Part shown: piece after piece, positions 1 to 64,000 of the stretch | How positions within the stretch are numbered: the first letter of the stretch is position 1 | Layout of the letters: every line of letters begins with the position of its first letter | DNA from: Erysipelotrichaceae bacterium | Lineage (GTDB): Bacteria > Bacillota_I > Bacilli_A > RFN20 > CAG-826 | Assembly: GCA_034932745.1 (NCBI GenBank) | Contig: JAYFOJ010000001.1 | Location: 69,451-133,450, forward strand | DNA: 64,000 bases | Direction of reading: 5' to 3' | Notes under the pieces: generated by a model | Told to the model about the DNA's origin: nothing | The model's database searches: none | What the model saw: the letters and a program-made list of their open reading frames with translations, nothing else | Made by a program: the position numbers and the translations under genes

Positions 1-1
1 G

Positions 2-1825
2 CAAAGAACAAATTTACATGCAGCAGATGTCATTGGTTCCGACGTCCAAGAAGCATACAACTTTGCTATGTTAGGTCTAGCGGTTGTTGACGAGAACAAT
101 ATGGTGTTATGGACAAATGATTTATTTAAAGACCGCCACATCGACATCATCGATGCCAATATCATTGAGTGGCAACCGAATTTATCCACATTGAAGGAAT
201 CTAGCGATGAAAACGCAACCGTTAAAATTGTTATCAACTCAAGAAACTATGAAGTTAAGCTTTTAACGGAAGCAGGTCTTTACATTTTCAAAGACATTAC
301 CGATTTGGAAACCATTTATAACTATTCCAAAGAACAGTCTCCTGTCGTTGGTATCGTTACAATCGATAACTATGCTGATGTTGTAAAAACCGAAGAAGAT
401 TTTAATGACTTGGTTTCAAAAGTAAAAAATGAAATCTTTCAATACGCGAAGGATTTTGGTCTTCTTTTAAGAAGATATCGTAATGATAGTTACTTCTTAT
501 TATGTAATTTTGATGCATTGAACAAGATGAGAGAAGATGGATTCTCGCTTATTAACAAAGTTAGAGAATTAGGAGCAGGGGACGATGTGCCTCTTACATT
601 ATCTATCGGTATTGCACATGATTTCCCTGATGTAGTGAAGTTAAATGATTTAGCAAGCGAAGCTGTTTCTATTGCGATGTCTCGTGGTGGAGACCAAGTT
701 GTTATTTCGAAATATGGCTCTGAAATGGAATTTATCGGTGGAAAAACCGAGGCCCAAGAAAGACGTAACAGAGTTAAAGTACGTGTTTTGGCAGATTCAC
801 TTATTAGTTTAATTAAAGGTTCATCTAATGTTTTGATTATGGGCCACACCATGATGGACATGGATGCTCTAGGAGCGTGTCTAGGAATTAAAGCAATGTG
901 TGAAAATCTGGACAAAACCTCGCAAATCGTCGTCGATTTCAAATTGACAGAGTATAAAACCCGTTCTGCATTAACCTCGTCTTTCTCTAGAGATGATTTA
1001 GATGGAATGATAATTTCTCCAAAAGAAGCAGAAGATAAAGTCAGACCAAATACGCTTCTCGTGGTCGTCGATGTTCACATCCCTTCAATGGTAATGGCGC
1101 CGCAATTATTGGACAAAGCTAGCAAAATCGTTGTTATCGATCACCATCGTCGTGCAGAAGAATACATTGACTCACCAGTCTTCAATCACATCGATCCATC
1201 AGCGTCTTCGTCTAGTGAACTGGTTACCGAATTCGTGCATTTCGCGTCTATTAGCCCACGCGTAACGATTTCGCCAGCGTATGCGACAATAATGCTTTCT
1301 GGTATTTTTCTCGATTCAAGTTACTTTAAATCAAAAAACTGTGGCATTAGAACATTTGAAGCCGCAACTGTATTAAAAGAGTTCGGTGCTGATAACTCAC
1401 TAGCAGATGATTTCTTAAAAGATGATTTCGAAGAATATTCCATCGTTAACGAGATTATTTCGAAGATGAAAACACCAATTCCAGGCATCGTTTATGCAAT
1501 AGCGCCAGCGGACCAGTTCTTCGATATGGCGACTTTGGCGAAAGCTGCAAATACATGTCTAAGTATGAAAGCAATAAATGCCGCGTTTATTATTGGTAAC
1601 ATCTCTAATAAAGAAACTAGGATGTCTTGCCGTAGTGACGGTACTATAAATGTTCAAATCATTGCCGAAAAAATGGGTGGTGGTGGGCACTTTACCTCAT
1701 CTGCTGTTTCGTTTGAAAAAACAACACCAGAGGCTGTCGCAGAAACATTACTCAGTGTATTAGATAAGAATCTATCAGAGGCAAGAGCTGATAGTAAGAA
1801 GAAAGATAATCAGGAGGATAGATAG
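2..1825 (+). CDS. gdpP: c-di-AMP phosphodiesterase GdpP (DHH/DHHA1 family), 5' end outside window
   Basis: Open frame runs off the 5' edge. DHH motif (KIVVIDHHRR) and DHHA1 GGGH motif (KMGGGGHFTS) are present. Conserved gdpP-rplI-dnaB order. Confidence 0.8.
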   Translation, partial: QRTNLHAADVIGSDVQEAYNFAMLGLAVVDENNMVLWTNDLFKDRHIDIIDANIIEWQPNLSTLKESSDENATVKIVINSRNYEVKLLTEAGLYIFKDITDLETIYNYSKEQSPVVGIVTIDNYADVVKTEEDFNDLVSKVKNEIFQYAKDFGLLLRRYRNDSYFLLCNFDALNKMREDGFSLINKVRELGAGDDVPLTLSIGIAHDFPDVVKLNDLASEAVSIAMSRGGDQVVISKYGSEMEFIGGKTEAQERRNRVKVRVLADSLISLIKGSSNVLIMGHTMMDMDALGACLGIKAMCENLDKTSQIVVDFKLTEYKTRSALTSSFSRDDLDGMIISPKEAEDKVRPNTLLVVVDVHIPSMVMAPQLLDKASKIVVIDHHRRAEEYIDSPVFNHIDPSASSSSELVTEFVHFASISPRVTISPAYATIMLSGIFLDSSYFKSKNCGIRTFEAATVLKEFGADNSLADDFLKDDFEEYSIVNEIISKMKTPIPGIVYAIAPADQFFDMATLAKAANTCLSMKAINAAFIIGNISNKETRMSCRSDGTINVQIIAEKMGGGGHFTSSAVSFEKTTPEAVAETLLSVLDKNLSEARADSKKKDNQEDR

Positions 1826-1826
1826 G

Positions 1827-2276
1827 ATGAAAGTAATTTTACTTCAAGATGTGAAAAAGGTAGGCAAAAAGGGAGAAACTGTCGAAGTTTCAATCGGTTA
1901 CGCGAATAATTTTCTTTTCCCGAAGAAGTTAGCCGTCATGTTAACCGCAAAGAGCGAAGAGATACTCGAGAAACAAAACGAAAATCACCGTAAAGAAGAA
2001 GAACAAAAAAAGGTTGAAGCAATTGCTTTAGGAGACGCGCTATCTAAAATCACACTCGAGTTTAAAGCTAAGGTTGGTAAAGACGGAAAAATGTTCGGAG
2101 CCATATCTTTAAAACAAGTGGAAGAAGAATTAAAAAGTAAACACAATATTCAAATTGACAAAAGAAAGTTTGTTGATAAAACAACAATTGATTGTCTTGG
2201 ATATTTCAAACTGAAAATTGAATTATATAAAGGTGTATTCGGAATAATAACGGTGCACGTTAATGAGGAAAAATAG
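1827..2276 (+). CDS. rplI: 50S ribosomal protein L9
   Basis: N-terminus MKVILLQDVKKVGKKGETVEVSIGYANNFLFP is typical of L9. Size 149 aa. Sits immediately upstream of dnaB. Confidence 0.95.
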   Translation: MKVILLQDVKKVGKKGETVEVSIGYANNFLFPKKLAVMLTAKSEEILEKQNENHRKEEEQKKVEAIALGDALSKITLEFKAKVGKDGKMFGAISLKQVEEELKSKHNIQIDKRKFVDKTTIDCLGYFKLKIELYKGVFGIITVHVNEEK

Positions 2277-2287
2277 AGGTGATATAA

Positions 2288-3787
2288 ATGGCCAAAAATA
2301 ATGGTGCGCTTCCGTACAATATTGATGCCGAGAAAGCTGTTCTTGGATCTGCTTTGCTCGCTCAGGAAGCCCTTTACAATGTTGTCAGTTCTCTAGAAAT
2401 CGATGATTTTTACGAAGGAAAACATCAAATTATCTACAAATCATTTATAAGTTTGATGAACCGCAAGACTCCGGTCGACGTTTTAACTGTCGCAACCGAA
2501 CTTGCAAATATGAAAGAACTTGAAAATATTGGCGGTGCTAATTATCTAAAAGAATTGACCGAATCGATGATTTCTTTTGGCAACCTTCAGTTTTATATCG
2601 ACATCGTTCTCGACCAATCCGTCATGAGAAGAATGTTATTAACTATACGAGACATCAATCGCGAATATGTTGAAGAAGATATCGAAAATCCAAACGATTT
2701 CATATTAAAAAGTGAAGTTAAATTTAAGGATTCAGTGGCGAGAAGACACATATCTTCATTTATTGATATGGAAACCGCCGCAAAGCGTGTGGAAGCGCAG
2801 TTAAACGATCAAAAGGAAATGTCTGTGTCCGATACTGACGTCATCGGCTTAAATACAGGATATCCGATGCTGAACGCCTTAACGCAAGGATTTCAAAAAG
2901 GCGAAATGACAATTATTGCCGCTCGTCCATCTGTTGGAAAAACAGCGTTAGCACTTAATTTTGCTTTCCAAGTTGCCACCAAAGAAAATGTTCCAGTTGC
3001 TATTTTTTCACTAGAAATGACCTCTGAGCTTTTAGTTAAGAGATTGATTGCCTCTGCTTCTTGCGTAAATTTAAAAAACATCAATATGGGACGTTTTTAT
3101 GGACAAGATAGGCAAAAAGTTGCGCAAGGAATAAAAGAGGTCGCAAATACAAAGATTTTTATCGATGATTCTCCAGGAATAAGATTAATGGATATCATCG
3201 CAAAAACACGCAAACTTCAATCTGCACACCCTGATTTAGGTCTTGTCATCATCGATTACCTCGGTCTTGTCCAATTAACACAAACTAATAGCCGAAATCC
3301 TGACTCAAGACAAGAGGAAGTGCGGAAGATATCACTAGCATTAAAAGCAATGGCTAAAGATTTAAAGTTACCAGTAGTTATTGTTTCGCAATTGTCCCGT
3401 GATGTTGAAAAACGAGATACAAAGAAACCAATGCTATCCGATTTGAGAGATTCTGGATCTATTGAACAAGATGCAGACGTCGTTATGCTTCTTTATAGAG
3501 AGGACTATTATTCCGACCAAAAGAAGAAAGAAATCGGTAATAAAAAGCCATCTCAATTATCTAGTAGCGATCGTTTTGAACTAGTTAGACAACAAAAAGA
3601 AAAAGAAGCCGGAGACACTCTTCCTGGCAATGCTTCATATGTCGAAGTAAACGTTGCTAAAAATAGAAACGGTGCCACTGGAAAAGTTCCACTATTCTTC
3701 TATAAAGATTTTGGCCGTTTTGATTCTCCTTCAAAAGCATGGGTAGACGCAATGAGAGAAGTCGAAGATAGCGTAGCGGCGGACTAA
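2288..3787 (+). CDS. dnaB: Replicative DNA helicase DnaB
   Basis: Walker A (ARPSVGKTALALNFA), Walker B (LVIIDYLGL), RecA-like C-terminal domain. Contains a roughly 30 aa Lys/Ser-rich insertion near the C-terminus. Confidence 0.95.
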   Translation: MAKNNGALPYNIDAEKAVLGSALLAQEALYNVVSSLEIDDFYEGKHQIIYKSFISLMNRKTPVDVLTVATELANMKELENIGGANYLKELTESMISFGNLQFYIDIVLDQSVMRRMLLTIRDINREYVEEDIENPNDFILKSEVKFKDSVARRHISSFIDMETAAKRVEAQLNDQKEMSVSDTDVIGLNTGYPMLNALTQGFQKGEMTIIAARPSVGKTALALNFAFQVATKENVPVAIFSLEMTSELLVKRLIASASCVNLKNINMGRFYGQDRQKVAQGIKEVANTKIFIDDSPGIRLMDIIAKTRKLQSAHPDLGLVIIDYLGLVQLTQTNSRNPDSRQEEVRKISLALKAMAKDLKLPVVIVSQLSRDVEKRDTKKPMLSDLRDSGSIEQDADVVMLLYREDYYSDQKKKEIGNKKPSQLSSSDRFELVRQQKEKEAGDTLPGNASYVEVNVAKNRNGATGKVPLFFYKDFGRFDSPSKAWVDAMREVEDSVAAD

Positions 3788-3788
3788 A

Positions 3789-4541
3789 ATGTATTTTAAT
3801 ATCATTGCAAGCGGTTCAAAAGGTAACGCCACTTTAGTAGTGGAAAAAGACACAATCATCCTAATCGATATGGGAGTTACTTTAACGCGTTTAGAAGCAG
3901 GCTTATCTGAAATTGGCAAGAAGGTTTCAGATATAACTGGTGCAATTATTACACACGATCATAGCGACCACACCGCAGGAATAAAGTTTTTACCTAAAAA
4001 CAAAATCTATGCTTTAGAAGGCACGATTACCGGAACGGGCTCGCATATTATAAAAATAAATGAACCATTTCTTGTAGGAGATATTACCATTACTCCAATT
4101 AAAATATCGCATGATGCAATAAATCCATGTGGTTTTGTTTTAGAATTTGGAAACGAAAAACTATCATATATCACCGATACTGGCTATGTTTTAAACGAGA
4201 CTTTGCCAATTCTTAAGAACCCGAGCTATTTAATTATTGAAAGCAACCATGATATTAAGATGTTGCTTAAAACGAATCGTCCGATGGAGCTAAAACAAAG
4301 AATTTTGAGCGATCATGGACATTTGTGCAATGAAGATTCTGCGATTGCAACATGTGGGATAATTGGCCCAAATACGAAAGAAGTCGTACTCGCACATATT
4401 TCTGAGGAGGCAAACACGCCAGAAATGGCATTAGAGGCATATCGCAAAATATTGAACTACTTTAATATCGATAGCGACTCATTCGTGTTAAAAGTTGCTT
4501 GCCAATGGAAATCTTTGCTCGGAGGGAACTATGAAAATTAA
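3789..4541 (+). CDS. MBL-fold metallo-hydrolase (YycJ/WalJ-like)
   Basis: HxHxDH motif (ITHDHSDHTAG). Size 250 aa. Confidence 0.8.
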   Translation: MYFNIIASGSKGNATLVVEKDTIILIDMGVTLTRLEAGLSEIGKKVSDITGAIITHDHSDHTAGIKFLPKNKIYALEGTITGTGSHIIKINEPFLVGDITITPIKISHDAINPCGFVLEFGNEKLSYITDTGYVLNETLPILKNPSYLIIESNHDIKMLLKTNRPMELKQRILSDHGHLCNEDSAIATCGIIGPNTKEVVLAHISEEANTPEMALEAYRKILNYFNIDSDSFVLKVACQWKSLLGGNYEN

Positions 4542-5010
4542 CCTTTTAGTAATCGGTAAAATTAAAGATTTATATCTAAAGCAAGGAATTGAAGAGTATT
4601 TAAAAAGACTTTCTAATTATTGCGAAGTTTTAGTGAAAGAATTTGATGATGAATCTATTGTCGATAAGCCCAGTAAAAAAGAAATCGAAATAGCTACAGA
4701 TAAAGAATGCGAAAGAGTGTTAAAAACGATTAAAAATACTGACTATGTTATAACTTTAGATCTAGGCAAGAAACAACTTGATAGTAAGGGATTTGCAGAG
4801 TTTTTATCGCAAAAGTTTAATACTTATGGTTCGCATTTAACATTTGTCATTGGTGGCTCATACGGTCTATCAAACAATCTAAAAAAACGCGCTAACGATA
4901 GCATTTCTCTTTCCGCTATGACTTTTACTCACCAGATGACTAGGCTTATTTTTCTTGAACAAGTTTATCGGGCGTTTAAAATATTGAATAATGAGGTATA
5001 CCACAAATGA
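4531..5010 (+). CDS. rlmH: 23S rRNA (pseudouridine1915-N3)-methyltransferase RlmH
   Basis: SPOUT RlmH-like sequence starting MKINLLVIGKIKD. GGAGGG Shine-Dalgarno at 4521-4526 precedes the ATG at 4531, so the track start at 4495 is probably too far upstream. Confidence 0.85.
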   Translation: MKINLLVIGKIKDLYLKQGIEEYLKRLSNYCEVLVKEFDDESIVDKPSKKEIEIATDKECERVLKTIKNTDYVITLDLGKKQLDSKGFAEFLSQKFNTYGSHLTFVIGGSYGLSNNLKKRANDSISLSAMTFTHQMTRLIFLEQVYRAFKILNNEVYHK

Positions 5011-5345
5011 AATATAAAGAATGGAACGAATTAAATATTATCGAAGACAAGAAGAACCCCTTTAGTACACTTTTTGAATATTCAAGTGGTGAAAGATTCT
5101 ATATTGAACCAGTGTTTTACACGAAGTTTAAGGCAATGCTTGACCATCACCCAGAAAAGAGAACTGACATAATTGAAGAAATGAAGAGAATTGTTTTAAA
5201 AAACAAGCGAGTTGTATTTACTGGGTCATTTGACTTTCCAAGAACCAACGCTCCTGACTATATATTTCTTGAACTAGAAGATATAACAAATCTCTTAAAA
5301 ATATTCGTCGAAGATAAATCTCGTGGATCCGATTACGGAGACTAA
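5007..5345 (+). CDS. hypothetical protein (112 aa), translationally coupled to rlmH (ATGA overlap)
   Basis: ORF whose ATG overlaps the rlmH TGA stop. I recognise no family. Confidence 0.5.
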   Translation: MKYKEWNELNIIEDKKNPFSTLFEYSSGERFYIEPVFYTKFKAMLDHHPEKRTDIIEEMKRIVLKNKRVVFTGSFDFPRTNAPDYIFLELEDITNLLKIFVEDKSRGSDYGD

Positions 5346-5350
5346 TAAAA

Positions 5351-5385
5351 AACCTCAGAATTTAACTGAGGTTTTCTTTTTGTTT
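5351..5385. terminator. bidirectional rho-independent terminator
   Basis: Stem aacctcag/ctgaggtt with a T-run after it and an A-run before it, located between convergent genes. Confidence 0.6.
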
Positions 5386-6465
5386 TTATCTACCGGTAGG
5401 TTTCAATTGTCTCATTGACAGCCACATCACGCGTACGCCAAGTAAGATAATAAAGAACATAACGGCGTATTGTTGCAATATAAATCCAAGAATTAAACTG
5501 AGAATAGCTGGTGAGACCATTGCCCATGAACTAATCTTTTCGCAATCGCCGAAAGTAAAGACGTGGAAAATGTTTTTCTTGCCTCTAGTGAGTAAGAACA
5601 CCATGAGGCCCATGAAAACGCCTAGGACTGCGTATATTCCTAAAGAAAGAAGACTTGAGAACAGTGTATTCTGATCTCTTAATGTTAAGAACGATTCATT
5701 GAAGAGATTGGTCCAGTTTTGAGTAACAGCTTTAACATATGCAGCATTAGCAAGATTTGTATGATTCTCCACATCAACTGGAATAATACTTTCTTCAAGA
5801 GCGAAGTGGCTTATTTTGGTGCCAACGGCAGTATGTAAATAATCACCGGTGACATTTCCATAAGCAGTTGTGGTATTTGGATTAAAGACGTATGCCGCTA
5901 GTCTTTCGGTTCCAAGAATAATAACGGTTGGAGAATAAAGACTAGGTGCGGTTGACTCTGAACTTTCTGATTGGACATATTTTGTTTGACTACCAATGAT
6001 GTACTGCCTTGCAATAACATCCTTAACAGAAGCGGTGAAGTCACTACCGGTTTCTTTAGTAAAATACACCAATAAATCATATTGGTCAGTATTTGAATTA
6101 ACGTATGCGTATTGGACGCCTGTTAAATCGTATGTGTAGTTTGTAAGCCACTTATCTTCAGTATCTTCCATATAGTGATGATCATTAATTTCTAGAGATA
6201 TTCCTTTTTCATACATGTCCATGGTGAAAGAAGTAATAGTGTTATCAAAGCTTCTCATCCCTTGAGAAAAGAATGACGATCCGGACAGATTAGCGTTGTA
6301 GACGGTTACTGGTATAACCGGGAGAGCGATTGATATCACGAACATTATCAATGCGACCCACCAGCGATTGTGTCTAGCGCCATCAATAGCGCGTTGGTTG
6401 CTAATTAAGCTACCAAATATGTTTTTTAAATTTTCTTTTGTTTCTGGTTTCATTTTCTTTTTCAT
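5386..6465 (-). CDS. hypothetical membrane protein (N-terminal TM, large extracytoplasmic domain, C-terminal TM bundle)
   Basis: Hydrophobic segments at the N- and C-termini. Family not recognised. Confidence 0.6.
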   Translation of the reverse strand: MKKKMKPETKENLKNIFGSLISNQRAIDGARHNRWWVALIMFVISIALPVIPVTVYNANLSGSSFFSQGMRSFDNTITSFTMDMYEKGISLEINDHHYMEDTEDKWLTNYTYDLTGVQYAYVNSNTDQYDLLVYFTKETGSDFTASVKDVIARQYIIGSQTKYVQSESSESTAPSLYSPTVIILGTERLAAYVFNPNTTTAYGNVTGDYLHTAVGTKISHFALEESIIPVDVENHTNLANAAYVKAVTQNWTNLFNESFLTLRDQNTLFSSLLSLGIYAVLGVFMGLMVFLLTRGKKNIFHVFTFGDCEKISSWAMVSPAILSLILGFILQQYAVMFFIILLGVRVMWLSMRQLKPTGR

Positions 6466-6605
6466 AATTTTTCCTGCTTGTTTATTGTATGGGAATATTA
6501 TCTATTTTACAAATAGAATAAAACTAACGGTTTTCCAACTGTTTTATTAAAAATAAAGATTACCAATGTTTATATAAATAAAAAAAGAGACTAAGTCTCT
6601 TTTAT

Positions 6606-7952
6606 TTAAGGATGATTAATTAGTAATTTTTCCTCTTCGATTTCTTTTTTATAAAGCAATTTGAGTATTATCGGTGTCAGTATGGAAGATAAAATAATGA
6701 GCAATAGGATGAAAAACATAATTCGCGGGTCGATCATATTTTCGTCAATTCCTTTTTTCGCACACACAATCAATACTTCTGCGCGTGCCATCATTCCAAC
6801 ACCCAATTTGGCCGAATCCTTTAGATTGAATTTGGTAATAAGTCCACCCAATCCTGCTCCTACAACTTTTCCAAGTAGTCCGACTATGACAAAAGCAATA
6901 CCGAACATCGAGTATTCCCAGAATTCAGAATTGAATGTTATCGGTGTGGTGAAAAGCATCATTCCAATACTTGCAAAAAAGATTGGACCAAATATAATTC
7001 CGGCCTCACTATCGGCTTTTGAATCAATGTAATCTCTTGATCCGGTTTCTGAAATCAATAATCCGGCCATAAAAGCGCCAGTAATGTCGGCTACACCAAA
7101 ACAATACTCGGCTGCCCATGCTAATAAAAACGCTAATGCAAATCCAAATACTGGTATTCTACGGTGGTTAGGCCACTTCTTATTGAGCCATGAAAACAAT
7201 TTGTTGATTGGTTTCCATAAAAGGAAACAAATAGCAAAGAATCCGACCATAAAGATAATCAAGACTACGATATTTACCCAATCAATACCAAAATCAATAC
7301 CAAATGGTAAACCACTGTCGCCAGTTCCAGTCTTGCTTAACGAGACGATAAGAGATAGTAAAATGATTCCAATAATATCATCTAAAACTGCCGCGCTAAT
7401 TAAACACGCGCCAACTTTAGAATCTAATTTTCCTAATTCTTTAAGTACAGTAACGGTCACTGAAACGCTTGTTGCAGTCAATAGAACACCATAAAATAAG
7501 CAAGAGAAAAGGCCAGTTATACTGAAGCCAGTTGGTGTAAACACTAAAGTATTTAAGAAACCCATTGCCACACCAAAACCAAATATTAATGGAAAAATTA
7601 CTCCTAAAGAAGTAATGACAAGCGCTGATTTACCTGTTTCTTTTATCTTCTTAATATCAGTTCCAAGGCCGGCGCTAAACATAATAATAATGACGCCAAT
7701 TTTTGCGAAGTCGTTTATTCCTTCCATGACACTCGTCGTAAAAATCGGTTGATTAGGAATTAATGTTATTGCTCCTAATAAAATTCCCGCCACTAAATAT
7801 CCAATTACTTGCGGAACCTTAATTTTTTTAAGGACAATAGCAAATAATTTTGAGAAAAACAGAATTAGTGCGAACGGAAGAAGAATCATGTAGGGTTTAA
7901 ACCCACCCGCTGGGTCTGGACTAATAGCCAGAATATTTAATAAGTTTTGCAT
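6606..7952 (-). CDS. cation:proton antiporter (CPA/Na+-H+ exchanger family)
   Basis: Polytopic membrane protein of 448 aa with the character of a sodium/hydrogen exchanger family member. Confidence 0.75.
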   Translation of the reverse strand: MQNLLNILAISPDPAGGFKPYMILLPFALILFFSKLFAIVLKKIKVPQVIGYLVAGILLGAITLIPNQPIFTTSVMEGINDFAKIGVIIIMFSAGLGTDIKKIKETGKSALVITSLGVIFPLIFGFGVAMGFLNTLVFTPTGFSITGLFSCLFYGVLLTATSVSVTVTVLKELGKLDSKVGACLISAAVLDDIIGIILLSLIVSLSKTGTGDSGLPFGIDFGIDWVNIVVLIIFMVGFFAICFLLWKPINKLFSWLNKKWPNHRRIPVFGFALAFLLAWAAEYCFGVADITGAFMAGLLISETGSRDYIDSKADSEAGIIFGPIFFASIGMMLFTTPITFNSEFWEYSMFGIAFVIVGLLGKVVGAGLGGLITKFNLKDSAKLGVGMMARAEVLIVCAKKGIDENMIDPRIMFFILLLIILSSILTPIILKLLYKKEIEEEKLLINHP

Positions 7953-8009
7953 ACAATTTTCAATTATAATCTTTAATGCATTGTTTTCAATGAAATAGGC
8001 ATTTTTCTT

Positions 8010-8037
8010 TTGAATTGAATAATCATTAGATTATAAT
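8010..8037 (+). promoter_or_regulatory. putative sigma-A promoter for ssrA (TTGAAT-16-TATAAT)
   Basis: -35 TTGAAT at 8010-8015 and -10 TATAAT at 8032-8037, roughly 12 nt upstream of the tmRNA 5' end. Confidence 0.45.
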
Positions 8038-8049
8038 GTAAACGCAGAT

Positions 8050-8445
8050 GGGGCTGAAATGGTTTCGACAGGGATGCTTGCCTTGCTTAGGCTGCAGTCG
8101 TGTGGTGACGTTATCACCAACCAAAAATAACTGACAACAGTTATATGAGCGCCAATCGCGCTCAAGTTTGCTGCGCTGCTTAATTAGCTTCCGTATATAG
8201 GAACCGACCAAAAGGCCGGACAGCACGGATTCTAGGGTTTAGCCTATTACGCCTAGAAAATCCGTCATACAAATAGGATAAGATCTAGCAGTTGACAAGT
8301 TAGCTAGGTACGAAAAATTGTTTGGCTCGCAATTCACGTTTTGTCGATATTGTCGGTGAATTGTTAAAACTCAATGTCGTCTAAACTGTAGACGCCTTTG
8401 ATGGGCCATCCTTGGACACGAGTTCAACTCTCGTCAGCTCCACCA
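8050..8445 (+). ncRNA. ssrA: tmRNA (transfer-messenger RNA, SsrA)
   Basis: 5' GGGGCTGAAATGGTTTCGACAGGG matches the canonical tmRNA 5' end. 3' end has a T-arm-like GAGTTCAACTC and CAGCTCC-ACCA pairing with the 5' GGGGCTG. An internal frame GCC AAT ... GCT GCT TAA gives a tag ending Ala-Ala-stop. Confidence 0.85.
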
Positions 8446-8456
8446 TCTTAAAAACA

Positions 8457-8480
8457 ACACCTTTATCGGGTGTTTTTTTA
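8457..8480 (+). terminator. rho-independent terminator after ssrA
   Basis: Hairpin acacc/ggtgt followed by TTTTTTT. Confidence 0.5.
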
Positions 8481-8557
8481 TTTATTGAAAACAGCGCAGA
8501 TTACGAGTGAAAACCAACAATTCATGCTTTTTTGCAGTCTTTTAAAAAGGTGGTTGT

Positions 8558-10879
8558 TTGCATTATTCATTATTAATAGTTAAAATGCTTTCGTATACTA
8601 TGAATTCAAGTAGTTTAACTATTAGTTACTTAATCGCAGTTTTTGTCTCGCTAGTATTTTTAAGTTTTTTGCTTTTGTCAAAAATTGCAAAAACTAAAAA
8701 AGATAATGCAAATCGCAATCTGAACATCGTGCTTAAGATTGCTTCTTTTGTATTAGTAGGAGTCTTTATTCTGCGCTACATGCTTTCTAGCGATTCAGTA
8801 CGTAATACCTCAAACCTTTTAAATGGAATTTTTGGTAATAATCAAGTGGCGAATGGATTTGCTTTCGTCTTGCTTCTTTTGTATTTTCCGGCACTTTTAA
8901 TCACAATTCTTAGATCCTTTATAGATATCAAAACGCTTAGACTCCTTAACAAATGGTTTGCTTTTCCTATTTCTGTTATTAGTTTTTTATTGATGTTTGT
9001 CTTAGCAAAAGGATTTGAAGATTTCTCTAATATTGATTTAATAAACTGGATGGTTCTAGTGTTGTTCGCAATAGAGATTGGCACAATGCTGTCTGTTTCA
9101 ACAATAAATTTTGTTAAAGATTTCAAAACAGATATAAGGAATAACACAAAGCAAGACATCATCTATGCTGTTTTGATTGGACTGTTGGCGCTAATATATT
9201 GCGCCCCGGCGTATTCATTGCAATATTTATTCGGATCGTACTCTTTAAAGACATATATCATTGATTTAAGTTTCTATCATCGGATATTTGTATATGTAGT
9301 TTTGTTAATACCTGTTGCGATTTATCTAATATATTGGCACCGCAGTGATGAGGAACGAAAAGTTGTAATGCTTATTCTCACGCTTGGCTGTCTAACATCG
9401 TTCTCAATCGATTTCAAAATTATCGACATGTTTACGTTCACGCCAGAGTTTAGCGTTAATGTCACCAGCTTGCCTCTGCACCTTTGCCATACGGCCATGT
9501 ATACGGTTCCACTATGTATTATTTTTAAGAAAAACAAATTCTTTAAAAACTTGTTTTATTTCACATACTTCATCAATGTTTTTGGTGCTCTATGTGCTAT
9601 TCTTGCACCAAATTATGGAGATTCAATTGCTAGTAACTTATTTGGAACTGGACTATGGGTATTCTGGATAAACCATTTCGACGCAATGATGATGCCCTTA
9701 TTAGCGGTGGCGTTTAAAATATTTGCTAGACCGAAGTTTAAATACATGATGTGGTCACTGTTTTTCTTCGCCATCTATTATGTTTGTATTTTATGGTTGG
9801 ATGTATGGTTTGCTAACTACAATCCAAATGTCGATTACTTATTCTTGAACAGTACATTTATTCCTGATAAAGCTGGCAATTTTATCGAACAATTGATAAT
9901 GGTTCCTGCTCAATTCAGTGCTGGAGGACTTACTTTCAAATTCTATCCAATCTATCAAACATTATTCTTTGTAGTTTATATTGCTGTTGCGTTCTCTATG
10001 TGGTACATCTACGAGATTGGTTTTAAAATCGCCGATTCTTATCGCGACATTTATGATCGCAAGCAAATAATCAAAAGAGAAAAACTAGAATTCTTGTCAA
10101 ACAGTAAAACTGTTAAGGGGGATGTCATCATGGAGCAAAAGCACGAGGCAGAATTGGTATTTAAAGACTTTTCTAAGAAATATGGAAATTCTGATGTGTT
10201 CTCCGCTGATCATGTTAATTTGGATGTTCACGCGGGAGAAATCTTTGGTTTCTTAGGACCAAATGGTGCCGGAAAATCAACATGCATAAAGACCGCTATT
10301 GGAATACAACCTATTACATCTGGTCAAATCATTGTTTGTGGCTACGATGTAAAGGCACAGCCTGTCGAAGCGAAAAAGCTCATTGGTTATGTTCCAGACC
10401 ACTATGCTTTATATGAAAAATTAACTGGAAGAGAATACATAAATTACATTGCAGATCTTTACGGTGTAAGCAAAGAAGACCGCAATGCAAAAATTGCAAA
10501 ATATATAGACCTTTTTGAACTATATCAAGCTTTCGATAATAGAATGCAAACGTATTCCCATGGTATGAAACAAAAAATCGCCATCATGGCGGCGCTAGTT
10601 CATAACCCAAAGATATGGATATTGGATGAGCCTCTTACGGGTCTAGATCCAAATTCGATTTATCAAGTTAAAGAATGTATGAAACAACATGCTGCAGAAG
10701 GCAACATCGTCTTTTTCTCAAGTCATATCATCGATGTAGTAGAAAAAATGTGCAACCGAATCGCTGTAATTAAAAAAGGCAAAATATTAGCCGTTAGAAA
10801 TGTTGCAGATGTCGAAAAAGAGTCGAGCCTAGAAGCATATTATATGAATTTAGTTGGTGACAACGGAGACGAAGATTGA
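8558..10879 (+). CDS. fusion protein: ~520 aa polytopic membrane domain + C-terminal ABC transporter ATP-binding domain
   Basis: Many hydrophobic helices in the N-terminal two thirds. C-terminal Walker A (GPNGAGKST), signature-like YSHGMKQK and Walker B (ILDEPLTGLD). Possible TTG start at 8558 with an AAAGGTGG SD. A strong internal SD plus ATG at 10130 is in frame. Confidence 0.75.
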   Translation: MHYSLLIVKMLSYTMNSSSLTISYLIAVFVSLVFLSFLLLSKIAKTKKDNANRNLNIVLKIASFVLVGVFILRYMLSSDSVRNTSNLLNGIFGNNQVANGFAFVLLLLYFPALLITILRSFIDIKTLRLLNKWFAFPISVISFLLMFVLAKGFEDFSNIDLINWMVLVLFAIEIGTMLSVSTINFVKDFKTDIRNNTKQDIIYAVLIGLLALIYCAPAYSLQYLFGSYSLKTYIIDLSFYHRIFVYVVLLIPVAIYLIYWHRSDEERKVVMLILTLGCLTSFSIDFKIIDMFTFTPEFSVNVTSLPLHLCHTAMYTVPLCIIFKKNKFFKNLFYFTYFINVFGALCAILAPNYGDSIASNLFGTGLWVFWINHFDAMMMPLLAVAFKIFARPKFKYMMWSLFFFAIYYVCILWLDVWFANYNPNVDYLFLNSTFIPDKAGNFIEQLIMVPAQFSAGGLTFKFYPIYQTLFFVVYIAVAFSMWYIYEIGFKIADSYRDIYDRKQIIKREKLEFLSNSKTVKGDVIMEQKHEAELVFKDFSKKYGNSDVFSADHVNLDVHAGEIFGFLGPNGAGKSTCIKTAIGIQPITSGQIIVCGYDVKAQPVEAKKLIGYVPDHYALYEKLTGREYINYIADLYGVSKEDRNAKIAKYIDLFELYQAFDNRMQTYSHGMKQKIAIMAALVHNPKIWILDEPLTGLDPNSIYQVKECMKQHAAEGNIVFFSSHIIDVVEKMCNRIAVIKKGKILAVRNVADVEKESSLEAYYMNLVGDNGDED

Positions 10880-12936
10880 TGCCGAGTAATAAAAAGCCGA
10901 AAATTAAAACTCGATTCAAAGATGGCTGGAAAGCACTTTGGATTTTAACCGCTATGCAGTTGAAGGATAGATTCTCTTTCTCATTTTCTGCTGACAAAAA
11001 ATCAGCGATTATGAAAATAGTTGCTTTCGCCCTCGGTTTTATTGTTATTACTGGCATTTGTTACGGATTTATATACCTTTTTGGTTTTTTGAGAATTTTC
11101 TCAATAAATAGTTTTGTTCCCGTTACCGCTATGGTCGTAGTGTTTACAGTAATGATGGGACTATCGATTATCACGTGCATATTTGGTCTTACTGACACTT
11201 TATATTTTTCGGAAGACAATCAGGTTTTGCTGGCTTATCCAGTTCAACCAAACATCGTTTTCCTCTCAAAACTGAATGTATATTACGTTTCCGAAATTAT
11301 TAAGAACTTCTTCTTTATTATTCCTTTATTTATTGCTTACGGAGTTTGCTATAACTTTGTTTGGTTTTATTACCCATGGATTATCTTCTGCTTCTTACTT
11401 ATTTCGCTGATACCAGTTATAGTCGGTGCACTTCTTTCGATTCCGTTTATGTGGCTTAAAGTGTTTTTGAAAAAATATCCAATTATCAATTCCGCTTTGC
11501 TTTTCTCATTATTAATTGCCTGTTTTGCATTTATCGTATTTTTGATTTTCCAATTACCAGAAAACATCAATATTACTTCAGGATGGGGTAATACTTATTG
11601 GGATATTCAAGATTTTTTAAATTCTTGGCGTCAGAATTTTTCGATAATTGATGCGATTGTCATGCTAATGGTCGGTAAAGGCGCTGATCCTTATAATTTT
11701 GCATTATTTAATCAATACACACTACCAATACTCGGAATGATGATACTAGGTTTAATTGTCTTCGGTTTAATTTCATTTCTCATCGCTAAGCCTGTGTTCT
11801 TTAAAATGGCCACCAAACCGTTCGAGTATAGTAAAAAATCAATAACCCACGATTTCAAAGTCTCTAAACAAATTTTAGAAAGTGAAATCGAAAAGATCGT
11901 ATTCAAAATAAAAGGTGAAGAAAAAATTGATGAAACAGTTTATCGGAATGTGCTGAAAAAAGTTTGGAAAGAAAACCTTTTTTATAGAGGAAAAACGACC
12001 CCGAAACGCATTTTGAGAATCTTGAATTCCTCTTCTAAGTATCAGTTTGAATTGATTGAACTCACTGATTTTGAAAATTTAAAAACTAGTGGCCCGCTTT
12101 TTGTAATCACTAAAGAATATGGTGTTAAACACTTAGTTCTTTTGAAAAATTTTAACCACTTTTCGTATCAGCTATTTGATCCGATTCACCTCGAAAAGCA
12201 AAATAGATCATTTTCAAATCCGTTTGTTGCCTCTTTATATAAAGAAGTAATGATTTCGTTAAGAACCCCAGAAATTATTATTTCAAACTTTGCTCTTTTC
12301 TCTATTGCACCAATTGCCATTCTTGCGCTTAATAGAATATTTAGTGCAATGACAACTAAATTGATGGGAAACTACATGATTATTGCTTTCAATATTTTAA
12401 TTATTCTACTAATTATGCTAACTAGTAGTATTGGTTTTGCCTCAATATACTCAAAAGAAGGTAAAACATCCTATCTATTGAAAAGCGCTCCGATTAACTA
12501 TACAAAGAACCTGTTAACCAAACTTGTTATTAACACGTTCATTATGTTCTTGTCTGCAATTGCTACAGGCATCATCTTCTCTTTAACGAATCATCAATTA
12601 TATTTTGGTTCTTGGCTCCTATTCATAAGCATATTCCTTATTTATCTTGGACATGTATTATGGTCTGCCGAACTCGATTTTATGAATCCGCAAGATAAAG
12701 TATATGCTACTACGGGTGGGAGCATTTCTAATCCAAATGAGACAAAATCGACAGTTATTGCTTTTGCGGTATCAATAATTTTTGCTCTAATCGCCTTCTT
12801 CTTGCTAAGCGAATCCAATTCCAGTGCTTTTATTAAGATTTTTATAATCGCGGCAATATTCTTTGCGGCCAGATTATATTTATTCATAACAAGAATTAAA
12901 GTATATAACACCGAAAGAGGGGAACTTGGAAGATGA
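10876..12936 (+). CDS. large ABC-2-like permease (two TM bundles separated by a ~160 aa soluble domain)
   Basis: Size 686 aa. ATGA overlap with the upstream ATPase fusion. Two blocks of about 6 TM helices each. Confidence 0.7.
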   Translation: MMPSNKKPKIKTRFKDGWKALWILTAMQLKDRFSFSFSADKKSAIMKIVAFALGFIVITGICYGFIYLFGFLRIFSINSFVPVTAMVVVFTVMMGLSIITCIFGLTDTLYFSEDNQVLLAYPVQPNIVFLSKLNVYYVSEIIKNFFFIIPLFIAYGVCYNFVWFYYPWIIFCFLLISLIPVIVGALLSIPFMWLKVFLKKYPIINSALLFSLLIACFAFIVFLIFQLPENINITSGWGNTYWDIQDFLNSWRQNFSIIDAIVMLMVGKGADPYNFALFNQYTLPILGMMILGLIVFGLISFLIAKPVFFKMATKPFEYSKKSITHDFKVSKQILESEIEKIVFKIKGEEKIDETVYRNVLKKVWKENLFYRGKTTPKRILRILNSSSKYQFELIELTDFENLKTSGPLFVITKEYGVKHLVLLKNFNHFSYQLFDPIHLEKQNRSFSNPFVASLYKEVMISLRTPEIIISNFALFSIAPIAILALNRIFSAMTTKLMGNYMIIAFNILIILLIMLTSSIGFASIYSKEGKTSYLLKSAPINYTKNLLTKLVINTFIMFLSAIATGIIFSLTNHQLYFGSWLLFISIFLIYLGHVLWSAELDFMNPQDKVYATTGGSISNPNETKSTVIAFAVSIIFALIAFFLLSESNSSAFIKIFIIAAIFFAARLYLFITRIKVYNTERGELGR

Positions 12937-13430
12937 AAAAGCCAATTATAGTGGTGCTCATTATTATTTACATTGCGTCAATTCTCTTCGTTGGGTTCTT
13001 TGGTGTCGAAGCGCATTTTAATGACGTAACTACCTATGTGAATGAGATTGTTTGTATCAATAGGGACCGCTACGACATCGACGGAGAGCAATTGGTATCC
13101 GTTAAGCAAACAAACGAGCATTTGACGACGATTAAGCTATTAGATTTAGGAAAAATATATAAAGACGAAAATAGAAGTTTCAAAATCGACTGGAAAGTTT
13201 TGCCTACTGACGCTACAAACGGAGATATTAGAGTAACTTGCGATGATGATGTGAGATTCACAATCGATAAAGAAAGTGGTTTTGGTGTAGTTCAGGGAAC
13301 AATTCATTTCCTTGGCGAAGAGGCTCCGATTGGTTCAGGAATATTGCCGCTTATTACATTACGAGCTGCCGATGGTGATGGCGCTTATACACAAGTGAAA
13401 ATTATTTATCAGAATTTAGGGGGTGTATAG
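12933..13430 (+). CDS. small N-terminally anchored extracytoplasmic protein (165 aa), third gene of the ABC-like module
   Basis: ATGA overlap with the permease gene. Single N-terminal TM (IIVVLIIIYIASILFVGFFGV). Confidence 0.6.
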   Translation: MKKPIIVVLIIIYIASILFVGFFGVEAHFNDVTTYVNEIVCINRDRYDIDGEQLVSVKQTNEHLTTIKLLDLGKIYKDENRSFKIDWKVLPTDATNGDIRVTCDDDVRFTIDKESGFGVVQGTIHFLGEEAPIGSGILPLITLRAADGDGAYTQVKIIYQNLGGV

Positions 13431-13499
13431 ACCTCAAGACTAGTATGGGTTAAAGTAAGTGTGTGCTTATTTAAATATTTATTATTAAAGGAGAATTAA

Positions 13500-15638
13500 A
13501 TGAACAAAAAAATCTTTCCGTTATTAATTTGCGCAACGATGATCATGTCGGCGTGCGACAATCCAGGTGATTCTTCATCGGATGGAGACACGTCTTCACA
13601 TTCGAGTGAAAGTGGAGACACGTCTTCAAGTACAGAATCAGAAGAACCAGATTCATCGAGCAGCGATCCAGTAGTAAAATTATCGATTTCTGGTTTTGCT
13701 CTTCCTTCCGCAATTGTTAAATTCAATGCGACCATTGCAAGTAGAGAAGATCCAAAGGATGTAGGTAAAGGAACCACCATTTATAGCGAAGACAAATTCT
13801 TTGCTACTGAAGATAATGTATACAAGGTGGGCGATGATAATCCTTTTGTTTTCTTACCAGAAGTTGAAGTTTTGGATGAAAACTTAGACCCGATAACTTT
13901 GACCTCATATCATAGTGTTGTAATAGTTGATATTCTTTTGGAAAATCAATCTTGGCACACACTTGGAGAATCCGAACTTGACAACTTTGTTTCAGTTGAT
14001 AACCAAAATTCAACATTTGATTTTAAAGATGCGGCAGTGGGTGAGACATTTAAATTACATGTTTCTCCAGATGCAAATTATTACACCGTTCCAGCTTTTA
14101 TCACTGAGAAAACATTAACCGTTACCATCGTCGATGGTTGGAACGTTAATACAGTGGCAGAACTATCGATGCTCGATAATTCAAATCCACTTTGGGATGA
14201 TTTCAAAACCGCTCATGGACTCGACAAGACATTTAAACCAAATGGTATTATTTTGCACAATGATATAAAAATAACTGCGAATGATATTCCAGCTGGTTTC
14301 TTATACACCGTAAACGATGTTGTGGAAGCTAGAATGAAAGGTTTAAACAACTATGTTGAAGATCCGACAAATGGCGTTACCAAAGCCTCGATTGTTGGTT
14401 CTTTGAAGGATTATGTTTGTGTTTATATCCACGACACACCATTTGATGGCGAATTCCTCTTCGACGGTAACTATTTTACGATTGACGCAGAAAGTTTACC
14501 TTTAGTAAGAAAATTCCGCGATGAACAAATAGATAACTGGTCAAAATCAGAAGGTTCTCATACTTCTTTGTTTGGCTTTGCGGGAGATGCCGCTGGCGAA
14601 TTAACGACTGCCGGAGATGACGGAGACGAAGCCACAGATGTTGCTATTCCAGCGCAACCAAGCACGCCACAAGGCACCGTCGTTGTGAAAAACATGAACG
14701 TAAAAGGAAATGGTAATAGGTCTAATGCCACAATCAATGCCGGCGGATTTATTTTCTCTAAATGTGGATGCAAATCCATGACATGGGAAAATGTTATTGC
14801 TAGAAAAGTTTTTACAACATTCTTCACTAGAGACAACTACGGTACTGATGAAGATGGAAATAACTACATTAGATATTGCAAAGGTTTTGACTCTTATTCT
14901 TCGATGACATATTTCTGGGCTGCTAAAAATAATTATATGGATCACACCATTTTAAAAAGATCTGGTGGAGCTTTGATTATTTGTGATGAAGTTCTATCTA
15001 TTAGCGGAACCACCGTGGTCGGTCGTCAGACATCTAATTTAGTTGCCGAATCTTGCGAATTAGAGTCATGGGTAAATGGTGGCGAATCTTGGTTCGTTTC
15101 ACATAATGCCTCAGCAAGTATGGCAAGTTTAACCGCTCTTGGACAAATCTTTAGCGGATATGCTGCCGCTCATGTAAATCAAACAAGTCACAACATCGTT
15201 AAAGATGGAAAGATTAATCTCATGGCGCTTTTGATTACAGGCGGAAATGTCTTTGACAATACTTATACACAACTAGAATCGACGATATCGATTAATAATT
15301 CCGCGACACCGCTAGATATAACCAAAATTTTCTCTGAAACTCCATATGGTTATGCTTCTAGTAGTACCGCCGCACTTTTGCTTCAATCAGCCGAGGGTGG
15401 CTATGGTATGTTTAACGGAGTTAGCGACTTCCTTTCTATCGGAAGCGATATGAATCCACGTCAATTCCAAAGTACTGCTACCGATGTGGCTGGTGGAAGC
15501 CAAGATCCTTACGTGATTGAGGCTTGGCAAAATATGCTAAAATTCTTTGATGGTCAATCGATGAACCTTTATTTGAAGCCTACTGCACAATCTAATTTCG
15601 TTGGTTGTGTACTTGGATATTTACCTGTTGCCAACTAA
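13500..15638 (+). CDS. surface lipoprotein with Ser/Asp-rich low-complexity linker
   Basis: Signal peptide with lipobox (IMSAC). SD AAAGGAG precedes the start. Residues 20-60 are an S/D/T/E-rich tract. Size 712 aa. Confidence 0.8.
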   Translation: MNKKIFPLLICATMIMSACDNPGDSSSDGDTSSHSSESGDTSSSTESEEPDSSSSDPVVKLSISGFALPSAIVKFNATIASREDPKDVGKGTTIYSEDKFFATEDNVYKVGDDNPFVFLPEVEVLDENLDPITLTSYHSVVIVDILLENQSWHTLGESELDNFVSVDNQNSTFDFKDAAVGETFKLHVSPDANYYTVPAFITEKTLTVTIVDGWNVNTVAELSMLDNSNPLWDDFKTAHGLDKTFKPNGIILHNDIKITANDIPAGFLYTVNDVVEARMKGLNNYVEDPTNGVTKASIVGSLKDYVCVYIHDTPFDGEFLFDGNYFTIDAESLPLVRKFRDEQIDNWSKSEGSHTSLFGFAGDAAGELTTAGDDGDEATDVAIPAQPSTPQGTVVVKNMNVKGNGNRSNATINAGGFIFSKCGCKSMTWENVIARKVFTTFFTRDNYGTDEDGNNYIRYCKGFDSYSSMTYFWAAKNNYMDHTILKRSGGALIICDEVLSISGTTVVGRQTSNLVAESCELESWVNGGESWFVSHNASASMASLTALGQIFSGYAAAHVNQTSHNIVKDGKINLMALLITGGNVFDNTYTQLESTISINNSATPLDITKIFSETPYGYASSSTAALLLQSAEGGYGMFNGVSDFLSIGSDMNPRQFQSTATDVAGGSQDPYVIEAWQNMLKFFDGQSMNLYLKPTAQSNFVGCVLGYLPVAN

Positions 15639-15646
15639 GAACAAAT

Positions 15647-15678
15647 TAATTTATTAGGGCTTTCCTCGGTAGAAGAAA
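15647..15678 (+). terminator. rho-independent terminator
   Basis: Stem ggctttc/gaaagcc followed by TTTTTTT. Confidence 0.6.
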
Positions 15679-15828
15679 GCCTTTTTTTGTGAAAAAAACA
15701 TTCATAATGTCTTACACTCTACTTTTCGTTTACCATTATTTTTAAATATCTACTCTCTTTTCTATAAAAGTATCGTGAATTAATCTTGATTAATAGTTAG
15801 ATTATGGTTGCGTATTTAGGAGGCCTTT

Positions 15829-16677
15829 ATGAAAATTGCAGTATCAGCTGAATCCACAATCGATTTATCAAAAGCGCAATTAAAGGAATTCGACATTAAA
15901 ATTGTTCCATTTGCGGTTACCCTCGGAGACAAAACTGCTTTCGATGGAGAAATTACTCCTTTAGAAATATTTGATTTCGTCGAAAGAACCGGCGAATTAC
16001 CTCGCACTAGTGCGGTTAATGAATATCAATTCGAAGAACATTTTAAAGAAGTTTTGAAAGATCATGATGCGATAATACATTTCTCTTTAAGTTCGGCCTT
16101 ATCTAGTGCCTATCAAAATGCTGTTTTGGCATCTAAGAAGTTTGAAAATGTATTTGTAATCGACACCAAGAGTTTATCAACTGGGATAGCCTTGTTAGCG
16201 ATATACGCTCATAATCTAGCCCTAAAAGGAGAAGAGCCGAAGAACATCGTCGAGAAATGCATAAAAAGAGTGCCTTTCGTCCAAGCTTCATTCGTTCTTA
16301 ATAACCTAGAGTATTTATATAAAGGTGGAAGATGTTCATCACTACAAAGATTTGGCGTTAACCTTTTCAAAATCCGACCACAAATTCTCGTTGTTAATGG
16401 CGGCATGATATCGGGTAAGATGTACCGTGGAAAAGATAATGTCGTGGTGAAGAAGTACTGTGATGACACTCTGGAATCATTCAATAATCCAGATAAGTCA
16501 TTAGCGTTTGTAACTGCAACCAATTATGAAAATGAAATATATGAAATTGCTGAAAAGTGTTTGCTCGATAAAGGCTTTAAAAAGGTTATTAGAACAACTG
16601 CAGGAAGCACAATAACCAGTCACTGCGGAGATAAAACAATAGGAATTCTCTTTATCAACGACGGCGAGCAAAAATAA
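15829..16677 (+). CDS. DegV family fatty-acid-binding protein
   Basis: MKIAVSAESTIDL start and DegV-like length of 282 aa. SD AGGAGG upstream. Confidence 0.9.
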   Translation: MKIAVSAESTIDLSKAQLKEFDIKIVPFAVTLGDKTAFDGEITPLEIFDFVERTGELPRTSAVNEYQFEEHFKEVLKDHDAIIHFSLSSALSSAYQNAVLASKKFENVFVIDTKSLSTGIALLAIYAHNLALKGEEPKNIVEKCIKRVPFVQASFVLNNLEYLYKGGRCSSLQRFGVNLFKIRPQILVVNGGMISGKMYRGKDNVVVKKYCDDTLESFNNPDKSLAFVTATNYENEIYEIAEKCLLDKGFKKVIRTTAGSTITSHCGDKTIGILFINDGEQK

Positions 16678-16702
16678 TACTTCCTTGTTTTCTTAAATAA
16701 CA

Positions 16703-16725
16703 AGCACTCTAAAGAGTGCTTTTTA
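16703..16725 (+). terminator. terminator hairpin between degV paralogs
   Basis: Stem agcact/agtgct followed by TTTT. Confidence 0.45.
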
Positions 16726-16877
16726 AATACATTTTTGGTTTTTTGCTTATCAAGTTAGTCCAATTCTACTCTCCGTTTAGGCATTTTAAAAAGTTCCACT
16801 ATTTTTTATCTTTCGGTATCGTGCCAAATTTAACAAAAACTTATAAAGTGTGTATTGCCTTTAAAGGAGGTAGCCTT

Positions 16878-17729
16878 ATGAAGATTGGAATTTCAGCAGA
16901 ATCAGCTATCGATTTACCAAAAAACCTTTTGGATGAATATGCGATACAGACTGTACCATTTACTATCACTCTTGGAGATAGAACCGAATTTGATGGAGTA
17001 ATCACTCCTGATCAAATATTTGCTTATGTTGACGAAACAGGAAAACTTCCAAAGACAAGCGCGGTAAACGAATATCAATTCGAAGAACATTTTAATAAGT
17101 TATTAAGCCAATACGACTATGTAATTCATTTCTCTTTAAGTTCAAAGCTTTCAAGCGCATGCGAGAACGCAAGAAAAGTTGCGAGTCATTTAAATGGGCG
17201 CGTTCGAATTATTGACACTCGCACACTTTCAACCGGAATTGCGTTGCTTGCAATATACGCTAGAGAATTAATCGACAAAGGCGAAGATATTGATGCCATT
17301 GTTTCAAAGTGTGAAGCAAGAGTGCCGCACATTCAGGTTTCTTCTGTTATTAACAACTTGAATTATTTATATAAAGGTGGAAGATGTTCTGCTCTACAGA
17401 GATTTGGCGCCAATCTTTTTAAGATTAGACCGCAAATCACTGTTGTAGACGGGGGAATGGCGTCGCGCAAATTATATCGTGGCAAGGACGCTGCAGTGGT
17501 TAAAAAGTACTGCGAAGATACTTTAGAAATGTTTAGTAATCCAGATAAATCAATCGCGTTCGTCACTGCGACGAACTATCCAGATGAAATCATAGATATG
17601 GGTGAAAAACTATTAAGAGATTTCGGTTTTAAAAAGATATTAAGAACAACCGCTGGAAGTACAATAAGCAGTTACTGCGGGGATAAAACAATCGGTGTGT
17701 TCTTTATCGACGATGGCGGAAATAAATAA
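16878..17729 (+). CDS. DegV family fatty-acid-binding protein (paralog)
   Basis: MKIGISAESAIDL start with AAAGGAGG SD at 16863-16870. Clearly paralogous to the upstream degV, with shared NEYQFEEHF and YLYKGGRCS blocks. The track start at 16716 is spurious. Confidence 0.9.
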   Translation: MKIGISAESAIDLPKNLLDEYAIQTVPFTITLGDRTEFDGVITPDQIFAYVDETGKLPKTSAVNEYQFEEHFNKLLSQYDYVIHFSLSSKLSSACENARKVASHLNGRVRIIDTRTLSTGIALLAIYARELIDKGEDIDAIVSKCEARVPHIQVSSVINNLNYLYKGGRCSALQRFGANLFKIRPQITVVDGGMASRKLYRGKDAAVVKKYCEDTLEMFSNPDKSIAFVTATNYPDEIIDMGEKLLRDFGFKKILRTTAGSTISSYCGDKTIGVFFIDDGGNK

Positions 17730-17749
17730 AAGCGCCTCGTAATGAAGCG

Positions 17750-18412
17750 CTATTTCTTATTATCTTTAGGTAGATTCGAATCATCTAACGTTTTGTCTTT
17801 TAACTTTAGCGTTTTTCTTAAAAACTCGGGTATCTTAAGGAAGTACCATAAGATAATCATTATTTGAAATGGTATAGCGATTATAAATACTAAAAATGAA
17901 TTAGGAATCACAAAAATCATTTGCATCGGGATAAAGATACTTAGCGCCACTGTCCATGCAATAAGACTTACACTGATACAAACAAGGATTCGATTTCCCC
18001 ATATTCCAGAGAAAACCGTTAATACAATAGCGCCAGCAACTGATGCAAAAACCCAAGTTAACCACATATATTCACTTAGATTTAGTAAAGATCCAAAAAC
18101 ATAAACAACAGCAGCAACCAGCCAAACTAATACAAATGAAAGAAGAGATACAATTAAGTGTTTTTTCCAACTAGCTGGGTGGTAGGCCTTTCTTTTTTCT
18201 GAAAAGAAGTCAGATAATTGAACTCCGTAAAAATCGGCCAAAGCTTTCAAAACAAAAACATCAGGAGCGCATTCTCCTCTTTCCCATTTAGAAATTGCTT
18301 TGTCAGAATAATTAAACTTCTCAGCGATATCTAATTGAGTAAAACCAGCGGTCTTACGGTAATACACTAAATTGCCTGCAAGTATACTTGCTAAGTCTTT
18401 CTCTTTTGTCAT
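17750..18412 (-). CDS. membrane-tethered XRE-family HTH transcriptional regulator
   Basis: N-terminal HTH_3 (QLDIAEKFNYSDKAISKWERGE) followed by about 4 TM helices. Confidence 0.8.
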   Translation of the reverse strand: MTKEKDLASILAGNLVYYRKTAGFTQLDIAEKFNYSDKAISKWERGECAPDVFVLKALADFYGVQLSDFFSEKRKAYHPASWKKHLIVSLLSFVLVWLVAAVVYVFGSLLNLSEYMWLTWVFASVAGAIVLTVFSGIWGNRILVCISVSLIAWTVALSIFIPMQMIFVIPNSFLVFIIAIPFQIMIILWYFLKIPEFLRKTLKLKDKTLDDSNLPKDNKK

Positions 18413-18657
18413 GCTTATATAATATATTAAAAATATTTAAATGCAAATTGTAGAACTTTTCCCTCTACTCCCAGTAGACCTAACGCGTGAGCGCGAGGAG
18501 CAGAATAGAATTTGTCACTGTTTAGTAAAATTTCATTTGTCTTATTTCTTTTTCGTTTTCACAATGTTAGATTATTTGTAGAGAAAAAAAGGCCTGATAA
18601 TTAAGGCGCTCGAGACACATCTTTGTCTGTTTTTTCTAGCCACTCAAAGGAGAACAT

Positions 18658-18801
18658 ATGAAAAAGTACATTGGACCAGGAGATCATGAGTTAACCGATG
18701 AAGAAAAAATTGAAATCTTGATGGCGATGCAAGATGCCTCAGACGAAGAATGTAATTGTGATCACGGAATAGAAGAAGAGGGCAATAACTACTTCTTATA
18801 A
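18658..18801 (+). CDS. candidate small acidic protein (47 aa) with a CxC motif
   Basis: AAAGGAGAA SD lies 6 nt before the ATG. Followed by a terminator. Divergent from the XRE regulator. Too short to appear in the ORF track. Confidence 0.3.
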   Translation: MKKYIGPGDHELTDEEKIEILMAMQDASDEECNCDHGIEEEGNNYFL

Positions 18802-18822
18802 TAAGTTCTTACATTTATATCA

Positions 18823-18847
18823 AAACCGGCTAGTCCGGTTTTTTTAT
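18823..18847 (+). terminator. rho-independent terminator
   Basis: Stem aaccgg/ccggtt followed by a T-run. Confidence 0.55.
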
Positions 18848-18875
18848 ATCTATAAAATTGTGGTAAAATGCAAAT

Positions 18876-19724
18876 ATGACAAAAAAGGCTTTAGTTCTTC
18901 AAGGCGGTGGACTTCGTGGAGCTTTTACAGCAGGAGTTCTCGATGTCTTTATTCAAAACGGAATAGAATTCGACTATATAATCGGTACTTCTGCTGGAGC
19001 TTTAAACGGGACTAACTATATAACAAAGCAGGTCGGGCGCTCTTTTGGGATTATTTATGGATTTTGTCACGACCATCGATTCGGTTCTTTTTCAAATCTT
19101 ATTAAGAATCACAATTATTTCGATTCAAATTATTTGTTCAAAGATATATCGGAAAAGATTTTACCTTTTGATTTTAAAACTTTTAATGAATCAAAAACTG
19201 TTTTTTATTGCGTTGCTACTTGCTTACAAAATGGAGGCGCTACTTATTTTTCGAAAGAGAGAAGCGATTTTTGGAAGTGTTTGGGTGCTTCGATGAGTTT
19301 GCCTTTAATCTCAACCCCAGTAGAAATAGACGGTAATGAATATCTAGATGGTGGAAATAGTGAACCGATCCCTTTTAGAAAGCCAATGGATGAAGGCTAT
19401 CAAAAAATTGTTATTATTGAAACTAGAGAAAAATCATATCGAAAAGAAAATAGAAGATTAGCCAATCGAATATATAATAGGCTATATGATAATTATCCAG
19501 AATATTTAAATTGTCTTCGCGAATACTCGAATATATATAATAATAGAGTCGAGACAATTGAATTTTTGGAAAAGAGCGGAAAAGTCTTTGTAATTAGACC
19601 AGACAAGCCAGTTTCGGTTTCTAGAACGGAAAAAAACAAAGAAAAGATTAAAAACCTTTACGACGATGGAGTGAGGGTTGCTAAAGAACTTCTAGATCCT
19701 CTTCGAAAATATATAGGAGAATAA
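18876..19724 (+). CDS. patatin-like phospholipase
   Basis: GGGLRG oxyanion motif and GTSAG (GxSxG) serine motif. A TGgTAAAAT extended -10 ends 7 nt before the ATG, so the transcript may be leaderless. Confidence 0.85.
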   Translation: MTKKALVLQGGGLRGAFTAGVLDVFIQNGIEFDYIIGTSAGALNGTNYITKQVGRSFGIIYGFCHDHRFGSFSNLIKNHNYFDSNYLFKDISEKILPFDFKTFNESKTVFYCVATCLQNGGATYFSKERSDFWKCLGASMSLPLISTPVEIDGNEYLDGGNSEPIPFRKPMDEGYQKIVIIETREKSYRKENRRLANRIYNRLYDNYPEYLNCLREYSNIYNNRVETIEFLEKSGKVFVIRPDKPVSVSRTEKNKEKIKNLYDDGVRVAKELLDPLRKYIGE

Positions 19725-19726
19725 AA

Positions 19727-21082
19727 ATGGAACAAAAAGCAAAGATTAAAGAATTTAGCTCGTTAATTGCCTTTTTTGTATTTGAGCTTCTTTCCCTGGT
19801 TGCATTTACTCTCGGGAATTCAATAATTCTTTATAGCGGACTATCTATAGCGATTGCGATTTTTGTTATTTTCACTGGTTATAAAGAATTTAAGAAAAAA
19901 GAGTCGATGAGTTTTTTAATCTTCCTTATTCCTTTATTTATATTTGGCGCGTTAACCGCCTTTAGTCCTTTCTCGCTTTCTAATGTGTCGATAATTGTTA
20001 ACATTCTTTCGTTTCTTGGAATTATGTCTTTTGCTCTTATTGGATATCTTTCAAAATCTATGCCAGGATTTAAAATTTCTACGGCTTTGCTAATAATTTA
20101 TGGTTCATTAGCGGTGCTGGTATTTCTTTCTCTTTTGTTAACGATGATAGCCTATGTTCCATTTTATCCATTTCTTTATAACGGCATGGCTGTTTACTAT
20201 AATGGAACACCATATCCAGCATATACTGACGCTAAACAACTGATGGGATTCGCTTTTTCTGATGTTTCATTAGAGTACTTTTCCTTATTTTCAACTTTGC
20301 TTTTTACTAGCGTAGTCGCGCTTAGATTCATAAATAGAAAAGAAAATCGTCTTGAATTTGTCCTTTATTGTGTGTTCGCTACGCTTGGTTTATTGAGTTT
20401 AGTTTTAACGATTAATAAAATCAACGCGATAACAGATGTCCTTGTTATATTCTTCTTATTGTTTGTTACTTTCTATCCAAAAAAAGGTATGGGCGCCAAG
20501 GTTCTTAAATATCTATTCTTCGTCGGTCTTGTTTGTCTATTCTTGGCCTTCGTGGTTTTCTTTGTTAACTCTCAAAGCGAGTGGACATGGGCTGCGCCAA
20601 TTCAAAACATGATAAGCGGCAGTGGGATACTAAATAAAGTATTTAATACTAATAGAATTTCCTTAGCGATTAAAAATACATTAGATGGATGCATTACTTC
20701 TGGTAGATTCTTTGGTTATAGTGGACCAGCATATGTTTTGATCGACGGTAGCTATTTATCGAAATCATTCATATTTGATTCCATTTTGACTTCTGGTGTT
20801 TTGGGTGCTTTATCTCTAGTTATATTCATTGTATTCAGTTATTTCTCACTCAAGAGATATTATGTTTTTTCAAAAGATAATGATGCGTACAAGAATTTAA
20901 TAATTGCCTTCTTTGGCACTTTCCTAATTTATGGCATGTTCGCACTCGAAAGCAGTCCAGAAACACACAATATTTATATTCAACCGTTGACGTGTAATGC
21001 GATGTTCTTAATAACAGTATTCTTAGTCGGTTATTCCTATACTGCTAAAAAACGTGAAACTGAGGTGATTGCTAATGCATAA
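19727..21082 (+). CDS. polytopic membrane protein, possibly O-antigen ligase/polymerase-like
   Basis: Size 451 aa with 10 or more TM helices and one large loop. The family assignment is tentative. Confidence 0.6.
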   Translation: MEQKAKIKEFSSLIAFFVFELLSLVAFTLGNSIILYSGLSIAIAIFVIFTGYKEFKKKESMSFLIFLIPLFIFGALTAFSPFSLSNVSIIVNILSFLGIMSFALIGYLSKSMPGFKISTALLIIYGSLAVLVFLSLLLTMIAYVPFYPFLYNGMAVYYNGTPYPAYTDAKQLMGFAFSDVSLEYFSLFSTLLFTSVVALRFINRKENRLEFVLYCVFATLGLLSLVLTINKINAITDVLVIFFLLFVTFYPKKGMGAKVLKYLFFVGLVCLFLAFVVFFVNSQSEWTWAAPIQNMISGSGILNKVFNTNRISLAIKNTLDGCITSGRFFGYSGPAYVLIDGSYLSKSFIFDSILTSGVLGALSLVIFIVFSYFSLKRYYVFSKDNDAYKNLIIAFFGTFLIYGMFALESSPETHNIYIQPLTCNAMFLITVFLVGYSYTAKKRETEVIANA

Positions 21083-21971
21083 TTCGATTAAAAAAGTATC
21101 TCTAATTCTGATGGTCGGAGTCTTGTCTTCATGTGGATACAACCTTAAAGAAGTATACGATGGTGATGCATATAACTCACCATTGTTCGGCGAAAATTAC
21201 TATCGAGTTTATGATTCAGATATCGATCCAAATAATCCAAATAATAAAATTAACGAAACTGCCGATATCGAATTAAATAGCGACGCTGATTTAGTTGGCC
21301 TAAAGTATACCGATGCTTGGGGATTAGATACCGCTATTCCTAATACAAATCGCGGAGAAACCGAATACGATCAAGGTAAACTTCATTATTTTGGTTACGA
21401 GTATCCAAAAGATGATCCTAGTTTGATTGGTGTCGGATATGGCCCGACAAGAAGAATGAGCCGTATTGACTCGATTTTCTCTTATGGATACGTATCAAAA
21501 TTATTTGATGGTCAAATGTTTTGTGGTGGCCTTTATGAAAGAGCAAGAGTTCAAATCGACAACACTGGTTTTGGTCGACTTTTTGAAAAAGAGGTAACCG
21601 ATCAGACTGGCGCCTATTTTGCCCTTAATTTAAAAGGCGCTGCGAACAGTATAAGTGGAACAACGGACATTCAAGCACACATGTCAAAGGTAAATCTACA
21701 CATCTCTTTCTTTTTAAGAAACGGCAGTGGATACAAAAAAGTCACCGCATCATATGTGATTAATGAAATGCCGACAAGATACAATGAAATGCCTGATAAT
21801 TATGTATTTTTTACCTTCGCGTTAAATCCAGAAAGAATCGACATCAAAAGATGCGCTGGATTCTCGATTGCATATGATTTATTAGATGATGGAATTTATA
21901 CAGGAAATCCAGATATTCAACACGCTTTGCTTCTATATGAAATGACAATGCCTTTTACTTCTTGGCGCTGA
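21075..21971 (+). CDS. hypothetical lipoprotein
   Basis: Lipobox VLSSC. GAGGTGA SD 6 nt before the ATG at 21075. The track start at 21069 is a TTG. Confidence 0.7.
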   Translation: MHNSIKKVSLILMVGVLSSCGYNLKEVYDGDAYNSPLFGENYYRVYDSDIDPNNPNNKINETADIELNSDADLVGLKYTDAWGLDTAIPNTNRGETEYDQGKLHYFGYEYPKDDPSLIGVGYGPTRRMSRIDSIFSYGYVSKLFDGQMFCGGLYERARVQIDNTGFGRLFEKEVTDQTGAYFALNLKGAANSISGTTDIQAHMSKVNLHISFFLRNGSGYKKVTASYVINEMPTRYNEMPDNYVFFTFALNPERIDIKRCAGFSIAYDLLDDGIYTGNPDIQHALLLYEMTMPFTSWR

Positions 21972-21972
21972 T

Positions 21973-22872
21973 TTATTTTTTGTCGATATCAATTTTAAGC
22001 CATTTACCGATCTCGTTATCGGCTTTTGGGTCATCGAATATAAGAGTTCCTTTAGCGGGGGTAAAAGTCATCTCCGATAAATAAACTTTTCCGTCGATAT
22101 TATACAAATCCACTCTTACGAACGGGAATGGTTTTGCGAGTTTCTCAGCAATCTTCACCATTTCATCCCAATTATCGGGTTTAACTAGTTCCTTACTAGT
22201 TTTTTTCCAGCCATTAAATTGCGCTCCATCAAAAGGAGTCCAATCGATATAGTAATTGTTATAGCGAATGTCGGTTCCTCTACCGGTGACGACATACATA
22301 TATTTAGCGACACCGTTAAAAACATGAATTTTATATTCCGTTGGAGCCTTACCTAAGTATTTTTCAATAATGATTTGCGGTTTGATTTTTGAATAATGCA
22401 TTTCGACGGTTTTCTTACCGTAATTTGTTCTTAACCACCTGCGGAATTTAATTCTTAAAAGTGGGATATCGATGGTGCTCTTATCTAAGCAAATGTAATT
22501 AAACGCACACGCATGGGAACACTTCATAACGAATTGATCAGGTAGTCTTTCAAAATCAATTTCATCAAAACTATCGTAGATTCCATAAATAGGAACTAGG
22601 ATACTTTTTAACTTGTTTTCCGTGACATATTCTCTTACCCCGACTCGACCTGCACATTTCGAAACAAGATCGTTTTTTGGATATGTAAAAAGTCTTAAAT
22701 ACTGAAGTTTTTCAGTGTATTTTGTTGGGTTTTTCAAATTGAGTTCATTATGAGTTATATACTTATACTGGTATTTAACATACCAAATTTTTGAAATTGA
22801 TTTTACAATTCCTCGAAAAGGAGATACCAACGCTCTTTTTAATTTGTTTTCTTTGAGATTTTTGTTAGCCAT
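21973..22872 (-). CDS. TupA-like ATP-grasp protein (surface polysaccharide biosynthesis)
   Basis: N-terminal region (LNLKNPTKYTEKLQYLRLF..EYV) resembles the TupA-like ATP-grasp family. Confidence 0.65.
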   Translation of the reverse strand: MANKNLKENKLKRALVSPFRGIVKSISKIWYVKYQYKYITHNELNLKNPTKYTEKLQYLRLFTYPKNDLVSKCAGRVGVREYVTENKLKSILVPIYGIYDSFDEIDFERLPDQFVMKCSHACAFNYICLDKSTIDIPLLRIKFRRWLRTNYGKKTVEMHYSKIKPQIIIEKYLGKAPTEYKIHVFNGVAKYMYVVTGRGTDIRYNNYYIDWTPFDGAQFNGWKKTSKELVKPDNWDEMVKIAEKLAKPFPFVRVDLYNIDGKVYLSEMTFTPAKGTLIFDDPKADNEIGKWLKIDIDKK

Positions 22873-22922
22873 ATGTTTTTAGTATACATTCTTTTTCTTT
22901 TTGTTGTGATAAACTGTAAAAC

Positions 22923-23300
22923 ATGCCACTAAAGAATGCATTTAAAAACAAAAAGAACTATATATTCGGTGGAATACTATCATTCATCGGTTTTTTACCT
23001 TTCATCATTGAATCAATTCTCAATATTCCAGCTTTAAATAGCGGCGGTGGAGAATGGTATGTTTACGCAACTGGTCTTATTGCGACACTATATTTTTTAA
23101 TTGGCTTTATTTGGGGCGATTTATACTCTGCTAATATTCGTCGTAAAACAAAGAACTGGGATGGTCCGCTGCCAGAAGAAGTTAACACCTCTGCTTGGAA
23201 CAGAAGACTTCCCTGGTGGATGGCGACCGTTCTAGTGGTCATTCTCTTAGTTGTTATATCTTTAATTTTTACTTTTACTGGTCATTACCCATATTGCTAG
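22923..23300 (+). CDS. small hypothetical membrane protein
   Basis: Size 125 aa with 3 hydrophobic helices. Confidence 0.5.
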   Translation: MPLKNAFKNKKNYIFGGILSFIGFLPFIIESILNIPALNSGGGEWYVYATGLIATLYFLIGFIWGDLYSANIRRKTKNWDGPLPEEVNTSAWNRRLPWWMATVLVVILLVVISLIFTFTGHYPYC

Positions 23301-23333
23301 AAAAAGTCACGCTACTTGTAGTTGCGTTCTTGA

Positions 23334-23358
23334 AGAACGCTTTTTTTCTTAATATATG
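23334..23358 (+). terminator. rho-independent terminator
   Basis: Stem gcgttc/gaacgc followed by TTTTTTT. Confidence 0.55.
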
Positions 23359-23474
23359 TTTACATATATTTTTCGCACACGCGTAAATTAGTATTTGATT
23401 TTGAATGGTCATCGTAGTATTTTATTAACAATCATTCAATGATTGATATTTTCGAAGGAAAGGAGAAAAAAAGA

Positions 23475-25859
23475 ATGAAAAAAACTACAAAGGTTTTAGG
23501 TCTTTTGGCTCTCGCTGGCACGTTAGCTGCATGCGGCAACCAAATGAAAACTGGTGTTATTCCTGATAGCGACCCATATTTTCCAGGAAAAGTTGTGAAG
23601 TATGAATACAACTCATTAGTCGCTACTGCTATCACCGAGTTGAACTACCTCAAAACACAAGCAGGTGCTTCCGCAACCCATTTTGCGAACTTTGAAGATG
23701 GACTTCTCTTACATAACAACTTTAGTGTTCTAGAAAAGAATCTCGCTACCAAAGTAACGCAAGTGAACTCTTACAAACAGTTCGACATCGACATTAGGTC
23801 AGGTGTTAAATGGGTTAGTTTTAACGGGGAACAATACGCTCCAGTTGTTAATGGTATTGCCACTCCACAATTCGTGTCTGCTAATGACTTCGTCTCGAGT
23901 GCAAAAGCAATCTTGACGGCGCCAAACGCTTCTGACACAGCGTACTTGATTTACAACTTCGTCGATGGTGCAATCGATTTCTACGAGGCAACATACCTCA
24001 TGGATAAAATTGCTAACGGAGGTTCTGCCTGGGCTCAATATAAGGACAATGCAAAATTTGCCACTAAATTGAACTCTCTCGTCAAAGAGAAAACAGGCAT
24101 CGATCCAAATCACACAGCCGACGAGGTCGACGACATTAAGAACTTTAAACAAGTTGGTATCAAAGTGATAACTGAACCAGGTGCTCAAGGTGGAGGATCG
24201 ATTCGATACACACTTAAGAACAACGCTGTTTATTTCCCAACATTATTAACTTACTCTTGCTATCTTCCAGTGAACGAATATTTCTTAAAGGAAATCAGAT
24301 TCACAAACTTTGGTTCCGCTCCAGACAAATTGCTCTATTGCGGACCATATAGATTGACGAAATCTAGTGAAGTTGAAATCGTTTATGAAAAGAACGAATC
24401 ATATTGGAACTTAGATAAGATTCACGTCGATAGAATTCACTATCAAGTCGCCCCTGCAGATGCAAGTTACGATTATACTCGTACAGAATTTGAACAAGGA
24501 CGTATCGATGGATTTACGATTAGTACAAAGGATACCGAAGGATGGCAAAAATACATTACTGGTCCTCAAGGTACCGGCACTATTCTCAATCCATACAACG
24601 CATATGTTAACTCTCGTGATTACGATTACATCGATTACGTTTACGGTTTAAACGTTAACGTCTATCGTGCTAGTAACACAAGAACTGGCACAGTCTCTGG
24701 CAAATCATATGCCACTACTGGATTTGGTGGTTCTACTGCAACAGTTAAGAACACCGAAAAAGCCCTTCTCATTAAAGAAGTTCGTGACTTAATCATCGCT
24801 TCTTTCGATATTAAGGAATACTGCAAGAGAAACAGTGATTTACCTGAATATCAAGCCCAATACATGATTAATACCTATGTTCCTCGTGGATTCGTTATGG
24901 ACGATAATGGTAACGACTATACAAAGACCCACTACTACGAAGAATATGGTCTTCACAACTTAGATAAATGTGCTAGTGACACCGATCCAACCAAAGTTGA
25001 TTTGAATAAAGTTGACGCAATTATTGGCCAAGGTCAATATGATGGCGTTCAAGTAGCTTACGACGATCTCGCTCCTTTAAGAGACAAGGCAACAGCAGCT
25101 ATTAACGCTTACAACGCCGATAATGCATCTTCTCCAATTACTCTTCCAATTAACCTTGAATTCTATACAATTTGGAACGATGACGAGACAAAAGCTATTG
25201 ATGAACCTCTCATCCTATCGATGAATCAACGCATCAATGGTATGCCAACAACTACAGCATTTACCAAAACCACTCCAAATCTCGTATTCTACGTTATCCC
25301 AACAAGTGATGTTACAACCTCTAACTATGAGACAGTTACTAACAATGGTAACTTCGACATTTGTGACACATGGGGTTGGGGACCAGACTACGGTGATCCA
25401 ATGTCTTATTTGAATACCTATGCAGTAGGCGGAGACTGGAGCAGTATCTTCGGCTTCGTCGGAACTGACTGCCCTAACTATCATTTAGATAACGGAACAT
25501 TGGTTCGCGATGAATCTTTACTCGGTGATTACACCGCAAAAGTTAATGAAGCAAGTAATGAGTATGAGGACCTTAATACTCGTTTCGATTACTTCGCACA
25601 AGCCGAGTACATGCTCATTAACGAATTAGGAATTTATAAACCACTCACCATGCAAGGTCAAGGACGTCAAGTATCTATCTCTTATGCAGCTGGATATGAA
25701 ACTCCACAAGGCGCTTATGGTCTATCGAGCAACCGTCTTGAAGGACTATGGGTAATGGTCGATAACATCCTTAGAACAGATCGTATGAAAGCGATAAAAG
25801 CTTTTGAAGATAACAAAGCAGCTTATGCAGCTGCACACGGTGCTATCAACATTTACTAA
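23475..25859 (+). CDS. oppA: oligopeptide ABC transporter substrate-binding lipoprotein
   Basis: Lipobox LAAC and SD AGGAGAAA. Large (794 aa) solute-binding protein placed upstream of oppBCDF. Confidence 0.8.
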   Translation: MKKTTKVLGLLALAGTLAACGNQMKTGVIPDSDPYFPGKVVKYEYNSLVATAITELNYLKTQAGASATHFANFEDGLLLHNNFSVLEKNLATKVTQVNSYKQFDIDIRSGVKWVSFNGEQYAPVVNGIATPQFVSANDFVSSAKAILTAPNASDTAYLIYNFVDGAIDFYEATYLMDKIANGGSAWAQYKDNAKFATKLNSLVKEKTGIDPNHTADEVDDIKNFKQVGIKVITEPGAQGGGSIRYTLKNNAVYFPTLLTYSCYLPVNEYFLKEIRFTNFGSAPDKLLYCGPYRLTKSSEVEIVYEKNESYWNLDKIHVDRIHYQVAPADASYDYTRTEFEQGRIDGFTISTKDTEGWQKYITGPQGTGTILNPYNAYVNSRDYDYIDYVYGLNVNVYRASNTRTGTVSGKSYATTGFGGSTATVKNTEKALLIKEVRDLIIASFDIKEYCKRNSDLPEYQAQYMINTYVPRGFVMDDNGNDYTKTHYYEEYGLHNLDKCASDTDPTKVDLNKVDAIIGQGQYDGVQVAYDDLAPLRDKATAAINAYNADNASSPITLPINLEFYTIWNDDETKAIDEPLILSMNQRINGMPTTTAFTKTTPNLVFYVIPTSDVTTSNYETVTNNGNFDICDTWGWGPDYGDPMSYLNTYAVGGDWSSIFGFVGTDCPNYHLDNGTLVRDESLLGDYTAKVNEASNEYEDLNTRFDYFAQAEYMLINELGIYKPLTMQGQGRQVSISYAAGYETPQGAYGLSSNRLEGLWVMVDNILRTDRMKAIKAFEDNKAAYAAAHGAINIY

Positions 25860-25890
25860 AAGTAAATAAAATGTTAGATTCATTCAACTC

Positions 25891-25923
25891 ATTAGGGTAG
25901 AGGCCTAACGACCTCTCCCTAAT
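25891..25923 (+). terminator. attenuator/terminator-like hairpin between oppA and oppB
   Basis: Imperfect stem attaggg(t)agagg/cctctccctaat with no strong T-run. It may modulate the oppA to oppBCDF expression ratio. Confidence 0.35.
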
Positions 25924-25947
25924 TTGTTGCATAATAGAGGAGGTAAA

Positions 25948-27120
25948 ATGGAAAGTTATTTAATTGGCTATACAATACTTGGACTTCTAGTATTATTTGT
26001 CATATTCTCGATATTGGTTAAGAAAAGAGTATTGTTTGGAAACACGCCTTCAATGCAGAAAATATTTGCGCATCCACTTCTCCATTATTCTCTAAGAAGA
26101 ATTGGCTCTGCTCTTATTTCTGTCACGCTTGCAATTCTTGTTACCTTCTTCTTAGTTAGATTAGCTCAACCGGCTGATCAAACATGCGTCCTTAAATTCT
26201 CTGGGCCACATGTCACCCCAGAATTATTTGAATTACAATGTAATGCTTGGAAAAAAGAAATGGGCTTCAGCGGCTCAATATTTGAACAATTGTGGCATTT
26301 CTTTTATTCAATCCTTCCATTTCCAAAAACATTATGTCGCGTAAGTCTAGATTCAATCACGTTGACATACACTGTTAGCGACTGCCGTAACTTTATTATC
26401 GATTTAGGTAAGATTTCTGATTTGCCAGGCGTTGAAGACGGAATTTACGTTATCGATTACATGCTCCCAAGAATGGCAATTTCATTCAAGATTGGCTTCA
26501 TCGCCACTTTAGTCGAGCTTGGCCTAGGATATCCACTTGGTGTTTTGATGGCTAAGTATAAAGATGGTGCTTTTGATAAAATCGGTCTTGGATATATTAT
26601 CTCGATCGACGCTATTCCTGGAGTTGCTTACTATTATATATGGATGGCCATTTTGTGTGGCCTTTTAGGCTTGCCAAGAGCATACTCCGAATCTAACTTC
26701 TTAAGCTGGTTGCCAGCGATTCTTACCATGGGCTTTACTGGTATGGCTGGTATTTCGATGTGGGTTAGACGTTTCATGGTCGACGAATTCACTTCAGACT
26801 ACGTAAAATTCGCTCGCGCTAAAGGATTAAGTGAAAATAGAATCATGTTCACTCACGTTTTAAGAAACGCGATTGTCCCACTTGTTAGGTCAATTCCTGC
26901 TGCTGTTATCGGAGCCCTTTTAGGAACATACTTCCTAGAAAATATTTATAGTATTAATGGTATTGGCGCTGCCCTTATTGTTGCCAACAGCACTAAGAAC
27001 GCAATGCTTTTACAAGCAATTATCATCATATCGGCATTCTTGTCGATTATTTCATATTTGTTAGGCGATATTGTCACTGCAATGGTTGACCCACGCGTCA
27101 GCTTTTCAGATGCAGACTAA
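25948..27120 (+). CDS. oppB: oligopeptide ABC transporter permease
   Basis: Binding-protein-dependent permease with an EAA-like loop (ARAKGLSENRIMFTHVLRNA). SD AGAGGAGG upstream. Confidence 0.85.
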   Translation: MESYLIGYTILGLLVLFVIFSILVKKRVLFGNTPSMQKIFAHPLLHYSLRRIGSALISVTLAILVTFFLVRLAQPADQTCVLKFSGPHVTPELFELQCNAWKKEMGFSGSIFEQLWHFFYSILPFPKTLCRVSLDSITLTYTVSDCRNFIIDLGKISDLPGVEDGIYVIDYMLPRMAISFKIGFIATLVELGLGYPLGVLMAKYKDGAFDKIGLGYIISIDAIPGVAYYYIWMAILCGLLGLPRAYSESNFLSWLPAILTMGFTGMAGISMWVRRFMVDEFTSDYVKFARAKGLSENRIMFTHVLRNAIVPLVRSIPAAVIGALLGTYFLENIYSINGIGAALIVANSTKNAMLLQAIIIISAFLSIISYLLGDIVTAMVDPRVSFSDAD

Positions 27121-27131
27121 GGAGGTGCGAC

Positions 27132-28193
27132 ATGGCAAAAGAAGAAAAAGATATCTTTCGCGAAGTAAGCGAAGAGACAGTTCCTGTTGAAGCAACAGTT
27201 GAACAAAATGTTGCTGATTTATTTAAAGTTGTCGGCACCACACCAGAAAACAGTGAAAAGGTCGACAGTGTTCCGTTTTCCTATTGGAGAATGACTTTCA
27301 AAGAATTATTTAAAAAACCATTTGTTATCGTTTGTTTGTTTTTAATTCTTATCGTCGTATTCCTTACTATTTTTGGACCTCTAATTAAGTTTTATCCACC
27401 TGTCATCGGACACGGTATCAACGTTTCGATGGGTGAGAAATTCTACGACCCGCCATATTACTACGGACCAGATGCTGATCACTGGTTTGGTATTTGTGGT
27501 ACTAATATGGGCACTTGGTTTAAAGGCACAGACATGTGGTCTTGTGTGTGGGCCGGCGCTCGTCTATCACTTCTTCTAGGAGTTGTCGTCGCTTTAATCG
27601 ACACAGTTTTAGGTATCGTAATCGGCGCTGCTTGGGGCTACTTTAAATGGCTAGACCCAATTCTAATTGAGTTCAGAAACTTTGTTAATAACATTCCAAC
27701 CCTTTTGCTCGACATTTTATTAATGCAAATGTTGATGAAATATATGTCTCAATACGGTTTTGTGATTATTGTTTTCTTATTATGCGCACTCGGTTGGTTA
27801 GGACTAGCTTCGTTTGTACGTAACCAAATCATTATTATTCGTAATCGCGAATATAATATCGCTTCGCAAACCCTTGGTTCATCTTCGTGGACCATGATTA
27901 GTCATAACCTACTTCCATATCTAATCTCCGTTATTGTTACGGTTGTTTCGACTGCAATTCCAGAAGCTATTTCGGCCGAAGTCGGATTAGCGTACTTCAA
28001 CCTTTCTTTTAAAATTTCAGATGGAGATATAACTCTAGGACAAGTTTTAACCCAGGCGGTCAAAGATAACGCCTGGATGTCACACCCGTATCTACTTTTA
28101 GGACCGATGATAGTGATGGTGCCGTTAACGATAGCATTCTTCTATCTAGGCCTCGCGATTTCGGACGCAACGGATCCGAAATCCCATAGGTAA
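27132..28193 (+). CDS. oppC: oligopeptide ABC transporter permease
   Basis: Second permease of the operon. Polytopic with an OppC-like C-terminal half. Confidence 0.85.
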   Translation: MAKEEKDIFREVSEETVPVEATVEQNVADLFKVVGTTPENSEKVDSVPFSYWRMTFKELFKKPFVIVCLFLILIVVFLTIFGPLIKFYPPVIGHGINVSMGEKFYDPPYYYGPDADHWFGICGTNMGTWFKGTDMWSCVWAGARLSLLLGVVVALIDTVLGIVIGAAWGYFKWLDPILIEFRNFVNNIPTLLLDILLMQMLMKYMSQYGFVIIVFLLCALGWLGLASFVRNQIIIIRNREYNIASQTLGSSSWTMISHNLLPYLISVIVTVVSTAIPEAISAEVGLAYFNLSFKISDGDITLGQVLTQAVKDNAWMSHPYLLLGPMIVMVPLTIAFFYLGLAISDATDPKSHR

Positions 28194-28207
28194 AGGAGGA
28201 TTTGATT

Positions 28208-29575
28208 ATGACATTGAGCAATAAAGATAAAAATGTAGTAATTCAAGTTCGCGACCTTTCACTTGGATTTACCACTCGTGGCAAAAAGATTCATGTCTTA
28301 AGAGACATCTCTCTTGATATTATTGAAGGCGAGACTCTTGCAATCGTTGGAGAATCTGGTTCAGGCAAATCAGTATTTACGAAGGCCTTTACAGGAATGT
28401 TAGACGCCAATGGTTTTATTAGTAGTGGATCAATTATCTTCCACGGTAAAGACTTAGTTAAGTTCAAAGAGAATAAAGAGTGGCTACAGATTCGTGGTCG
28501 TAAAATTGCAACTATCTTCCAAGATCCGATGACATCTTTAAATCCACTATTCACGATTGGATATCAGATTTCCGAAGTTTTAAGACTTCACTCAAAACCG
28601 ACAAAGAAACAATTAGAAAACTTTAAAATACGTAAAAAACAAGAGGATTTAGAAGAAGAATCCAAGATTCAAAAAATGACCAAGGTTCAAAAAACCGAAT
28701 ATCTTCTCAACAAGAAAAAAGAAAAAGAGAATCTTTTCAACACATTGTACGAGAAGGCTTTTAATGATTTAACTGAAAGCGAAAAGAAAAACCCAATAGC
28801 AAGATTTAAACTTCGTCGAGAAGTAGCGGTTGAAACCAAAGATGCTTGGATTGGTAAACCACGCGGAATGTCTCAACACGAAGCTAAAAAAGAAGCCATC
28901 AACCTTCTTCGCAAAGTTCAAATTCCAAATGCTGAAGATCGATATAATGATTACCCATTCCAATATTCTGGTGGTATGAGACAAAGGGTTGTCATCGCTA
29001 TTGCCTTAGCTTGCCGCCCAGAAGTCCTTATTTGTGATGAACCAACAACAGCGTTGGACGTCACTGTCCAATCTCAAATCATCCAACTCATTAAAGAGTT
29101 ACAAAAAGATTACCATTGGACCACTATTTTTATTACGCACGATTTGGGTGTCGTCGCCAATGTCGCCGATCGTATCGCCGTTATGTATGGTGGACAAATT
29201 GTTGAATACGGTACCGCAGAAGATATCTTCTATCGTCCTGCACATCCATATACTTGGGCGCTTTTATCCTCTTTGCCGCAACTAGGCAGTAAAGAAGAGC
29301 CTTTAAGTTTCATCCCAGGTAATCCGCCGTCATTTGCCTCTGAGATTATTGGAGATCCGTTTGCGGATCGTAATAGATATGCTTTGCGCATCGACTTTTT
29401 ATCTAACCCACCAATGTTTAAGATTAGTGAAACTCACTGCGCTAAAACATGGTTGTTAGACCCACGAGCACCACAAGTCGAAAAGCCAAAAGTAATCGTC
29501 GAGCTTCGCGAAAGAATGGCAAAAGCCGCCGATGAATTATTAAGACACGAAGGAGGAAACGCTAATGAAAAGTAG
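28208..29575 (+). CDS. oppD: oligopeptide ABC transporter ATP-binding protein with ~100 aa insertion
   Basis: Walker A (GESGSGKS), signature (YSGGMRQR), Walker B ([11 protein letters not shown]). GGAGGA SD 7 nt before the ATG at 28208. Confidence 0.9.
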
Positions 29576-30581
29576 TAAGAATAAAACTTACGTTCCAAAA
29601 GTGGATGAATTTGCGATTTCTCAACGTGAACACCCAGATAAAGACATCGTCAAAATGAAAGATGTAAAAATATCTTTTAAAATTGGTTCTCAAGAAAGAG
29701 TTATTATCAATCACTTGAACCTCAACATTAAACGCGGAGAGATTCTTGGATTAGTTGGAGAATCAGGATCAGGCAAAACCACTATTGGTCGTGCCATTAT
29801 TAGAATCAATCCTGTTAGAAGCGGTGAGATTCTTTATAACAATGTTCCGATTTCCGGCAAGATATCAAAAGATCGCGAAAGATTGCTTAAAACTAAAGTT
29901 CAGATGATATTTCAAGATCCATCTGCTTCCTTAAACGAAAGAGCAAATATCGACTATGTCATTTCCGAAGGCTTAAGAGCTTATCACCTATACGATTCGG
30001 AAGAGGATCGTATGGCAAAAGTAACCGCTATTTTGGAAAAGGTTGGATTAAGACCAGAATTCCTTTCTCGATATCCACATGAATTCTCTGGTGGTCAAAG
30101 ACAAAGAATCGGCATTGCTCGTTGCATGATTATGAAGCCAGAGTTCGTCATCGCTGACGAACCTATTTCTGCTCTTGATATGTCGATTCGTGCCCAAGTT
30201 CTGAACTTAATTAAGCAGTTCCAAAAAGAAGATAATTTAACTGTTTTATTTATCGCTCACGACTTATCTGTCGTTAAGTATATTTCCGACCGTATTGCAG
30301 TTATTTACGCTGGAAAGCTAGTCGAATTAGCTTCTGCCGAACGTTTATTCCAAGCTGCGCTTCATCCATATACGAAGTCATTGCTTTCTGCAGTTCCAAT
30401 CCCAGATCCACAAATCGAAAAGAAGAAGAAGATTGTTGTTTATGATCCATCTATTCATAACTATACAGAAACCAATGTTCCTGAATTTTTAGAAATAGAA
30501 CCAGGACATTTTGTCAGGGCGAGTAAACAAGAATTTGAAAAATACAAAAAAGAACTTAAAAGATTGGCAGGTGGAAAATAA
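29565..30581 (+). CDS. oppF: oligopeptide ABC transporter ATP-binding protein
   Basis: Walker A (GESGSGKT), signature (FSGGQRQR), Walker B ([10 protein letters not shown]). Confidence 0.9.
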
Positions 30582-32650
30582 TGGCAGAACGAGATAAATA
30601 CGAAATGATGGAAGTTCTTACCAAAGAGCAAGAACAAGAAGCCGAACGCCGCCGTAAAGCAAAGAAAAAGAACTATATTATCGGCCTTTCATTTACTGGT
30701 GTTTTCGCTATCGCCTTGATGGTGATATACGTTTTGTCCGCCAATGTTTGGCTTGTCGATTATGAAAACATGTCTTACATTACTTTCACTTACCCGGCTT
30801 TAGTCGAAGATGGTGAAGAAGTTACAGCGACTATTACTTCGATCAAAACAACAAGTAATTATCCTTCAGAATTTAGAATTCCAAGTCAAATCAACGGATA
30901 TAGAGTAACCGCTATTGGCGACAATGCCTTTGCGGGTTGCAATCGTTTAACCAAGGTTATTATGACCGACAATATTAAAAGTATTGGTTCATATGCCTTT
31001 GCAGGTTGTGAAAATCTTTCTAGCATCACCTTTTCAAAGAACATTGAAACATTAGGTACAAATGCTTTTCAAAATACATATTTCTTTGATCATTTACCTT
31101 CAGATTCCGTTAGCGCTATCCATGGTATTCTCTTCCATGTTGGCGCATCTGTTGTTCCAAATAACACCATTATTTTAGAAAACCATGATTCAGTAGCTCC
31201 TAGTAAATACGCTACTGGATACAACATTATCTATATGGATGACTGGGTCGCGCGCGGTGATTCACAAATTAAGGTTTGGAGCGATGGCTTATTCCTTAAT
31301 ATGGAAGGATTGGTCTATTGCGAGCTCCCAAACATTAAGACATTTACAACTGTTCCAGTAGATACGTTTGAAAATTGCATTAATCTTGAGGGAGTTAGTT
31401 TCCCTGAATCGATCACTAAAGTGGAAGATAGTGCCTTTATGGGCTGCTCGTCTTTAGAAAACATTCAGATCTCAAGTCATATCGAGAATATTGGTAACTA
31501 CGCCTTCGCTTCTTCTGGTGTCGTAAATCCTGTTCTACCAGAAACCTTGGCCACTATTGGTAATGGTGCATTTTCTGGTTGCGAAAATATAACTGAAATC
31601 AATTGGCCAGAAACCCTTACTTCTATTCCTGAAGCCATCTTCGAGAATTGCATTAATCTTACAACCTTTAACTTAACCGACGCATCTTATCAAAATGTTA
31701 AGAATTTAGGCAATAGTGCGTTTAGTAACACCAAACTTACAACTTTCGATATTCCGATGAATGTTTCAACAATTGCTGATTCTTTATTCGCCGATTCGGC
31801 AAGTCTTACGACTGTCCGCGCTTATAAAGGCGAAATTTCATATGATAAACACGGAAATGAAGTGTCGACTGGCGTTGGTCGTATCAATAGAGGCGCCTTT
31901 AATGGGTGTACATCTTTTGATTCCTTGATTCTAATCGATGAAAACCGTCAAGTTCTAACTAATGCTCATGAAGTCAATTTCCCTGTTACATGTCGAAATG
32001 TCGCAGGAGACTTATCAATTTTTGGCAACACAGCGATTACTAAAGTTACGATTCCATCGCAATTGACATCGACTGGTTATTTAATGTTTGCCCATAACGT
32101 AAACTTGACCGAAGTTATCTTCGAAAGCAAGAGAGTTGGTTCAACCCTACAAGGTACGACCAAAATCGAATATCGTTCATTCTACGATTGCCCAAATCTC
32201 ACTACGATTACTCTTCCTGATAGCGTTGTCACTATCGAACAAGGAGCTTTTGAAGACTGCATTAATTTAGAGACGCTCAATCTTCCAATGGGAGATTCAA
32301 CTTATCACGTCGTCCGCTCTGATACCTTTAAAAATCTCGTCAAATTATCTCACTTAGTTCTCTCTCCTGGAGTTAACAAAATCGAAACAGGAGCATTCTA
32401 TGGCAACTACGCTTTAGACTATGTCATTATCCCAACAACCGTTGGTAAAGACCTCGGAATTAACTATCGCGCATTTAATAAATGCCGTCCAACTGGCTCT
32501 TCTAGCAAAATGCCAATCTTCTTAAATGTCGGCATGGATGAAATAAGTGCAGCGAAAGTAATCGATGGTTGGTATGATCCAGATACATGCCAAGTTTATT
32601 GGAAGAATCAATGGAATTATGTGGGTGGAGTTCCTACTCCAATCATTTAG
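30581..32650 (+). CDS. BspA-type leucine-rich-repeat surface protein with N-terminal membrane anchor
   Basis: Repeated IGxxAFxxCxxLxxIxxPxxxxxI units of LRR_5/BspA type. N-terminal TM. TAATG overlap with the oppF stop. Confidence 0.75.
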   Translation: MAERDKYEMMEVLTKEQEQEAERRRKAKKKNYIIGLSFTGVFAIALMVIYVLSANVWLVDYENMSYITFTYPALVEDGEEVTATITSIKTTSNYPSEFRIPSQINGYRVTAIGDNAFAGCNRLTKVIMTDNIKSIGSYAFAGCENLSSITFSKNIETLGTNAFQNTYFFDHLPSDSVSAIHGILFHVGASVVPNNTIILENHDSVAPSKYATGYNIIYMDDWVARGDSQIKVWSDGLFLNMEGLVYCELPNIKTFTTVPVDTFENCINLEGVSFPESITKVEDSAFMGCSSLENIQISSHIENIGNYAFASSGVVNPVLPETLATIGNGAFSGCENITEINWPETLTSIPEAIFENCINLTTFNLTDASYQNVKNLGNSAFSNTKLTTFDIPMNVSTIADSLFADSASLTTVRAYKGEISYDKHGNEVSTGVGRINRGAFNGCTSFDSLILIDENRQVLTNAHEVNFPVTCRNVAGDLSIFGNTAITKVTIPSQLTSTGYLMFAHNVNLTEVIFESKRVGSTLQGTTKIEYRSFYDCPNLTTITLPDSVVTIEQGAFEDCINLETLNLPMGDSTYHVVRSDTFKNLVKLSHLVLSPGVNKIETGAFYGNYALDYVIIPTTVGKDLGINYRAFNKCRPTGSSSKMPIFLNVGMDEISAAKVIDGWYDPDTCQVYWKNQWNYVGGVPTPII

Positions 32651-32663
32651 GAGATATAAGAAT

Positions 32664-33554
32664 ATGAAAAAACTATTTAAATATTTAGCACTTCCGCTTC
32701 TTGTAATCTCTTTAGCGTCTTGTAACGATGTCGAAACTCCATCTAGTGAAGTTCCACTACAAGACAACTGGCTCGAAGAAGACTTATCGACGATGTCTTC
32801 AGTTCTTGGTTCAGGCAATATTATTCCTTTTAGTGGACTATTTGTCCAAGAAGGTAATGAATATGCAGTAGTCGAATATTCTAGCGTCAATAAAGTCGCG
32901 GTGGAGTGTTTGTTACCTACTATTCAATACGACGAAGAGGGACACATTTTCTATAATCCTTTAACAGATGTCGATGCTTATAAGGATTTATGCGTTGAAA
33001 GTGGCTTTACTTTAAATAACTCATTATCAAACATCGATAGCCATGACTTCTATTTATCAAAGAATGTGATAAGCACTGATAATGTCGATAGCGAAATGTG
33101 GCTTAACATTTATTTTACAGATGCTAACTACTTGATCGCTGATGCATGGATTGAAACGACACTAAACGTTAATGTATGGCCTTCTAGAACTAATTTGAAC
33201 GCTTCTTATCAGGGCAATGATAACTTATTATCTATTGCAGAGATGCTCGGAAAATCCGAAAGCGATATCTTCACTCCGGCGATTACTTCCTATAGTTCGA
33301 TTGTTTATCGTGCTACACTCAAGAACAATAATGTTTATGTAAGTTTATTAATAAGCACCGCTAGTAGCGGAGACTTAGATAAATTTGTTGCCGATTTAGG
33401 CAATGCCTCGTTTGCTATCGATAGCAGCAATTCAACTGCTGAACAAGATGACTATTATAACAATGTCACCAAACTCGATTGCTTCATCGATAAAGCCTCC
33501 ACTGATGTCGGTGGCGGAATTCATTCATTTAAAGTAACGTTCATTGCGTATTAA
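32664..33554 (+). CDS. hypothetical lipoprotein
   Basis: Lipobox LASC. AGGAGAT SD upstream of the ATG at 32664. The track start at 32565 is too early. Confidence 0.7.
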   Translation: MKKLFKYLALPLLVISLASCNDVETPSSEVPLQDNWLEEDLSTMSSVLGSGNIIPFSGLFVQEGNEYAVVEYSSVNKVAVECLLPTIQYDEEGHIFYNPLTDVDAYKDLCVESGFTLNNSLSNIDSHDFYLSKNVISTDNVDSEMWLNIYFTDANYLIADAWIETTLNVNVWPSRTNLNASYQGNDNLLSIAEMLGKSESDIFTPAITSYSSIVYRATLKNNNVYVSLLISTASSGDLDKFVADLGNASFAIDSSNSTAEQDDYYNNVTKLDCFIDKASTDVGGGIHSFKVTFIAY

Positions 33555-33571
33555 AATATCCACAAATTAAA

Positions 33572-33597
33572 AGTCTCCAGAAACGGAGACTTTTTTA
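33572..33597. terminator. bidirectional rho-independent terminator
   Basis: Stem gtctcc/ggagac flanked by an A-run and a T-run, between convergent genes. Confidence 0.65.
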
Positions 33598-35118
33598 TTT
33601 TTCTTCTATCTGAATTTCTTTTCTTTTTACGAAAGAAGATACGAGGTTCTCCTTCATTAATAACAATGAGCCGATATATATAATAGCGTCGATTAGAACG
33701 ATAACTATGAGCGCTAATCCTTTTGATAGTTCAGAGTTTACTGGAATACTTCCGCTCCAAAGGGCCGTAATACTAAATTGTGAGTTATTAAGAGCAAGAG
33801 TAACTGCGAGAATTAGAATTGTGGCTAATAACAACTTTAGTGTATTTGCATTAAATAAAGCCTTTGAGGACCATTTCCATGTCTTGATGAGTAAAAATGC
33901 AAGAACTAGAACATCGGTGAAAACAGTGCCTATTGCGACGCCGATAGCGGGGGATAGACCATTATTAGCAAACGCTAATCCTAAAACAATTGATAACGCA
34001 ACATTGACTATTGTTCCTATTAGCATCGCTATTAGATAATATTTCTCTTTTTTCATCGGAATTAGTATTTGCCCATAGATTATGTCGCTTAAAGAGTAAG
34101 TGAGCATCATCGAAGAAAGAATTATCAAAATCATCGGCGCACTTTGATAACCGCTTTCGCCGGAGATTAATGAACAGATGTTATTTGACATTGCAGCCAT
34201 TGTTACTACTGCTGGTAAAACGATGAAAAAGCAGATATTCATCGAATATCTATTCAGATTATTAAAGTACTTCTTGTCTTCCTTGCCATAATAGTAAGTA
34301 CTTCGAGGAATGAAAACAGTCGACAAAGACGCCAAAACACCAATAACGATTTCAATTCCTTTAATACCAACAGCGTAGCTACCTACTTCAACCTTTGTTG
34401 GGTCGATTAGTCCAAGAATAAATGAATCCGTTTGATTGTATAAAGCAAGAATAATCGACAAGGTAAAAAGAATACTTAATGGTTTAATGTATTGTTTATA
34501 GTTATAAGGCATTGTTTTCTTAAAACTAATGTACTTAGTAGCGTAAAGCATGTTTGCGATACTGGTAAAAATTGTTGATCCTGCTGTTATTAAAGCATAA
34601 ATGTAAACGTGATCTTGGTTTTTAACCATTGCGACGATGAGAATCGCAGAAATTGCCAAAATAACAATAGATCTAACCGACATATAAAACTGTTTTTCTA
34701 AAGCGATAAATAGCCATTCAAACGAGAACGCGCCAGCGACAAAGTTAACCGATAATAAAAGAGTAATCGTCGACGCACTTTGAAATACGGGGACTGTTAA
34801 AATGAGACTACATAAGAGAATGAATGATAGAATCGTCGTTATTCCTTGGAGAATAAAGAAAGCTTGAACTTTGTTGGAAAGTTTTTCTTTGTCATCTCTT
34901 ACGGAAACGCATTCTCTTATCGCTAAGTTCGGAATACCGATTTTGGCGAGTATTAGAAAATAATACGCAATGGCATTAGCCCAAGTGTATAGACCTAGTT
35001 GAGCATCGCCTAGAACGCGACACACATAAGGGAACGTCAAAAACGAGAGAAGGGTCAACGCAACCGTTCGAATGATATTAACGACGACATTAGTTCTTAT
35101 GCTATCTTTCATTATCAC
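33595..35118 (-). CDS. polysaccharide biosynthesis protein / Wzx-type flippase (MOP superfamily)
   Basis: Size 507 aa with about 14 TM helices and an N-terminal region typical of oligosaccharide flippases. An alternative ATG start lies at 35112. Confidence 0.8.
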   Translation of the reverse strand: MIMKDSIRTNVVVNIIRTVALTLLSFLTFPYVCRVLGDAQLGLYTWANAIAYYFLILAKIGIPNLAIRECVSVRDDKEKLSNKVQAFFILQGITTILSFILLCSLILTVPVFQSASTITLLLSVNFVAGAFSFEWLFIALEKQFYMSVRSIVILAISAILIVAMVKNQDHVYIYALITAGSTIFTSIANMLYATKYISFKKTMPYNYKQYIKPLSILFTLSIILALYNQTDSFILGLIDPTKVEVGSYAVGIKGIEIVIGVLASLSTVFIPRSTYYYGKEDKKYFNNLNRYSMNICFFIVLPAVVTMAAMSNNICSLISGESGYQSAPMILIILSSMMLTYSLSDIIYGQILIPMKKEKYYLIAMLIGTIVNVALSIVLGLAFANNGLSPAIGVAIGTVFTDVLVLAFLLIKTWKWSSKALFNANTLKLLLATILILAVTLALNNSQFSITALWSGSIPVNSELSKGLALIVIVLIDAIIYIGSLLLMKENLVSSFVKRKEIQIEEK

Positions 35119-35197
35119 CTATTATACTTAACCATTTTTAGTTTTAAAATCGTAAAAAGATACTAGACGTTCTTTTTATTTGCTAGAATTGTGTCAA

Positions 35198-36376
35198 ATG
35201 AAAATTCTTATCGTTTGTCAGTTTTATTATCCAGAGAACTTTGTGATTTACAAAATAGCCGAAACTTTGAAGAGTTTTGGTCATGATGTTCACGTCCTAA
35301 CTGGTAAGCCAAATTACGGATATGGATACATCCTTCCTGAATATAAGCATGTAATCGATGAAGAAATTAATGGAGTTAAAGTCCATCGCGTCAACCTATA
35401 CCCAAGAAAAGATTCTCGAATTTCAATTATTAAGAATTATTTGTCTTTTTGGAAAAATTCGAAGAAATGGGTTAAAAAAACAAAAATTAAATTTGATGTC
35501 GTTTATTCGATGTCTCTTTCTCCAGTGACAATTTTAGCCGCTGGTAATCTATATAAGAAAAAATATGGAGTTCCACATGTTTGCCATTGTGTCGATTTGT
35601 GGCCCGAGTCAGTGCTAGTCACTAACGCTGTAAAAGAAGGTTCATTAGCTTATAGAATTCTTTACCATTGGTCGAAAAAACTATATGAAGGATGCGATCG
35701 AATTTTAGTCGGATCCCCATCTTTTAAAGATTATTTCGTCAATAAACTAAAAATGTCTGGTGAAAACATCGTTTATATTCCTCAACCATCGTTGGTCGAT
35801 GATAGCGAAAGCATTAAGCCGTATAGTCTAGGCGAAGGATTCAATATTCTTTATTGTGGAAACCTTGGAAGAATTCAATTGGTAGAGATGATTCCGAACG
35901 CGATGAAATTAGTAAAGAATCCAGATGTAAGATTTCACGTCATTGGGATGGGACCGATGACTAATGAGTTTTTAAAACGCATTGCGGATTTGAAACTCGC
36001 TAATAAAGTTATTTATCATGGTCCGCTTCCTGCTCAAAAGGCGGCGCCATATTTTAAATCTGCAGATGCTTTATTTGTTTCTTTAAAATCCGAAGGTGTA
36101 GCTGGCAAAACCATTCCCAATAAATTAATTATGTCGATGGCGTTCAGCAAGCCAATTTTAGGAATGTTAGAGGGCGATGGGAAAGATGTTTTAAAGAAAT
36201 CTGGCGGCGCCATATTTGCTGATCAAAACGAACAGTCATTAGCAGAAGCGATTCAGGCCATATCTACGGTTTCTTCCCTTACATTAAAAAAACTCGGCGC
36301 ATTAAACCGAGCTTATTACGAGGACAATTTCGAACTAGAAAAAGTTGTTCGAGAAATCGAAAAATATCTAATCTAA
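35198..36376 (+). CDS. glycosyltransferase family 4
   Basis: GT-B fold with an N-terminal MKILIVCQFYYPE start and a C-terminal GT1-type domain. Confidence 0.8.
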   Translation: MKILIVCQFYYPENFVIYKIAETLKSFGHDVHVLTGKPNYGYGYILPEYKHVIDEEINGVKVHRVNLYPRKDSRISIIKNYLSFWKNSKKWVKKTKIKFDVVYSMSLSPVTILAAGNLYKKKYGVPHVCHCVDLWPESVLVTNAVKEGSLAYRILYHWSKKLYEGCDRILVGSPSFKDYFVNKLKMSGENIVYIPQPSLVDDSESIKPYSLGEGFNILYCGNLGRIQLVEMIPNAMKLVKNPDVRFHVIGMGPMTNEFLKRIADLKLANKVIYHGPLPAQKAAPYFKSADALFVSLKSEGVAGKTIPNKLIMSMAFSKPILGMLEGDGKDVLKKSGGAIFADQNEQSLAEAIQAISTVSSLTLKKLGALNRAYYEDNFELEKVVREIEKYLI

Positions 36377-37525
36377 TTTCTTTAGGAAATCATTTACTTT
36401 CTTATTAACAGATTTTAAAGAATACAAATCGTGGACTTTTTCTTTTGCTTTGTCTCCAAGAGCTTTTCTTTCTTCTTTGGTTAAAGAAACGACATGTTCA
36501 AGAGCTTTCGCTAATTCTTTATCAGAACTCGATTTAGACCAAATGATCAAATCACCGATGACTTTTTGTAACTTACTATTCTTAACCGAAATTGTCGGAA
36601 CGCCACTTTCGAGATACTCAAGAGTCTTGGATGGAATTGAATAACGATCTAAATCTTCTGAGAATGGTCGAGGGTTAATATTCGCAATTGCGCCTTTTTC
36701 ATAGGCATAGCACTCATCTACCGTTATCGCACCTAGGTACTTGATATTCTTATCTCCGCCTATCGCGTCATTTATTCCTTTTACATCTGCGTGATGACCA
36801 GAAATCATTAACTTATAACCCTTGTTGGTTTTGCTAAATAATCTAAAGGCTTTAATTAAATCGTAAATGCCATATCTAGCGAGTAATGCACCGCCGAAAA
36901 AGAAATACTTTCCGATTTTCTCTTTTGGATTTGATAAGTTTTCTTCGACTATACCTTCTAAAATAAGCGATGGTTTTTTACTTACATTAAATAGTTCATC
37001 GAGTCCAGTTGTGAGAGCGATATAACCAGAATAAGCATTTGTGTGGCTTAATAAATAGACGGTATAAGATCTAGTCGTGCCGGTAATGTTTGAAGGTGAA
37101 TCAGTGCATAAACCGACGACTCTTAGTTTCTTTCTTTTTAAAGAGTGTTTGGCAAAGTGAACGATTGCGGGGTTAATGGTATCGACGAAAACTATTGTGT
37201 CATCCTTTGCATATTTTTTGACAAGAGTATTGACTTGTCGGTGACCATTTATCAGTTTGCGGAAGATATCTCTTTGAATCGCGATGTAATGCCAAGAGAT
37301 ATTTCCATCTTCTTTTTCTTCTTTCTTTAAATTTTTCAAATCGCACAACGATTTAGAAAAAGGACGAACAGAAATTACATCAATGCGATTATTAATGGCT
37401 AAAGATCGGATCATTTTATTATGAAAATTTTGATTTGAAGGATTAGGAGAAGACTTCCAGTGGGGAAGGTAGTTAGCAAAATCGTCCTTGTCCATTGCAG
37501 TGGTTATATAAATAATGTGTCTCAT
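36368..37525 (-). CDS. glycosyltransferase (GT-B, GT4-like)
   Basis: Size 385 aa with a C-terminal GT1-like region. Overlaps the downstream GT gene by 4 nt. Confidence 0.65.
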   Translation of the reverse strand: MRHIIYITTAMDKDDFANYLPHWKSSPNPSNQNFHNKMIRSLAINNRIDVISVRPFSKSLCDLKNLKKEEKEDGNISWHYIAIQRDIFRKLINGHRQVNTLVKKYAKDDTIVFVDTINPAIVHFAKHSLKRKKLRVVGLCTDSPSNITGTTRSYTVYLLSHTNAYSGYIALTTGLDELFNVSKKPSLILEGIVEENLSNPKEKIGKYFFFGGALLARYGIYDLIKAFRLFSKTNKGYKLMISGHHADVKGINDAIGGDKNIKYLGAITVDECYAYEKGAIANINPRPFSEDLDRYSIPSKTLEYLESGVPTISVKNSKLQKVIGDLIIWSKSSSDKELAKALEHVVSLTKEERKALGDKAKEKVHDLYSLKSVNKKVNDFLKKLD

Positions 37526-38625
37526 TTTTTGAGTTCCTCTAGTTCGTGATAAATGATTTCAGTCATTTTTTCGATTGTGTTTTCTTTTGCGACACTAATC
37601 GCGTAAGCCCCCATATCTTCTTTAATGTTATCCATTGCATGAGTTATTTTGTCCTCATCATCACATGGAACAATATAGCCATTTTTTCCATCCTTGACTA
37701 GATTTAAAGATGAAACAACCATGTTGCTTGAAATAACTGGTAATCCTTGAGATAAAGATTCATTAGTGGTGTGCCCGTAGATATCTTCTTTTGAAAGAGT
37801 GATAAAACAATCACATGAGCGCATTATTTTGAATAATATTTTCTTATTAACAAAATCGACAATGTGAACATTGCTAATGTTGTTTTTTATAATATATTGC
37901 TCGTATAGGTGTTTTTCTTCTCCACTACCAATTAAAAGAAGATGCTCTTTACGATCTTTAAATATGCTAATTAACTGAATGTTATTTTTTCGTTTAATAA
38001 ATTGCGTAGGGGAAACAAAAAGCATTCCACTTGGAAGATTGAATTCTTTTCGAATCTCATCTTTTTGTTCACGAGTTAGCGGAGCATCTAAAACTTCTTT
38101 TTCAAATATCGTGGAATTTGGATAACGGAGAATATCGTTTTTTCTAGCTCCGTAATGAATTAAATACTTATCTGTTTCTTCACTTGGAGAGAAATAGCGG
38201 TAGGCCGAAGAGACAATTCTTCTTTTAATAAATCTTTTGATAAATCCATCATCGTGAATAATTCCGCCATTAACAAAAAGAAGCCATTTGACTTTCTTTT
38301 TATTCAAGAAATTAATCGCGCGCATTTCGGTAATCGTCGAATAACCATTCATTATGATGAAATCGTAAGAGGTGTAATTTTGTTTTAAAAATCTAACTAA
38401 TTCACCGGTGTTACTGTTTTCTTCGCCGAAGGCACCATTGTTTAAAAAATGAGCTTTAAACTTGAAATCGTTCTTAAGGTAAAAGCGATAGTCTCTGTTG
38501 CTACATTTTCTTCTTTCAAAGACGACTTCGAGATCTATTTTCTTTGATAATTCATCGAAAAAATTCACCTTATAAGGTGCGGGATGATTGAAAACAATTA
38601 GGATTTTCATATCAACATTATACAC
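37522..38625 (-). CDS. glycosyltransferase family 4
   Basis: MKILIVFNHPAPY start and a C-terminal EX7E-like region (GHTTNESLSQGLPVISS). GTG start with an AAAGGT SD, or ATG at 38610. Confidence 0.75.
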   Translation of the reverse strand: MYNVDMKILIVFNHPAPYKVNFFDELSKKIDLEVVFERRKCSNRDYRFYLKNDFKFKAHFLNNGAFGEENSNTGELVRFLKQNYTSYDFIIMNGYSTITEMRAINFLNKKKVKWLLFVNGGIIHDDGFIKRFIKRRIVSSAYRYFSPSEETDKYLIHYGARKNDILRYPNSTIFEKEVLDAPLTREQKDEIRKEFNLPSGMLFVSPTQFIKRKNNIQLISIFKDRKEHLLLIGSGEEKHLYEQYIIKNNISNVHIVDFVNKKILFKIMRSCDCFITLSKEDIYGHTTNESLSQGLPVISSNMVVSSLNLVKDGKNGYIVPCDDEDKITHAMDNIKEDMGAYAISVAKENTIEKMTEIIYHELEELKK

Positions 38626-38668
38626 TTTTTACCTTTATGTAAAAGAATAGCAATGGTAGTATAGAGCC

Positions 38669-39349
38669 ATGTCGAGAAGTTATAAAACATGGAACGATTT
38701 CTTTGAAAGTATCAAAGATAAGACATACTCAAAAGAGTTACATGAATTCTTAAATCAAGAATATTCTTGCCATGTTTGTTATCCGCCAAGACAAAAGGTG
38801 TTTAATGCATTTATGCTCACGCCTTTGAATAATGTCAAAGTTGTCATCATTGGGCAAGATCCATATCACGAACCTAATCAAGCTATGGGACTAGCTTTTT
38901 CTGTCCCTAATGGCATTGATTTACCTCCATCTCTAATTAATATTTATAAAGAAATAAGCAACGAATATAATGTGCCAGTATCTCGTAATGGAGATCTATC
39001 TTATTTAGCCACTCAAGGTGTGCTATTGCTCAATGCATCTTTGTCTGTAAGAAAAGCAGAACCGCTTTCACATAACATCCCTCAATATAAGGAGTTTTTA
39101 AAAGATGTATTGATGGTTTTAGATGGAATTGATAATCCAATGGTTTTTCTTTTGTGGGGCGGAAATGCAAGAAAACTCAAGGAATATGTTCATAATCCGA
39201 AACACCTAGTTTTAGAAAGTGTTCATCCTTCGCCTTTATCCGCCAATCGCGGCGGATGGTTTGGCAATAATCATTTCCGAAAAACGAACGAGTTTTTAAA
39301 AGCTAACGATATCGAAGAAATTAATTGGATAAAAAGTAGCAATAATTAA
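38669..39349 (+). CDS. ung: uracil-DNA glycosylase
   Basis: GQDPYH motif (VVIIGQDPYHEPNQAMGLAFSV) and an HPSPLS motif. Confidence 0.9.
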   Translation: MSRSYKTWNDFFESIKDKTYSKELHEFLNQEYSCHVCYPPRQKVFNAFMLTPLNNVKVVIIGQDPYHEPNQAMGLAFSVPNGIDLPPSLINIYKEISNEYNVPVSRNGDLSYLATQGVLLLNASLSVRKAEPLSHNIPQYKEFLKDVLMVLDGIDNPMVFLLWGGNARKLKEYVHNPKHLVLESVHPSPLSANRGGWFGNNHFRKTNEFLKANDIEEINWIKSSNN

Positions 39350-39371
39350 ACTCATATAATATAATAACCAC

Positions 39372-39455
39372 GGGAGCTAGGGGAACCTGGCTGAGAGGAG
39401 TGCTATTCCGCATTCGACCGGACCTGATCCAGGTAATGCTGGCGGAGGGAAATTT
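39372..39455 (+). promoter_or_regulatory. TPP (thiamine pyrophosphate) riboswitch aptamer
   Basis: CTGAGA at 39391-39396 and GGACCTGATCCAGGTAATGCTGGCGGAGGGAA at 39420-39451 match the conserved THI-box core (GAACCUGAUCUGGAUAAUGCCAGCGUAGGGAA). Confidence 0.85.
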
Positions 39456-39461
39456 TTTATT

Positions 39462-39490
39462 TCCTCCTCTTAGGTATGGAGGATTTTTTT
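39462..39490 (+). terminator. riboswitch expression platform: terminator / SD-sequestering hairpin
   Basis: tcctcc (39462-39467) pairs with the GGAGGA SD (39477-39482) and is followed by TTTTTTT. The alternative pairing of ggaggga (39444-39450) with ttcctcc (39461-39467) would act as an anti-terminator. Confidence 0.6.
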
Positions 39491-40453
39491 ATGAAAATCA
39501 AAGTTAGGAGTTTAGTTTTTACCTTAGCGAGTTTAATTGTGTTTATTGGCTTGCTATTTGTCCCGTATGTTTCTATTTCGGATGAACCGAAAAACGCGAT
39601 CGAATCCTTATTTAATGGCACTTTTGCCTGGATTTCGATTTTTAGTTTCCTGCCGTTTATTTTGTTTTTATTAGGAACTTTGTTTGTTGCCTTAAGACGG
39701 CTCAAAAAGGGATTATCCGCAGTAGCGACAATATTGTTCATGTTAAGCGGATTCCTATTTGTATTTGCTAACTCTTTCATCGCATATTCTTTAGATTTAG
39801 AAGCTAGTGAAGTTGTGCTTAATGCGGGGGCGATTATTTTATCGATTATAAGTTTCGTCTTTACGCTTTTAGCAAATGGCTTTATTTTTGATGAAAACCG
39901 TTTCTCGACGAGGGACATAGTGGAAAGCGCCATGCTAGTCGCTTTTGCGGTGGCATTAGATTTATCGGTTTTTAAATTTAAGATTGTTCCAAAAGGTGGG
40001 TCGATTTCCTTAGCGATGCTCCCGTTATTTATCGTTGCCTTAAGACAAGGTCCATTAAAGGGCTTCATCGTTACCGGTATCGTCTACGGATTTATTAACT
40101 GTCTAGTCGACGGATATGGTTTCGTTTGTTTCCCCTTCGATTACTTATTAGGATTTGGTTCAATTGCGATTCTTGGATTCTTCCGAAAATGGATTCTTCC
40201 ATCAGGCAAAATTGGCTATAACTTTAAAGGCATTTTGCTTCTAGTAATTGGAGTCATTCTTTCTGGAATGGCAAGAATTGTTGCTTCAGGAATTTCTGGT
40301 GTCGTTTTCTTCGGCCGAACACCATATGATTCTTTAATATATCAATTGCTATATATCCCAGCGTCAATCGGCTTATGTTTGGTAGCCCTTATTGCGCTAT
40401 ATATTCCTTTGCAAGTCATCAATAAAAGATACCCGCTAATTCCTAATCTTTAG
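39491..40453 (+). CDS. ThiT-like thiamine transporter (ECF S-component-like) with extra N-terminal 5-TM domain
   Basis: C-terminal half (LAMLPLFIVALRQGPLKGFIVTGIVYGFIN) resembles the ThiT/YuaJ family. Controlled by the TPP riboswitch. About 160 aa of extra membrane domain at the N-terminus. Confidence 0.7.
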   Translation: MKIKVRSLVFTLASLIVFIGLLFVPYVSISDEPKNAIESLFNGTFAWISIFSFLPFILFLLGTLFVALRRLKKGLSAVATILFMLSGFLFVFANSFIAYSLDLEASEVVLNAGAIILSIISFVFTLLANGFIFDENRFSTRDIVESAMLVAFAVALDLSVFKFKIVPKGGSISLAMLPLFIVALRQGPLKGFIVTGIVYGFINCLVDGYGFVCFPFDYLLGFGSIAILGFFRKWILPSGKIGYNFKGILLLVIGVILSGMARIVASGISGVVFFGRTPYDSLIYQLLYIPASIGLCLVALIALYIPLQVINKRYPLIPNL

Positions 40454-40498
40454 AAATAATTCTAAATATGCTACGATTTATGAACGTGGAGTATTTAT

Positions 40499-41506
40499 AT
40501 GAAAGAAAAGAAAAAAACAAGTAAGAAACCTGTTGAGGATGTTGTAAAAGAGGAACCGGCTAAAATTGAGCCAGCAATTCAAGAGCAACAGTTCGAGGTT
40601 AAAAAAGATGATACTGGTGTACCTTTTAACGAAAGAATAGAAAATGCGCGCAATGATCTTCTCGTCAAATATAAGAAGAACAAACAACTAAGCACAATAG
40701 TTACTTTTGTCGTCGTTGTCCTTGTTATTGCAGCTTTTATCTTGATGTACCAAGAATCTGAAGGATTTAAGATTACTGGTTATGTCGTCGCTGGCGCTAC
40801 ATTACTAGGAATGATTGCGTTTTATATCATTAACCGCAACCGTTTTCCAGATGCGACAAGAGACTATATTAATTTTATCAGCGCACAGTTCAACGGATTT
40901 GTTTTCGAAGATAGTGCCTATGAAAAACTTACAATGGATCCAAAAGATAAACTCGATCAAGGAGAAATTGCTGCCGATCGCGTTTATACCGGAATTGCTC
41001 GTTTAGGAAGCCGAAACATTGTACAAGGTATTTATTTGCATGAGCACTTCACTATCGCCGATGTTGCAGCCTATACTCGCGGTGATAAAAAACAAGAAGT
41101 GGCTGCGTTCGTTGGGAAGTACACTTCGTTTCCAAATAATCGAAAAATAGAAGGAAGAATCATTATCACCATCAAAGGCGAAAAAGAAATCGATCTGCCG
41201 ACCGATATTAGCGACTTAGTCAAAGTTGAAGAAGCGGAAAAAATGATGATTCTTGCGACTGAAGGATTAAATATTCGTGAAATTCTTGGCGAACCTTTTA
41301 TGAAGGCTATTGAGAAATTTAAAGTGAGTGAGAATCTCATGAATTTGAATATTGCAATTTGGGGCGGCCATACAGCGTTATATATGAGTTATAACGATGA
41401 GATGATGGTTTTACCATTTGAAAAGGCTTTTAATGAAGAACCAATCAAACAATATAAAGACGAACAAATAAAGCTTTTGAAAATTGTGTCTTTGCTCAAC
41501 AAATAG
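40499..41506 (+). CDS. hypothetical membrane-anchored protein (charged N-terminus, 2 TM, ~220 aa soluble C-terminal domain)
   Basis: ORF with GGAG SD. No family recognised. Confidence 0.6.
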   Translation: MKEKKKTSKKPVEDVVKEEPAKIEPAIQEQQFEVKKDDTGVPFNERIENARNDLLVKYKKNKQLSTIVTFVVVVLVIAAFILMYQESEGFKITGYVVAGATLLGMIAFYIINRNRFPDATRDYINFISAQFNGFVFEDSAYEKLTMDPKDKLDQGEIAADRVYTGIARLGSRNIVQGIYLHEHFTIADVAAYTRGDKKQEVAAFVGKYTSFPNNRKIEGRIIITIKGEKEIDLPTDISDLVKVEEAEKMMILATEGLNIREILGEPFMKAIEKFKVSENLMNLNIAIWGGHTALYMSYNDEMMVLPFEKAFNEEPIKQYKDEQIKLLKIVSLLNK

Positions 41507-41543
41507 CGTTATTTTGTCGGTCGTAGCACACACATACATACGT

Positions 41544-41572
41544 AACCCAGTTTAATCTGGGTTTTCTTTTTG
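41544..41572 (+). terminator. rho-independent terminator
   Basis: Stem aacccag/ctgggtt followed by TTTTCTTTTT. Confidence 0.65.
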
Positions 41573-41579
41573 CTATAAT
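41571..41579 (+). promoter_or_regulatory. extended -10 element (TGcTATAAT) for ntdp-tsaEB-rimI-tsaD operon
   Basis: TGcTATAAT lies immediately after the terminator, about 70 nt upstream of the ATG at 41649. Confidence 0.35.
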
Positions 41580-41648
41580 TAACTCGAGCGATACGCTGTT
41601 ATATCAACAAAGATAGAAGTTTTTGTTGATTTCGGGAGGTGACTCCTT

Positions 41649-42182
41649 ATGAGTTATATTGGACGTTGGATTGAAATACAAAGTTATAAACACGATGGTC
41701 GTTTGCACCGTCAATGGGATCGTGGTCTCGTTTTAGAAGACAACGATGATTTTATCATCATCGCTTCAAAAAGGGCTAAGGTAGTCGAGGCAAACGGAAG
41801 GCGTTGGTTTACTAAGGAACCAGCGGTTACCGTCTTTTCAAAGAAAGATTGGTATAACGTTATTTGCATGTTTAAAGATAGTGGAATATCTTATTACTGC
41901 AATATCGCTTCTCCGGCTTTAGTAGACCATAACAAGATTAAATATATCGATTATGATCTAGACGTCAAATTAATGGCAGACAAAACGATTAGACTTCTGG
42001 ACGAAAAAGAATACCAGAATCATCGAAAAACTTATAGTTATAGCGAGGAATTAGATAAAATTCTTAGCTTTCAAGTCGAAGTAGTAGAGAAAATGATGAA
42101 AGATGAAAAATTTCCTTTTGTAGATAAAACTATTGCTGATTACTACGAAGATTACGCAAAAATAATAGATGGCGGTAAGTAA
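41649..42182 (+). CDS. DUF402 nucleoside tri-/diphosphate phosphatase (YgaC/Ntdp-like)
   Basis: IQSYKHDGRLHRQW, NVICMF and KYIDYDLDVKL blocks match YgaC/Ntdp proteins. Confidence 0.8.
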   Translation: MSYIGRWIEIQSYKHDGRLHRQWDRGLVLEDNDDFIIIASKRAKVVEANGRRWFTKEPAVTVFSKKDWYNVICMFKDSGISYYCNIASPALVDHNKIKYIDYDLDVKLMADKTIRLLDEKEYQNHRKTYSYSEELDKILSFQVEVVEKMMKDEKFPFVDKTIADYYEDYAKIIDGGK

Positions 42183-42183
42183 A

Positions 42184-42642
42184 ATGAAAATCACATTAAA
42201 AACAAATTCCAAGATAGAGACAATCGCTCTTGGTGAAAAGATGGCTAAGTACTTGATTCCAAATTCTGTAATCACCCTTGCAGGAGATTTAGGCGCTGGA
42301 AAAACCACTTTAGTTGCTGGGATTGCTAAAGGTTTAGGAATCAAAGAACAAGTCACTTCTCCGACCTTTAATATTATGAAGTGCTATTTTCATAAGCCTC
42401 TTTCTTTATATCACATCGACGCCTATCGACTCGACGGTGTTAATAAAGACATTGGTCTAGAAGAATTTATCGATGGTGACGGAGTATGTGTCGTCGAGTG
42501 GCCAAATTATATTATCGAGATGCTTCCTCATAACTCTATTGAGATAGTTATTCATAATCTAGGCGACGATGTAAGAGAATTGACCATTTCTTCAAACGAT
42601 AAGCGTTTTGAAAAGTTAATAAAAACGATAGGAGATAAATAG
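42184..42642 (+). CDS. tsaE: tRNA t6A37 biosynthesis ATPase TsaE
   Basis: Walker A GDLGAGKTT in a YjeE/YdiB-like context. Start chosen at the MKITL ATG at 42184, 1 nt after the upstream stop. Confidence 0.85.
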   Translation: MKITLKTNSKIETIALGEKMAKYLIPNSVITLAGDLGAGKTTLVAGIAKGLGIKEQVTSPTFNIMKCYFHKPLSLYHIDAYRLDGVNKDIGLEEFIDGDGVCVVEWPNYIIEMLPHNSIEIVIHNLGDDVRELTISSNDKRFEKLIKTIGDK

Positions 42643-42643
42643 C

Positions 42644-43228
42644 ATGATTACAGTGTTGTTAGATTCTTCAAACCGAGATTTAGCAGTCGGAATCGGAAGA
42701 GATGGTAAGATCATCGATTCTACATCATACGAAGCTTGGCAAAGACAATCGGAATCTATGATTCCAGAACTAGATAAGATTTTAAAGAAAAATCAAATCA
42801 AAAGAACTGACATATCGGATATTGTTGTAGCGATTGGCCCTGGTTCTTATACTGGCGTCCGCATCGCTTTAACAATTGCAAAAGTAATGGCGCTTGCGTT
42901 AAATGTTCCAATTTATCCGGTTTCTTCTTTAAGAGCAATGAAGATTGGTAGCAAACCGACCATCGCCTTAATAAACGCTAGAAGTTCGAGATCATATATT
43001 GGAGTTTTCGAAAAAGAAAAAGTAATTCTCGAAGACCAAATTATGACCAATGAAGAAGTGTTGAAATATATTGCTAAGCATTCAGAATATGAGATTTCTG
43101 GTGATGTTCAATATTTAGGTTTAGAAGGTCATAAACCGAATGCATTAAAAGAAATGATGAACTTAAAGCCTATTATCAAACCATGTGAAAATTCACTTGG
43201 ATTAAAGCCAATTTACTTAAAGGACTAA
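42644..43228 (+). CDS. tsaB: tRNA t6A37 biosynthesis protein TsaB
   Basis: YeaZ-like N-terminus (MITVLLDSSNRDLAVGI). SD AGGAGA. Confidence 0.85.
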   Translation: MITVLLDSSNRDLAVGIGRDGKIIDSTSYEAWQRQSESMIPELDKILKKNQIKRTDISDIVVAIGPGSYTGVRIALTIAKVMALALNVPIYPVSSLRAMKIGSKPTIALINARSSRSYIGVFEKEKVILEDQIMTNEEVLKYIAKHSEYEISGDVQYLGLEGHKPNALKEMMNLKPIIKPCENSLGLKPIYLKD

Positions 43229-43229
43229 T

Positions 43230-43688
43230 ATGGACGAGAAAATTCAGTTTTCGATAAGGAAGATGGCTATTGACGATGTCAAAGAAGTCCTTTCTATTGA
43301 GAATGAATCGATCATCTCGCCTTGGAACGAGAAGCAAATCCAATATGAATTATTAAACAATCCCGTGAGTCGAATAAGAGTTGCGGTGGACGATAAAATG
43401 GCCGTTATTGGATTTATTGATTATTGGATCACATATGATTCTGCAACAATTGCGCAGATTGCAATCAAGATAGAACAAAGAAGAAAAGGAGTGGCGAAAG
43501 CCCTTCTAGAAAACATGATTGAAGATTGTAAGGATCATCGAGTAAAAGCAATTACATTAGAAGTAAGATGCAACAATGAACCTGCAATAAAATTATACGA
43601 AGCCTACGGCTTTAAAAGAGTTGTTATCAAAAAGAGTTATTACCACGATGGCACCGATGCCATTTACATGGTAAGGGAGGTCTACTAA
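43230..43688 (+). CDS. rimI: ribosomal-protein-alanine N-acetyltransferase (GNAT)
   Basis: GNAT fold (RRKGVAKALL). Sits in the conserved position between tsaB and tsaD. Confidence 0.8.
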   Translation: MDEKIQFSIRKMAIDDVKEVLSIENESIISPWNEKQIQYELLNNPVSRIRVAVDDKMAVIGFIDYWITYDSATIAQIAIKIEQRRKGVAKALLENMIEDCKDHRVKAITLEVRCNNEPAIKLYEAYGFKRVVIKKSYYHDGTDAIYMVREVY

Positions 43689-44702
43689 ATGTCTAAAACA
43701 ATATTAGCAATTGAGTCGAGTTGCGATGAAACAGCTTGTGCAATTGTAAGAGATGAAAAATTGTTATCAAATGTCGTTTCAACACAGATTGATGTTCACG
43801 CAAAATATGGTGGAGTAATGCCGGAAATAGCTTCGAGATTGCATGCTGAAAATATTTCAATTGTCATCAAAGAAGCGCTAGAAAAAGCCCAAGTTAAATT
43901 AGAAGATATCGATGCTTTTGCAGTGACTAGAGGACCAGGATTAATTGGTGCTTTACACGTCGGCTTACAAGCCGCTAAAACATTAGCGATGCTTTATGAT
44001 AAGCCGCTTATTCCTGTTCACCATTTAGCAGGACACATCTACGCAAACGAGTATGTCGGAGAGTTAAAATTTCCTCTTTTAGCCGTCGTCGTTAGCGGTG
44101 GAAATACCGAACTTGTCATCATGGAAAAAGAGCTCGATTTTAAGATTATTGGTAGAACAAGAGATGACGCAGTAGGAGAATGTTTTGATAAAGTGGCTCG
44201 CGTTCTTGGGCTTCCTTATCCTGGTGGCATTCCGATCGATAAATTTGCCAAAGAAGGCAAGCATACATATAAGTTACCAGTACCGCTTCACGATAATTCA
44301 TATGATTTTTCATATAGCGGTCTTAAAACTAACATTATTAATTTGGTCCATAAAATGGAACAAAATGGTGAAACAGTTAATGTTCCAGACATGTGCCGTT
44401 CATTTGAAGATGTCGCGGTGGGAATGATTGTTGATCGAACCGTTAAAGCCGCTAAAGATTTTAATGTCAAACAAGTCGTTTTAGCAGGAGGAGTATCTGC
44501 TAACTCGTATTTAAGAGAGCAAATGAACCAAGAGATTAAAAAGTTAGGAATAGACATTATTATTCCGCCGATGTGGTGTTGCACAGACAACGCTGCAATG
44601 ATTGCGAAAGTTGGATCTCGTCTATACGATAAAAAAATGTTTGCACCTTTAGATATCTCGGTGGATCCAAACTGGGAAATCGAAGATTACGATAAATTTT
44701 GA
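43689..44702 (+). CDS. tsaD: tRNA N6-adenosine threonylcarbamoyltransferase TsaD
   Basis: Kae1/Gcp family with the MSKTILAIESSCDETACAIV N-terminus. SD AGGGAGG. Confidence 0.95.
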   Translation: MSKTILAIESSCDETACAIVRDEKLLSNVVSTQIDVHAKYGGVMPEIASRLHAENISIVIKEALEKAQVKLEDIDAFAVTRGPGLIGALHVGLQAAKTLAMLYDKPLIPVHHLAGHIYANEYVGELKFPLLAVVVSGGNTELVIMEKELDFKIIGRTRDDAVGECFDKVARVLGLPYPGGIPIDKFAKEGKHTYKLPVPLHDNSYDFSYSGLKTNIINLVHKMEQNGETVNVPDMCRSFEDVAVGMIVDRTVKAAKDFNVKQVVLAGGVSANSYLREQMNQEIKKLGIDIIIPPMWCCTDNAAMIAKVGSRLYDKKMFAPLDISVDPNWEIEDYDKF

Positions 44703-44755
44703 AATCTTTAGTGATTTCATTTGTGTATAATGGTAGCACATAAGGAGAACTTGTT

Positions 44756-46141
44756 ATGGAAGCAAGAAAAATGACTGACCGCGAACTCTACGAAGTAATC
44801 AAAGAGTTAAAACCAAATCAAATCGACCAGAAACTAGTCGAATTATCTGGTTGGGTGAGAACCAATCGCGATAATGGATCAATCGGGTTCATTGAATTTA
44901 ACGATGGAACTTTCTTTAAGAATGTTCAGTTGGTTTACTTGAAAAATAACGAGGCTTTATATGAGAGCATTAGAAGTGCTAAAACTGGAGCAGCGATTAA
45001 AGTTATTGGTAAAGTGATTCTTACTCCAGAGAATAGACAACCATTTGAGATTCATGTCGAAAAATATGAACTGCTCGGAGATGTCGAAGAAGACTATCCT
45101 TTGCAAAAAAAGAGACACTCATTTGAGTTTTTACGTGACAATGCTCATATCAGACCACGTGCCAATACTTTTATGGCCGTCTTTAAAGTGAGAAGTGTTC
45201 TAGCAATGGCGATTCACGAATTCTTTCAAAAACGTGGATTTGTCTATGTTCATACGCCAATTATTACGACTAATGACTGCGAAGGAGCAGGACAAGTTTT
45301 TGATGTAGTTACCAAAGGTAAGGATCCAAATGCTTTCTTTGGTAAACCAGTTAATCTTACCGTCTCTGGTCAATTGCACGTTGAACCATTTGCTCTAGCG
45401 TTTAAAAACGTTTATACCTTTGGTCCAACTTTTAGAGCGGAGAATTCAAATACTCCTCGCCATGCAGCGGAATTCTGGATGGTTGAACCAGAAATCGCTT
45501 TCGCGGATTTGAATGACGATATGGCACTTATCGAATCTTGCGTTCGCTTTTGTATCGATTACGTAATGAAAGAATGTCCAGAAGAAATGGCGTTTTTCAA
45601 CGAAATGATTGACAAAACGTTATTGGAAAGACTCCAAGCCGTTTTAAATAGTAACTTTAGAAGAATGACCTATACCGAAGCGATTGGAATTCTGGAGAAG
45701 GCTGTTAAGGAAGGTCATAAATTCGATAACCCCGATATTAAATGGGGTATGGATTTACAAAGCGAGCACGAAAGATATATTACTGAGCAAATAATTAAAG
45801 GACCAGTTTTCTTAATCGACTATCCAAAAGAGATTAAAGCTTTCTATATGAGATTAAATGACGATGGCAAGACTGTCGCGGCTTGCGATCTTCTCGTTCC
45901 AAGTGTCGGCGAATTAGTCGGCGGTTCTCAAAGAGAAGAGCGTCTCGATTTATTAAAAGAAAAAATGGATTCACTTGGAATTGCTGGACTTGATTGGTAT
46001 TTAGACACAAGACGTTATGGCGGTTGCAAACACTCAGGATTCGGAATTGGATTCGACCGATTCTTAATGTACGTAACTGGTATTCAAAACATCCGCGATA
46101 CAGAACCTTACCCAAGAACCGCAAACGGGATTAAATATTAA
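44756..46141 (+). CDS. asnS: asparagine--tRNA ligase
   Basis: Class IIb aaRS of 461 aa with an N-terminal OB fold and motif [21 protein letters not shown]. Too short to be AspRS. Confidence 0.9.
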
Positions 46142-46287
46142 CGAGGGCTTTTTGTGGAAGAGAAAAACAATTATTCAAAAAAAGAAGTATCTCGCAAAAG
46201 AGTGTTCTGGTTCTTCGTCGTTATCGACTTGCTCTTATTTATTTATCTAGTATTTCAATTAATCGAAATATTCACTAACATCTAATA

Positions 46288-46318
46288 ATAAAAAATCCTC
46301 GGTGCAAACTGAGGATTT
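46288..46318 (-). terminator. rho-independent terminator for the minus-strand membrane-protein operon
   Basis: Stem aatcctc/gaggatt. The A-run on the plus strand is the T-run on the minus strand. Confidence 0.55.
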
Positions 46319-47028
46319 TATTTAAACGGATTTTGTGGCGGATTATTGTTTTGATTATTATTTGGCGGTGGGACTTGCTGCGGGTTATTAATCGCACCAG
46401 TTGGATTAGTAATCATATTGATGTTATCCATCGATTTATCAAAAACGCTACGAGATAGTTGTTCGATTCTAATCGTTCTAGATATTAAACATTGAACATC
46501 GATTAGATACCAAATTGCGCCAGTTAAAAATATTGGGGTGAAGACATATGACCAAATTGCCTCGATATGGAATTCTGGCGAATGAATGAGATTAATCGTA
46601 GTGGTTAATTCAAAACCCGCTATTTGCATAAATGCATGCTTGTCGCCAGTATCTTTCCAAATAAAGAATAAAGTATTAAATCCGGTTTTTTGATAATCAA
46701 AGATATCGTATGTAAATCCATTAAGGGATTCTGCGAGGAACAAAACCGCGAAGGCTGCTAATAGGATAAGAATTGGAATCCAGCTTTTCTTGAAGAAATA
46801 TCTCCAACTCTTTTTACTCGCCACTTTTTTAAAAGCCTTCTTGTCGTTGACGACACGAGTAACGGTTATATCGTGCATCATGTTGTCGACTCTTTTTCCT
46901 TGCCACTTCATCACACGAGTGATGAGCATGCCAATGTAACCGACTAAAACGAAAATTAGGATTAGGACTAAAAGAATAGCAATCGCTAAACGTTTATCGT
47001 TTTCGGTAAACTGAATAAGAATATTCAT
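46318..47028 (-). CDS. hypothetical membrane protein with Pro/Asn/Gln-rich C-terminal tail
   Basis: Three or four TM helices. C-terminus reads NPQQVPPPNNNQNNNPPQNPFK. Confidence 0.6.
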   Translation of the reverse strand: MNILIQFTENDKRLAIAILLVLILIFVLVGYIGMLITRVMKWQGKRVDNMMHDITVTRVVNDKKAFKKVASKKSWRYFFKKSWIPILILLAAFAVLFLAESLNGFTYDIFDYQKTGFNTLFFIWKDTGDKHAFMQIAGFELTTTINLIHSPEFHIEAIWSYVFTPIFLTGAIWYLIDVQCLISRTIRIEQLSRSVFDKSMDNINMITNPTGAINNPQQVPPPNNNQNNNPPQNPFK

Positions 47029-47612
47029 CTCTTCTTTTCCTTTCCTTCTTCGTAAGTAATGTCGACGCCAGAGCCGTCGTCATTTGAATTATTACTAGGT
47101 TCATCGAGTAAAAAAGAATCTTTCTTTTCCTCTTTAGGAGCAACTATAACTTCTTCATTGATTTTGATCTCATGGATTTCTTGTTTATCAATTTCTGGTT
47201 CCTTTTTGACCTCTTCTTCGCCAGTAATAATACTATTTGGTACTGGTTGGACTTTTATGTGGTCCTCGTGAACTGGAACATTATTTTCATGCTCAAAAGT
47301 AAATGTCTCATTTTCTAATGGTTCTTTTAATGGCGCGAAATTGTTTTGAGGATTATTGCCTGGTTGGGCATTAGGTGGAAGAGGGTTGGAATTACCTAAA
47401 TTCATAATATCTAGTCTTCTTTTGGCCTCTTTGTCCTCTTCTAACTCTCCGAACATATTCTCGCCTTTGAAGAAAAGGATAATTGCCTTGATTCCAATGA
47501 CGATAAATGCCAGTAGACTAAACACAGCATAAATAGCCAGTCCTAGAAGTAAAACTGGTAGAACTAAAACATATAAAACGCCACGAGCGAAAGTTTTGAA
47601 AAAGTTAGCCAT
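47025..47612 (-). CDS. hypothetical single-pass membrane protein with disordered Pro/Asn/Glu/Lys-rich C-terminal region
   Basis: N-terminal TM followed by a low-complexity region (NSNPLPPNAQPGNNPQNN ... EEKKD). Confidence 0.6.
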   Translation of the reverse strand: MANFFKTFARGVLYVLVLPVLLLGLAIYAVFSLLAFIVIGIKAIILFFKGENMFGELEEDKEAKRRLDIMNLGNSNPLPPNAQPGNNPQNNFAPLKEPLENETFTFEHENNVPVHEDHIKVQPVPNSIITGEEEVKKEPEIDKQEIHEIKINEEVIVAPKEEKKDSFLLDEPSNNSNDDGSGVDITYEEGKEKKR

Positions 47613-48538
47613 TAATGTTTTCCTGCAGGATTAATTGTATCTTTCTTTTTGAGTTTGCTCAAACATATATTGCAAAATGCAATAATAGTCATTAATAAAG
47701 GGAAAATGCCAACTAAAAGAAACGCATATGTTTTACCGACTAAATTGTAACAGGAAGAAAAGATGAAAAACGTTATCAAAAGAGAGACACCCTCTAAGAT
47801 TAAAACCCATAGTTTTCTATCGATAAATGAACTGATTGCAAGATAGATTCCAAAGAATAACGAGATCATCAAAACAAAGTATGACCACTCGATAATAAAC
47901 GCCGCTAATAAACCAGTTAAAATAAGAGCGGTAACTGAACCGACAAGTGTTAAATAAAAGAACTTATTATTCTCGTGTAAAACAATTTGTAATTTTGGCA
48001 ACTCTTCCTTAATTACCATATAAGATAAAGTAGATTGAATGAGCGAAAGTAAGAAAATGACTGATGGGATTACTAAATACATCGCACTATTGTTTTGAAG
48101 GCCAAATACATTAAGGAAAAACGATATAATATCGAGTTCAAATATTAACTTGATAAGTGGTATAGAAATATAGGTAAAAACAACCTGAACTAATGTTGGT
48201 ACAAGAATAAGAAAAATGGCAGGGCATTTTTTCTTTGCAAGCACACCAAACAAGAAGCCAGAGATAATGGAAGGGATAACATAAAACAAGGTATCAGAAA
48301 AGTTCCATGCAACGACCGCTAAACATAGTATTGTTGTCGCAATGGCGTAGATAGGGAAAAACCGTTTTTTGCAATATAAAGTCACCGTTACGGAAGTTAA
48401 TGGAAGTACAAAAACTAGCAGTATGGTTAAAAAAGGTACCAAAGTAGAAAGAATCACGAAGACGACATTAATTGCCGCCATTAAAGCCATGAAAGTTAAA
48501 TTCTGAATAATCGTTTCATTTTTCTTGAATTCGACCAT
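47612..48538 (-). CDS. hypothetical polytopic membrane protein (~8 TM)
   Basis: First gene of a three-gene minus-strand operon with overlapping stop and start codons. Confidence 0.65.
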   Translation of the reverse strand: MVEFKKNETIIQNLTFMALMAAINVVFVILSTLVPFLTILLVFVLPLTSVTVTLYCKKRFFPIYAIATTILCLAVVAWNFSDTLFYVIPSIISGFLFGVLAKKKCPAIFLILVPTLVQVVFTYISIPLIKLIFELDIISFFLNVFGLQNNSAMYLVIPSVIFLLSLIQSTLSYMVIKEELPKLQIVLHENNKFFYLTLVGSVTALILTGLLAAFIIEWSYFVLMISLFFGIYLAISSFIDRKLWVLILEGVSLLITFFIFSSCYNLVGKTYAFLLVGIFPLLMTIIAFCNICLSKLKKKDTINPAGKH

Positions 48539-48612
48539 AGGTTTATTTTAGCAATTTAAAACTTTAAGTGGTGGAAAATTAGCATAATTGATTTTTTGGA
48601 CTACTAAGTAAT

Positions 48613-49056
48613 ATGAGAATAATTAATAGTTTTTTCTTAGCCATTATCTCCACGTTACTATGTTCGTGTAACAGTTCAGTTCCCTATTCATCTGAAATCC
48701 AATACTCCTATGACAATGTTTCGAATTTAAGAATTAATTATTCTCAACTCTTTGGGATAGATAGAAAAGAATACTATGTATACTTTTATTCCGTTCAATG
48801 TTATCACTGTAACAAACTCAAAAATTCAATCATTTGTTTTGCCCTTAAAAACCCTTATTTCTTGTATTTTGTTGAATATGATAAAAGCATTCCACTAAGT
48901 GATAATGTAGAAAAGACAATTGGAATATCCTCTTTAGAGGGTTTTGCGATTCTTGGCGTTCCGACATTAATCAAAATCGAAGACAAAATCTTAATATTGA
49001 ACATTGCAGGTTTCACCGAAGTTGCTAAAATAATAGAGCCTAATTTATTCTCATAG
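48613..49056 (+). CDS. thioredoxin-fold lipoprotein with CxxC motif
   Basis: Lipobox LLCSC. CYHC redox motif in a YVYFYSVQCYHCNKLK context typical of thioredoxin/TlpA-like proteins. Confidence 0.6.
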   Translation: MRIINSFFLAIISTLLCSCNSSVPYSSEIQYSYDNVSNLRINYSQLFGIDRKEYYVYFYSVQCYHCNKLKNSIICFALKNPYFLYFVEYDKSIPLSDNVEKTIGISSLEGFAILGVPTLIKIEDKILILNIAGFTEVAKIIEPNLFS

Positions 49057-49106
49057 TTTATTGAATCTACATTGCTGAAATGGTAATATATTGCTAGGCA
49101 ATATAT

Positions 49107-53332
<4,226 letters not shown>

Positions 53333-53401
53333 TGGTTTTAATACTTTTTATAAAAAAAGTGATTAATAATGCTAAAATAGAAAAACATAAAAGGAAGAAT
53401 T

Positions 53402-53698
53402 ATGAAAACAGTTAATAAACAAATCTTAAAAACTGCAGCGAACAATCTTCTTTTCGATATGTCAGAAGAAGAATACGAAACGCTATTAAAAGAGTTTAAT
53501 ATCATCTTAGCGCAGATGGATTATATCGGTTCACTACCGAATGTCGATTCCATTGAACCGATGACTTTTCCATTTGATGTTTCAAATGATTTTTTAAGAG
53601 AAGATGTGCCAGGAGTTCCACTAAGCCGTGAAGATGCTTTGAAAAACGCTCACGATGTTTCAAATGGCCAAATCAAACTTCCAAAGGTGGTGGGATAA
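53402..53698 (+). CDS. gatC: Asp/Glu-tRNA amidotransferase subunit C
   Basis: Size 98 aa, positioned upstream of gatA and gatB. Confidence 0.85.
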   Translation: MKTVNKQILKTAANNLLFDMSEEEYETLLKEFNIILAQMDYIGSLPNVDSIEPMTFPFDVSNDFLREDVPGVPLSREDALKNAHDVSNGQIKLPKVVG

Positions 53699-55152
53699 TG
53701 TCTTATTTAGATTTAACGATTGTCGAAATCCACCAAGCACTTATCGAACGAAAAGTGACACCACTTGAACTCGCTAAAGAAGCTTTAAAACGCGCTAAAG
53801 AAAATGGCGACAATGCTTTTGAATACATCATGGAAAAAGAAGCACTTGAAATTGCTTCTAAATTAAAAGAACCAAGTAATGATCCTTTGTGGGGAATCCC
53901 TTTTGTTATCAAGGATAACTTCTCGACAAAAGATGTTCCAACTTCGGCTTCGAGTCGAATCTTAGACGGATACGTGCCACTATTTAGCGCTACTGTTTAC
54001 GACAAATTAATTGCAAAAGGTGCTGTCCCAATTGCCAAGGCTACCTTAGATGAATTAGCAATGGGCGGTACTGGAACGACTGGGCGTCTTGGTAAAACGT
54101 TCAATCCTTGGGATAAAACACACCAAAGAATGATTGGTGGATCGAGCTCTGGAAGCGCAGTATCCGTTAGTGCTTCGATTGTTCCTTTTTCTCTTGGTTC
54201 GGATACTGGAGACTCTGTTCGTAAACCAGCCTCTAACGCCGGCTTAGTTGGTTATAAACCAACCTGGGGGCGTATTTCTCGATATGGATTATTTCCATTT
54301 GCACCTTCTTTAGACCACGTCGGTTATTTTACAAGAAGTGTTGAAGATGCTTCGATTTTATTAGGAGCTTTAAGTGGTCGAGACGAGCACGATTCTACCT
54401 CCTCTTTTAAACCAGTCGATGATTATCGTAAATATATTGGTAAAGACATCAAAGGCATCAAAGTTGCAGTTATTAAAGAGGTCGTCGATTCGATTAGTGA
54501 TGGCGAGATTAAGAAGAGTTTTAATAACAGCCTTAACTTTTTAAAAAAGCAAGGCGCTGAGATTCACGAAGTTTCAATCGATGAAGCTTTGCTAAAAGCA
54601 ATTTATCCAACTTATATCGTTATTAGTTGCGCCGAAGCGACAAGTAACAATGCTAATTTAGATGGTATTAAATTTGGTCCTCGCTATGAAGGCAGTTCAT
54701 ATGAAGAAGTAATGACGAAAGCAAGAACCAATGGTTTTTCCGAATTAATTAAACGCCGCTTCGTTATCGGCAGTTTCGCTTTGTTAGCGGAAAACCAAGA
54801 TGTTCTTTTCTTAAGAGCACAAAAAGCACGAAGGATGATCGTCGAAGCCATCAATAAAGTACTTTCTGAGTTCGATGTCATCTATCTTCCAGCCTCTCCA
54901 TCTATTGCACCTAAATTTATCAATTCATCAGATCGCCTTTCGTCTGAATATTTAATTGCTGATAATCACCTTGCAATTGGTAATTTTGGCGGTTATCCAA
55001 GTATCACTTTCCCACTTGGTTTCGAAGAAAAAATGCCTTTTGGCGGTAATATTACCGGCAGACATTTTGAAGATGGCAAAGTGCTACAAATCGCAAACGC
55101 TATTGAACATTTTGTAGGATTAAAGAATCTATCAGCAAAGGAGGGCAAATAA
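53698..55152 (+). CDS. gatA: Asp/Glu-tRNA amidotransferase subunit A
   Basis: Amidase signature (GGSSSGSAVSVSA). Size 484 aa. Confidence 0.95.
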   Translation: MSYLDLTIVEIHQALIERKVTPLELAKEALKRAKENGDNAFEYIMEKEALEIASKLKEPSNDPLWGIPFVIKDNFSTKDVPTSASSRILDGYVPLFSATVYDKLIAKGAVPIAKATLDELAMGGTGTTGRLGKTFNPWDKTHQRMIGGSSSGSAVSVSASIVPFSLGSDTGDSVRKPASNAGLVGYKPTWGRISRYGLFPFAPSLDHVGYFTRSVEDASILLGALSGRDEHDSTSSFKPVDDYRKYIGKDIKGIKVAVIKEVVDSISDGEIKKSFNNSLNFLKKQGAEIHEVSIDEALLKAIYPTYIVISCAEATSNNANLDGIKFGPRYEGSSYEEVMTKARTNGFSELIKRRFVIGSFALLAENQDVLFLRAQKARRMIVEAINKVLSEFDVIYLPASPSIAPKFINSSDRLSSEYLIADNHLAIGNFGGYPSITFPLGFEEKMPFGGNITGRHFEDGKVLQIANAIEHFVGLKNLSAKEGK

Positions 55153-55153
55153 G

Positions 55154-56578
55154 ATGAATTTTGAAGCAGTTATCGGTCTAGAAATACACGTCGAGATGAA
55201 AACTAAATCTAAAATGTTTTCTAATGCGCCTGTTTCCTTTGGAGATCTTCCAAATAGCGATGTTGTTCCACTAGATATGGCTTTCCCAGGTACGATGCCT
55301 GTCGTCAATAAAAGAGCGGTTATTAACGCTATTCGAGTAGCGAATGCTCTTAATATGGAAATCGACCATGAATTATGGTTTGACCGCAAGAACTATTTTT
55401 ATAGCGATTTACCAAAGGGATATCAAATAACTCAACAAAGAAGGCCAATTGGTAAGAATGGATTCTTATTAATAAACACCTCCAAAGGAAATAGAAGAAT
55501 TGAAATCGAACGAATTCACCTCGAAGAAGATACTTGCAAACAGTTGCACTTTAGCGATTACACTTTACTCGATTACAATCGGGCGGGAATCCCGTTAATC
55601 GAAATCGTTTCTCGCCCTGATATACGAGATGGCGAAGAAGCGATGAAATATGTCGAGACCATAAGGTCTATCGTTCAATATCTCGATGTTTCTAACGGCA
55701 AAATGGAAGAGGGTTCATTGCGGTGCGATGTTAATATCTCTTTAAAACCAATCGGAGCTAAAAAACTAGGTACTAAAGTCGAGATTAAAAATCTTAACTC
55801 TTTAGCCAATGTTCAGAAGGCAATCGATTTTGAAATGCAAAGACAAGAAAAGATCTTACTCATGGGTCAAGCTGTCCGCCAGGAAACTAGAAGATTTGAT
55901 GAAGCGACACGCGAGACTGTATTAATGAGAGTTAAAACCGATGCGGTGGACTACAAGTATTTTGTCGAACCCAATATTGCGCCGATCAAACTATCAGAAG
56001 AGTTTATAGTAGAGACAATAAAATCTTCACCAGAATTAGCTAGTAAAAAATATGAAAGATACGTTGGCCTTGGACTTAGCGATTACGACGCTAATATCTT
56101 GGTACAAGATAAATCGATAGCAGAATACTTTGATTTAGCCCTTAAAACAAATGCTAACCCCAAACTATTAGCGAACTGGCTAATCGTCGACATTCAGGCG
56201 GTTTTAAATAAAGAAGAAATTGAAATTTCAAAGTTTAAAATATCGCCAAAACATTTAGGCGAATTAGTTCTCATGATTGAAAAGAATGAAATCAGTAATA
56301 AACAAGGTCGCGATGTCTTTAACGTCATGCTAAGTGAAGGCGGAAATCCAAAGGACATTGCATCTAAATTAGGATACGCACTGATTAATGACGATAGTGA
56401 GATTGTTAAATTCGTCAATGAAGTATTAGACGCTAATCCACAGTCGATAGTCGATTTCAAAGGCGGAAAAGATCGTGCTTTTGGATTCTTAGTCGGACAA
56501 GTGATGAAAGCATCACATGGTAAGGTTAATCCAGCATTGACCTCGAAGATATTAATGGAAGAATTGAAAAGGAGATAA
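55154..56578 (+). CDS. gatB: Asp/Glu-tRNA amidotransferase subunit B
   Basis: N-terminus MNFEAVIGLEIHVE. Size 474 aa. Confidence 0.95.
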   Translation: MNFEAVIGLEIHVEMKTKSKMFSNAPVSFGDLPNSDVVPLDMAFPGTMPVVNKRAVINAIRVANALNMEIDHELWFDRKNYFYSDLPKGYQITQQRRPIGKNGFLLINTSKGNRRIEIERIHLEEDTCKQLHFSDYTLLDYNRAGIPLIEIVSRPDIRDGEEAMKYVETIRSIVQYLDVSNGKMEEGSLRCDVNISLKPIGAKKLGTKVEIKNLNSLANVQKAIDFEMQRQEKILLMGQAVRQETRRFDEATRETVLMRVKTDAVDYKYFVEPNIAPIKLSEEFIVETIKSSPELASKKYERYVGLGLSDYDANILVQDKSIAEYFDLALKTNANPKLLANWLIVDIQAVLNKEEIEISKFKISPKHLGELVLMIEKNEISNKQGRDVFNVMLSEGGNPKDIASKLGYALINDDSEIVKFVNEVLDANPQSIVDFKGGKDRAFGFLVGQVMKASHGKVNPALTSKILMEELKRR

Positions 56579-56580
56579 GA

Positions 56581-57591
56581 ATGGCAATTTTAGTTACAGG
56601 TGGAACGGGTTATATCGGCAGTCACACCGTCGTCGAACTTTTAAAAAGTGGCGAGGATGTCGTTATCGTCGATAATCTTGTAAACTCCAAAAAAGAAGTT
56701 CTTAATCGCATTTATAAGATAACTGGTAAGAAACCAAGATTTTATGAATTTGATGTTCGAGATGATCATAAACTTAACGAACTATTTGAGAAAGAACAAA
56801 TTACTGATGTCATCCATTTCGCTGGGTTGAAAGCCGTCGGAGAATCGGTTCAAAAACCGGAACTTTACTTTGCCAATAATATCGGTTCCACTCTTTCATT
56901 GTTAAATGCAATGGAAAGACATCAAGTTCCAAATTTGGTGTTCTCGAGTAGCGCTACAGTTTATGGAAACCCAAGAATTGTTCCAATTACTGAAGAAGAA
57001 CAAATTGGTGGATGTACTAATCCTTATGGCGAAACGAAGTTTCAAATCGAATGCATCTTAAAAGATGTCGCAAGAGTCCGTAAAAACATGAATATTGCAA
57101 TATTGAGATATTTCAATCCAATTGGTGCTCATGAGAGTGGCTTGATTGGTGAAGATCCTAACGGTATTCCAAATAACTTAATGCCATATATCACTCAAGT
57201 GGCTGCCAAGCGTTTACCGGTTTTAAATGTATTTGGTAATGACTATAAAACGATCGATGGAACCGGAGTAAGAGATTACATTCACGTCGTCGATTTAGCC
57301 CTTGGTCATTTAGCGGCATTAAAAAAATTAAGAGAAAAACCAGGTTTAGTTATTTATAATTTAGGTACAGGTCGTGGAACATCAGTTCTTGAACTGGTCA
57401 ATGCTTTTGAAAAGGCAACTGGTGTTAAGATTCCTTATGTCATTAAAGAAAGAAGAGCAGGAGATATCGACGCTTGCTACGCAAACGCCGACAAAGCTCT
57501 TAAAGAACTAGGTTGGAAAACAAAAAAGACAATCGTCGATTGTTGTAAAAATTCTTGGAATTGGCAAAAGAATAACCCAAATGGTTATTAA
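56581..57591 (+). CDS. galE: UDP-glucose 4-epimerase
   Basis: Rossmann GGTGYIGSH motif, catalytic YGETK, and a GEDPNGIPNNLMPYI block. Confidence 0.9.
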   Translation: MAILVTGGTGYIGSHTVVELLKSGEDVVIVDNLVNSKKEVLNRIYKITGKKPRFYEFDVRDDHKLNELFEKEQITDVIHFAGLKAVGESVQKPELYFANNIGSTLSLLNAMERHQVPNLVFSSSATVYGNPRIVPITEEEQIGGCTNPYGETKFQIECILKDVARVRKNMNIAILRYFNPIGAHESGLIGEDPNGIPNNLMPYITQVAAKRLPVLNVFGNDYKTIDGTGVRDYIHVVDLALGHLAALKKLREKPGLVIYNLGTGRGTSVLELVNAFEKATGVKIPYVIKERRAGDIDACYANADKALKELGWKTKKTIVDCCKNSWNWQKNNPNGY

Positions 57592-57603
57592 TAGGAGTTA
57601 ATT

Positions 57604-58527
57604 ATGCAAGTCAAAGAAAACCGTATTGAACTAAAGCTCAATGATGAGACGAGCCTTTTTGGTCGTTCGTGGACGATTGAAAAATCAGTAGCGAATATTA
57701 TTATCATGGAGGGCATGGAAGAACACGCGAAACGTTACGATGACTTTGCTCGTTATCTATGCTCGCGCGGTTGTGATGTCTACTGCATCGATTGTTACGG
57801 ACAAGGCGAAAACGTTAGTCCTGATATGTCAGACCGTGGCATATGGCCAGAATCAGGATTTAGAAAGATGGTTCAAGCAACCGATCAATTAGTGGCAAAG
57901 CTCCGCGTATCTTGCCATCCGATTTATATCTTCGCGCATTCGATGGGCTCATTCATGGCACAAGATTATATTCAAAGATATACTCAACACGTCAACAAAG
58001 TTGTCTTATGCGGTTCTGGCGCTAAGAATCCAATGGTCGGATTTGCCTTTTGGCTCGCTAAGATGAGTACTACTAAAAAGAACCGAGACAACAAATCCAA
58101 ATTCCTCAATAAATTGATGTTTGGTTCATTCAATAACAAGATTAAGAATCCAAAGACTGCGTATGACTGGCTCTCTTATAACGAGTTAAATGTCAAAACT
58201 TATGTCGATGACCCGCTAACAGGGTTTGGTCCCAATAAGGGATTCTGCTATGAGTTTTTAAAAGGAATGTCTCGTCTATGGAAGCGCAAATTCTTGAAGA
58301 AGATTAGAAAAGACATCGATATTTTTGTCATTTCTGGCGCCGATGATCCTGTTTCTTCTTATGGTAAAGCGGTGGCGAAACTTAAAAAGATGTATATCAG
58401 TCTAGGGATTAAAAATGTTCAGTCCAAGGTTTACGAACATGCCCGTCACGAAATTTTAAATGAAAATCTCGAAATTCGTGAAAAAGTGTATAAAGACATC
58501 GCTGATTTCTATTTAGGAACTAAATAA
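57604..58527 (+). CDS. alpha/beta hydrolase (lysophospholipase / monoacylglycerol-lipase-like)
   Basis: GxSxG nucleophile elbow (AHSMGSF). Size 307 aa, Hydrolase_4-like. Confidence 0.8.
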   Translation: MQVKENRIELKLNDETSLFGRSWTIEKSVANIIIMEGMEEHAKRYDDFARYLCSRGCDVYCIDCYGQGENVSPDMSDRGIWPESGFRKMVQATDQLVAKLRVSCHPIYIFAHSMGSFMAQDYIQRYTQHVNKVVLCGSGAKNPMVGFAFWLAKMSTTKKNRDNKSKFLNKLMFGSFNNKIKNPKTAYDWLSYNELNVKTYVDDPLTGFGPNKGFCYEFLKGMSRLWKRKFLKKIRKDIDIFVISGADDPVSSYGKAVAKLKKMYISLGIKNVQSKVYEHARHEILNENLEIREKVYKDIADFYLGTK

Positions 58528-58534
58528 ATTAAAA

Positions 58535-58565
58535 GCCCATCTCTACGATGGGCCTTCTTATTGCT
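58535..58565 (+). terminator. terminator hairpin
   Basis: Stem gcccatc/gatgggc with a weak T-run. Confidence 0.45.
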
Positions 58566-58606
58566 TTCTTTATTTTAATAACGATAAGTTATATCATTTT
58601 ACCAGT

Positions 58607-58684
58607 GCCCCGGTAACTCAGCCTGGATAGAGTATCACCCTCCTAAGGTGGAAGTCGGAAGTTCAAATCTCCCTCGGGGCGCCA
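58607..58684 (+). tRNA. tRNA-Arg (anticodon CCU)
   Basis: Cloverleaf with acceptor GCCCCGG / TCGGGGC, D-arm ACTCAGCCTGGATAGAGT, anticodon loop CUCCUAA, T-loop TTCAAAT and an encoded CCA. One A-C mismatch in the T-stem. Confidence 0.8.
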
Positions 58685-58713
58685 ACTACGTTGCTTGCTA
58701 GGTTAATTATTAC

Positions 58714-58742
58714 TTGACATCTTAGCGATATATTTCTAAAAT
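58714..58742 (+). promoter_or_regulatory. consensus sigma-A promoter TTGACA-17-TAAAAT upstream of tRNA-Ala
   Basis: -35 TTGACA at 58714-58719 and -10 TAAAAT at 58737-58742, with the tRNA beginning at 58770. Confidence 0.6.
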
Positions 58743-58769
58743 CTTAACGTTGTCTAAAGTATTACCAAT

Positions 58770-58845
58770 GGGCCTGTAGCTCACCTGGGAGAGCGCCTCC
58801 ATGGCATGGAGGAGGTAGAGGGTTCGATCCCCTTCAGGTCCACCA
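58770..58845 (+). tRNA. tRNA-Ala (anticodon GGC)
   Basis: Acceptor GGGCCTG/CAGGTCC carrying the G3:U70 Ala identity pair. D-arm GCTCACCTGGGAGAGC, anticodon loop AUGGCAU, T-arm GGTTCGATCC and an encoded CCA. Confidence 0.85.
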
Positions 58846-58857
58846 AATTAGTATTAA

Positions 58858-58886
58858 AAATCCCATGTTTAACGGGATTTTTTTAA
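58858..58886 (+). terminator. rho-independent terminator after tRNA pair
   Basis: Stem aatccc/gggatt followed by TTTTTTT. Confidence 0.65.
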
Positions 58887-59186
58887 TGGAATCATTATGC
58901 TATTAATACCTGTCGTGGTGTAGTATTGATAACAATTATCCTCATCAATTTGAGAAGGAAAGATTTTTTATTTCTTTCAGAGCAAGCGGCCAAATTGCGG
59001 GATATGCCAACCGCTTTTGCTACTGGCTGCATGGCATATATCTTCTTTCAAAACCTACACGCGTACAAGTACAAGTATAAAAATACTTGTTATAAACCGC
59101 TATTAATTGACAACAAAAATAAAATTTGTGTTATTGACATAACCACAACTGGTCATGTTATTGTTTTATTGCATAAGGAGCATTAT

Positions 59187-60470
59187 ATGAATAATAAAAA
59201 GTACGCAATGTGCCTACTTACGATTCCGTTTCTGACTACTGCTTTAACTTCGTGTGGTGGCAATCAGTTTCAGCCACTATGGAATGAAGAAGCAGATTCA
59301 GAAAAGTTAGTGTCTGTTGTCATTTCCGACATTCATTTAGGTGTCGATGATGTTTTTGCGGAGAATAGCAAAAACAAAGGACTGACTGCCGATTTTTTCA
59401 ATCGTGCTTCGGTTACTTCATCCATTGATGAAATCGTAATTGATGGCGATTTTCTCGATGGCTGGTTCTTGCCAACCTCGTATGGGACGATTAGAAACTA
59501 CTCTGAACTTTATACACGAGTAGCAAGCAACAATAAAGAGATAATCACGGCAATACAACGTTGTATTGCTAACGGAAAGAAAGTTGTTTATGTTCCTGGA
59601 AATCATGATATGACATTGTCGCATGATATTCTTGCTTCAATCATACCTGGTATTACCCAAATTCGTGATGAAGACGGACTAGGTACTTATCGCACTGGAT
59701 ACCGCAGCGAAGTTGCGATTGAGCATGGGCATCGTTATAACGTGTTCTGCGCTCCAGATCCATTAAGCAATGCTGTTGTTGGAATAAATTCGATTCTTCC
59801 AGCGGGTTATTTTTATACGCGATTAGCGACTGAATGGGTCGTAGAAGGACATCCTACTAATCAAATTGCTGTTCCTAATGTCGATGAGCCAAGCGCTTTA
59901 GATGTTGATCAGATGGGGGCGTATGCTTACTATCAAATGTGGAAAAATGTTATCGGACAATTTGGCGTAAATAAAACAATGGAAGATAAATTCCTTCCTG
60001 TGGGCGTCGATGGTTTCGATGATTATTACTCATTAGCGGATGTGGTTCCAACAATGAAAGACGGAAAAATTCAGGCAAAGCTTTTTCCAGATATTCAAGC
60101 TAGATGGAATGAATTGCAGATTAAAAATCGCGTAAATAAACCATATGATTTCATCGAGGCGATTACTAACGCAGATAATAGTGATTGGTGCGACGAAACC
60201 GCTATTGAACAGCATTTTGATATTGAAAAAAGTACTGATGTTGTCGTTTTTGGTCATACTCATAACCCAAAATTTTGGAACAATATTGAGGGATATCCAG
60301 GTAAAACCTATATTAATACAGGAACTTGGATTGATAAAAATAACGTTGATGCACAAAAAAGAACTCGTCAGTTTGCAAAAATCGTTTCATCTAATGAAGA
60401 AACCATTTCTGCTTTGCTCCAGTATCAAGCCGACGGAACAATTATCGATATCTCTAACGACTGTAAATAA
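59187..60470 (+). CDS. metallophosphoesterase lipoprotein (calcineurin-like)
   Basis: Lipobox LTSCG after the ATG at 59187 with an AAGGAG SD. Metallophosphoesterase motifs DIHLG, GDFLDG, GNHD and GHTH. Confidence 0.8.
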   Translation: MNNKKYAMCLLTIPFLTTALTSCGGNQFQPLWNEEADSEKLVSVVISDIHLGVDDVFAENSKNKGLTADFFNRASVTSSIDEIVIDGDFLDGWFLPTSYGTIRNYSELYTRVASNNKEIITAIQRCIANGKKVVYVPGNHDMTLSHDILASIIPGITQIRDEDGLGTYRTGYRSEVAIEHGHRYNVFCAPDPLSNAVVGINSILPAGYFYTRLATEWVVEGHPTNQIAVPNVDEPSALDVDQMGAYAYYQMWKNVIGQFGVNKTMEDKFLPVGVDGFDDYYSLADVVPTMKDGKIQAKLFPDIQARWNELQIKNRVNKPYDFIEAITNADNSDWCDETAIEQHFDIEKSTDVVVFGHTHNPKFWNNIEGYPGKTYINTGTWIDKNNVDAQKRTRQFAKIVSSNEETISALLQYQADGTIIDISNDCK

Positions 60471-60490
60471 GCATAATAGTCTAACTAATA

Positions 60491-60520
60491 AACAACTCCA
60501 TTATGGGGTTGTTTTATTTT
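60491..60520 (+). terminator. rho-independent terminator
   Basis: Stem aacaactcc/ggggttgtt (one G-U pair) followed by TTTTATTTT. Confidence 0.55.
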
Positions 60521-60577
60521 GAAAAAAATTGTCAAATAAAATTACATTTTATGAATTTTGATAATATAATACATGTT

Positions 60578-61129
60578 ATGAAAAAACTAGTGGTCGTTTT
60601 AGGTGATTTAGCAACTGGTAAAAGTACTTTTGCGAAAATCATAGCGGAAAAATACGATTTAGAATTAATAAGCAAAGATGATATTAAAGAAATATTGGGA
60701 GATCAGATTGGTTTTAAGGATCGTGAAGAAAATATTAAATTGAGTAAGACATCGTATTCGCTACTTTATTTTGTTTTAGAAAAAGCTTGTTCCAAAAATA
60801 TTGATGTTATTTTAGAAGCCAACTTTCATGAAGAACAACTTAAATCAATTGAAGGGGTAGCAAGAAAATACGAATACGAAATACTGAAAATCGTAATAAA
60901 TGGTGATCCTAGTGTGTTATACAAACGGTATATGAATCGTTTAATCAATGAACATCGCAATCCAGTTCACGCATCAATTCCATTCTCTTCGTGTGAAGAC
61001 TTCAAAGAGTATACACTTAGCAATCGAGAAAAAAATTTATTAGGAACAAAAATAGAAATCGACGCAACTAGTTTTGATTATCAAAGCGATTCTAAGATTT
61101 TGAAACAGATTGAATCGTTTTTACGTTAG
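60578..61129 (+). CDS. P-loop NTPase / small kinase-like protein
   Basis: Walker A GDLATGKST near the N-terminus (MKKLVVVLGDLATGKSTFAKII). About 183 aa. Alternative upstream starts at 60551 and 60503. Confidence 0.6.
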   Translation: MKKLVVVLGDLATGKSTFAKIIAEKYDLELISKDDIKEILGDQIGFKDREENIKLSKTSYSLLYFVLEKACSKNIDVILEANFHEEQLKSIEGVARKYEYEILKIVINGDPSVLYKRYMNRLINEHRNPVHASIPFSSCEDFKEYTLSNREKNLLGTKIEIDATSFDYQSDSKILKQIESFLR

Positions 61130-62790
61130 TTATTTTTAAATAGATCTTTACAATTAACAAAATTAATATAACCACCAGAAAGGTTTTCGACATTTTTAAA
61201 TCCACTATTTAATAGCACATTTTGAACAGCATTTGCTGTTAGACCCTTTACGCAATATACGATTGTTTGTTTGTTTCTATCAAGATTTTTAAGCTCTTTT
61301 CTAATTTTAAACTGTGGAATGTTTATTGCTTCATCAATATGACTTATTCCATATTGAAATGGGCTCCTAGTGTCGATTATTTGCCTAGGACCCTCCTTAT
61401 TTTTTAGGAATTGTTCTGGCGTAATTAGTGTTCGATTTTTATTTACAATATTATCAATAATCATTCCTGTGTAATTAATTGGATCACGCGCTGTTGAAAA
61501 AGGAGGAGCGTAAGCAAGATCTAGATTTTCAAGATCTTCGGCTTTAGCTTTAAAGTAAATTGAAGTAGCGAGCACATCAATTCTTTTATCGACGCCTTCA
61601 TAGCCAACAATTTGTGCTCCAAGTATCGTTCCGTTCTGGTCAGAAATTGTTTTAATTATCATATCTTTCCCGCCCATATATTCAGGTTTGTTCGGTTTTA
61701 TATTATGACTAACGATTATTCCGGAATTACTGGTAGCAAAATCTTTTTCGGTTTTACCAGTTTGTGCTACGGTCATATCGAAGATTTTATAAATCGATGT
61801 TCCAAGTATTCCTTTAAAAATGCTATTTCCGCCAGTAATATTATCCCCAACAATTCTTCCAGTTTTATTAGCGGTGGACCCTAATGGACGATACATAGGC
61901 GTTTTATCATTTGCATTCCATTCTTCAATACAGTCTCCACAGGCATAGACATCTTTAATATTGGTTTCTAGTCTCTCATTTACCTTTATGGCATTAGATT
62001 TTCCTAGAGTTATTCCGGCATCAATTGCCAATTCAACATTAGGTTTAGCACCAGCGGCAACTAACACGATATCGGCCTTCACATCGATATCTTTGCCATC
62101 TTTAGTAATGATGACATTGGAATCTTTAATTTCCTTAACATTAGTGTCTAGATAAACTTTAACGCCATTAGTTTCCATATAGTTTTTTACGTATTCTGCC
62201 ATATCTTCATCTAGTGATGGAGAAACCTGTTTAAGTTTTTCAATCAGCGTTACTGACAATCCTAAATGAGAAAAAGCTTCGACCATTTCTAGTCCGATAA
62301 AACCACTTCCAATGACGGCGGCAGTTTTTACTTTATATCTGTCAACATAAGTTCTTATTTGATCCATATTCTCAATATTTCTTAAAACAAAGACATGCGG
62401 AAGATTGATTCCTGGAACTGGAATAAGATTAGCGCGAGCCCCTGTGGCGATGACCAATTTATCGTAAGGAGTAATGAATTCCTCTCCTGTTAAGAGGTTC
62501 TTAACCCTTACATTTTTCTTAATCGAATCAATCTTTAGTACTTCGTGGTTAATTTTGATATCGATGTTATATGTATTTTTAAAGTATTCTACACCTCTAG
62601 GAACGAGTAAATTTCGATCTTCTACCTCGCGACTTATGTAATAAGGCATTCCACATCCTGAATAAGAAATGTAGTTGCTTTTATCATAGATAATGATTTC
62701 TGCTTTCTCATCATTTCTTCTAGCTTTAGTCGCTGCGGAAGTGCCACCTGCTACGGCCCCAATTATAATAATTTTCATATTTATCCTCAT
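61126..62790 (-). CDS. CoA-disulfide reductase / NADH oxidase family flavoprotein with C-terminal rhodanese domain
   Basis: N-terminal FAD-binding GxGxxG (IIIGAVAGG). Redox-active Cys in SYSGCGMPYY. C-terminal rhodanese domain with the active Cys in IVYCVKG. Confidence 0.85.
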   Translation of the reverse strand: MRINMKIIIIGAVAGGTSAATKARRNDEKAEIIIYDKSNYISYSGCGMPYYISREVEDRNLLVPRGVEYFKNTYNIDIKINHEVLKIDSIKKNVRVKNLLTGEEFITPYDKLVIATGARANLIPVPGINLPHVFVLRNIENMDQIRTYVDRYKVKTAAVIGSGFIGLEMVEAFSHLGLSVTLIEKLKQVSPSLDEDMAEYVKNYMETNGVKVYLDTNVKEIKDSNVIITKDGKDIDVKADIVLVAAGAKPNVELAIDAGITLGKSNAIKVNERLETNIKDVYACGDCIEEWNANDKTPMYRPLGSTANKTGRIVGDNITGGNSIFKGILGTSIYKIFDMTVAQTGKTEKDFATSNSGIIVSHNIKPNKPEYMGGKDMIIKTISDQNGTILGAQIVGYEGVDKRIDVLATSIYFKAKAEDLENLDLAYAPPFSTARDPINYTGMIIDNIVNKNRTLITPEQFLKNKEGPRQIIDTRSPFQYGISHIDEAINIPQFKIRKELKNLDRNKQTIVYCVKGLTANAVQNVLLNSGFKNVENLSGGYINFVNCKDLFKNN

Positions 62791-62849
62791 ATTTAATTTA
62801 TTACGATTCGCGATTTATTAAAAACGAAGTGCTTTGAAAATTATCTTCA

Positions 62850-62875
62850 ATAAAAAAACGCTATCGCTAGCGTTA
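62850..62875 (-). terminator. terminator hairpin for minus-strand acyltransferase gene
   Basis: Palindrome acgcta-tcgc-tagcgt flanked by an A-run on the plus strand, which is a T-run on the minus strand. Confidence 0.45.
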
Positions 62876-63679
62876 ATTAGTTTCCGTACTTATTTCTTCT
62901 TTTATATACTCGATGTACTTGTATTGTTCTTTCTGCGTCGCTCTTAGTTTCATTGCATTATACACATCATCGCGTAATTTTTGTTTAGCGTCTGATGGTT
63001 TTAGGCTTAAATCAGGATAGAATGGTCCATCTAAAAAGGTAATAAGCTTTGGCTTTTTACTAATGGCAAATGGTCCTCTCCTTTTATGGAATGTAGTGGT
63101 TAAAGCAAAGCAAGGAACATTTAAACTAACTGGGAATCTAAAAGATTCGTTTTCAAATGGACGAATATCGGTGTAATAAGGCCATATATGTTTTTCTGGA
63201 TAAATCATAACGGATGATTTTTTCTTTATTCTTGTTCGAATGCATTCTAAGAATTTAATCTTTTCATCAAAAGTAGTTCCTAAAGGAATTGCTCCAAGCA
63301 TTGATATAAAGGTTCTTAACCCAGTAATCGATAACGCCGCAGGACCAACGACGACATAATTCTTCTTAAATAGATGTAGAAGGTTTGGTTGAAAGGCATC
63401 TGGCATATTTCCGGTGTGATTGCCATAAATAAAGTAACCAGTCTTCTTTGCCGATTTTAAAACTTTCTTGTTTCTTATCTTTGATAAATAGCCAAACTTC
63501 ATGATGACCCAAATTATTGGTTTTGCAATTACATAGTAGACAAAAAATTCGCCTAATTTGTAGATTGGGTTATGGTGGACATGCTTAAAATTCTTCGGGA
63601 GACTTTTTACTTCGATGTTGTTTCCAGCGAAGTCGTCATTTAGTTCATCTTTATAATATATGACCTTTTTCTTCTTCAT
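62873..63679 (-). CDS. putative acyltransferase (PlsC/lysophospholipid-acyltransferase-like), tentative
   Basis: Size 268 aa with an N-terminal hydrophobic segment and a GNHTGNMPD block resembling acyltransferase motif I. Immediately downstream of a GT gene. Assignment uncertain. Confidence 0.45.
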   Translation of the reverse strand: MKKKKVIYYKDELNDDFAGNNIEVKSLPKNFKHVHHNPIYKLGEFFVYYVIAKPIIWVIMKFGYLSKIRNKKVLKSAKKTGYFIYGNHTGNMPDAFQPNLLHLFKKNYVVVGPAALSITGLRTFISMLGAIPLGTTFDEKIKFLECIRTRIKKKSSVMIYPEKHIWPYYTDIRPFENESFRFPVSLNVPCFALTTTFHKRRGPFAISKKPKLITFLDGPFYPDLSLKPSDAKQKLRDDVYNAMKLRATQKEQYKYIEYIKEEISTETN

Positions 63680-64000
63680 GACGTTTTACATCCTCGAACA
63701 TCTTTTCCATTTGGTTCATGCATGATTCTACCGTTGCAATTGAAGCGCTTTCTTCATATTTTTGACTCATCTTTGCTTTTTCTTCTTTGTGATCAAACCA
63801 ATAATCGATTTTGTCAGATAAATCTTTTGCGTCGTTCACTTTGAACAAACTTCTTTCGTCAAGAGCAAATGCTTTTGTAGCGCAGCTTGGAGAATTAGCG
63901 ATGACTGGAACTAATCCACATTTAATCGCTTCAAGACATGCGATGGCCTCGATTTCGACTTCGGCAGGATGAACGTATAGATCCGCCATATTGATAATTT
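63651..64000 (-). CDS. glycosyltransferase family 4, C-terminal part (gene continues beyond window end)
   Basis: EX7E-type motif (EVEIEAIACLEAIKCGLVPVIA) typical of the GT1 C-terminal domain. The frame is open to the window edge. Confidence 0.7.
   Translation of the reverse strand, partial: IINMADLYVHPAEVEIEAIACLEAIKCGLVPVIANSPSCATKAFALDERSLFKVNDAKDLSDKIDYWFDHKEEKAKMSQKYEESASIATVESCMNQMEKMFEDVKRHEEEKGHIL

Follow-up and report, generated by a model that had tools for sequence, protein, structure and literature searches.

The window analysed here, the whole 64,000-nucleotide stretch from an Erysipelotrichaceae bacterium, carries at 8600..10879 an ORF that joins a YwaF/TMEM164-type membrane domain to an ABC ATPase, as judged from Pfam, an AlphaFold2 model and the architecture shared by its homologues (this and all features below lie on the + strand). 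ATG 8585 and TTG 8558 are other possible upstream starts. In a 764-aa reading of the ORF, Pfam places TMEM164/YwaF at residues 234-471 and ABC_tran at residues 542-684. The PF14808 match scores 61.3 bits (cut-off 25) and covers profile positions 8-215 of 217, and the homologues are named 'YwaF family protein' by NCBI. According to PF14808, hydropathy and the secondary structure of the model, the membrane part (8600..10114) has about 12 transmembrane (TM) helices and ends in a long helix at residues 450-505. Its TMEM164/YwaF core has an invariant PLHLCHTA motif, with an invariant His further on; in an alignment of 64 sequences, H294, C296 and H359 are invariant. AlphaFold2 modelled the 759-aa reading with a pLDDT of 86.6, and the sole internal segment below 50 is residues 506-513 (10115..10138), a predicted disordered linker that lies between the helix 450-505 and the first strand of the ATPase (518-527) and varies in sequence and length among homologues. 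Searched against the PDB with Foldseek, the whole model returned matches to the ATPase only and none to the membrane domain.

The remainder of the ORF, from 10130 to 10879, is predicted by Pfam, NCBIfam and Foldseek to be a complete ABC nucleotide-binding domain of the ABC-2/DrrA-like type, 249 aa in length. It matches PF00005 (E=1.5e-26) and, among the NCBIfam models, TIGR01188 DrrA at E=4e-63, which is below the equivalog cut-off and indicates a DrrA/GldA-like protein. Walker A, the ABC signature region, Walker B and the H-loop are present in the PF00005 domain, and the motifs GPNGAGKS, SHGMKQK, WILDEP and SSH are invariant in 64 sequences. The Foldseek matches are complete stand-alone ATPases, namely EcsA (9a6w_B, 247 aa, TM 0.91), TM0544 (1vpl, 238 aa) and LptB. 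The predicted product spans the whole ABC domain and has TM scores of 0.89-0.91 to stand-alone ATPases of 238-247 aa.

The TGA stop of the fusion gene overlaps the ATG of the next gene (TGATG), which encodes a 685-aa permease of the 12TM_1/ABC_tran_2 type (10879..12936; Pfam PF16949 and hydropathy). Hydropathy indicates a layout of 6 TM helices, a soluble insert of about 160 aa and 6 further TM helices, and permease orthologues match PF09847 and PF16949. It is followed in the same operon by a conserved protein of 165 aa, anchored by a single TM helix at its N-terminus (12933..13430) and corresponding to a gene of 165-178 aa after the permease in loci L081-L087, and by a 712-aa predicted lipoprotein (signal ...IMSAC; 13500..15638), with which the conserved cluster ends in close relatives. 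At the lipoprotein position, L082 and L083 encode proteins of 692-704 aa and other clades a large Big_2 protein. The ATPase domain of the fusion is the only ATPase in the conserved operon, and the statement in the preliminary description that the module encodes a single nucleotide-binding domain holds to that extent.

Within the linker is an internal Shine-Dalgarno (SD) sequence, AAGGGGGA at 10115..10122, spelled by the codons Lys-Gly-Asp and recognised by direct reading and by its duplex energy. It is separated by a 7-nt spacer (TGTCATC) from an ATG at 10130..10132, also inside the linker, which is predicted from the sequence read and its conservation to be the start of a free ATPase proteoform. 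This ATG is in frame, (10130-8558) being divisible by 3, and translation of 8600-10879 runs unbroken through the junction (...SNSKTVKGDVIMEQKHEAELVFKDFSKKYG...) to the first stop, TGA at 10877-10879. Both readings confirm what the preliminary description had reported: an SD 7 nt ahead of an in-frame ATG, with no stop at the junction. Its further claim that the ATG stands exactly at the start of the ATPase domain agrees with the NCBIfam full-length ATPase models (LptB, UgpC, MalK, PhnC and GldA), whose positions 2-4 fall at residues 522-525. As this is 5-7 residues past Met516, the methionine stands where stand-alone ATPases begin. Expressed as the duplex energy of pairing with the anti-SD ACCUCCUUU, the SD of ATG 10130 reaches -10.2 kcal/mol, the strongest among the 346 internal in-frame ATGs in the 45 long ORFs of the window, only 2 of which have an energy of -8 kcal/mol or lower. 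A promoter-like GCGACA-16-AATAAT that precedes the site, at 10044-10071, was given no weight, because such matches number 12 in the region against 11.7 in shuffled sequence.

The mere presence of an SD and an ATG is also what would be expected of two real genes whose separating stop codon or frameshift at 10100-10140 had been erased by a sequencing or assembly error. However, the same continuous frame is found at the junction in independent assemblies (P0001 at 99% identity and L081 at 89%), so that sequencing error is not its cause, and it recurs with few exceptions across about 170 loci from different species. The direct read and the independent assemblies exclude a frameshift or stop at the junction of the window, and we assign a two-gene origin of this kind practically no chance of being correct.

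To place the site in its family, a comparative set of 141 non-identical fused loci was assembled, of which the first 81 also served in several further tests. The best start codon and SD were scored in a junction zone, the 25 codons before the ATPase, and in 3332 control zones taken from these genes. Mean SD energy is -8.4 kcal/mol at the 141 junctions and -1.7 in the control zones (Mann-Whitney p=1e-83, a value that overstates independence because the loci share descent). An energy of -8 or lower is reached by 69% of the junctions and by 0.8% of the control zones. About 17% of the loci, including one entire subclade ('GRSMQEPMNPQN'), have a weak junction SD (above -6). Across whole ORFs, the strongest SD-like site is the junction in 48 of 81 loci. 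Other membrane-domain–ATPase fusions were sought among the fetched loci as controls, and the single case found, L062, has an energy of -2.1.

The internal SD is also stronger than the signals at the ends of the fusion gene, where the best candidate for the 5' start averages -6.2 and the permease start -6.8. In the window no SD precedes either ATG 8585 or ATG 8600 (energies +1.0 and +0.6), and the 5' start is without an SD throughout the clade to which the window belongs. A consensus scan gave one candidate promoter ahead of the full-length ORF, TTGCAT-17-TAAAAT at 8557..8586, in a region where matches are no more numerous than in shuffled sequence; its geometry recurs in L081, L083 and L084. 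If real, it would leave ATG 8600 with only a very short leader that has no SD.

A purely protein-level account of the junction would hold that the linker needs Gly, Arg, Glu and Lys followed by a Met, Val or Leu cap, and that these residues happen to be spelled with GGAGG-like codons. Some of the SD-likeness is indeed due to purine-rich codons of the hydrophilic linker. The linker peptides alone already raise it, their synonymous expectation being -4.6 kcal/mol against -1.7 in control zones, and the start-codon column of the alignment varies among M, V, L and I. Nevertheless, when each gene was recoded synonymously with its own codon usage (81 loci), the observed energy of -8.9 beat the expected -4.6 by 4.3 kcal/mol on average. 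The 5% tail of the recodings contains 37 of the 81 junctions, compared with 1.6% of the control zones, in which the test is well calibrated (-1.76 vs -1.74). For the window itself, 99% of the synonymous alternatives for this peptide pair less strongly than the observed sequence. Furthermore, the linker is predicted to be disordered and is variable in sequence and length, and the SD is spelled through more than 35 residue combinations, for example KE, EE, GRS, GG and GR. In one clade that lacks the junction Met the motif has moved, and the genes carry their own AGAAAGGAGAAYATHACNATG about 13 codons upstream. Conservation of the SD and start codon exceeds what the protein sequence requires, and a constraint on the protein alone is in our view very unlikely to explain the site.

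A start codon accompanies the junction SD in all 141 fused loci: ATG in 128, TTG in 9 and GTG in 4. Where ATG is absent from the usual column, GTG (L002, L005) or TTG (L037, L073) stands in its place at the right spacing. Together with the relocated AGAAAGGAGAAYATHACNATG site, these replacements suggest that the site has turned over while its function was retained. Moreover, in 56 of 81 loci the ATG behind the strongest SD 8-mer shares the frame of the gene, whereas the other two frames account for 9 and 0. Around the site the mRNA is predicted to fold at -3.6 kcal/mol per 50 nt, less tightly than in the gene body, at -7.1. This difference is seen in 94% of loci (p=2e-13, with the same caution about shared descent), although linker composition may be partly behind the signal.

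These properties bear on a further possibility, that the element acts on ribosomes already in elongation and not on those about to initiate. A role in ribosome pausing has been proposed for internal SD-like sequences and is disputed. At this locus a conserved SD-like element that comes right behind the final TM helix and the cytoplasmic extension of that helix would be well placed to slow translation for membrane insertion or folding, and no free ATPase would then be made. Yet a pause has no need of a start codon, let alone one that is never missing from the 141 loci, is strongly biased to the reading frame of the ATPase and is replaced by GTG or TTG where ATG has been lost. The local mRNA is also open, as it is at true starts. 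We therefore regard pausing as unlikely.

The preliminary description had left two readings of the junction, one gene that yields both a fusion and a free ATPase, or a recent fusion of two genes that kept the downstream ribosome-binding site, and had proposed that orthologues be compared for a stop codon. In the orthologues the continuous frame is kept, and so is the internal SD; the outcome that the description had named as refuting, a continuous frame whose internal SD is missing, is therefore not what the family shows. PF14808 and PF00005 occur together in all of the 120 best homologues. Among 486 relatives in GTDB species genomes, all 80 that were fetched have a single frame through Walker A, and 80 further metagenome loci are all fused except for 6 (4 cut by contig ends and 2 unresolved). 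Among about 170 loci, which reach down to about 31% identity, hardly any departs from the fused frame, and a metagenome scan seeded with unfused proteins recovered fused loci only. A search of the representative library listed apparently unfused proteins of about 476-510 aa; of these candidates, P0162 ends in adapter-like sequence and P0364 is cut by the end of its contig, and both were rejected. In P0309/L171 the frame is interrupted by a TAG, beyond which there is no start codon. The only convincing split genes, P0122/L169 and P0263/L170, belong to one small nested lineage in which the ATPase is a separate gene that starts within the linker. Its closest fused relative is 68% identical, and its position among fused relatives makes the split look like a secondary fission. 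On the evidence of this distribution, the fusion is ancient and near-universal in the family.

It is against this background that a relic has to be weighed, in which two genes fused recently, the SD and ATG have yet to decay and only the fusion matters. An ATG exactly at the N-terminus of the ATPase and the split arrangements of L169 and L170 are what a recent fusion would leave behind. However, the fusion occurs in essentially all relatives, to about 31-40% identity, and the split lineage is nested among them. A neutral remnant could not have held an SD of -8 kcal/mol, with its synonymous bias, through more than 35 residue contexts and a relocation. Recent fusion is therefore rejected as very improbable. 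The reading with two products is strongly supported, each of the comparative tests that were run pointing to it.

Taken together, the conserved SD and start codon, synonymous selection, site turnover, weakly folded mRNA and the position inside a disordered linker suggest that the gene at 8600-10879 probably encodes both a fusion protein and a free ATPase in one reading frame. Because most of some 140 related bacteria have the site as well, both are very probably made. Ribosomes entering from the 5' end would produce the full-length membrane protein of about 86 kDa, whose membrane domain, probably an enzyme of the Cys/His lipid acyl-transferase or hydrolase-like kind, would be tethered to the ATPase through the long helix and the disordered linker. 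Other ribosomes would bind the internal SD at 10115-10122 and begin at ATG 10130, giving a free ATPase of 249 aa and about 28 kDa. For these organisms, which are uncultured, initiation at this site, the relative amounts of the products and their stoichiometry are what we infer from these patterns. In the clade of the window, whose 5' start lacks an SD, we expect the free ATPase in amounts no lower than those of the fusion.

As the operon has no second ATPase and its single 12-TM permease comprises two 6-TM halves, the most likely purpose of the free ATPase is to supply the second ATPase subunit. The working complex would then consist of one permease and two ATPases, of which one is tethered to the enzyme and the other is free, a stoichiometry that we put forward as a hypothesis from gene content and hydropathy. 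It is plausible that a putative free copy eases dimerisation, as the preliminary description had suggested. L169 and L170, which carry a separate ATPase gene, indicate that a free ATPase works in the system. A dimer of two fusion proteins could in principle form without it, and alternatively internal initiation might set the ratio of free to tethered ATPase. More speculatively, and with less expectation of being right than wrong, the genes may define an entire, uncharacterised family of Firmicute ABC machines of asymmetric build, each using two proteoforms of one gene. An ATPase covalently tethered to a TMEM164-like Cys/His lipid acyl-transferase domain and a free ATPase from the conserved internal start would then act together on a 12-TM pseudo-dimeric permease, with ATP hydrolysis coupled to a lipid step. 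If so, the step would modify or handle lipid in the service of the co-encoded surface lipoprotein or Big_2 proteins, and the ATPase dimer would be set by alternative translation initiation, a first among ABC transporters.

The site is of a known kind, in-frame internal initiation, which is accepted in bacteria and sparsely documented, with well-supported cases in the dozens. In the searchable literature we found no such case for an ABC transporter, and no earlier description of the YwaF–ABC fusion family or of its internal site. In-frame internal initiation has been mapped genome-wide in E. coli (bioRxiv 10.1101/520783). Cas11 arises by internal in-frame translation within cas8 or cas10d in CRISPR types I-B, I-C and I-D (bioRxiv 10.1101/2020.04.18.045682). 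As proposed here, an SD and a start codon within a longer ORF give rise to the C-terminal domain as a subunit of its own, which joins the full-length protein in a single complex, and the site is family-wide and was first recognisable from sequence. Unlike Cas11, whose short product and its requirement have been shown experimentally, the present case is known from sequence alone, and it concerns other protein families and another machine, with a polytopic membrane protein as the long form. In the sorting platform of type III secretion, SpaO/SsaQ (SctQ) has long and short proteoforms (PMC13515050; bioRxiv 10.1101/648071), and the internally initiated C-terminal domain pairs with the same domain of the full-length protein, fixing stoichiometry from one gene. 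Those are soluble SPOA-domain proteins with a measured 2:1 ratio, whereas here the domain is an ABC ATPase and the stoichiometry is hypothesised.

With ordinary ABC-2-type exporters of the DrrAB-like and EcsAB kinds the system shares a standard ABC-2/DrrA-like ATPase and a translationally coupled permease next to it, and EcsA is its best structural match; the layout of L169 and L170, with a separate ATPase gene, is that of an ordinary ABC-2 exporter. In contrast to those exporters, the ATPase normally sits behind a YwaF/TMEM164-type domain of about 510 aa, and the permease is one 12-TM polypeptide of an uncharacterised type. TMEM164 and YwaF belong to the ATGY superfamily of membrane acyl-transferases and hydrolases, which have a nucleophile (Cys, Ser or Thr) in TM2 and an invariant His in TM4 of a 6-TM core, C123/H181 forming the Cys/His dyad of TMEM164 (bioRxiv 10.1101/2022.07.06.498872). 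The invariant HLC and later His of the fusion recall this dyad, a likeness drawn from primary sequence only. Unlike TMEM164, the fusion is bacterial, about twice as long with about 230 extra N-terminal residues, and joined to an ATPase.

The operon, which is unstudied and common in gut Clostridia and Bacilli, places a 12-TM permease alongside the TMEM164-like enzyme–ATPase fusion and adds a small anchored protein as well as a large surface protein. Its family-wide signal, which survives changes in the peptide, and its natural split variants, which act as an evolutionary control, offer a clean test of stoichiometry set by translation. Hundreds of genomes annotate the gene as 'YwaF family protein' or 'ATP-binding cassette domain-containing protein' and leave the second product unlisted. 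In the Christensenellales clade the short product is predicted to begin with peptides such as MNMEN[TV]NK, which are preceded by Pro and would likewise be non-tryptic. In the window the predicted N-terminus of the short product is (f)MEQKHEAELVFK, and the residue before it in the fusion is Ile, so that it would yield a non-tryptic peptide.

The long open reading frame (ORF) at 8600-10879 encodes a YwaF/TMEM164-type membrane domain followed by an ABC ATPase. Direct reading of 9900-10400 places AAGGGGGA at 10115-10122, followed by a 7-nt spacer and an ATG at 10130-10132. This ATG is in frame with the long ORF, listed as 8558-10879, and translation across the junction is free of stops (...SNSKTVKGDVI-MEQKHEAELVFKDFSKKYG...). 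The preliminary description, which reported this Shine-Dalgarno (SD) sequence, its spacing and the uninterrupted frame, was thus exact. SD strength was computed as the energy of pairing with the anti-SD ACCUCCUUU at positions -20 to -4. At -10.2 kcal/mol, ATG 10130 has the strongest duplex of the 346 internal in-frame ATGs in 45 long ORFs of the window. Since only two of these reach -8 kcal/mol or below, the site is no chance feature of this genome. The second, and the only other strong SD-like site at an internal in-frame ATG of the window, is an AGGAGG 14 nt ahead of ATG 4425 (4405-4427, + strand), in ORF 3777-4538, which ends 38 codons further on; its spacing looks too long for initiation.

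The internal start also coincides with a domain boundary. In the 764-aa reading, Pfam assigns residues 234-471 to PF14808 (TMEM164/YwaF, 61 bits) and residues 542-684 to PF00005 (ABC_tran, E=1.5e-26). Positions 2-4 of NCBIfam full-length ATPase models align at residues 522-525, 5-7 residues past Met516, the product of ATG 10130; Met516 is therefore where stand-alone ATPases begin, in agreement with the ATPase start first proposed. The only internal segment of low confidence in an AlphaFold2 model of the 759-aa protein (pLDDT 86.6) is residues 506-513; it follows a long helix (450-505) and precedes the first ATPase strand (518-527). This segment corresponds to nucleotides 10115-10138, exactly the SD and ATG. 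The predicted short product, 249 aa long, resembles whole stand-alone ATPases (EcsA, TM0544 and LptB; 238-247 aa) at TM-scores of 0.89-0.91.

In the protein alignment the junction is a variable linker; about half of the sequences have a Met there, and in many others a second Met occurs two residues further along. SD-like DNA lies upstream nearly everywhere. We scored the best start codon and SD within the 25 codons preceding the ATPase in 141 non-identical fused loci. The preliminary description had raised the case of fused orthologs without an internal SD. The junction SD averages -8.4 kcal/mol (≤-6 in 83% and ≤-8 in 69% of loci), versus -1.7 kcal/mol (≤-8 in 0.8%) in 3332 control zones of equal size from the same genes (Mann-Whitney p=1e-83). 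Of the 141 start codons, 128 are ATG, 9 TTG and 4 GTG; where the usual column lacks ATG, GTG (loci L002, L005) or TTG (L037, L073) stands in its place with proper spacing. The junction is the strongest SD-like site of the whole ORF in 48 of 81 loci, and the ATG after the strongest SD 8-mer is in frame in 56 of 81, versus 9 and 0 in the other two frames. A clade without the usual Met ('...LNE..NSQP..EVSLVF') carries a separate AGAAAGGAGAAYATHACNATG ('RKENITM') some 13 codons further upstream; here the site has moved but the feature persists. Only a weak SD is present in about 17% of loci, including the subclade 'GRSMQEPMNPQN', and the trait is therefore common rather than universal. Five loci of that subclade (L105, L114, L115, L126, L137) and L110 keep the junction Met, but their SDs are weak, at -1.5 to -4.3 kcal/mol; in the subclade, initiation at the junction may have been weakened or lost.

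Constraint on the protein alone could in principle preserve such a site. We randomised the 7 codons upstream of each start according to that gene's own synonymous codon usage. Across 81 loci the observed energy was -8.9 kcal/mol against an expected -4.6, and 37 loci had an energy within the bottom 5% of their randomised set; 320 control zones were calibrated (-1.76 observed, -1.74 expected, 1.6% in the tail). Moreover, more than 35 residue combinations encode the SD (KE 19, EE 17, GRS 17, GG 11, GR 9, and others). Protein-level constraint alone fails against the recoding test, by which selection is evidently acting on the junction SD at the nucleotide level. A neutral relic of a former ribosome-binding site cannot explain the pattern either, being at odds with this synonymous-site selection and with site turnover, and if the SD served to pause elongating ribosomes, no start codon in a particular frame would be required. 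In 50-nt windows centred on the junction start, mRNA folding energy is -3.6 versus -7.1 kcal/mol in the gene body, and 94% of loci show weaker structure at the junction (p=2e-13), although the hydrophilic linker is purine-rich anyway. We consider it probable that initiation really occurs at the junction.

The fusion itself is not recent. Every one of the 120 best homologues, the lowest at 42% identity, has PF14808 and PF00005 in one protein. One of these belongs to an independent assembly and is 99% identical, and agreement between independent assemblies excludes a sequencing error or missed stop at the junction. A pattern scan across GTDB, each species represented by one genome, yielded 486 relatives; in all 80 that were fetched (L001-L080, mostly Clostridia/Christensenellales with some Bacilli) a single uninterrupted frame runs from the membrane domain's HLC motif through Walker A. 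A further 80 metagenome loci, seeded with unfused-looking proteins, were all fused except 6, of which 4 are cut by contig ends and 2 (L121, L132) are unclassifiable. A truly split gene occurs only in one small lineage of two metagenome contigs (L169, 4001-6311; L170, 48-2347). They are 79% identical to each other and 68% to their closest fused relative, nest among fused relatives, and encode a YwaF protein of 476-477 aa and a separate ATPase of 289-295 aa with overlapping stop and start codons. These loci show that a free ATPase can serve the YwaF–ABC system. Of the two alternatives originally offered, a recent fusion is therefore rejected, while two products from one gene are very likely. In a further locus, L171 (2910-3290; its protein cluster, P0309, has 8 member sequences), a TAG lies in frame at the junction and the ATPase continues in the same frame, with no ATG, GTG or TTG for about 125 codons; a pseudogene, an error and read-through are all possible explanations.

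The SD signal at the 5' start is weaker. No SD was found there in the window or its closest relatives (about +1 kcal/mol at ATG 8585 and ATG 8600); in the TTG 8558 reading, AAAGGTGG lies just 4 nt upstream. Within 8557-8600 (+ strand), a promoter-like TTGCAT-17-TAAAAT covers ATG 8585 in part and stops 13 nt short of ATG 8600; L081, L083 and L084 share this geometry. This suggests that the leader of the full-length ORF is very short and lacks an SD. Directly 5' of the fusion gene lies a tmRNA gene (8050-8474, + strand; tag peptide DNSYMSANRAQVCCAA), followed by a terminator-like hairpin (8456-8474). The best candidate SD averages -6.2 kcal/mol at the 5' start and -6.8 at the permease start (74 loci with an intact 5' end), against -8.9 at the internal site; with the internal SD the stronger, synthesis of the free ATPase is predicted to equal or exceed that of the fusion in efficiency.

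The conserved operon order is fusion gene, permease, small membrane-anchored protein and large surface protein. The fusion stop TGA (10877-10879) overlaps the permease ATG (10879-10881) as TGATG, with GGAGA 9 nt upstream (10865-10881, + strand), a classic arrangement for what would be translational coupling. In the 12933-15638 region (+ strand) follow a 165-aa protein (165-178 aa across loci) with a single N-terminal TM helix and a 712-aa predicted lipoprotein whose signal (...IMSAC) is followed by a Ser/Asp-rich spacer, neither with a Pfam match; other clades carry a Big_2 protein of about 1300 aa instead of the lipoprotein. The permease (about 690-720 aa, + strand, 12TM_1/ABC_tran_2 type) consists of two 6-TM halves with a soluble insert between them. 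ABC transporters generally have two ATPase domains, so this permease should bind two. The conserved operon contains no second ATPase gene, bearing out the single nucleotide-binding domain noted earlier. The simplest model would be an asymmetric complex in which one permease binds two ATPases, one tethered to YwaF and the other free, which we put forward only tentatively and regard as rather doubtful; alternatively, internal initiation would set the ratio of free to tethered ATPase.

In-frame internal initiation giving a C-terminal subunit is established for Cas11 within cas8/cas10d (bioRxiv 10.1101/2020.04.18.045682) and SpaO/SsaQ (review PMC13515050), and in-frame internal initiation has genome-wide examples in E. 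coli (bioRxiv 10.1101/520783). The YwaF–ABC site has the sequence-level features of this class, to which it would thus belong. A literature search found no internal initiation in ABC transporters and no report on the YwaF–ABC family, which would make this a new case within a known class.

In the membrane domain, an HLC motif and a His further along are invariant (H294, C296 and H359 in 64 aligned homologues); PLHLCHTA lies at 9476-9487 and the His359 codon near 9674. These residues are reminiscent of the Cys/His dyad in TMEM164, which is a lipid acyl-transferase and a relative of YwaF (bioRxiv 10.1101/2022.07.06.498872), and are candidates for the corresponding catalytic residues; the domain may have lipid acyl-transferase or hydrolase activity.

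What the first reader, a model, noticed from the sequence alone, without database searches (positions are those of the whole stretch)
23475..33554. opp operon extended by a translationally coupled BspA-type LRR surface protein and a lipoprotein
The operon runs oppA (794 aa lipoprotein), oppB, oppC, oppD and oppF. The oppF stop then overlaps (TAATG at 30579-30583) the start of a 689-aa membrane-anchored protein built almost entirely of BspA-type leucine-rich repeats. An SD-equipped lipoprotein gene follows, and then a bidirectional terminator. A putative adhesin or host-interaction LRR protein co-transcribed and coupled with a peptide importer is unusual. An imperfect hairpin between oppA and oppB (25891-25923) may set the oppA excess. 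A perfect 7-bp palindrome (AATCATT c AATGATT, about 23429-23445) lies 30 nt upstream of oppA near a CodY-box-like ATTTTCGAA.
Basis: partly seen in the sequence, partly recalled or inferred. Interest (0 to 1): 0.5.

Follow-up and report, generated by a model that had tools for sequence, protein, structure and literature searches.

The report
Peptide-importer operon with conserved LRR surface gene
In a clade of uncultured small-genome Bacilli, the oligopeptide ABC-importer operon always carries a sixth, tightly overlapping gene for a membrane-anchored leucine-rich-repeat surface protein, which suggests, but does not prove, that this binding protein works with the importer.

Summary
The operon runs oppA (lipoprotein), a hairpin, oppBCDF, a 689-aa LRR gene and a 296-aa lipoprotein gene, and ends at a bidirectional terminator. 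The LRR gene overlaps the oppF stop (TAATG).

- **LRR protein:** it matches Pfam LRR_5 (E 5.8e-86). It has an N-terminal signal-anchor helix followed by an LRR solenoid (AF2 pLDDT 89).
- **Conservation:** an orthologous LRR gene follows oppF in all 24 related species-level genomes, in 5 of 5 reverse look-ups and in 8 of 8 metagenome loci. Its start lies -34 to +4 nt from the oppF stop. In 23 of the 24 a recognisable Shine-Dalgarno sequence sits in oppF's last codons.
- **Phylogeny and selection:** on an OppC+OppF tree the LRR-bearing loci are monophyletic. The sister clade and about 50 other Firmicutes opp loci lack the gene. dN/dS is 0.06, the same as OppA.
- **Lipoprotein:** this is a recent addition restricted to a subclade.
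- **oppA-oppB hairpin:** it is conserved in every relative examined.
- **Upstream palindrome:** it is conserved as CAATC-N(4-8)-GATTG just downstream of the -10 box. That fits a 5'-terminal mRNA hairpin better than an operator.
- **CodY-box idea:** not supported.

The function is inferred. I favour a surface binding module that acts with Opp, over an independent adhesin. I class it as a new variant of a known kind, of moderate interest.

The parts
23324..23340 (+). Terminator of the upstream 125-aa membrane-protein gene; sets the 5' boundary of the opp unit
   Evidence: GCGTTCTTGAAGAACGC followed by TTTTTTT (sequence)
23395..23423 (+). Probable promoter: -35 TTGATT (23395-23400), 17-nt spacer, -10 TATTTT (23418-23423)
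   Evidence: Read. The geometry (-10, then 5 nt, then CAATC) matches the clear TTGnnn-17-(TGn)TATATT promoters of relatives L007, L008, L011, L020, L024, L030 and L061. The scan tool proposed a different, non-conserved pair. Inferred, not mapped.
23429..23445 (+). Conserved inverted repeat CAATCATTcAATGATTG; proposed 5'-terminal hairpin of the opp mRNA leader
   Evidence: An exact palindrome. CAATC-N4-8-GATTG lies at the same place in 11 relatives, and the TAATC..GATTA variant lies there in L006 and L021. Within the clade's ~20-kb loci it occurs essentially only upstream of oppA.
23475..25859 (+). oppA: 794-aa substrate-binding lipoprotein (lipobox LAAC)
   Evidence: Pfam SBP_bac_5 E 3.2e-14. 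Best NCBIfam hit is the Mycoplasma-type OppA model MMSYN1_0169, below its cutoff.
25891..25923 (+). Intercistronic GC-rich hairpin with a TTTGTTG tail (partial terminator or 3' stabiliser after oppA)
   Evidence: Fold of the spacer gives dG -20.6, z -2.8. An equivalent hairpin with a T-rich tail sits in the oppA-oppB spacer of all 20 relatives folded.
25948..27120 (+). oppB permease (390 aa)
   Evidence: BPD_transp_1 E 4e-29; NCBIfam MMSYN1_0165 OppB is the best hit
27132..28193 (+). oppC permease (353 aa)
   Evidence: OppC_N plus BPD_transp_1; NCBIfam MMSYN1_0166 is the best hit
28208..29575 (+). oppD ATPase (455 aa from the ATG; TTG at 28202 is an alternative start), with an insertion of roughly 85 aa
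   Evidence: ABC_tran plus oligo_HPY. tblastn splits it into residues ~1-137 and ~221-457 in most relatives. NCBIfam MMSYN1_0167 is the best hit.
29565..30581 (+). oppF ATPase (338 aa); overlaps oppD by 11 nt. Its last codons (GGTGGA, 30570-30575) serve as the SD for the next gene.
   Evidence: ABC_tran plus oligo_HPY; junction sequences
30581..32650 (+). LRR gene: 689-aa type-II membrane protein. Basic cytoplasmic N-terminus, TM helix at about residues 32-57, juxtamembrane motif WLVDYENMSYITFTY, then an LRR_5 solenoid of about 620 aa.
   Evidence: LRR_5 E 5.8e-86. AF2 pLDDT 89 with a helix at 15-64 followed by a solenoid. Foldseek best hits are LRR_5 structures 4gt6, 4fs7, 4h09 and 6mlx. Orthologs share the anchor and the motif.
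32664..33554 (+). 296-aa lipoprotein (lipobox LASC) of unknown function; a subclade-specific addition
33569..33594 (.). Bidirectional intrinsic terminator shared with the convergent flippase gene (33595-35118, minus strand)
   Evidence: 10-bp stem AAAAGTCTCC/GGAGACTTTT with T-runs on both strands

Best explanation
**Transcription unit.** This is one unit. A sigma-70-type promoter is followed by a short leader that begins with a small conserved hairpin just before the SD. Then come oppA, a conserved GC-rich hairpin that probably terminates or stabilises part of the transcripts (giving excess OppA), oppB, oppC, oppD, oppF, the LRR gene and, in this subclade only, a lipoprotein gene. A bidirectional terminator closes the unit.

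**The LRR protein.** It is inserted N-in/C-out by a signal-anchor helix and displays a BspA/TpLRR-type solenoid of about 620 residues on the cell surface. Its translation is coupled to that of OppF: the stop and start overlap, and its SD lies in oppF's last codons. The gene entered this position once, in the ancestor of a clade of uncultured small-genome Bacilli. It has been kept there under purifying selection as strong as that on OppA.

**Inferred mechanism.** The LRR protein is a dedicated surface binding module made in a fixed ratio with the Opp permease, and it acts in the same process. Most likely it holds proteinaceous material, or a partner protein, at the membrane next to the importer so that peptides reach OppA.

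**What is shown and what is inferred.** Shown: gene order, overlap, domain content, predicted topology and fold, conservation, monophyly and purifying selection. Inferred: co-transcription, the role of the hairpins, and any functional link to peptide uptake. The confidence given (0.45) refers to the inferred functional link; the architecture and its conservation I hold at about 0.9.
For: - **Architecture and domains:**
- **Position conserved:** an LRR ortholog lies directly after oppF in 24 of 24 GTDB species genomes of the clade. Its start is -34 to +4 nt from the oppF stop, and 23 of the 24 have a GGAGG, GGTGG or related SD 5-9 nt upstream, inside oppF (L012 shows none).
- **Converse test:** 5 of 5 full-length orthologs found by protein search (P0003, P0017, P0028, P0031, P0079) and 8 of 8 metagenome loci sit behind oppF. 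A generic LRR_5 protein (P0025) does not.
- **Phylogeny:** LRR-bearing loci are monophyletic on an OppC+OppF NJ tree, with an LRR-less sister clade.
- **Selection:** dN/dS against an 85%-identical relative is 0.058 for the LRR gene, 0.058 for the OppA C-terminal half, and 0.02-0.03 for OppB-F.
- **Orthology:** orthologs share the basic N-terminus, the TM helix and the juxtamembrane motif. There is no paralog in the window.
- **Structure:** AF2 and Foldseek support an anchored LRR_5 solenoid.
- **Precedent:** HupY/LrrG of streptococci is an LRR adhesin that binds heme and supports heme-iron use (PMC6593403).
- **Habitats:** record titles include a lake water column and an anaerobic digester.
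- **General knowledge:** overlapping, translationally coupled genes usually encode proteins that act together.
Against: - No expression or binding data exist. Co-transcription is inferred only from overlap and conservation.
- The whole neighbourhood is syntenic in this clade: TupA-like ATP-grasp gene, 125-aa membrane protein, opp, LRR, flippase, glycosyltransferases. Conserved adjacency alone therefore proves little.
- Ortholog length ranges from about 600 to 930 aa through extra C-terminal repeats. This is more typical of adhesins than of a fixed transporter subunit.
- Residues conserved at 90% or more are almost all LRR scaffold positions (F, L, G, I, P). No conserved ligand-binding face was identified.
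- No large clade-specific domain in OppA, OppB or OppC accompanies the gain of the LRR gene.
- All characterised LRR_5 proteins are adhesins or host-interaction factors.
- dS is close to saturation, so the dN/dS values are rough.
Confidence: 0.45

Rival explanations
1. The LRR protein is an independent surface adhesin or cell-cell and host-interaction factor. It sits at the end of the opp operon only to borrow a strong, nutrient-regulated promoter, and it plays no part in transport.
For: - Family membership is LRR_5, and the nearest solved structures are cell-surface proteins, TpLRR and the pneumococcal adhesin PcpA.
- There is a weak NCBIfam hit to the adhesin HupY/LrrG.
- Repeat number varies among orthologs.
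- Only scaffold residues are strongly conserved.
- BspA-like proteins of mollicutes are discussed as host-interaction factors (PMC4206474).
Against: - The gene has kept the same coupled position in every genome sampled across a clade as deep as 59% OppF identity.
- The window holds a single copy and no expanded variable family.
- dN/dS equals that of OppA.
- Some clade members appear to come from non-host habitats, judging from record titles.
Confidence: 0.35
2. The LRR protein serves the cell envelope rather than nutrition. For example, it could organise or bind the surface polysaccharide made by the adjacent flippase and glycosyltransferase cluster. Its link to opp would then be positional only.
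For: The convergent Polysacc_synt flippase and the glycosyltransferases are conserved neighbours in nearly all loci. A TupA-like ATP-grasp gene lies upstream.
Against: - The LRR gene lies on the opp strand and overlaps oppF.
- It is separated from the flippase gene by a convergent terminator.
- LRR_5 domains are known as protein-binding modules, not glycan-binding ones.
Confidence: 0.1
3. The association has no functional meaning. It is a frozen accident of gene order in slowly rearranging small genomes, and the LRR gene may be transcribed from an internal promoter within oppF.
For: General synteny of the region is high. Promoter-like hexamers occur throughout this AT-rich sequence.
Against: - Promoter-like sites in the region are no more frequent than in shuffled sequence: 24 found against 31 +/- 6 expected.
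- Stop/start overlap or near-abutment is preserved in 24 of 24 loci, and an SD encoded in oppF in 23 of 24. That is hard to maintain without selection.
- The neighbouring lipoprotein slot is variable, whereas the LRR slot is not.
Confidence: 0.05

Closest known systems
Opp/Dpp-type (PepT family, TC 3.A.1.5) ABC importers, especially the Mollicutes-type Opp (NCBIfam models MMSYN1_0165-0169 of Mycoplasma mycoides)
   Same: It has five canonical components: an SBP_bac_5 lipoprotein, two BPD_transp_1 permeases (one with OppC_N) and two ATPases with the oligo_HPY tail. It also has a large OppA and an insertion in OppD, and every component's best NCBIfam hit is the Mycoplasma model.
   Different: Scores fall below all equivalog cutoffs. 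Gene order here is oppA-B-C-D-F. I found no described Opp operon with a sixth, coupled LRR gene (literature searches; 50+ other Firmicutes loci).
BspA (Tannerella forsythia), TpLRR (Treponema pallidum) and LrrA-type LRR_5 surface proteins
   Same: The repeat family is the same (Pfam LRR_5, 285 bits). The predicted solenoid matches LRR_5 crystal structures, including TpLRR 6mlx.
   Different: It is anchored by an N-terminal signal-anchor helix rather than a lipid, a C-terminal domain or cell-wall anchoring. Pfam detected no extra domains. It is embedded in a transporter operon. Its binding partners are unknown.
HupY/LrrG of Streptococcus pyogenes and S. agalactiae
   Same: HupY is an LRR surface protein that serves both as an adhesin and as a nutrient (heme) capture factor feeding an uptake pathway (PMC6593403). 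It is the nearest named NCBIfam model.
   Different: The hit is only 91 bits against a cutoff of 1250, so this protein is not an ortholog. HupY is cell-wall associated, iron-regulated and not encoded inside an ABC importer operon.
Intercistronic stem-loops after the binding-protein gene of ABC importer operons (for example malE-malF and hisJ-hisQ in enterobacteria, and opp/dpp operons of Gram-positives); this comparison rests on my own knowledge
   Same: A GC-rich hairpin with a U-rich tail follows the binding-protein gene, is conserved in all relatives, and fits differential expression of OppA over the membrane components.
   Different: Its sequence is unrelated to REP elements. Its effect on transcript ratios has not been measured.

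Membership tests
Opp/Dpp-type ABC importer (PepT family) | Cluster-C substrate-binding protein (Pfam SBP_bac_5) | tested here: met
   OppA residues 87-351 match SBP_bac_5: E 3.2e-14, 53 bits against a cutoff of 32
Opp/Dpp-type ABC importer (PepT family) | Two BPD_transp_1 permeases (one with OppC_N) and two ATPases with the oligo_HPY C-terminal region | tested here: met
   All four proteins match above the gathering scores
Opp/Dpp-type ABC importer (PepT family) | Oligopeptides are the transported substrate | not testable with these tools
   Relatives in this family also carry nickel, opines, glutathione or sugars. Only the naming of the best NCBIfam hits (OppA-F) supports peptides.
Mycoplasma-type Opp equivalogs (NCBIfam MMSYN1_0165-0169) | Score above the curated equivalog cutoff | tested here: not met
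   These are the best hits for all five proteins, but all fall below cutoff: OppA 143/650, OppB 240/350, OppC 294/370, OppD 581/740, OppF 420/800
BspA/TpLRR-type LRR proteins (Pfam LRR_5, PF13306) | LRR_5 repeats above the gathering score | tested here: met
   285 bits against a cutoff of 27.7, in 5 stretches spanning the ectodomain
BspA/TpLRR-type LRR proteins (Pfam LRR_5, PF13306) | LRR solenoid fold similar to solved LRR_5 structures | tested here: met
   AF2 pLDDT 89, pTM 0.79. Foldseek probability 1.0 to 4gt6, 4fs7, 4h09 and 6mlx. phmmer E 3.8e-36 to 4fs7.
BspA/TpLRR-type LRR proteins (Pfam LRR_5, PF13306) | Cell-surface exposure | tested here: inconclusive
   A basic N-terminus followed by one hydrophobic helix (positive-inside rule) and a continuous predicted helix at 15-64 imply N-in/C-out. 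No experimental topology exists.
BspA/TpLRR-type LRR proteins (Pfam LRR_5, PF13306) | Adhesion to host, matrix or other cells | not testable with these tools
HupY/LrrG adhesin (NCBIfam NF047961) | Equivalog score | tested here: not met
   91 bits against a cutoff of 1250
Bacterial lipoproteins | Signal peptide ending in a lipobox [LVI][ASTVI][GAS]C | tested here: met
   OppA ...LAGTLAAC and the 296-aa protein ...VISLASC, read directly. Orthologous OppAs keep a lipobox.
CodY-regulated promoters | Match to AATTTTCWGAAAATT with 3 or fewer mismatches near the promoter | tested here: not met
   No match within 3 mismatches near oppA. The window has 7 matches against 17.9 expected by chance.
Dimeric-repressor operator | Fixed spacing between conserved half-sites | tested here: not met
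   The spacing between CAATC and GATTG varies from 4 to 8 nt (16 nt in L021) among relatives
5'-terminal mRNA stabiliser hairpin | Stem-loop at or within a few nt of the transcription start, upstream of the SD, maintained through sequence change | tested here: inconclusive
   The hairpin starts 5-6 nt after the conserved -10 box and ends 2-4 nt before the SD in relatives; in the window the gap to the SD is about 14-16 nt. Two pairs change on both sides (C-G to T-A in L006 and L021; A-T to T-A). L012, L013 and L023 have different hairpins at the same place. The stems are weak (-3 to -8 kcal/mol), the transcription start is not mapped, and a palindromic DNA site would show the same symmetry.

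The most novel reading that the evidence does not exclude
The LRR protein is a true sixth, extracellular component of an Opp-type ABC importer. It would act as a membrane-anchored capture antenna that binds polypeptides, or docks a protease or OppA itself, and hands peptides to the transporter. No such accessory class has been described for ABC importers.
Probability: 0.25. Interest if true: 0.7.

Novelty: new variant of a known kind. Interest (0 to 1): 0.45.

Why it matters
Opp systems are the main route by which amino-acid-auxotrophic, small-genome Firmicutes and Mollicutes feed, and they are thought to need only five proteins. BspA-type LRR proteins are very abundant in gut microbes, yet almost none has a known partner or role. 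An LRR gene locked by translational coupling to oppF across a whole clade gives a concrete, testable hypothesis for one LRR_5 subfamily: it works in nutrient capture at the membrane. If it holds, it would add an accessory component to a textbook transporter. If it fails, the locus still shows how a surface protein can be stably tied to a nutrient-regulated operon. It also provides two conserved RNA elements (a 5' hairpin and an intercistronic hairpin) for studying expression ratios in uncultured Bacilli.

Tried and rejected
- **CodY box:** a consensus scan found nothing near oppA and fewer window hits than chance. Rejected.
- **Rfam:** a permissive-threshold scan of 22800-33800 gave only a sub-threshold Phe_leader hit lying on the terminator (E 0.46, 27 bits against a gathering score of 55). 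I treat it as chance.
- **Palindrome as a dimer operator:** rejected as the leading reading because the half-site spacing varies. Not excluded.
- **Promoter proposed by the scan tool** (TTAACA 23425 ... TATTTT 23452, with the palindrome in its spacer): not conserved in relatives. I prefer the upstream pair.
- **Internal terminator-like sites** in oppF (30143-30162) and at the start of the LRR gene (30705-30727): weak tails inside coding sequence, judged to be chance.
- **A clade-specific domain or large indel in OppA, OppB or OppC that could dock the LRR protein:** only small indels and ordinary clade-specific substitutions were found. Uninformative.
- **Literature:** searches for an LRR-opp linkage returned nothing relevant.
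- **Second copy:** no second LRR_5 gene exists in the window.
- **Formal covariation count on the leader:** not run. MAFFT split the outer pair across gap columns, so I report the pair changes by eye only.


Full report
**1.

- oppA starts at ATG 23475, preceded by GGAG at 23462-23465. It begins MKKTTKVLGLLALAGTLAAC (lipobox) and encodes 794 aa, ending at 25859.
- The remaining transporter genes are oppB (25948-27120), oppC (27132-28193), oppD (ATG 28208 or TTG 28202, to 29575) and oppF (29565-30581, overlapping oppD by 11 nt).
- The oppF stop TAA (30579-30581) shares its last A with the ATG (30581-30583) of a 689-aa ORF that ends at 32650.
- Thirteen nucleotides later, with AGGAG overlapping that stop codon, a 296-aa ORF starts at 32664. 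Its signal peptide ends in the lipobox LASC, and it runs to 33554.
- A 10-bp stem flanked by A- and T-runs (33569-33594) lies between this gene and the convergent flippase gene at 33595-35118.
- The imperfect hairpin sits exactly at 25891-25923, and the palindrome CAATCATTcAATGATTG at 23429-23445.

Pfam confirms the canonical Opp domain set. The 689-aa protein scores 285 bits (E 5.8e-86) against LRR_5. The window is ordinary chromosome: it also carries GdpP, DnaB, tmRNA, PcrA, LigA and GatA. The same locus occurs in two public read-set assemblies.

**2. What the LRR protein is.**

- Its N-terminus is hydrophilic and ends in RRRKAKKK. One hydrophobic helix follows (about residues 32-57), and then the repeats.
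- AlphaFold2 with 37 orthologs gives pLDDT 89 and pTM 0.79, with a continuous helix at 15-64 and a solenoid from 67 to 689.
- By sequence and by fold, the nearest solved structures are LRR_5 proteins of gut bacteria from structural-genomics projects (4fs7, 4gt6, 4h09). Next come TpLRR (6mlx) and the pneumococcal adhesin PcpA.
- The long basic N-region and the absence of a plausible signal-peptidase site argue for a signal anchor, giving an N-in/C-out type-II surface protein. This topology is inferred, not demonstrated.

**3. Conservation is the main new result.**

*Genome scan.* A scan of one genome per GTDB species with OppF returned 80 loci. tblastn with all window proteins shows an LRR ortholog (27-45% identity) directly downstream of oppF in L003-L024, L030 and L061, a total of 24 genomes labelled uncultured Bacilli or Erysipelotrichaceae. 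None is present in Lactobacillales, Enterococcus, Lachnospiraceae, Anaeroplasmataceae or Bacillaceae loci.

*The junction.* In all 24 the LRR start lies between -34 and +4 nt of the last base of the oppF stop. Ten loci share the window's 1-nt overlap: nine as ..AAATAATG and one (L014) as TGATG. In 23 of the 24, a GGAGG, GGTGG or related SD lies 5-9 nt upstream, encoded by oppF's last codons; L012 shows none.

*Phylogeny.* On a neighbour-joining tree of OppC+OppF the LRR-bearing loci form one clade. Its sister group (L025-L029, L031) has the same long OppA, but oppF is followed by feoAB or by an unrelated Lys/Glu-rich membrane protein. L026 falls in this group, but its contig ends about 80 nt after oppF, so its status cannot be read.

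*Converse test.* Five full-length orthologs recovered by protein search (P0003, P0017, P0028, P0031, P0079) all sit behind oppF. So do all eight metagenome loci found through the cytoplasmic juxtamembrane motif. A generic 1173-aa LRR_5 protein does not.

*Shared features and selection.* All orthologs share the basic N-terminus, the TM helix and the motif W-L-x-D-Y-x-N-M-x-Y-I-x-F-x-Y just outside the membrane. Against a relative with 85% identical LRR protein, dN/dS is 0.058 for the LRR gene. The C-terminal half of oppA gives the same value, and oppB-F give 0.02-0.03. dS is about 1-1.6, close to saturation, so these ratios are rough.

**4. The lipoprotein.**

- The lipoprotein has no Pfam or NCBIfam match.
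- An exhaustive HMMER search of 1.84 billion representatives finds only 14 relatives.
- Among the collected loci it follows the LRR gene only in the nearest subclade: the window, L088, L092, L003 and L004. Elsewhere the LRR stop is followed directly by the convergent flippase gene.
- It is therefore a recent add-on, not part of the conserved unit.

**5. RNA and regulatory elements.**

*oppA-oppB hairpin.* The spacer contains a GC-rich hairpin followed by a T-rich tail in all 20 relatives folded, including the LRR-less sister clade (z from -1.7 to -6.5).

*Upstream palindrome.* It is conserved too, as CAATC-N(4-8)-GATTG in 11 relatives. L006 and L021 have TAATC...GATTA, with both arms changed. 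Four features argue for a small 5'-terminal mRNA hairpin (a stabiliser or RBS-context element) rather than a fixed-spacing dimer operator:
- The gap between the half-sites varies.
- L012, L013 and L023 have different hairpins at the same place.
- In relatives the element begins 5-6 nt after a clear TTGnnn-17-(TGn)TATATT promoter.
- In relatives it ends 2-4 nt before the SD; in the window the gap is about 14-16 nt.

The window fits the same promoter geometry, with TTGATT (23395-23400) and TATTTT (23418-23423). The evidence is not decisive: the stems are weak, the transcription start is unmapped, and a palindromic DNA site would keep the same symmetry. Within the clade's loci the motif occurs essentially only at oppA.

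*CodY and Rfam.* The CodY-like box fails. There is no match within 3 mismatches of the consensus near oppA, and the window has fewer matches than chance. Rfam finds nothing in the region.

**6. How it most likely works.**

*What is shown.* A five-gene Opp importer of the Mollicutes type is present; every component's best NCBIfam hit is the Mycoplasma mycoides Opp model, though below cutoff. It carries a sixth gene that has stayed translationally coupled to oppF since a single acquisition, and that gene evolves under the same constraint as OppA.

*What I infer.* The LRR protein is made in a fixed proportion to the permease and acts in the same process. It would work as a surface protein-binding module that keeps proteinaceous substrate, or a partner protein, next to the importer.

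*Indirect support.*
- Coupled overlapping genes usually encode proteins that act together.
- The LRR slot is stable, whereas the adjacent lipoprotein slot is not.
- Record titles suggest some clade members come from a lake water column and an anaerobic digester, which weakens a purely host-directed role.
- HupY/LrrG is an LRR adhesin that also binds heme and supports heme-iron acquisition (PMC6593403).

*Against.*
- The whole region is syntenic in this clade, including the functionally unrelated flippase and TupA-like genes.
- Ortholog length varies from about 600 to 930 aa through extra repeats.
- Only scaffold residues are strongly conserved.
- No clade-specific docking domain appears in OppA, OppB or OppC.
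- All characterised family members are adhesins.

I give the accessory reading about 0.45 and the independent-adhesin reading 0.35. An envelope role gets 0.1 and a meaningless adjacency 0.05.

**7. Comparison with known systems, and novelty.**

The transporter is an ordinary member of the Opp/Dpp family. The LRR protein is a member of Pfam LRR_5, but it is not an ortholog of BspA or of HupY/LrrG (91 bits against a cutoff of 1250). Full-text searches for LRR or BspA together with opp operons found no description of this arrangement. I class it as a new variant of a known kind: a known importer operon with a conserved, coupled LRR surface gene. Interest is moderate at 0.45. The genomic pattern is clean and gives a testable role for one subfamily of a large, poorly understood protein family, but the functional claim rests on context alone.

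Noticed in passing
L009 (JBAZDT010000023.1) and L014 (JBAZDT010000057.1): Two contigs of the same MAG each carry an opp operon followed by an LRR ortholog. The N-termini are related but clearly diverged. Either the whole opp-LRR unit was duplicated, or two related strains were binned together (coverage is about 1x).
   Followed up: no
window 28208-29575 (OppD residues ~137-221): OppD carries an insertion of roughly 85 aa, rich in Lys and Glu, between the two halves of the ATPase domain. tblastn splits there in most relatives, and called OppD lengths vary (372-457 aa). The best NCBIfam hit is the Mycoplasma OppD model, which also has a long insert.
   Followed up: partly
window 22923-23300: A 125-aa predicted membrane protein with no Pfam or NCBIfam family lies directly upstream of opp. 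It is conserved at that position across the LRR-bearing clade (25-50% identity). A terminator (23324-23340) separates it from oppA.
   Followed up: partly
window 19727-21971: Two overlapping ORFs without any Pfam family: a 451-aa polytopic membrane protein (19727-21082) and a 300-aa protein whose N-terminus looks like a lipoprotein signal (...GVLSSCGY; 21069-21971). They lie next to a TupA-like ATP-grasp gene (21973-22872, minus strand).
   Followed up: no
window 21973-22872 and 33595-38625; L083, L087, L090: The opp-LRR unit is embedded in a conserved surface-polysaccharide neighbourhood: a TupA-like ATP-grasp gene upstream, and a convergent Polysacc_synt flippase plus three or four glycosyltransferases downstream. 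This synteny extends across the clade.
   Followed up: partly
P0132: A 614-aa protein matches residues 90-151 of the 296-aa lipoprotein in five separate stretches. That segment therefore seems to be a repeatable module of about 60 aa.
   Followed up: no
window 8050-8445: A tmRNA gene with the tag peptide DNSYMSANRAQVCCAA. The double-Cys tag is unusual but was not examined.
   Followed up: no
window 8558-12936: Two large overlapping genes. One (773 aa) combines a TMEM164-family membrane domain with an ABC ATPase domain. The other (686 aa) has only a weak ABC_tran_2 match. This is an atypical ABC architecture.
   Followed up: no
L025, L029, L031 (downstream of oppF): In the LRR-less sister clade, oppF is followed either by feoA-feoB or by a membrane protein of about 590 aa with a long Lys/Glu-rich tail. 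A gene of the second type recurs further downstream in L025 and L031.
   Followed up: no

Follow-up and report, generated by a model that had tools for sequence, protein, structure and literature searches.

A TPP riboswitch that appears to lack P1, upstream of a gene for a ThiT-type membrane protein fused to a tetraspan module in an Erysipelotrichaceae bacterium

TPP riboswitches, or THI elements (Rfam RF00059; e.g. those of E. coli thiM and B. subtilis tenA and thiC), are built around two sensor arms, and their helix P1 is usually seen as the element through which ligand binding is relayed to the expression platform. The proteins whose genes they control include the ThiT/YuaJ transporters (group II ECF; PF09515 and TIGR02357; structures 3RLB and 4TKR), which have the six-helix fold of S-components and, in their canonical form, ~180–200 aa and six transmembrane (TM) helices. 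In the current view, S-components topple when they dock on EcfT in the membrane, for which an Ala-x3-Ala motif in helix 1 is used, and the ECF modules themselves are normally encoded far from the S-component genes. We describe here a locus from an Erysipelotrichaceae bacterium in which known kinds of element, an aptamer and a transporter, each occur in a new variant. It lies in a stretch of 64,000 nucleotides, referred to below as ‘the window’; its features are collected in Table 1. The explanation that we favor as a whole, and consider probable, is an OFF switch built on a TPP aptamer without P1, controlling a ThiT protein fused to a tetraspan module.

Table 1. Features of the ung–thiT region, in positions of the 64-kb window
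Feature	Positions	Strand	Description
ung, uracil-DNA glycosylase	38669..39349	+	Pfam UDG, 55.6 bits; upstream neighbour
Predicted sigma-A promoter	39337..39365	+	-35 TAGCAA 39337-42, 17-nt spacer, -10 TATAAT 39360-65
TPP aptamer core, apparently without P1	39371..39451	+	RF00059 match, own covariance model R1, co-variation
P2	39371-73/39418-20	+	aptamer core
P3	39376-81/39386-91	+	aptamer core
J3/2 CUGAGA	39391-96	+	CTGAGA in the DNA
P3a	39398-403/39410-15	+	aptamer core
J2/4 GA	39421-22	+	aptamer core
P4	39423-25/39446-48	+	aptamer core
P5	39429-32/39439-42	+	aptamer core
GGACCTGATCCAGGTAATGCTGGCGGAGGGAA	39420-39451	+	THI-box stretch quoted in the earlier note
Strand alpha, GGAGGGAA	39445..39452	+	P4 3' strand and 3' tail; SD-like
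Strand beta, UUUCCUCC	39460..39467	+	anti-SD; 5' arm of terminator-like hairpin; tcctcc at 39462-39467
SD GGAGGA and U7	39478..39490	+	SD 39478-83, 3' arm of hairpin; U7 39484-90, spacer from SD to AUG
Regulated membrane-protein ORF (thiT)	39491-40453	+	320 aa, 10 TM (4 + 6)
N-terminal tetraspan module	39491..39904	+	aa 1-138; TM1, beta-hairpin, short helix, TM2, TM3, strand, TM4
ThiT/YuaJ-type ECF S-component domain	39905..40453	+	aa 139-320, six helices, and stop codon
Antisense ORF	39457..40068	-	203 aa; wholly inside thiT gene and leader

The TPP riboswitch in the interval between ung and thiT is a real feature of this DNA. RF00059 matches the intergenic stretch at 39360–39467 with 51.7 bits (E 1.3e-9), which falls short of the gathering score (54.3), and nothing is listed there at the gathering threshold; the check proposed in the earlier note, an RF00059 match above threshold, thus formally failed. 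Because only one of 13 homologous aptamers passes that threshold, the low score reflects the Rfam model. A covariance model of our own, R1, which covers the P1-free aptamer core and was trained on 13 sequences, gives the window aptamer 98.4 bits (the window being one of those 13), matches the window just once, and finds one aptamer, at 58.6–95.8 bits, in each of 63 loci outside its training set. Aptamers are recovered across the clade at 59–103 bits with this model, and in 75 of the 80 homologous loci one lies immediately upstream of the gene; four of the other five loci are at contig ends. A strict regular expression for the THI-box, which matched 13 of the 80 loci, was too strict and was abandoned in favor of R1. 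The window has the ligand-contacting nucleotides CUGAGA, ACCUGAUC, UAAU (in L5) and GCG (in J5/4), all of them invariant across the 14 leaders that were aligned, and TPP is the presumed ligand. Helices P2, P3, P3a and P5 co-vary across the homologous loci: 96.2% of cells are paired, versus 86.4% when shuffled (0 of 500 shuffles) and 28–55% in slid controls, and 10 pairs are altered on both sides. P4 is invariant, and hence uninformative in this respect. Every motif that had been quoted for the locus (CTGAGA, the THI-box stretch, tcctcc, the GGAGGA SD and the T7 run) was located in the sequence. The earlier note's description of a ‘textbook THI-box’ survives in part: a TPP aptamer it is, but hardly a textbook one, with P1 missing and J2/4 contracted.

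The aptamer appears to have no P1 closing helix. Its -10 box sits where the 5' strand of P1 would be, and the Rfam alignment marks the P1 pairs of the window as non-canonical. TATAAT is invariant 6–8 nt before GGGAG in the 14 aligned leaders, and in 68 of 74 distinct loci, whose -35 boxes include TTGACT and TTGATT, the best -35/-10 combination puts the -10 box 5–10 nt ahead of P2. In the window the -10 box is perfect and the -35 box is weak; it matches the consensus at three of six positions, and for this reason a simple promoter scan did not call the window promoter. Transcription would begin at ~39370–39372, the first nucleotides of P2, and the P1 5' strand would be physically absent to the extent that this predicted start is right. 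J2/4, usually 5 nt, is 2 nt long in 51 of 68 loci. As we envisage it, a sigma-A promoter overlapping the end of ung would start the RNA at, or 2–3 nt from, the first P2 pair and, because of a start at that pair, the RNA would have no P1 and would comprise two arms, P2–P3–P3a and P4–P5, joined by the 2-nt J2/4. A literature search for P1-less TPP riboswitches returned nothing relevant, which is not proof of absence.

Switching would then depend on strand beta. When TPP is scarce, GGAGGGAA would pair with UUUCCUCC; the SD would be largely accessible, no terminator hairpin would form, and the transporter would be made. When TPP is bound, the ligand would bridge both arms and lock P4, and UUUCCUCC would pair with the SD. 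The resulting hairpin, directly before U7 and the AUG, would block ribosome binding and probably also terminate transcription. An OFF switch had been proposed in the earlier note, with a C-rich strand that pairs either with the SD (hairpin plus U7) or with the GGAGGGA of the aptamer; folds and cross-locus co-variation agree with it, and an OFF switch through alternative pairing of the C-rich strand is supported. The free MFE fold pairs strand alpha with strand beta, and when the aptamer is enforced the probability that the SD is unpaired is at most 0.07. Enforcing the aptamer costs 8 kcal/mol relative to the free fold, and the SD is no more than partly open in the free ensemble, so that control must be kinetic or driven by ligand energy. 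Across loci, strand alpha pairs with its own downstream region at -12.04 kcal/mol, versus -10.77 +/- 0.29 for the alpha strands of other loci (0 of 200 permutations); most loci have a beta-type element 3' of the aptamer, and UCCGC/GCGGA variants still match the aptamer strand. This permutation replaced a shuffled-beta control that discriminated weakly (-8.8 versus -7.0), because the C/U-rich composition survives shuffling. In 46–49 of 73 loci a U-run comes after a hairpin, a count that is approximate, since over-long arms were picked in ~15 of the 73. In the window, a scan called a terminator-like site at 39465–39483 plus TTTTTTT, a G+C-containing hairpin and then a U-run. The hairpin is short (6 bp, with a loop of 7–10 nt), and its stem length leaves the efficiency of termination uncertain; control may be split between transcription and translation.

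The order ung–riboswitch–thiT is found also in two relatives (L087 and L088), and the Ile-Asp-Trp codons of the ung C-terminus occur upstream of many homologous aptamers. Aptamer and ThiT-type gene are 39 nt apart. The antisense ORF, which had been suspected of being spurious, matches no family (best Pfam E 0.14) and is enclosed in a gene with 105 homologues; for these reasons, it is most likely not a gene. The product of thiT begins with an extra membrane domain that canonical ThiT lacks, as the earlier note had pointed out, although with fewer helices than the ~5 TM in 160 aa then estimated: hydropathy and AlphaFold2 (AF2) both give four in ~138 aa, and the AF2 model of this module has a pLDDT of 91.5. 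A homologous 4-TM extension is present in 87 of the 105 homologues, the long relatives of ThiT, in which the fused frame is kept at protein-level conservation from 85% down to 20%. The module itself is weakly conserved in sequence and has no invariant residue. One short-form relative, L039, has the same leader and no module, and free-standing small-protein relatives of the tetraspan exist; nothing in the genomic surroundings of these pointed to ECF modules or vitamins. Residues 1–138 match no Pfam or NCBIfam family. Their one Pfam match is SLATT_5, and one relative gives Claudin_2 with E 0.0016; these, like DUF4064 and CbiQ, are all sub-threshold, and are hydrophobic noise, or hints at most. 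The outer loop, PYVSISDEPKNAIESLFNGTFAW, contains no Cys, and the W-GLW-C-C motif by which claudins are recognized is absent. Internal duplication, for which a comparison of the two halves had been suggested, was rejected: the N-half and the C-half gave nothing when compared by BLASTP (E 1.8). A literature search for long or fused ThiT proteins likewise found nothing relevant, and is likewise not proof of absence. The tetraspan is most likely an accessory structural partner in cis, and not a part that would bind or catalyze.

The C-terminal half had been called ThiT/YuaJ-like, and this is borne out. PF09515 matches aa 143–305 with 75 bits (cut-off 25.8), and a Foldseek search with the AF2 model of the whole chain (pLDDT 88.9) ranks ThiT structures 4tkr and 3rlb at the top (probability 1.00, target TM 0.65), followed by RibU, FolT and BioY. 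The helix-1 motif E145-x-A147-x3-A151-x-A153 is kept in the family, and aligns with TEIAFMAALAF of L. lactis ThiT in a profile alignment to 3rlb. For the L. lactis protein, Erkens et al. reportedly identified, in 2011, W34, E84, H125, W133, Y146 and N151 as the thiamine-binding residues. In the alignment to 3rlb, E84, Y146 and W133 correspond to D217, Y284 and F274, and are kept or conservatively changed, whereas W34, H125 and N151 are replaced (by G170, S266 and I289); the equivalents of E84, Y85, Y146 and G129 are kept. We take this protein to be a divergent ThiT-type S-component that most likely imports thiamine. Thiamine is the predicted substrate, whose identity is not secure because three of the thiamine-contact residues are replaced. 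Control by a TPP riboswitch is compatible with every thiamine-related cargo, and does not tell them apart.

The RNA could instead be a canonical TPP riboswitch with P1, transcribed from further upstream, e.g. by read-through from ung, with a weak AU-rich P1 formed by ~39363–67 (AAUAA) and 39457–61 (UUAUU). Such an AU pairing of 5 bp is visible by eye, the promoter has the weakness noted above and was missed by the simple scan, and a few relatives (L065, L011, L062 and L047) have flank pairing of 5–6 bp. Over 74 loci, however, flank pairing equals its permuted control, in length (best contiguous pairing 2.41 bp, versus 2.48 +/- 0.14 for permuted partners) as in duplex energy (-1.08 versus -0.95 +/- 0.16). 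The candidate helix would be separated from P2 and P4 by 4–7 unpaired nt and would overlap the invariant TATAAT, the -10/-35 boxes keep their position across loci, and J2/4 is contracted, as expected where there is no three-way junction to close. We regard a hidden P1 as unlikely, and prefer an aptamer that begins at P2. Far less credible still is that the N-terminal part of thiT is an annotation artefact, in which case it would be either a small gene of its own or a non-coding leader, and thiT would begin near aa 139. Gene callers do differ on the start (325 versus 320 aa), and there are both the free-standing homologues of the module and the short-form ThiT of L039. The longer form begins at an ATG at 39476 without SD. 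The frame of the 320-aa form is open and uninterrupted, and its ATG at 39491 belongs to an SD–AUG unit, 39478–39493, directly after the riboswitch. No internal SD or start occurs at the domain boundary, the same fused frame recurs in the 87 homologues over their whole range of conservation, and AF2 models the entire chain with confidence.

Two further alternatives concern what the fused protein does. Its cargo might be not thiamine but a related compound (HMP, the thiazole moiety, or a phosphorylated or modified thiamine), which we consider rather unlikely, though less so than the other alternatives. TIGR02357 scores 60 bits, below its equivalog cut-off of 108.45, and alongside the three replaced contacts the family has invariant residues of its own (GGS, R185, D207 and R262). 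On the other hand, PF09515 is well above threshold, ThiT structures come ahead of RibU, FolT and BioY as fold matches, the pocket retains its acidic residue and two tyrosines, and NCBI names the relatives ThiT. With thiamine as the presumed cargo, transport would, by analogy with other S-components, draw its energy from a shared EcfAA'T module whose genes lie elsewhere. Neither ecfA, ecfA' nor ecfT occurs in the window, where the ABC ATPases are of the Opp type only, and no ECF genes adjoin thiT in relatives; since ECF modules are normally far from S-component genes, their absence from 64 kb says little. Those absences, together with the fixation of the fusion in the whole clade, could also point to a solitary, ECF-independent transporter in which the tetraspan is a built-in static scaffold for movement of the ThiT domain, and BioY provides known cases of a solitary S-component (cited in PMC11109136). 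That the module is weakly conserved in sequence, with no invariant residue, and that a close relative, L039, does without it, tell against such a scaffold, as does the conservation of the helix-1 Ala motif through which EcfT is docked. We think a solitary transporter improbable, and hold to a shared ECF module.

As for annotation, TPP riboswitches of this clade of gut and rumen Bacilli/Erysipelotrichales will mostly be missed by standard pipelines, because they score at or just below the Rfam gathering threshold. If real, an aptamer that starts at P2, with a 2-nt J2/4 and switched through P4, offers a compact test of what TPP sensing needs at its junction. Models of how S-components topple are constrained by a 4-TM bundle that is fused directly to helix 1. 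A bolder joint reading, to which we give little credence, is that a natural two-arm aptamer binds TPP and regulates without P1 via P4 and, at the same time, that the tetraspan, as a built-in scaffold or auxiliary subunit, alters S-component function, for example by permitting thiamine uptake without EcfAA'T or by gating the toppling movement. Were it true, small-genome gut Bacilli would have a thiamine-uptake cassette that is self-contained.

Set beside known systems, the RNA shares with RF00059 riboswitches the same two sensor arms, the CUGAGA of J3/2, the ACCUGAUC...UAAU...GCG of P4–P5, the optional P3a hairpin, the position upstream of a thiamine-related gene, and an OFF logic exerted by an SD-sequestering, terminator-type hairpin. 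It differs from them in appearing without P1, the promoter abutting P2 and the flanks not being complementary; in a J2/4 of 2 nt instead of the usual ~5; in a G for U in P4 (CGGAGG), which makes of it an SD mimic; in a competing strand that would invade P4 and not P1; and in clade-wide scores at or below the Rfam gathering threshold. A further relative is the HMP-PP riboswitch (thiS motif), which Atilho et al. reportedly described in 2019 as a minimal, terminator-embedded aptamer of the thiamine pathway. There, too, some nucleotides belong to both aptamer and terminator, and the architecture is a reduced form of the canonical TPP one; the window RNA, by contrast, keeps a complete P2–P5 and the pyrophosphate-sensor arm, and misses P1 alone. 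The protein is like ThiT/YuaJ in its six-helix S-component fold, its helix-1 motif of the Ala-x3-Ala type, its control by a TPP riboswitch, an acidic residue and Tyr at the E84–Y85 position, and Tyr at that of Y146. It is unlike them in length and number of helices, with a 4-TM module before helix 1, in having W34, H125 and N151 replaced and invariant GGS, R and D residues of its own, and in falling below the NCBIfam equivalog cut-off. The nearest fold systems for the N-terminal module are Claudin/TARP/LHFPL, which are eukaryotic auxiliary membrane subunits, E. coli LetA (YebS) and DUOXA1; as modeled, the module would resemble the claudin/TARP tetraspans in fold only, with no membership of their sequence family.

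The ThiT-like gene that follows ung is almost certainly regulated by a TPP-type riboswitch. Homologues of the encoded protein number 105 in the database, and we fetched 80 genomic loci. These come without exception from MAGs of the gut or rumen, under the labels Bacilli, Erysipelotrichaceae, Coprobacillus or Enteromonas. CUGAGA, ACCUGAUC, UAAU and GCG are invariant in an alignment of 14 leaders found with a strict motif. On the core alignment, 96.2% of cells are paired in helices P2-P3-P3a-P4-P5, versus 86.4 ± 1.1 in shuffles; ten pairs are changed on both sides, and sliding the structure brings paired cells down to 28-55%. Our own covariance model of the core, built without P1 (the usual closing helix), matches the window once and 75 of the 80 loci once each, always directly upstream of a thiT-like gene (58.6-102.7 bits); 63 matched loci lie outside its training set. 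Of the five unmatched loci, four are truncated by the contig end.

Rfam judges the element more severely. At the gathering threshold, its scan of the window returned the tmRNA and two tRNAs only, and no RF00059. Compared with the intergenic stretch alone, RF00059 aligns to 39360-39467 at 51.7 bits (E 1.3e-9), short of its gathering score of 54.3 bits. Points are lost to P1, where four of five pairs are non-canonical, to a 4-nt deletion in junction J2/4, and to a G-G opposition in P4. The earlier note had held that its riboswitch would fall if RF00059 scored below threshold. Formally it does; the riboswitch nonetheless stands on the evidence from homologous loci, because of which we ascribe the low score to the Rfam model, not to a false riboswitch. 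Among 13 homologous aptamers, Rfam recovers one at gathering threshold (L014, 55.0 bits). Every sequence feature that the note quoted is present in the window.

Features of the thiT locus and of other genes in the window (strand where reported)
Feature	Position	Strand	Remarks
tmRNA gene	8050-8445	+	133 bits; ordinary feature
Oligopeptide-type ABC transporter operon	23439-30581	+	large lipoprotein-like binding protein, two permeases, two oligo_HPY ATPases
ung	38669-39349		Pfam UDG
Spacer, ung to thiT ORF			141 nt
GGAGGA Shine-Dalgarno (SD)	39478-83		5' of thiT ATG
T7 run	39484-90		5' of thiT ATG
thiT ORF	ATG 39491 to 40453		320 aa
Gene just 3' of thiT	40499-41506	+	335 aa; lysine/glutamate-rich N-terminus, two TM helices, sub-threshold DUF6320
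Multi-pass membrane protein	47612-48538	-	308 aa; sub-threshold DUF2232 (22.6 vs 27.8 bits); first of a three-gene minus-strand membrane-protein cluster without family assignment
Two tRNA genes	58607-58681; 58770-58842	+	ordinary features

P1 cannot form from the flanks, whatever the start site. The best contiguous pairing of the flanks beside P2 and P4 is 2.41 bp (2.48 ± 0.14 bp with permuted partners), and the flank duplex energy is -1.08 kcal/mol (permuted, -0.95 ± 0.16 kcal/mol). J2/4 is 2 nt long in 51/68 distinct sequences and 4 nt in 16/68; the Rfam consensus has 5 nt. Comparison with thiM makes the 3-bp CGG/CCG helix the counterpart of P2 (GGGG/ACCC) and not of P1. TATAAT (TATGAT in three) lies 6-8 nt before GGGAG in all 14 aligned leaders, and in 68 of 74 distinct loci the -10 hexamer of the best -35/-10 pair precedes the first P2 pair by 5-10 nt, where a uniform distribution over the range scanned would put about 21%. 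With a start ~7 nt past the -10 box, transcription would begin at P2, within 2-3 nt. We consider it probable that the riboswitch truly lacks P1; our search of the published literature found nothing on a P1-less TPP riboswitch.

Across loci the -10 boxes read TATAAT, TATACT or TAAACT, and the -35 boxes TTGACT, TTGATT or TTGAAT. In many (e.g. L079, L021, L059, L034 and L050), TTGACT or TTGATT is part of ATTGAYTGG, the conserved Ile-Asp-Trp codons that end ung some 30-45 nt ahead of the aptamer, and the coding motif thus doubles as a promoter element. In the window these codons are ATTAATTGG, too far upstream for this role. Its own -35 box is weak (TAGCAA, 3/6 matches), and a simple promoter scan of the window did not call the thiT promoter.

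The OFF switch proposed in the earlier note is upheld by two-state folds and cross-locus pairing, P4 serving as the competing strand. In the unconstrained fold from the predicted start (-46.6 kcal/mol), the aptamer's 3' switching strand, GGAGGGAA (39445-52), pairs with UUUCCUCC (39460-67); imposing the aptamer (-38.6 kcal/mol) moves UUUCCUCC onto the SD, whose unpaired probability is then at most 0.07. A scan scored this hairpin and its U7 as terminator-like, and in most loci a C-rich strand, a loop, an SD-like strand, a U-run and the AUG follow one another in this order. Selection acts on the alternative pairing, for each locus's own strand outpairs foreign ones: the downstream region reaches -12.04 kcal/mol with its own aptamer 3' strand and -10.77 ± 0.29 with differing foreign strands, and none of 200 cross-locus permutations attained the own-strand energy. 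Covarying strand pairs include UAGGAA/UUCCUA, CGGAGG/CCUCCG and AGCGGA/UCCGCU. P4 reads CGGAGG in 52/68 sequences, its second G standing in for the U of the Rfam consensus, and this change to G makes an SD mimic. Folding leaves the SD partly closed in the free ensemble and, given the 8 kcal/mol gap between folds, control must therefore use ligand energy or co-transcriptional kinetics. At least four U residues directly follow the P4-P5 arm in the window (39453-39459), and occur in the first 14 nt past the aptamer in 43/68 distinct loci. This run supplies the anti-sequestor hairpin with its loop and could be a pause site, giving time for ligand binding before the C-rich strand is made.

The alternative thiT call (325 aa) starts at ATG 39476, without an SD and within the hairpin; homologue alignments begin at the MKIK start. 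PF09515 matches residues 143-305 at 75 bits, and TIGR02357 the protein at 60 bits, under its 108.45 cut-off. The full AF2 model (pLDDT 88.9) best matches ThiT (4tkr and 3rlb), then other S-components. Of the pocket residues of Lactococcus lactis ThiT, a profile alignment to 3rlb shows E84-Y85 (here D217-Y218), G129 (G270) and Y146 (Y284) kept, W133 conservatively changed (F274), and W34 (G170), H125 (S266) and N151 (I289) replaced. Helix 1 retains its Ala motif. We found no ECF module within the 64-kb window, where the ABC ATPases (28202-30581) belong to the Opp type.

The N-terminal extension, put at about five TM helices in 160 aa by the earlier note, proves to be a tetraspan module of four in 138 aa. 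It is not similar to the C-terminal half. Extensions of at least 90 aa occur in 87/105 homologues, and an iterated profile unites all 87, with the caveat that an abundance of TM segments can inflate profiles of this type. The module is poorly conserved (26% identity per column on average, only Met1 invariant). Modelled alone (pLDDT 91.5), the module runs TM1, hairpin, short helix, TM2, TM3, strand, TM4. An exhaustive profile search found 381 proteins, of which the long ones are fusions to ThiT, and about half of the matches listed are free-standing relatives of 140-180 aa in no Pfam family. In five loci of spore-forming Firmicutes (L082-L086, about 2700-6450 each), three or four tandem paralogues of 146-181 aa adjoin rubrerythrin, SpoU methylase and SpoIIR genes, away from ECF genes. 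The module is dispensable, since in L039 (4294-4966), a close relative, a 182-aa short-form ThiT (TTG start) follows ung behind the same P1-less leader; there it was lost or never gained. In L074 (4577-5564), aptamer, SD and ATG (MEKNDKK...) are present and the frame breaks before the ThiT domain, perhaps because the gene is split or because of a frameshift or assembly error; P0048 (331 aa) is the intact form. We place little confidence in any particular role for the module, and the published literature we searched holds nothing on a tetraspan-fused ThiT.

The window (36.5% G+C, TGA used as a stop codon) is syntenic with an Erysipelotrichaceae MAG over at least 20 kb. The gene just 3' of thiT is conserved, as the Erysipelotrichaceae MAG (L088) has a 329-aa gene without a Pfam match at that position. 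A 689-aa protein follows the oligopeptide ABC operon; its counterpart in the related MAG has leucine-rich repeats.

Both elements are of known kinds, a TPP riboswitch acting as an OFF switch and a ThiT-type S-component, and each is a distinct variant common to a whole clade.
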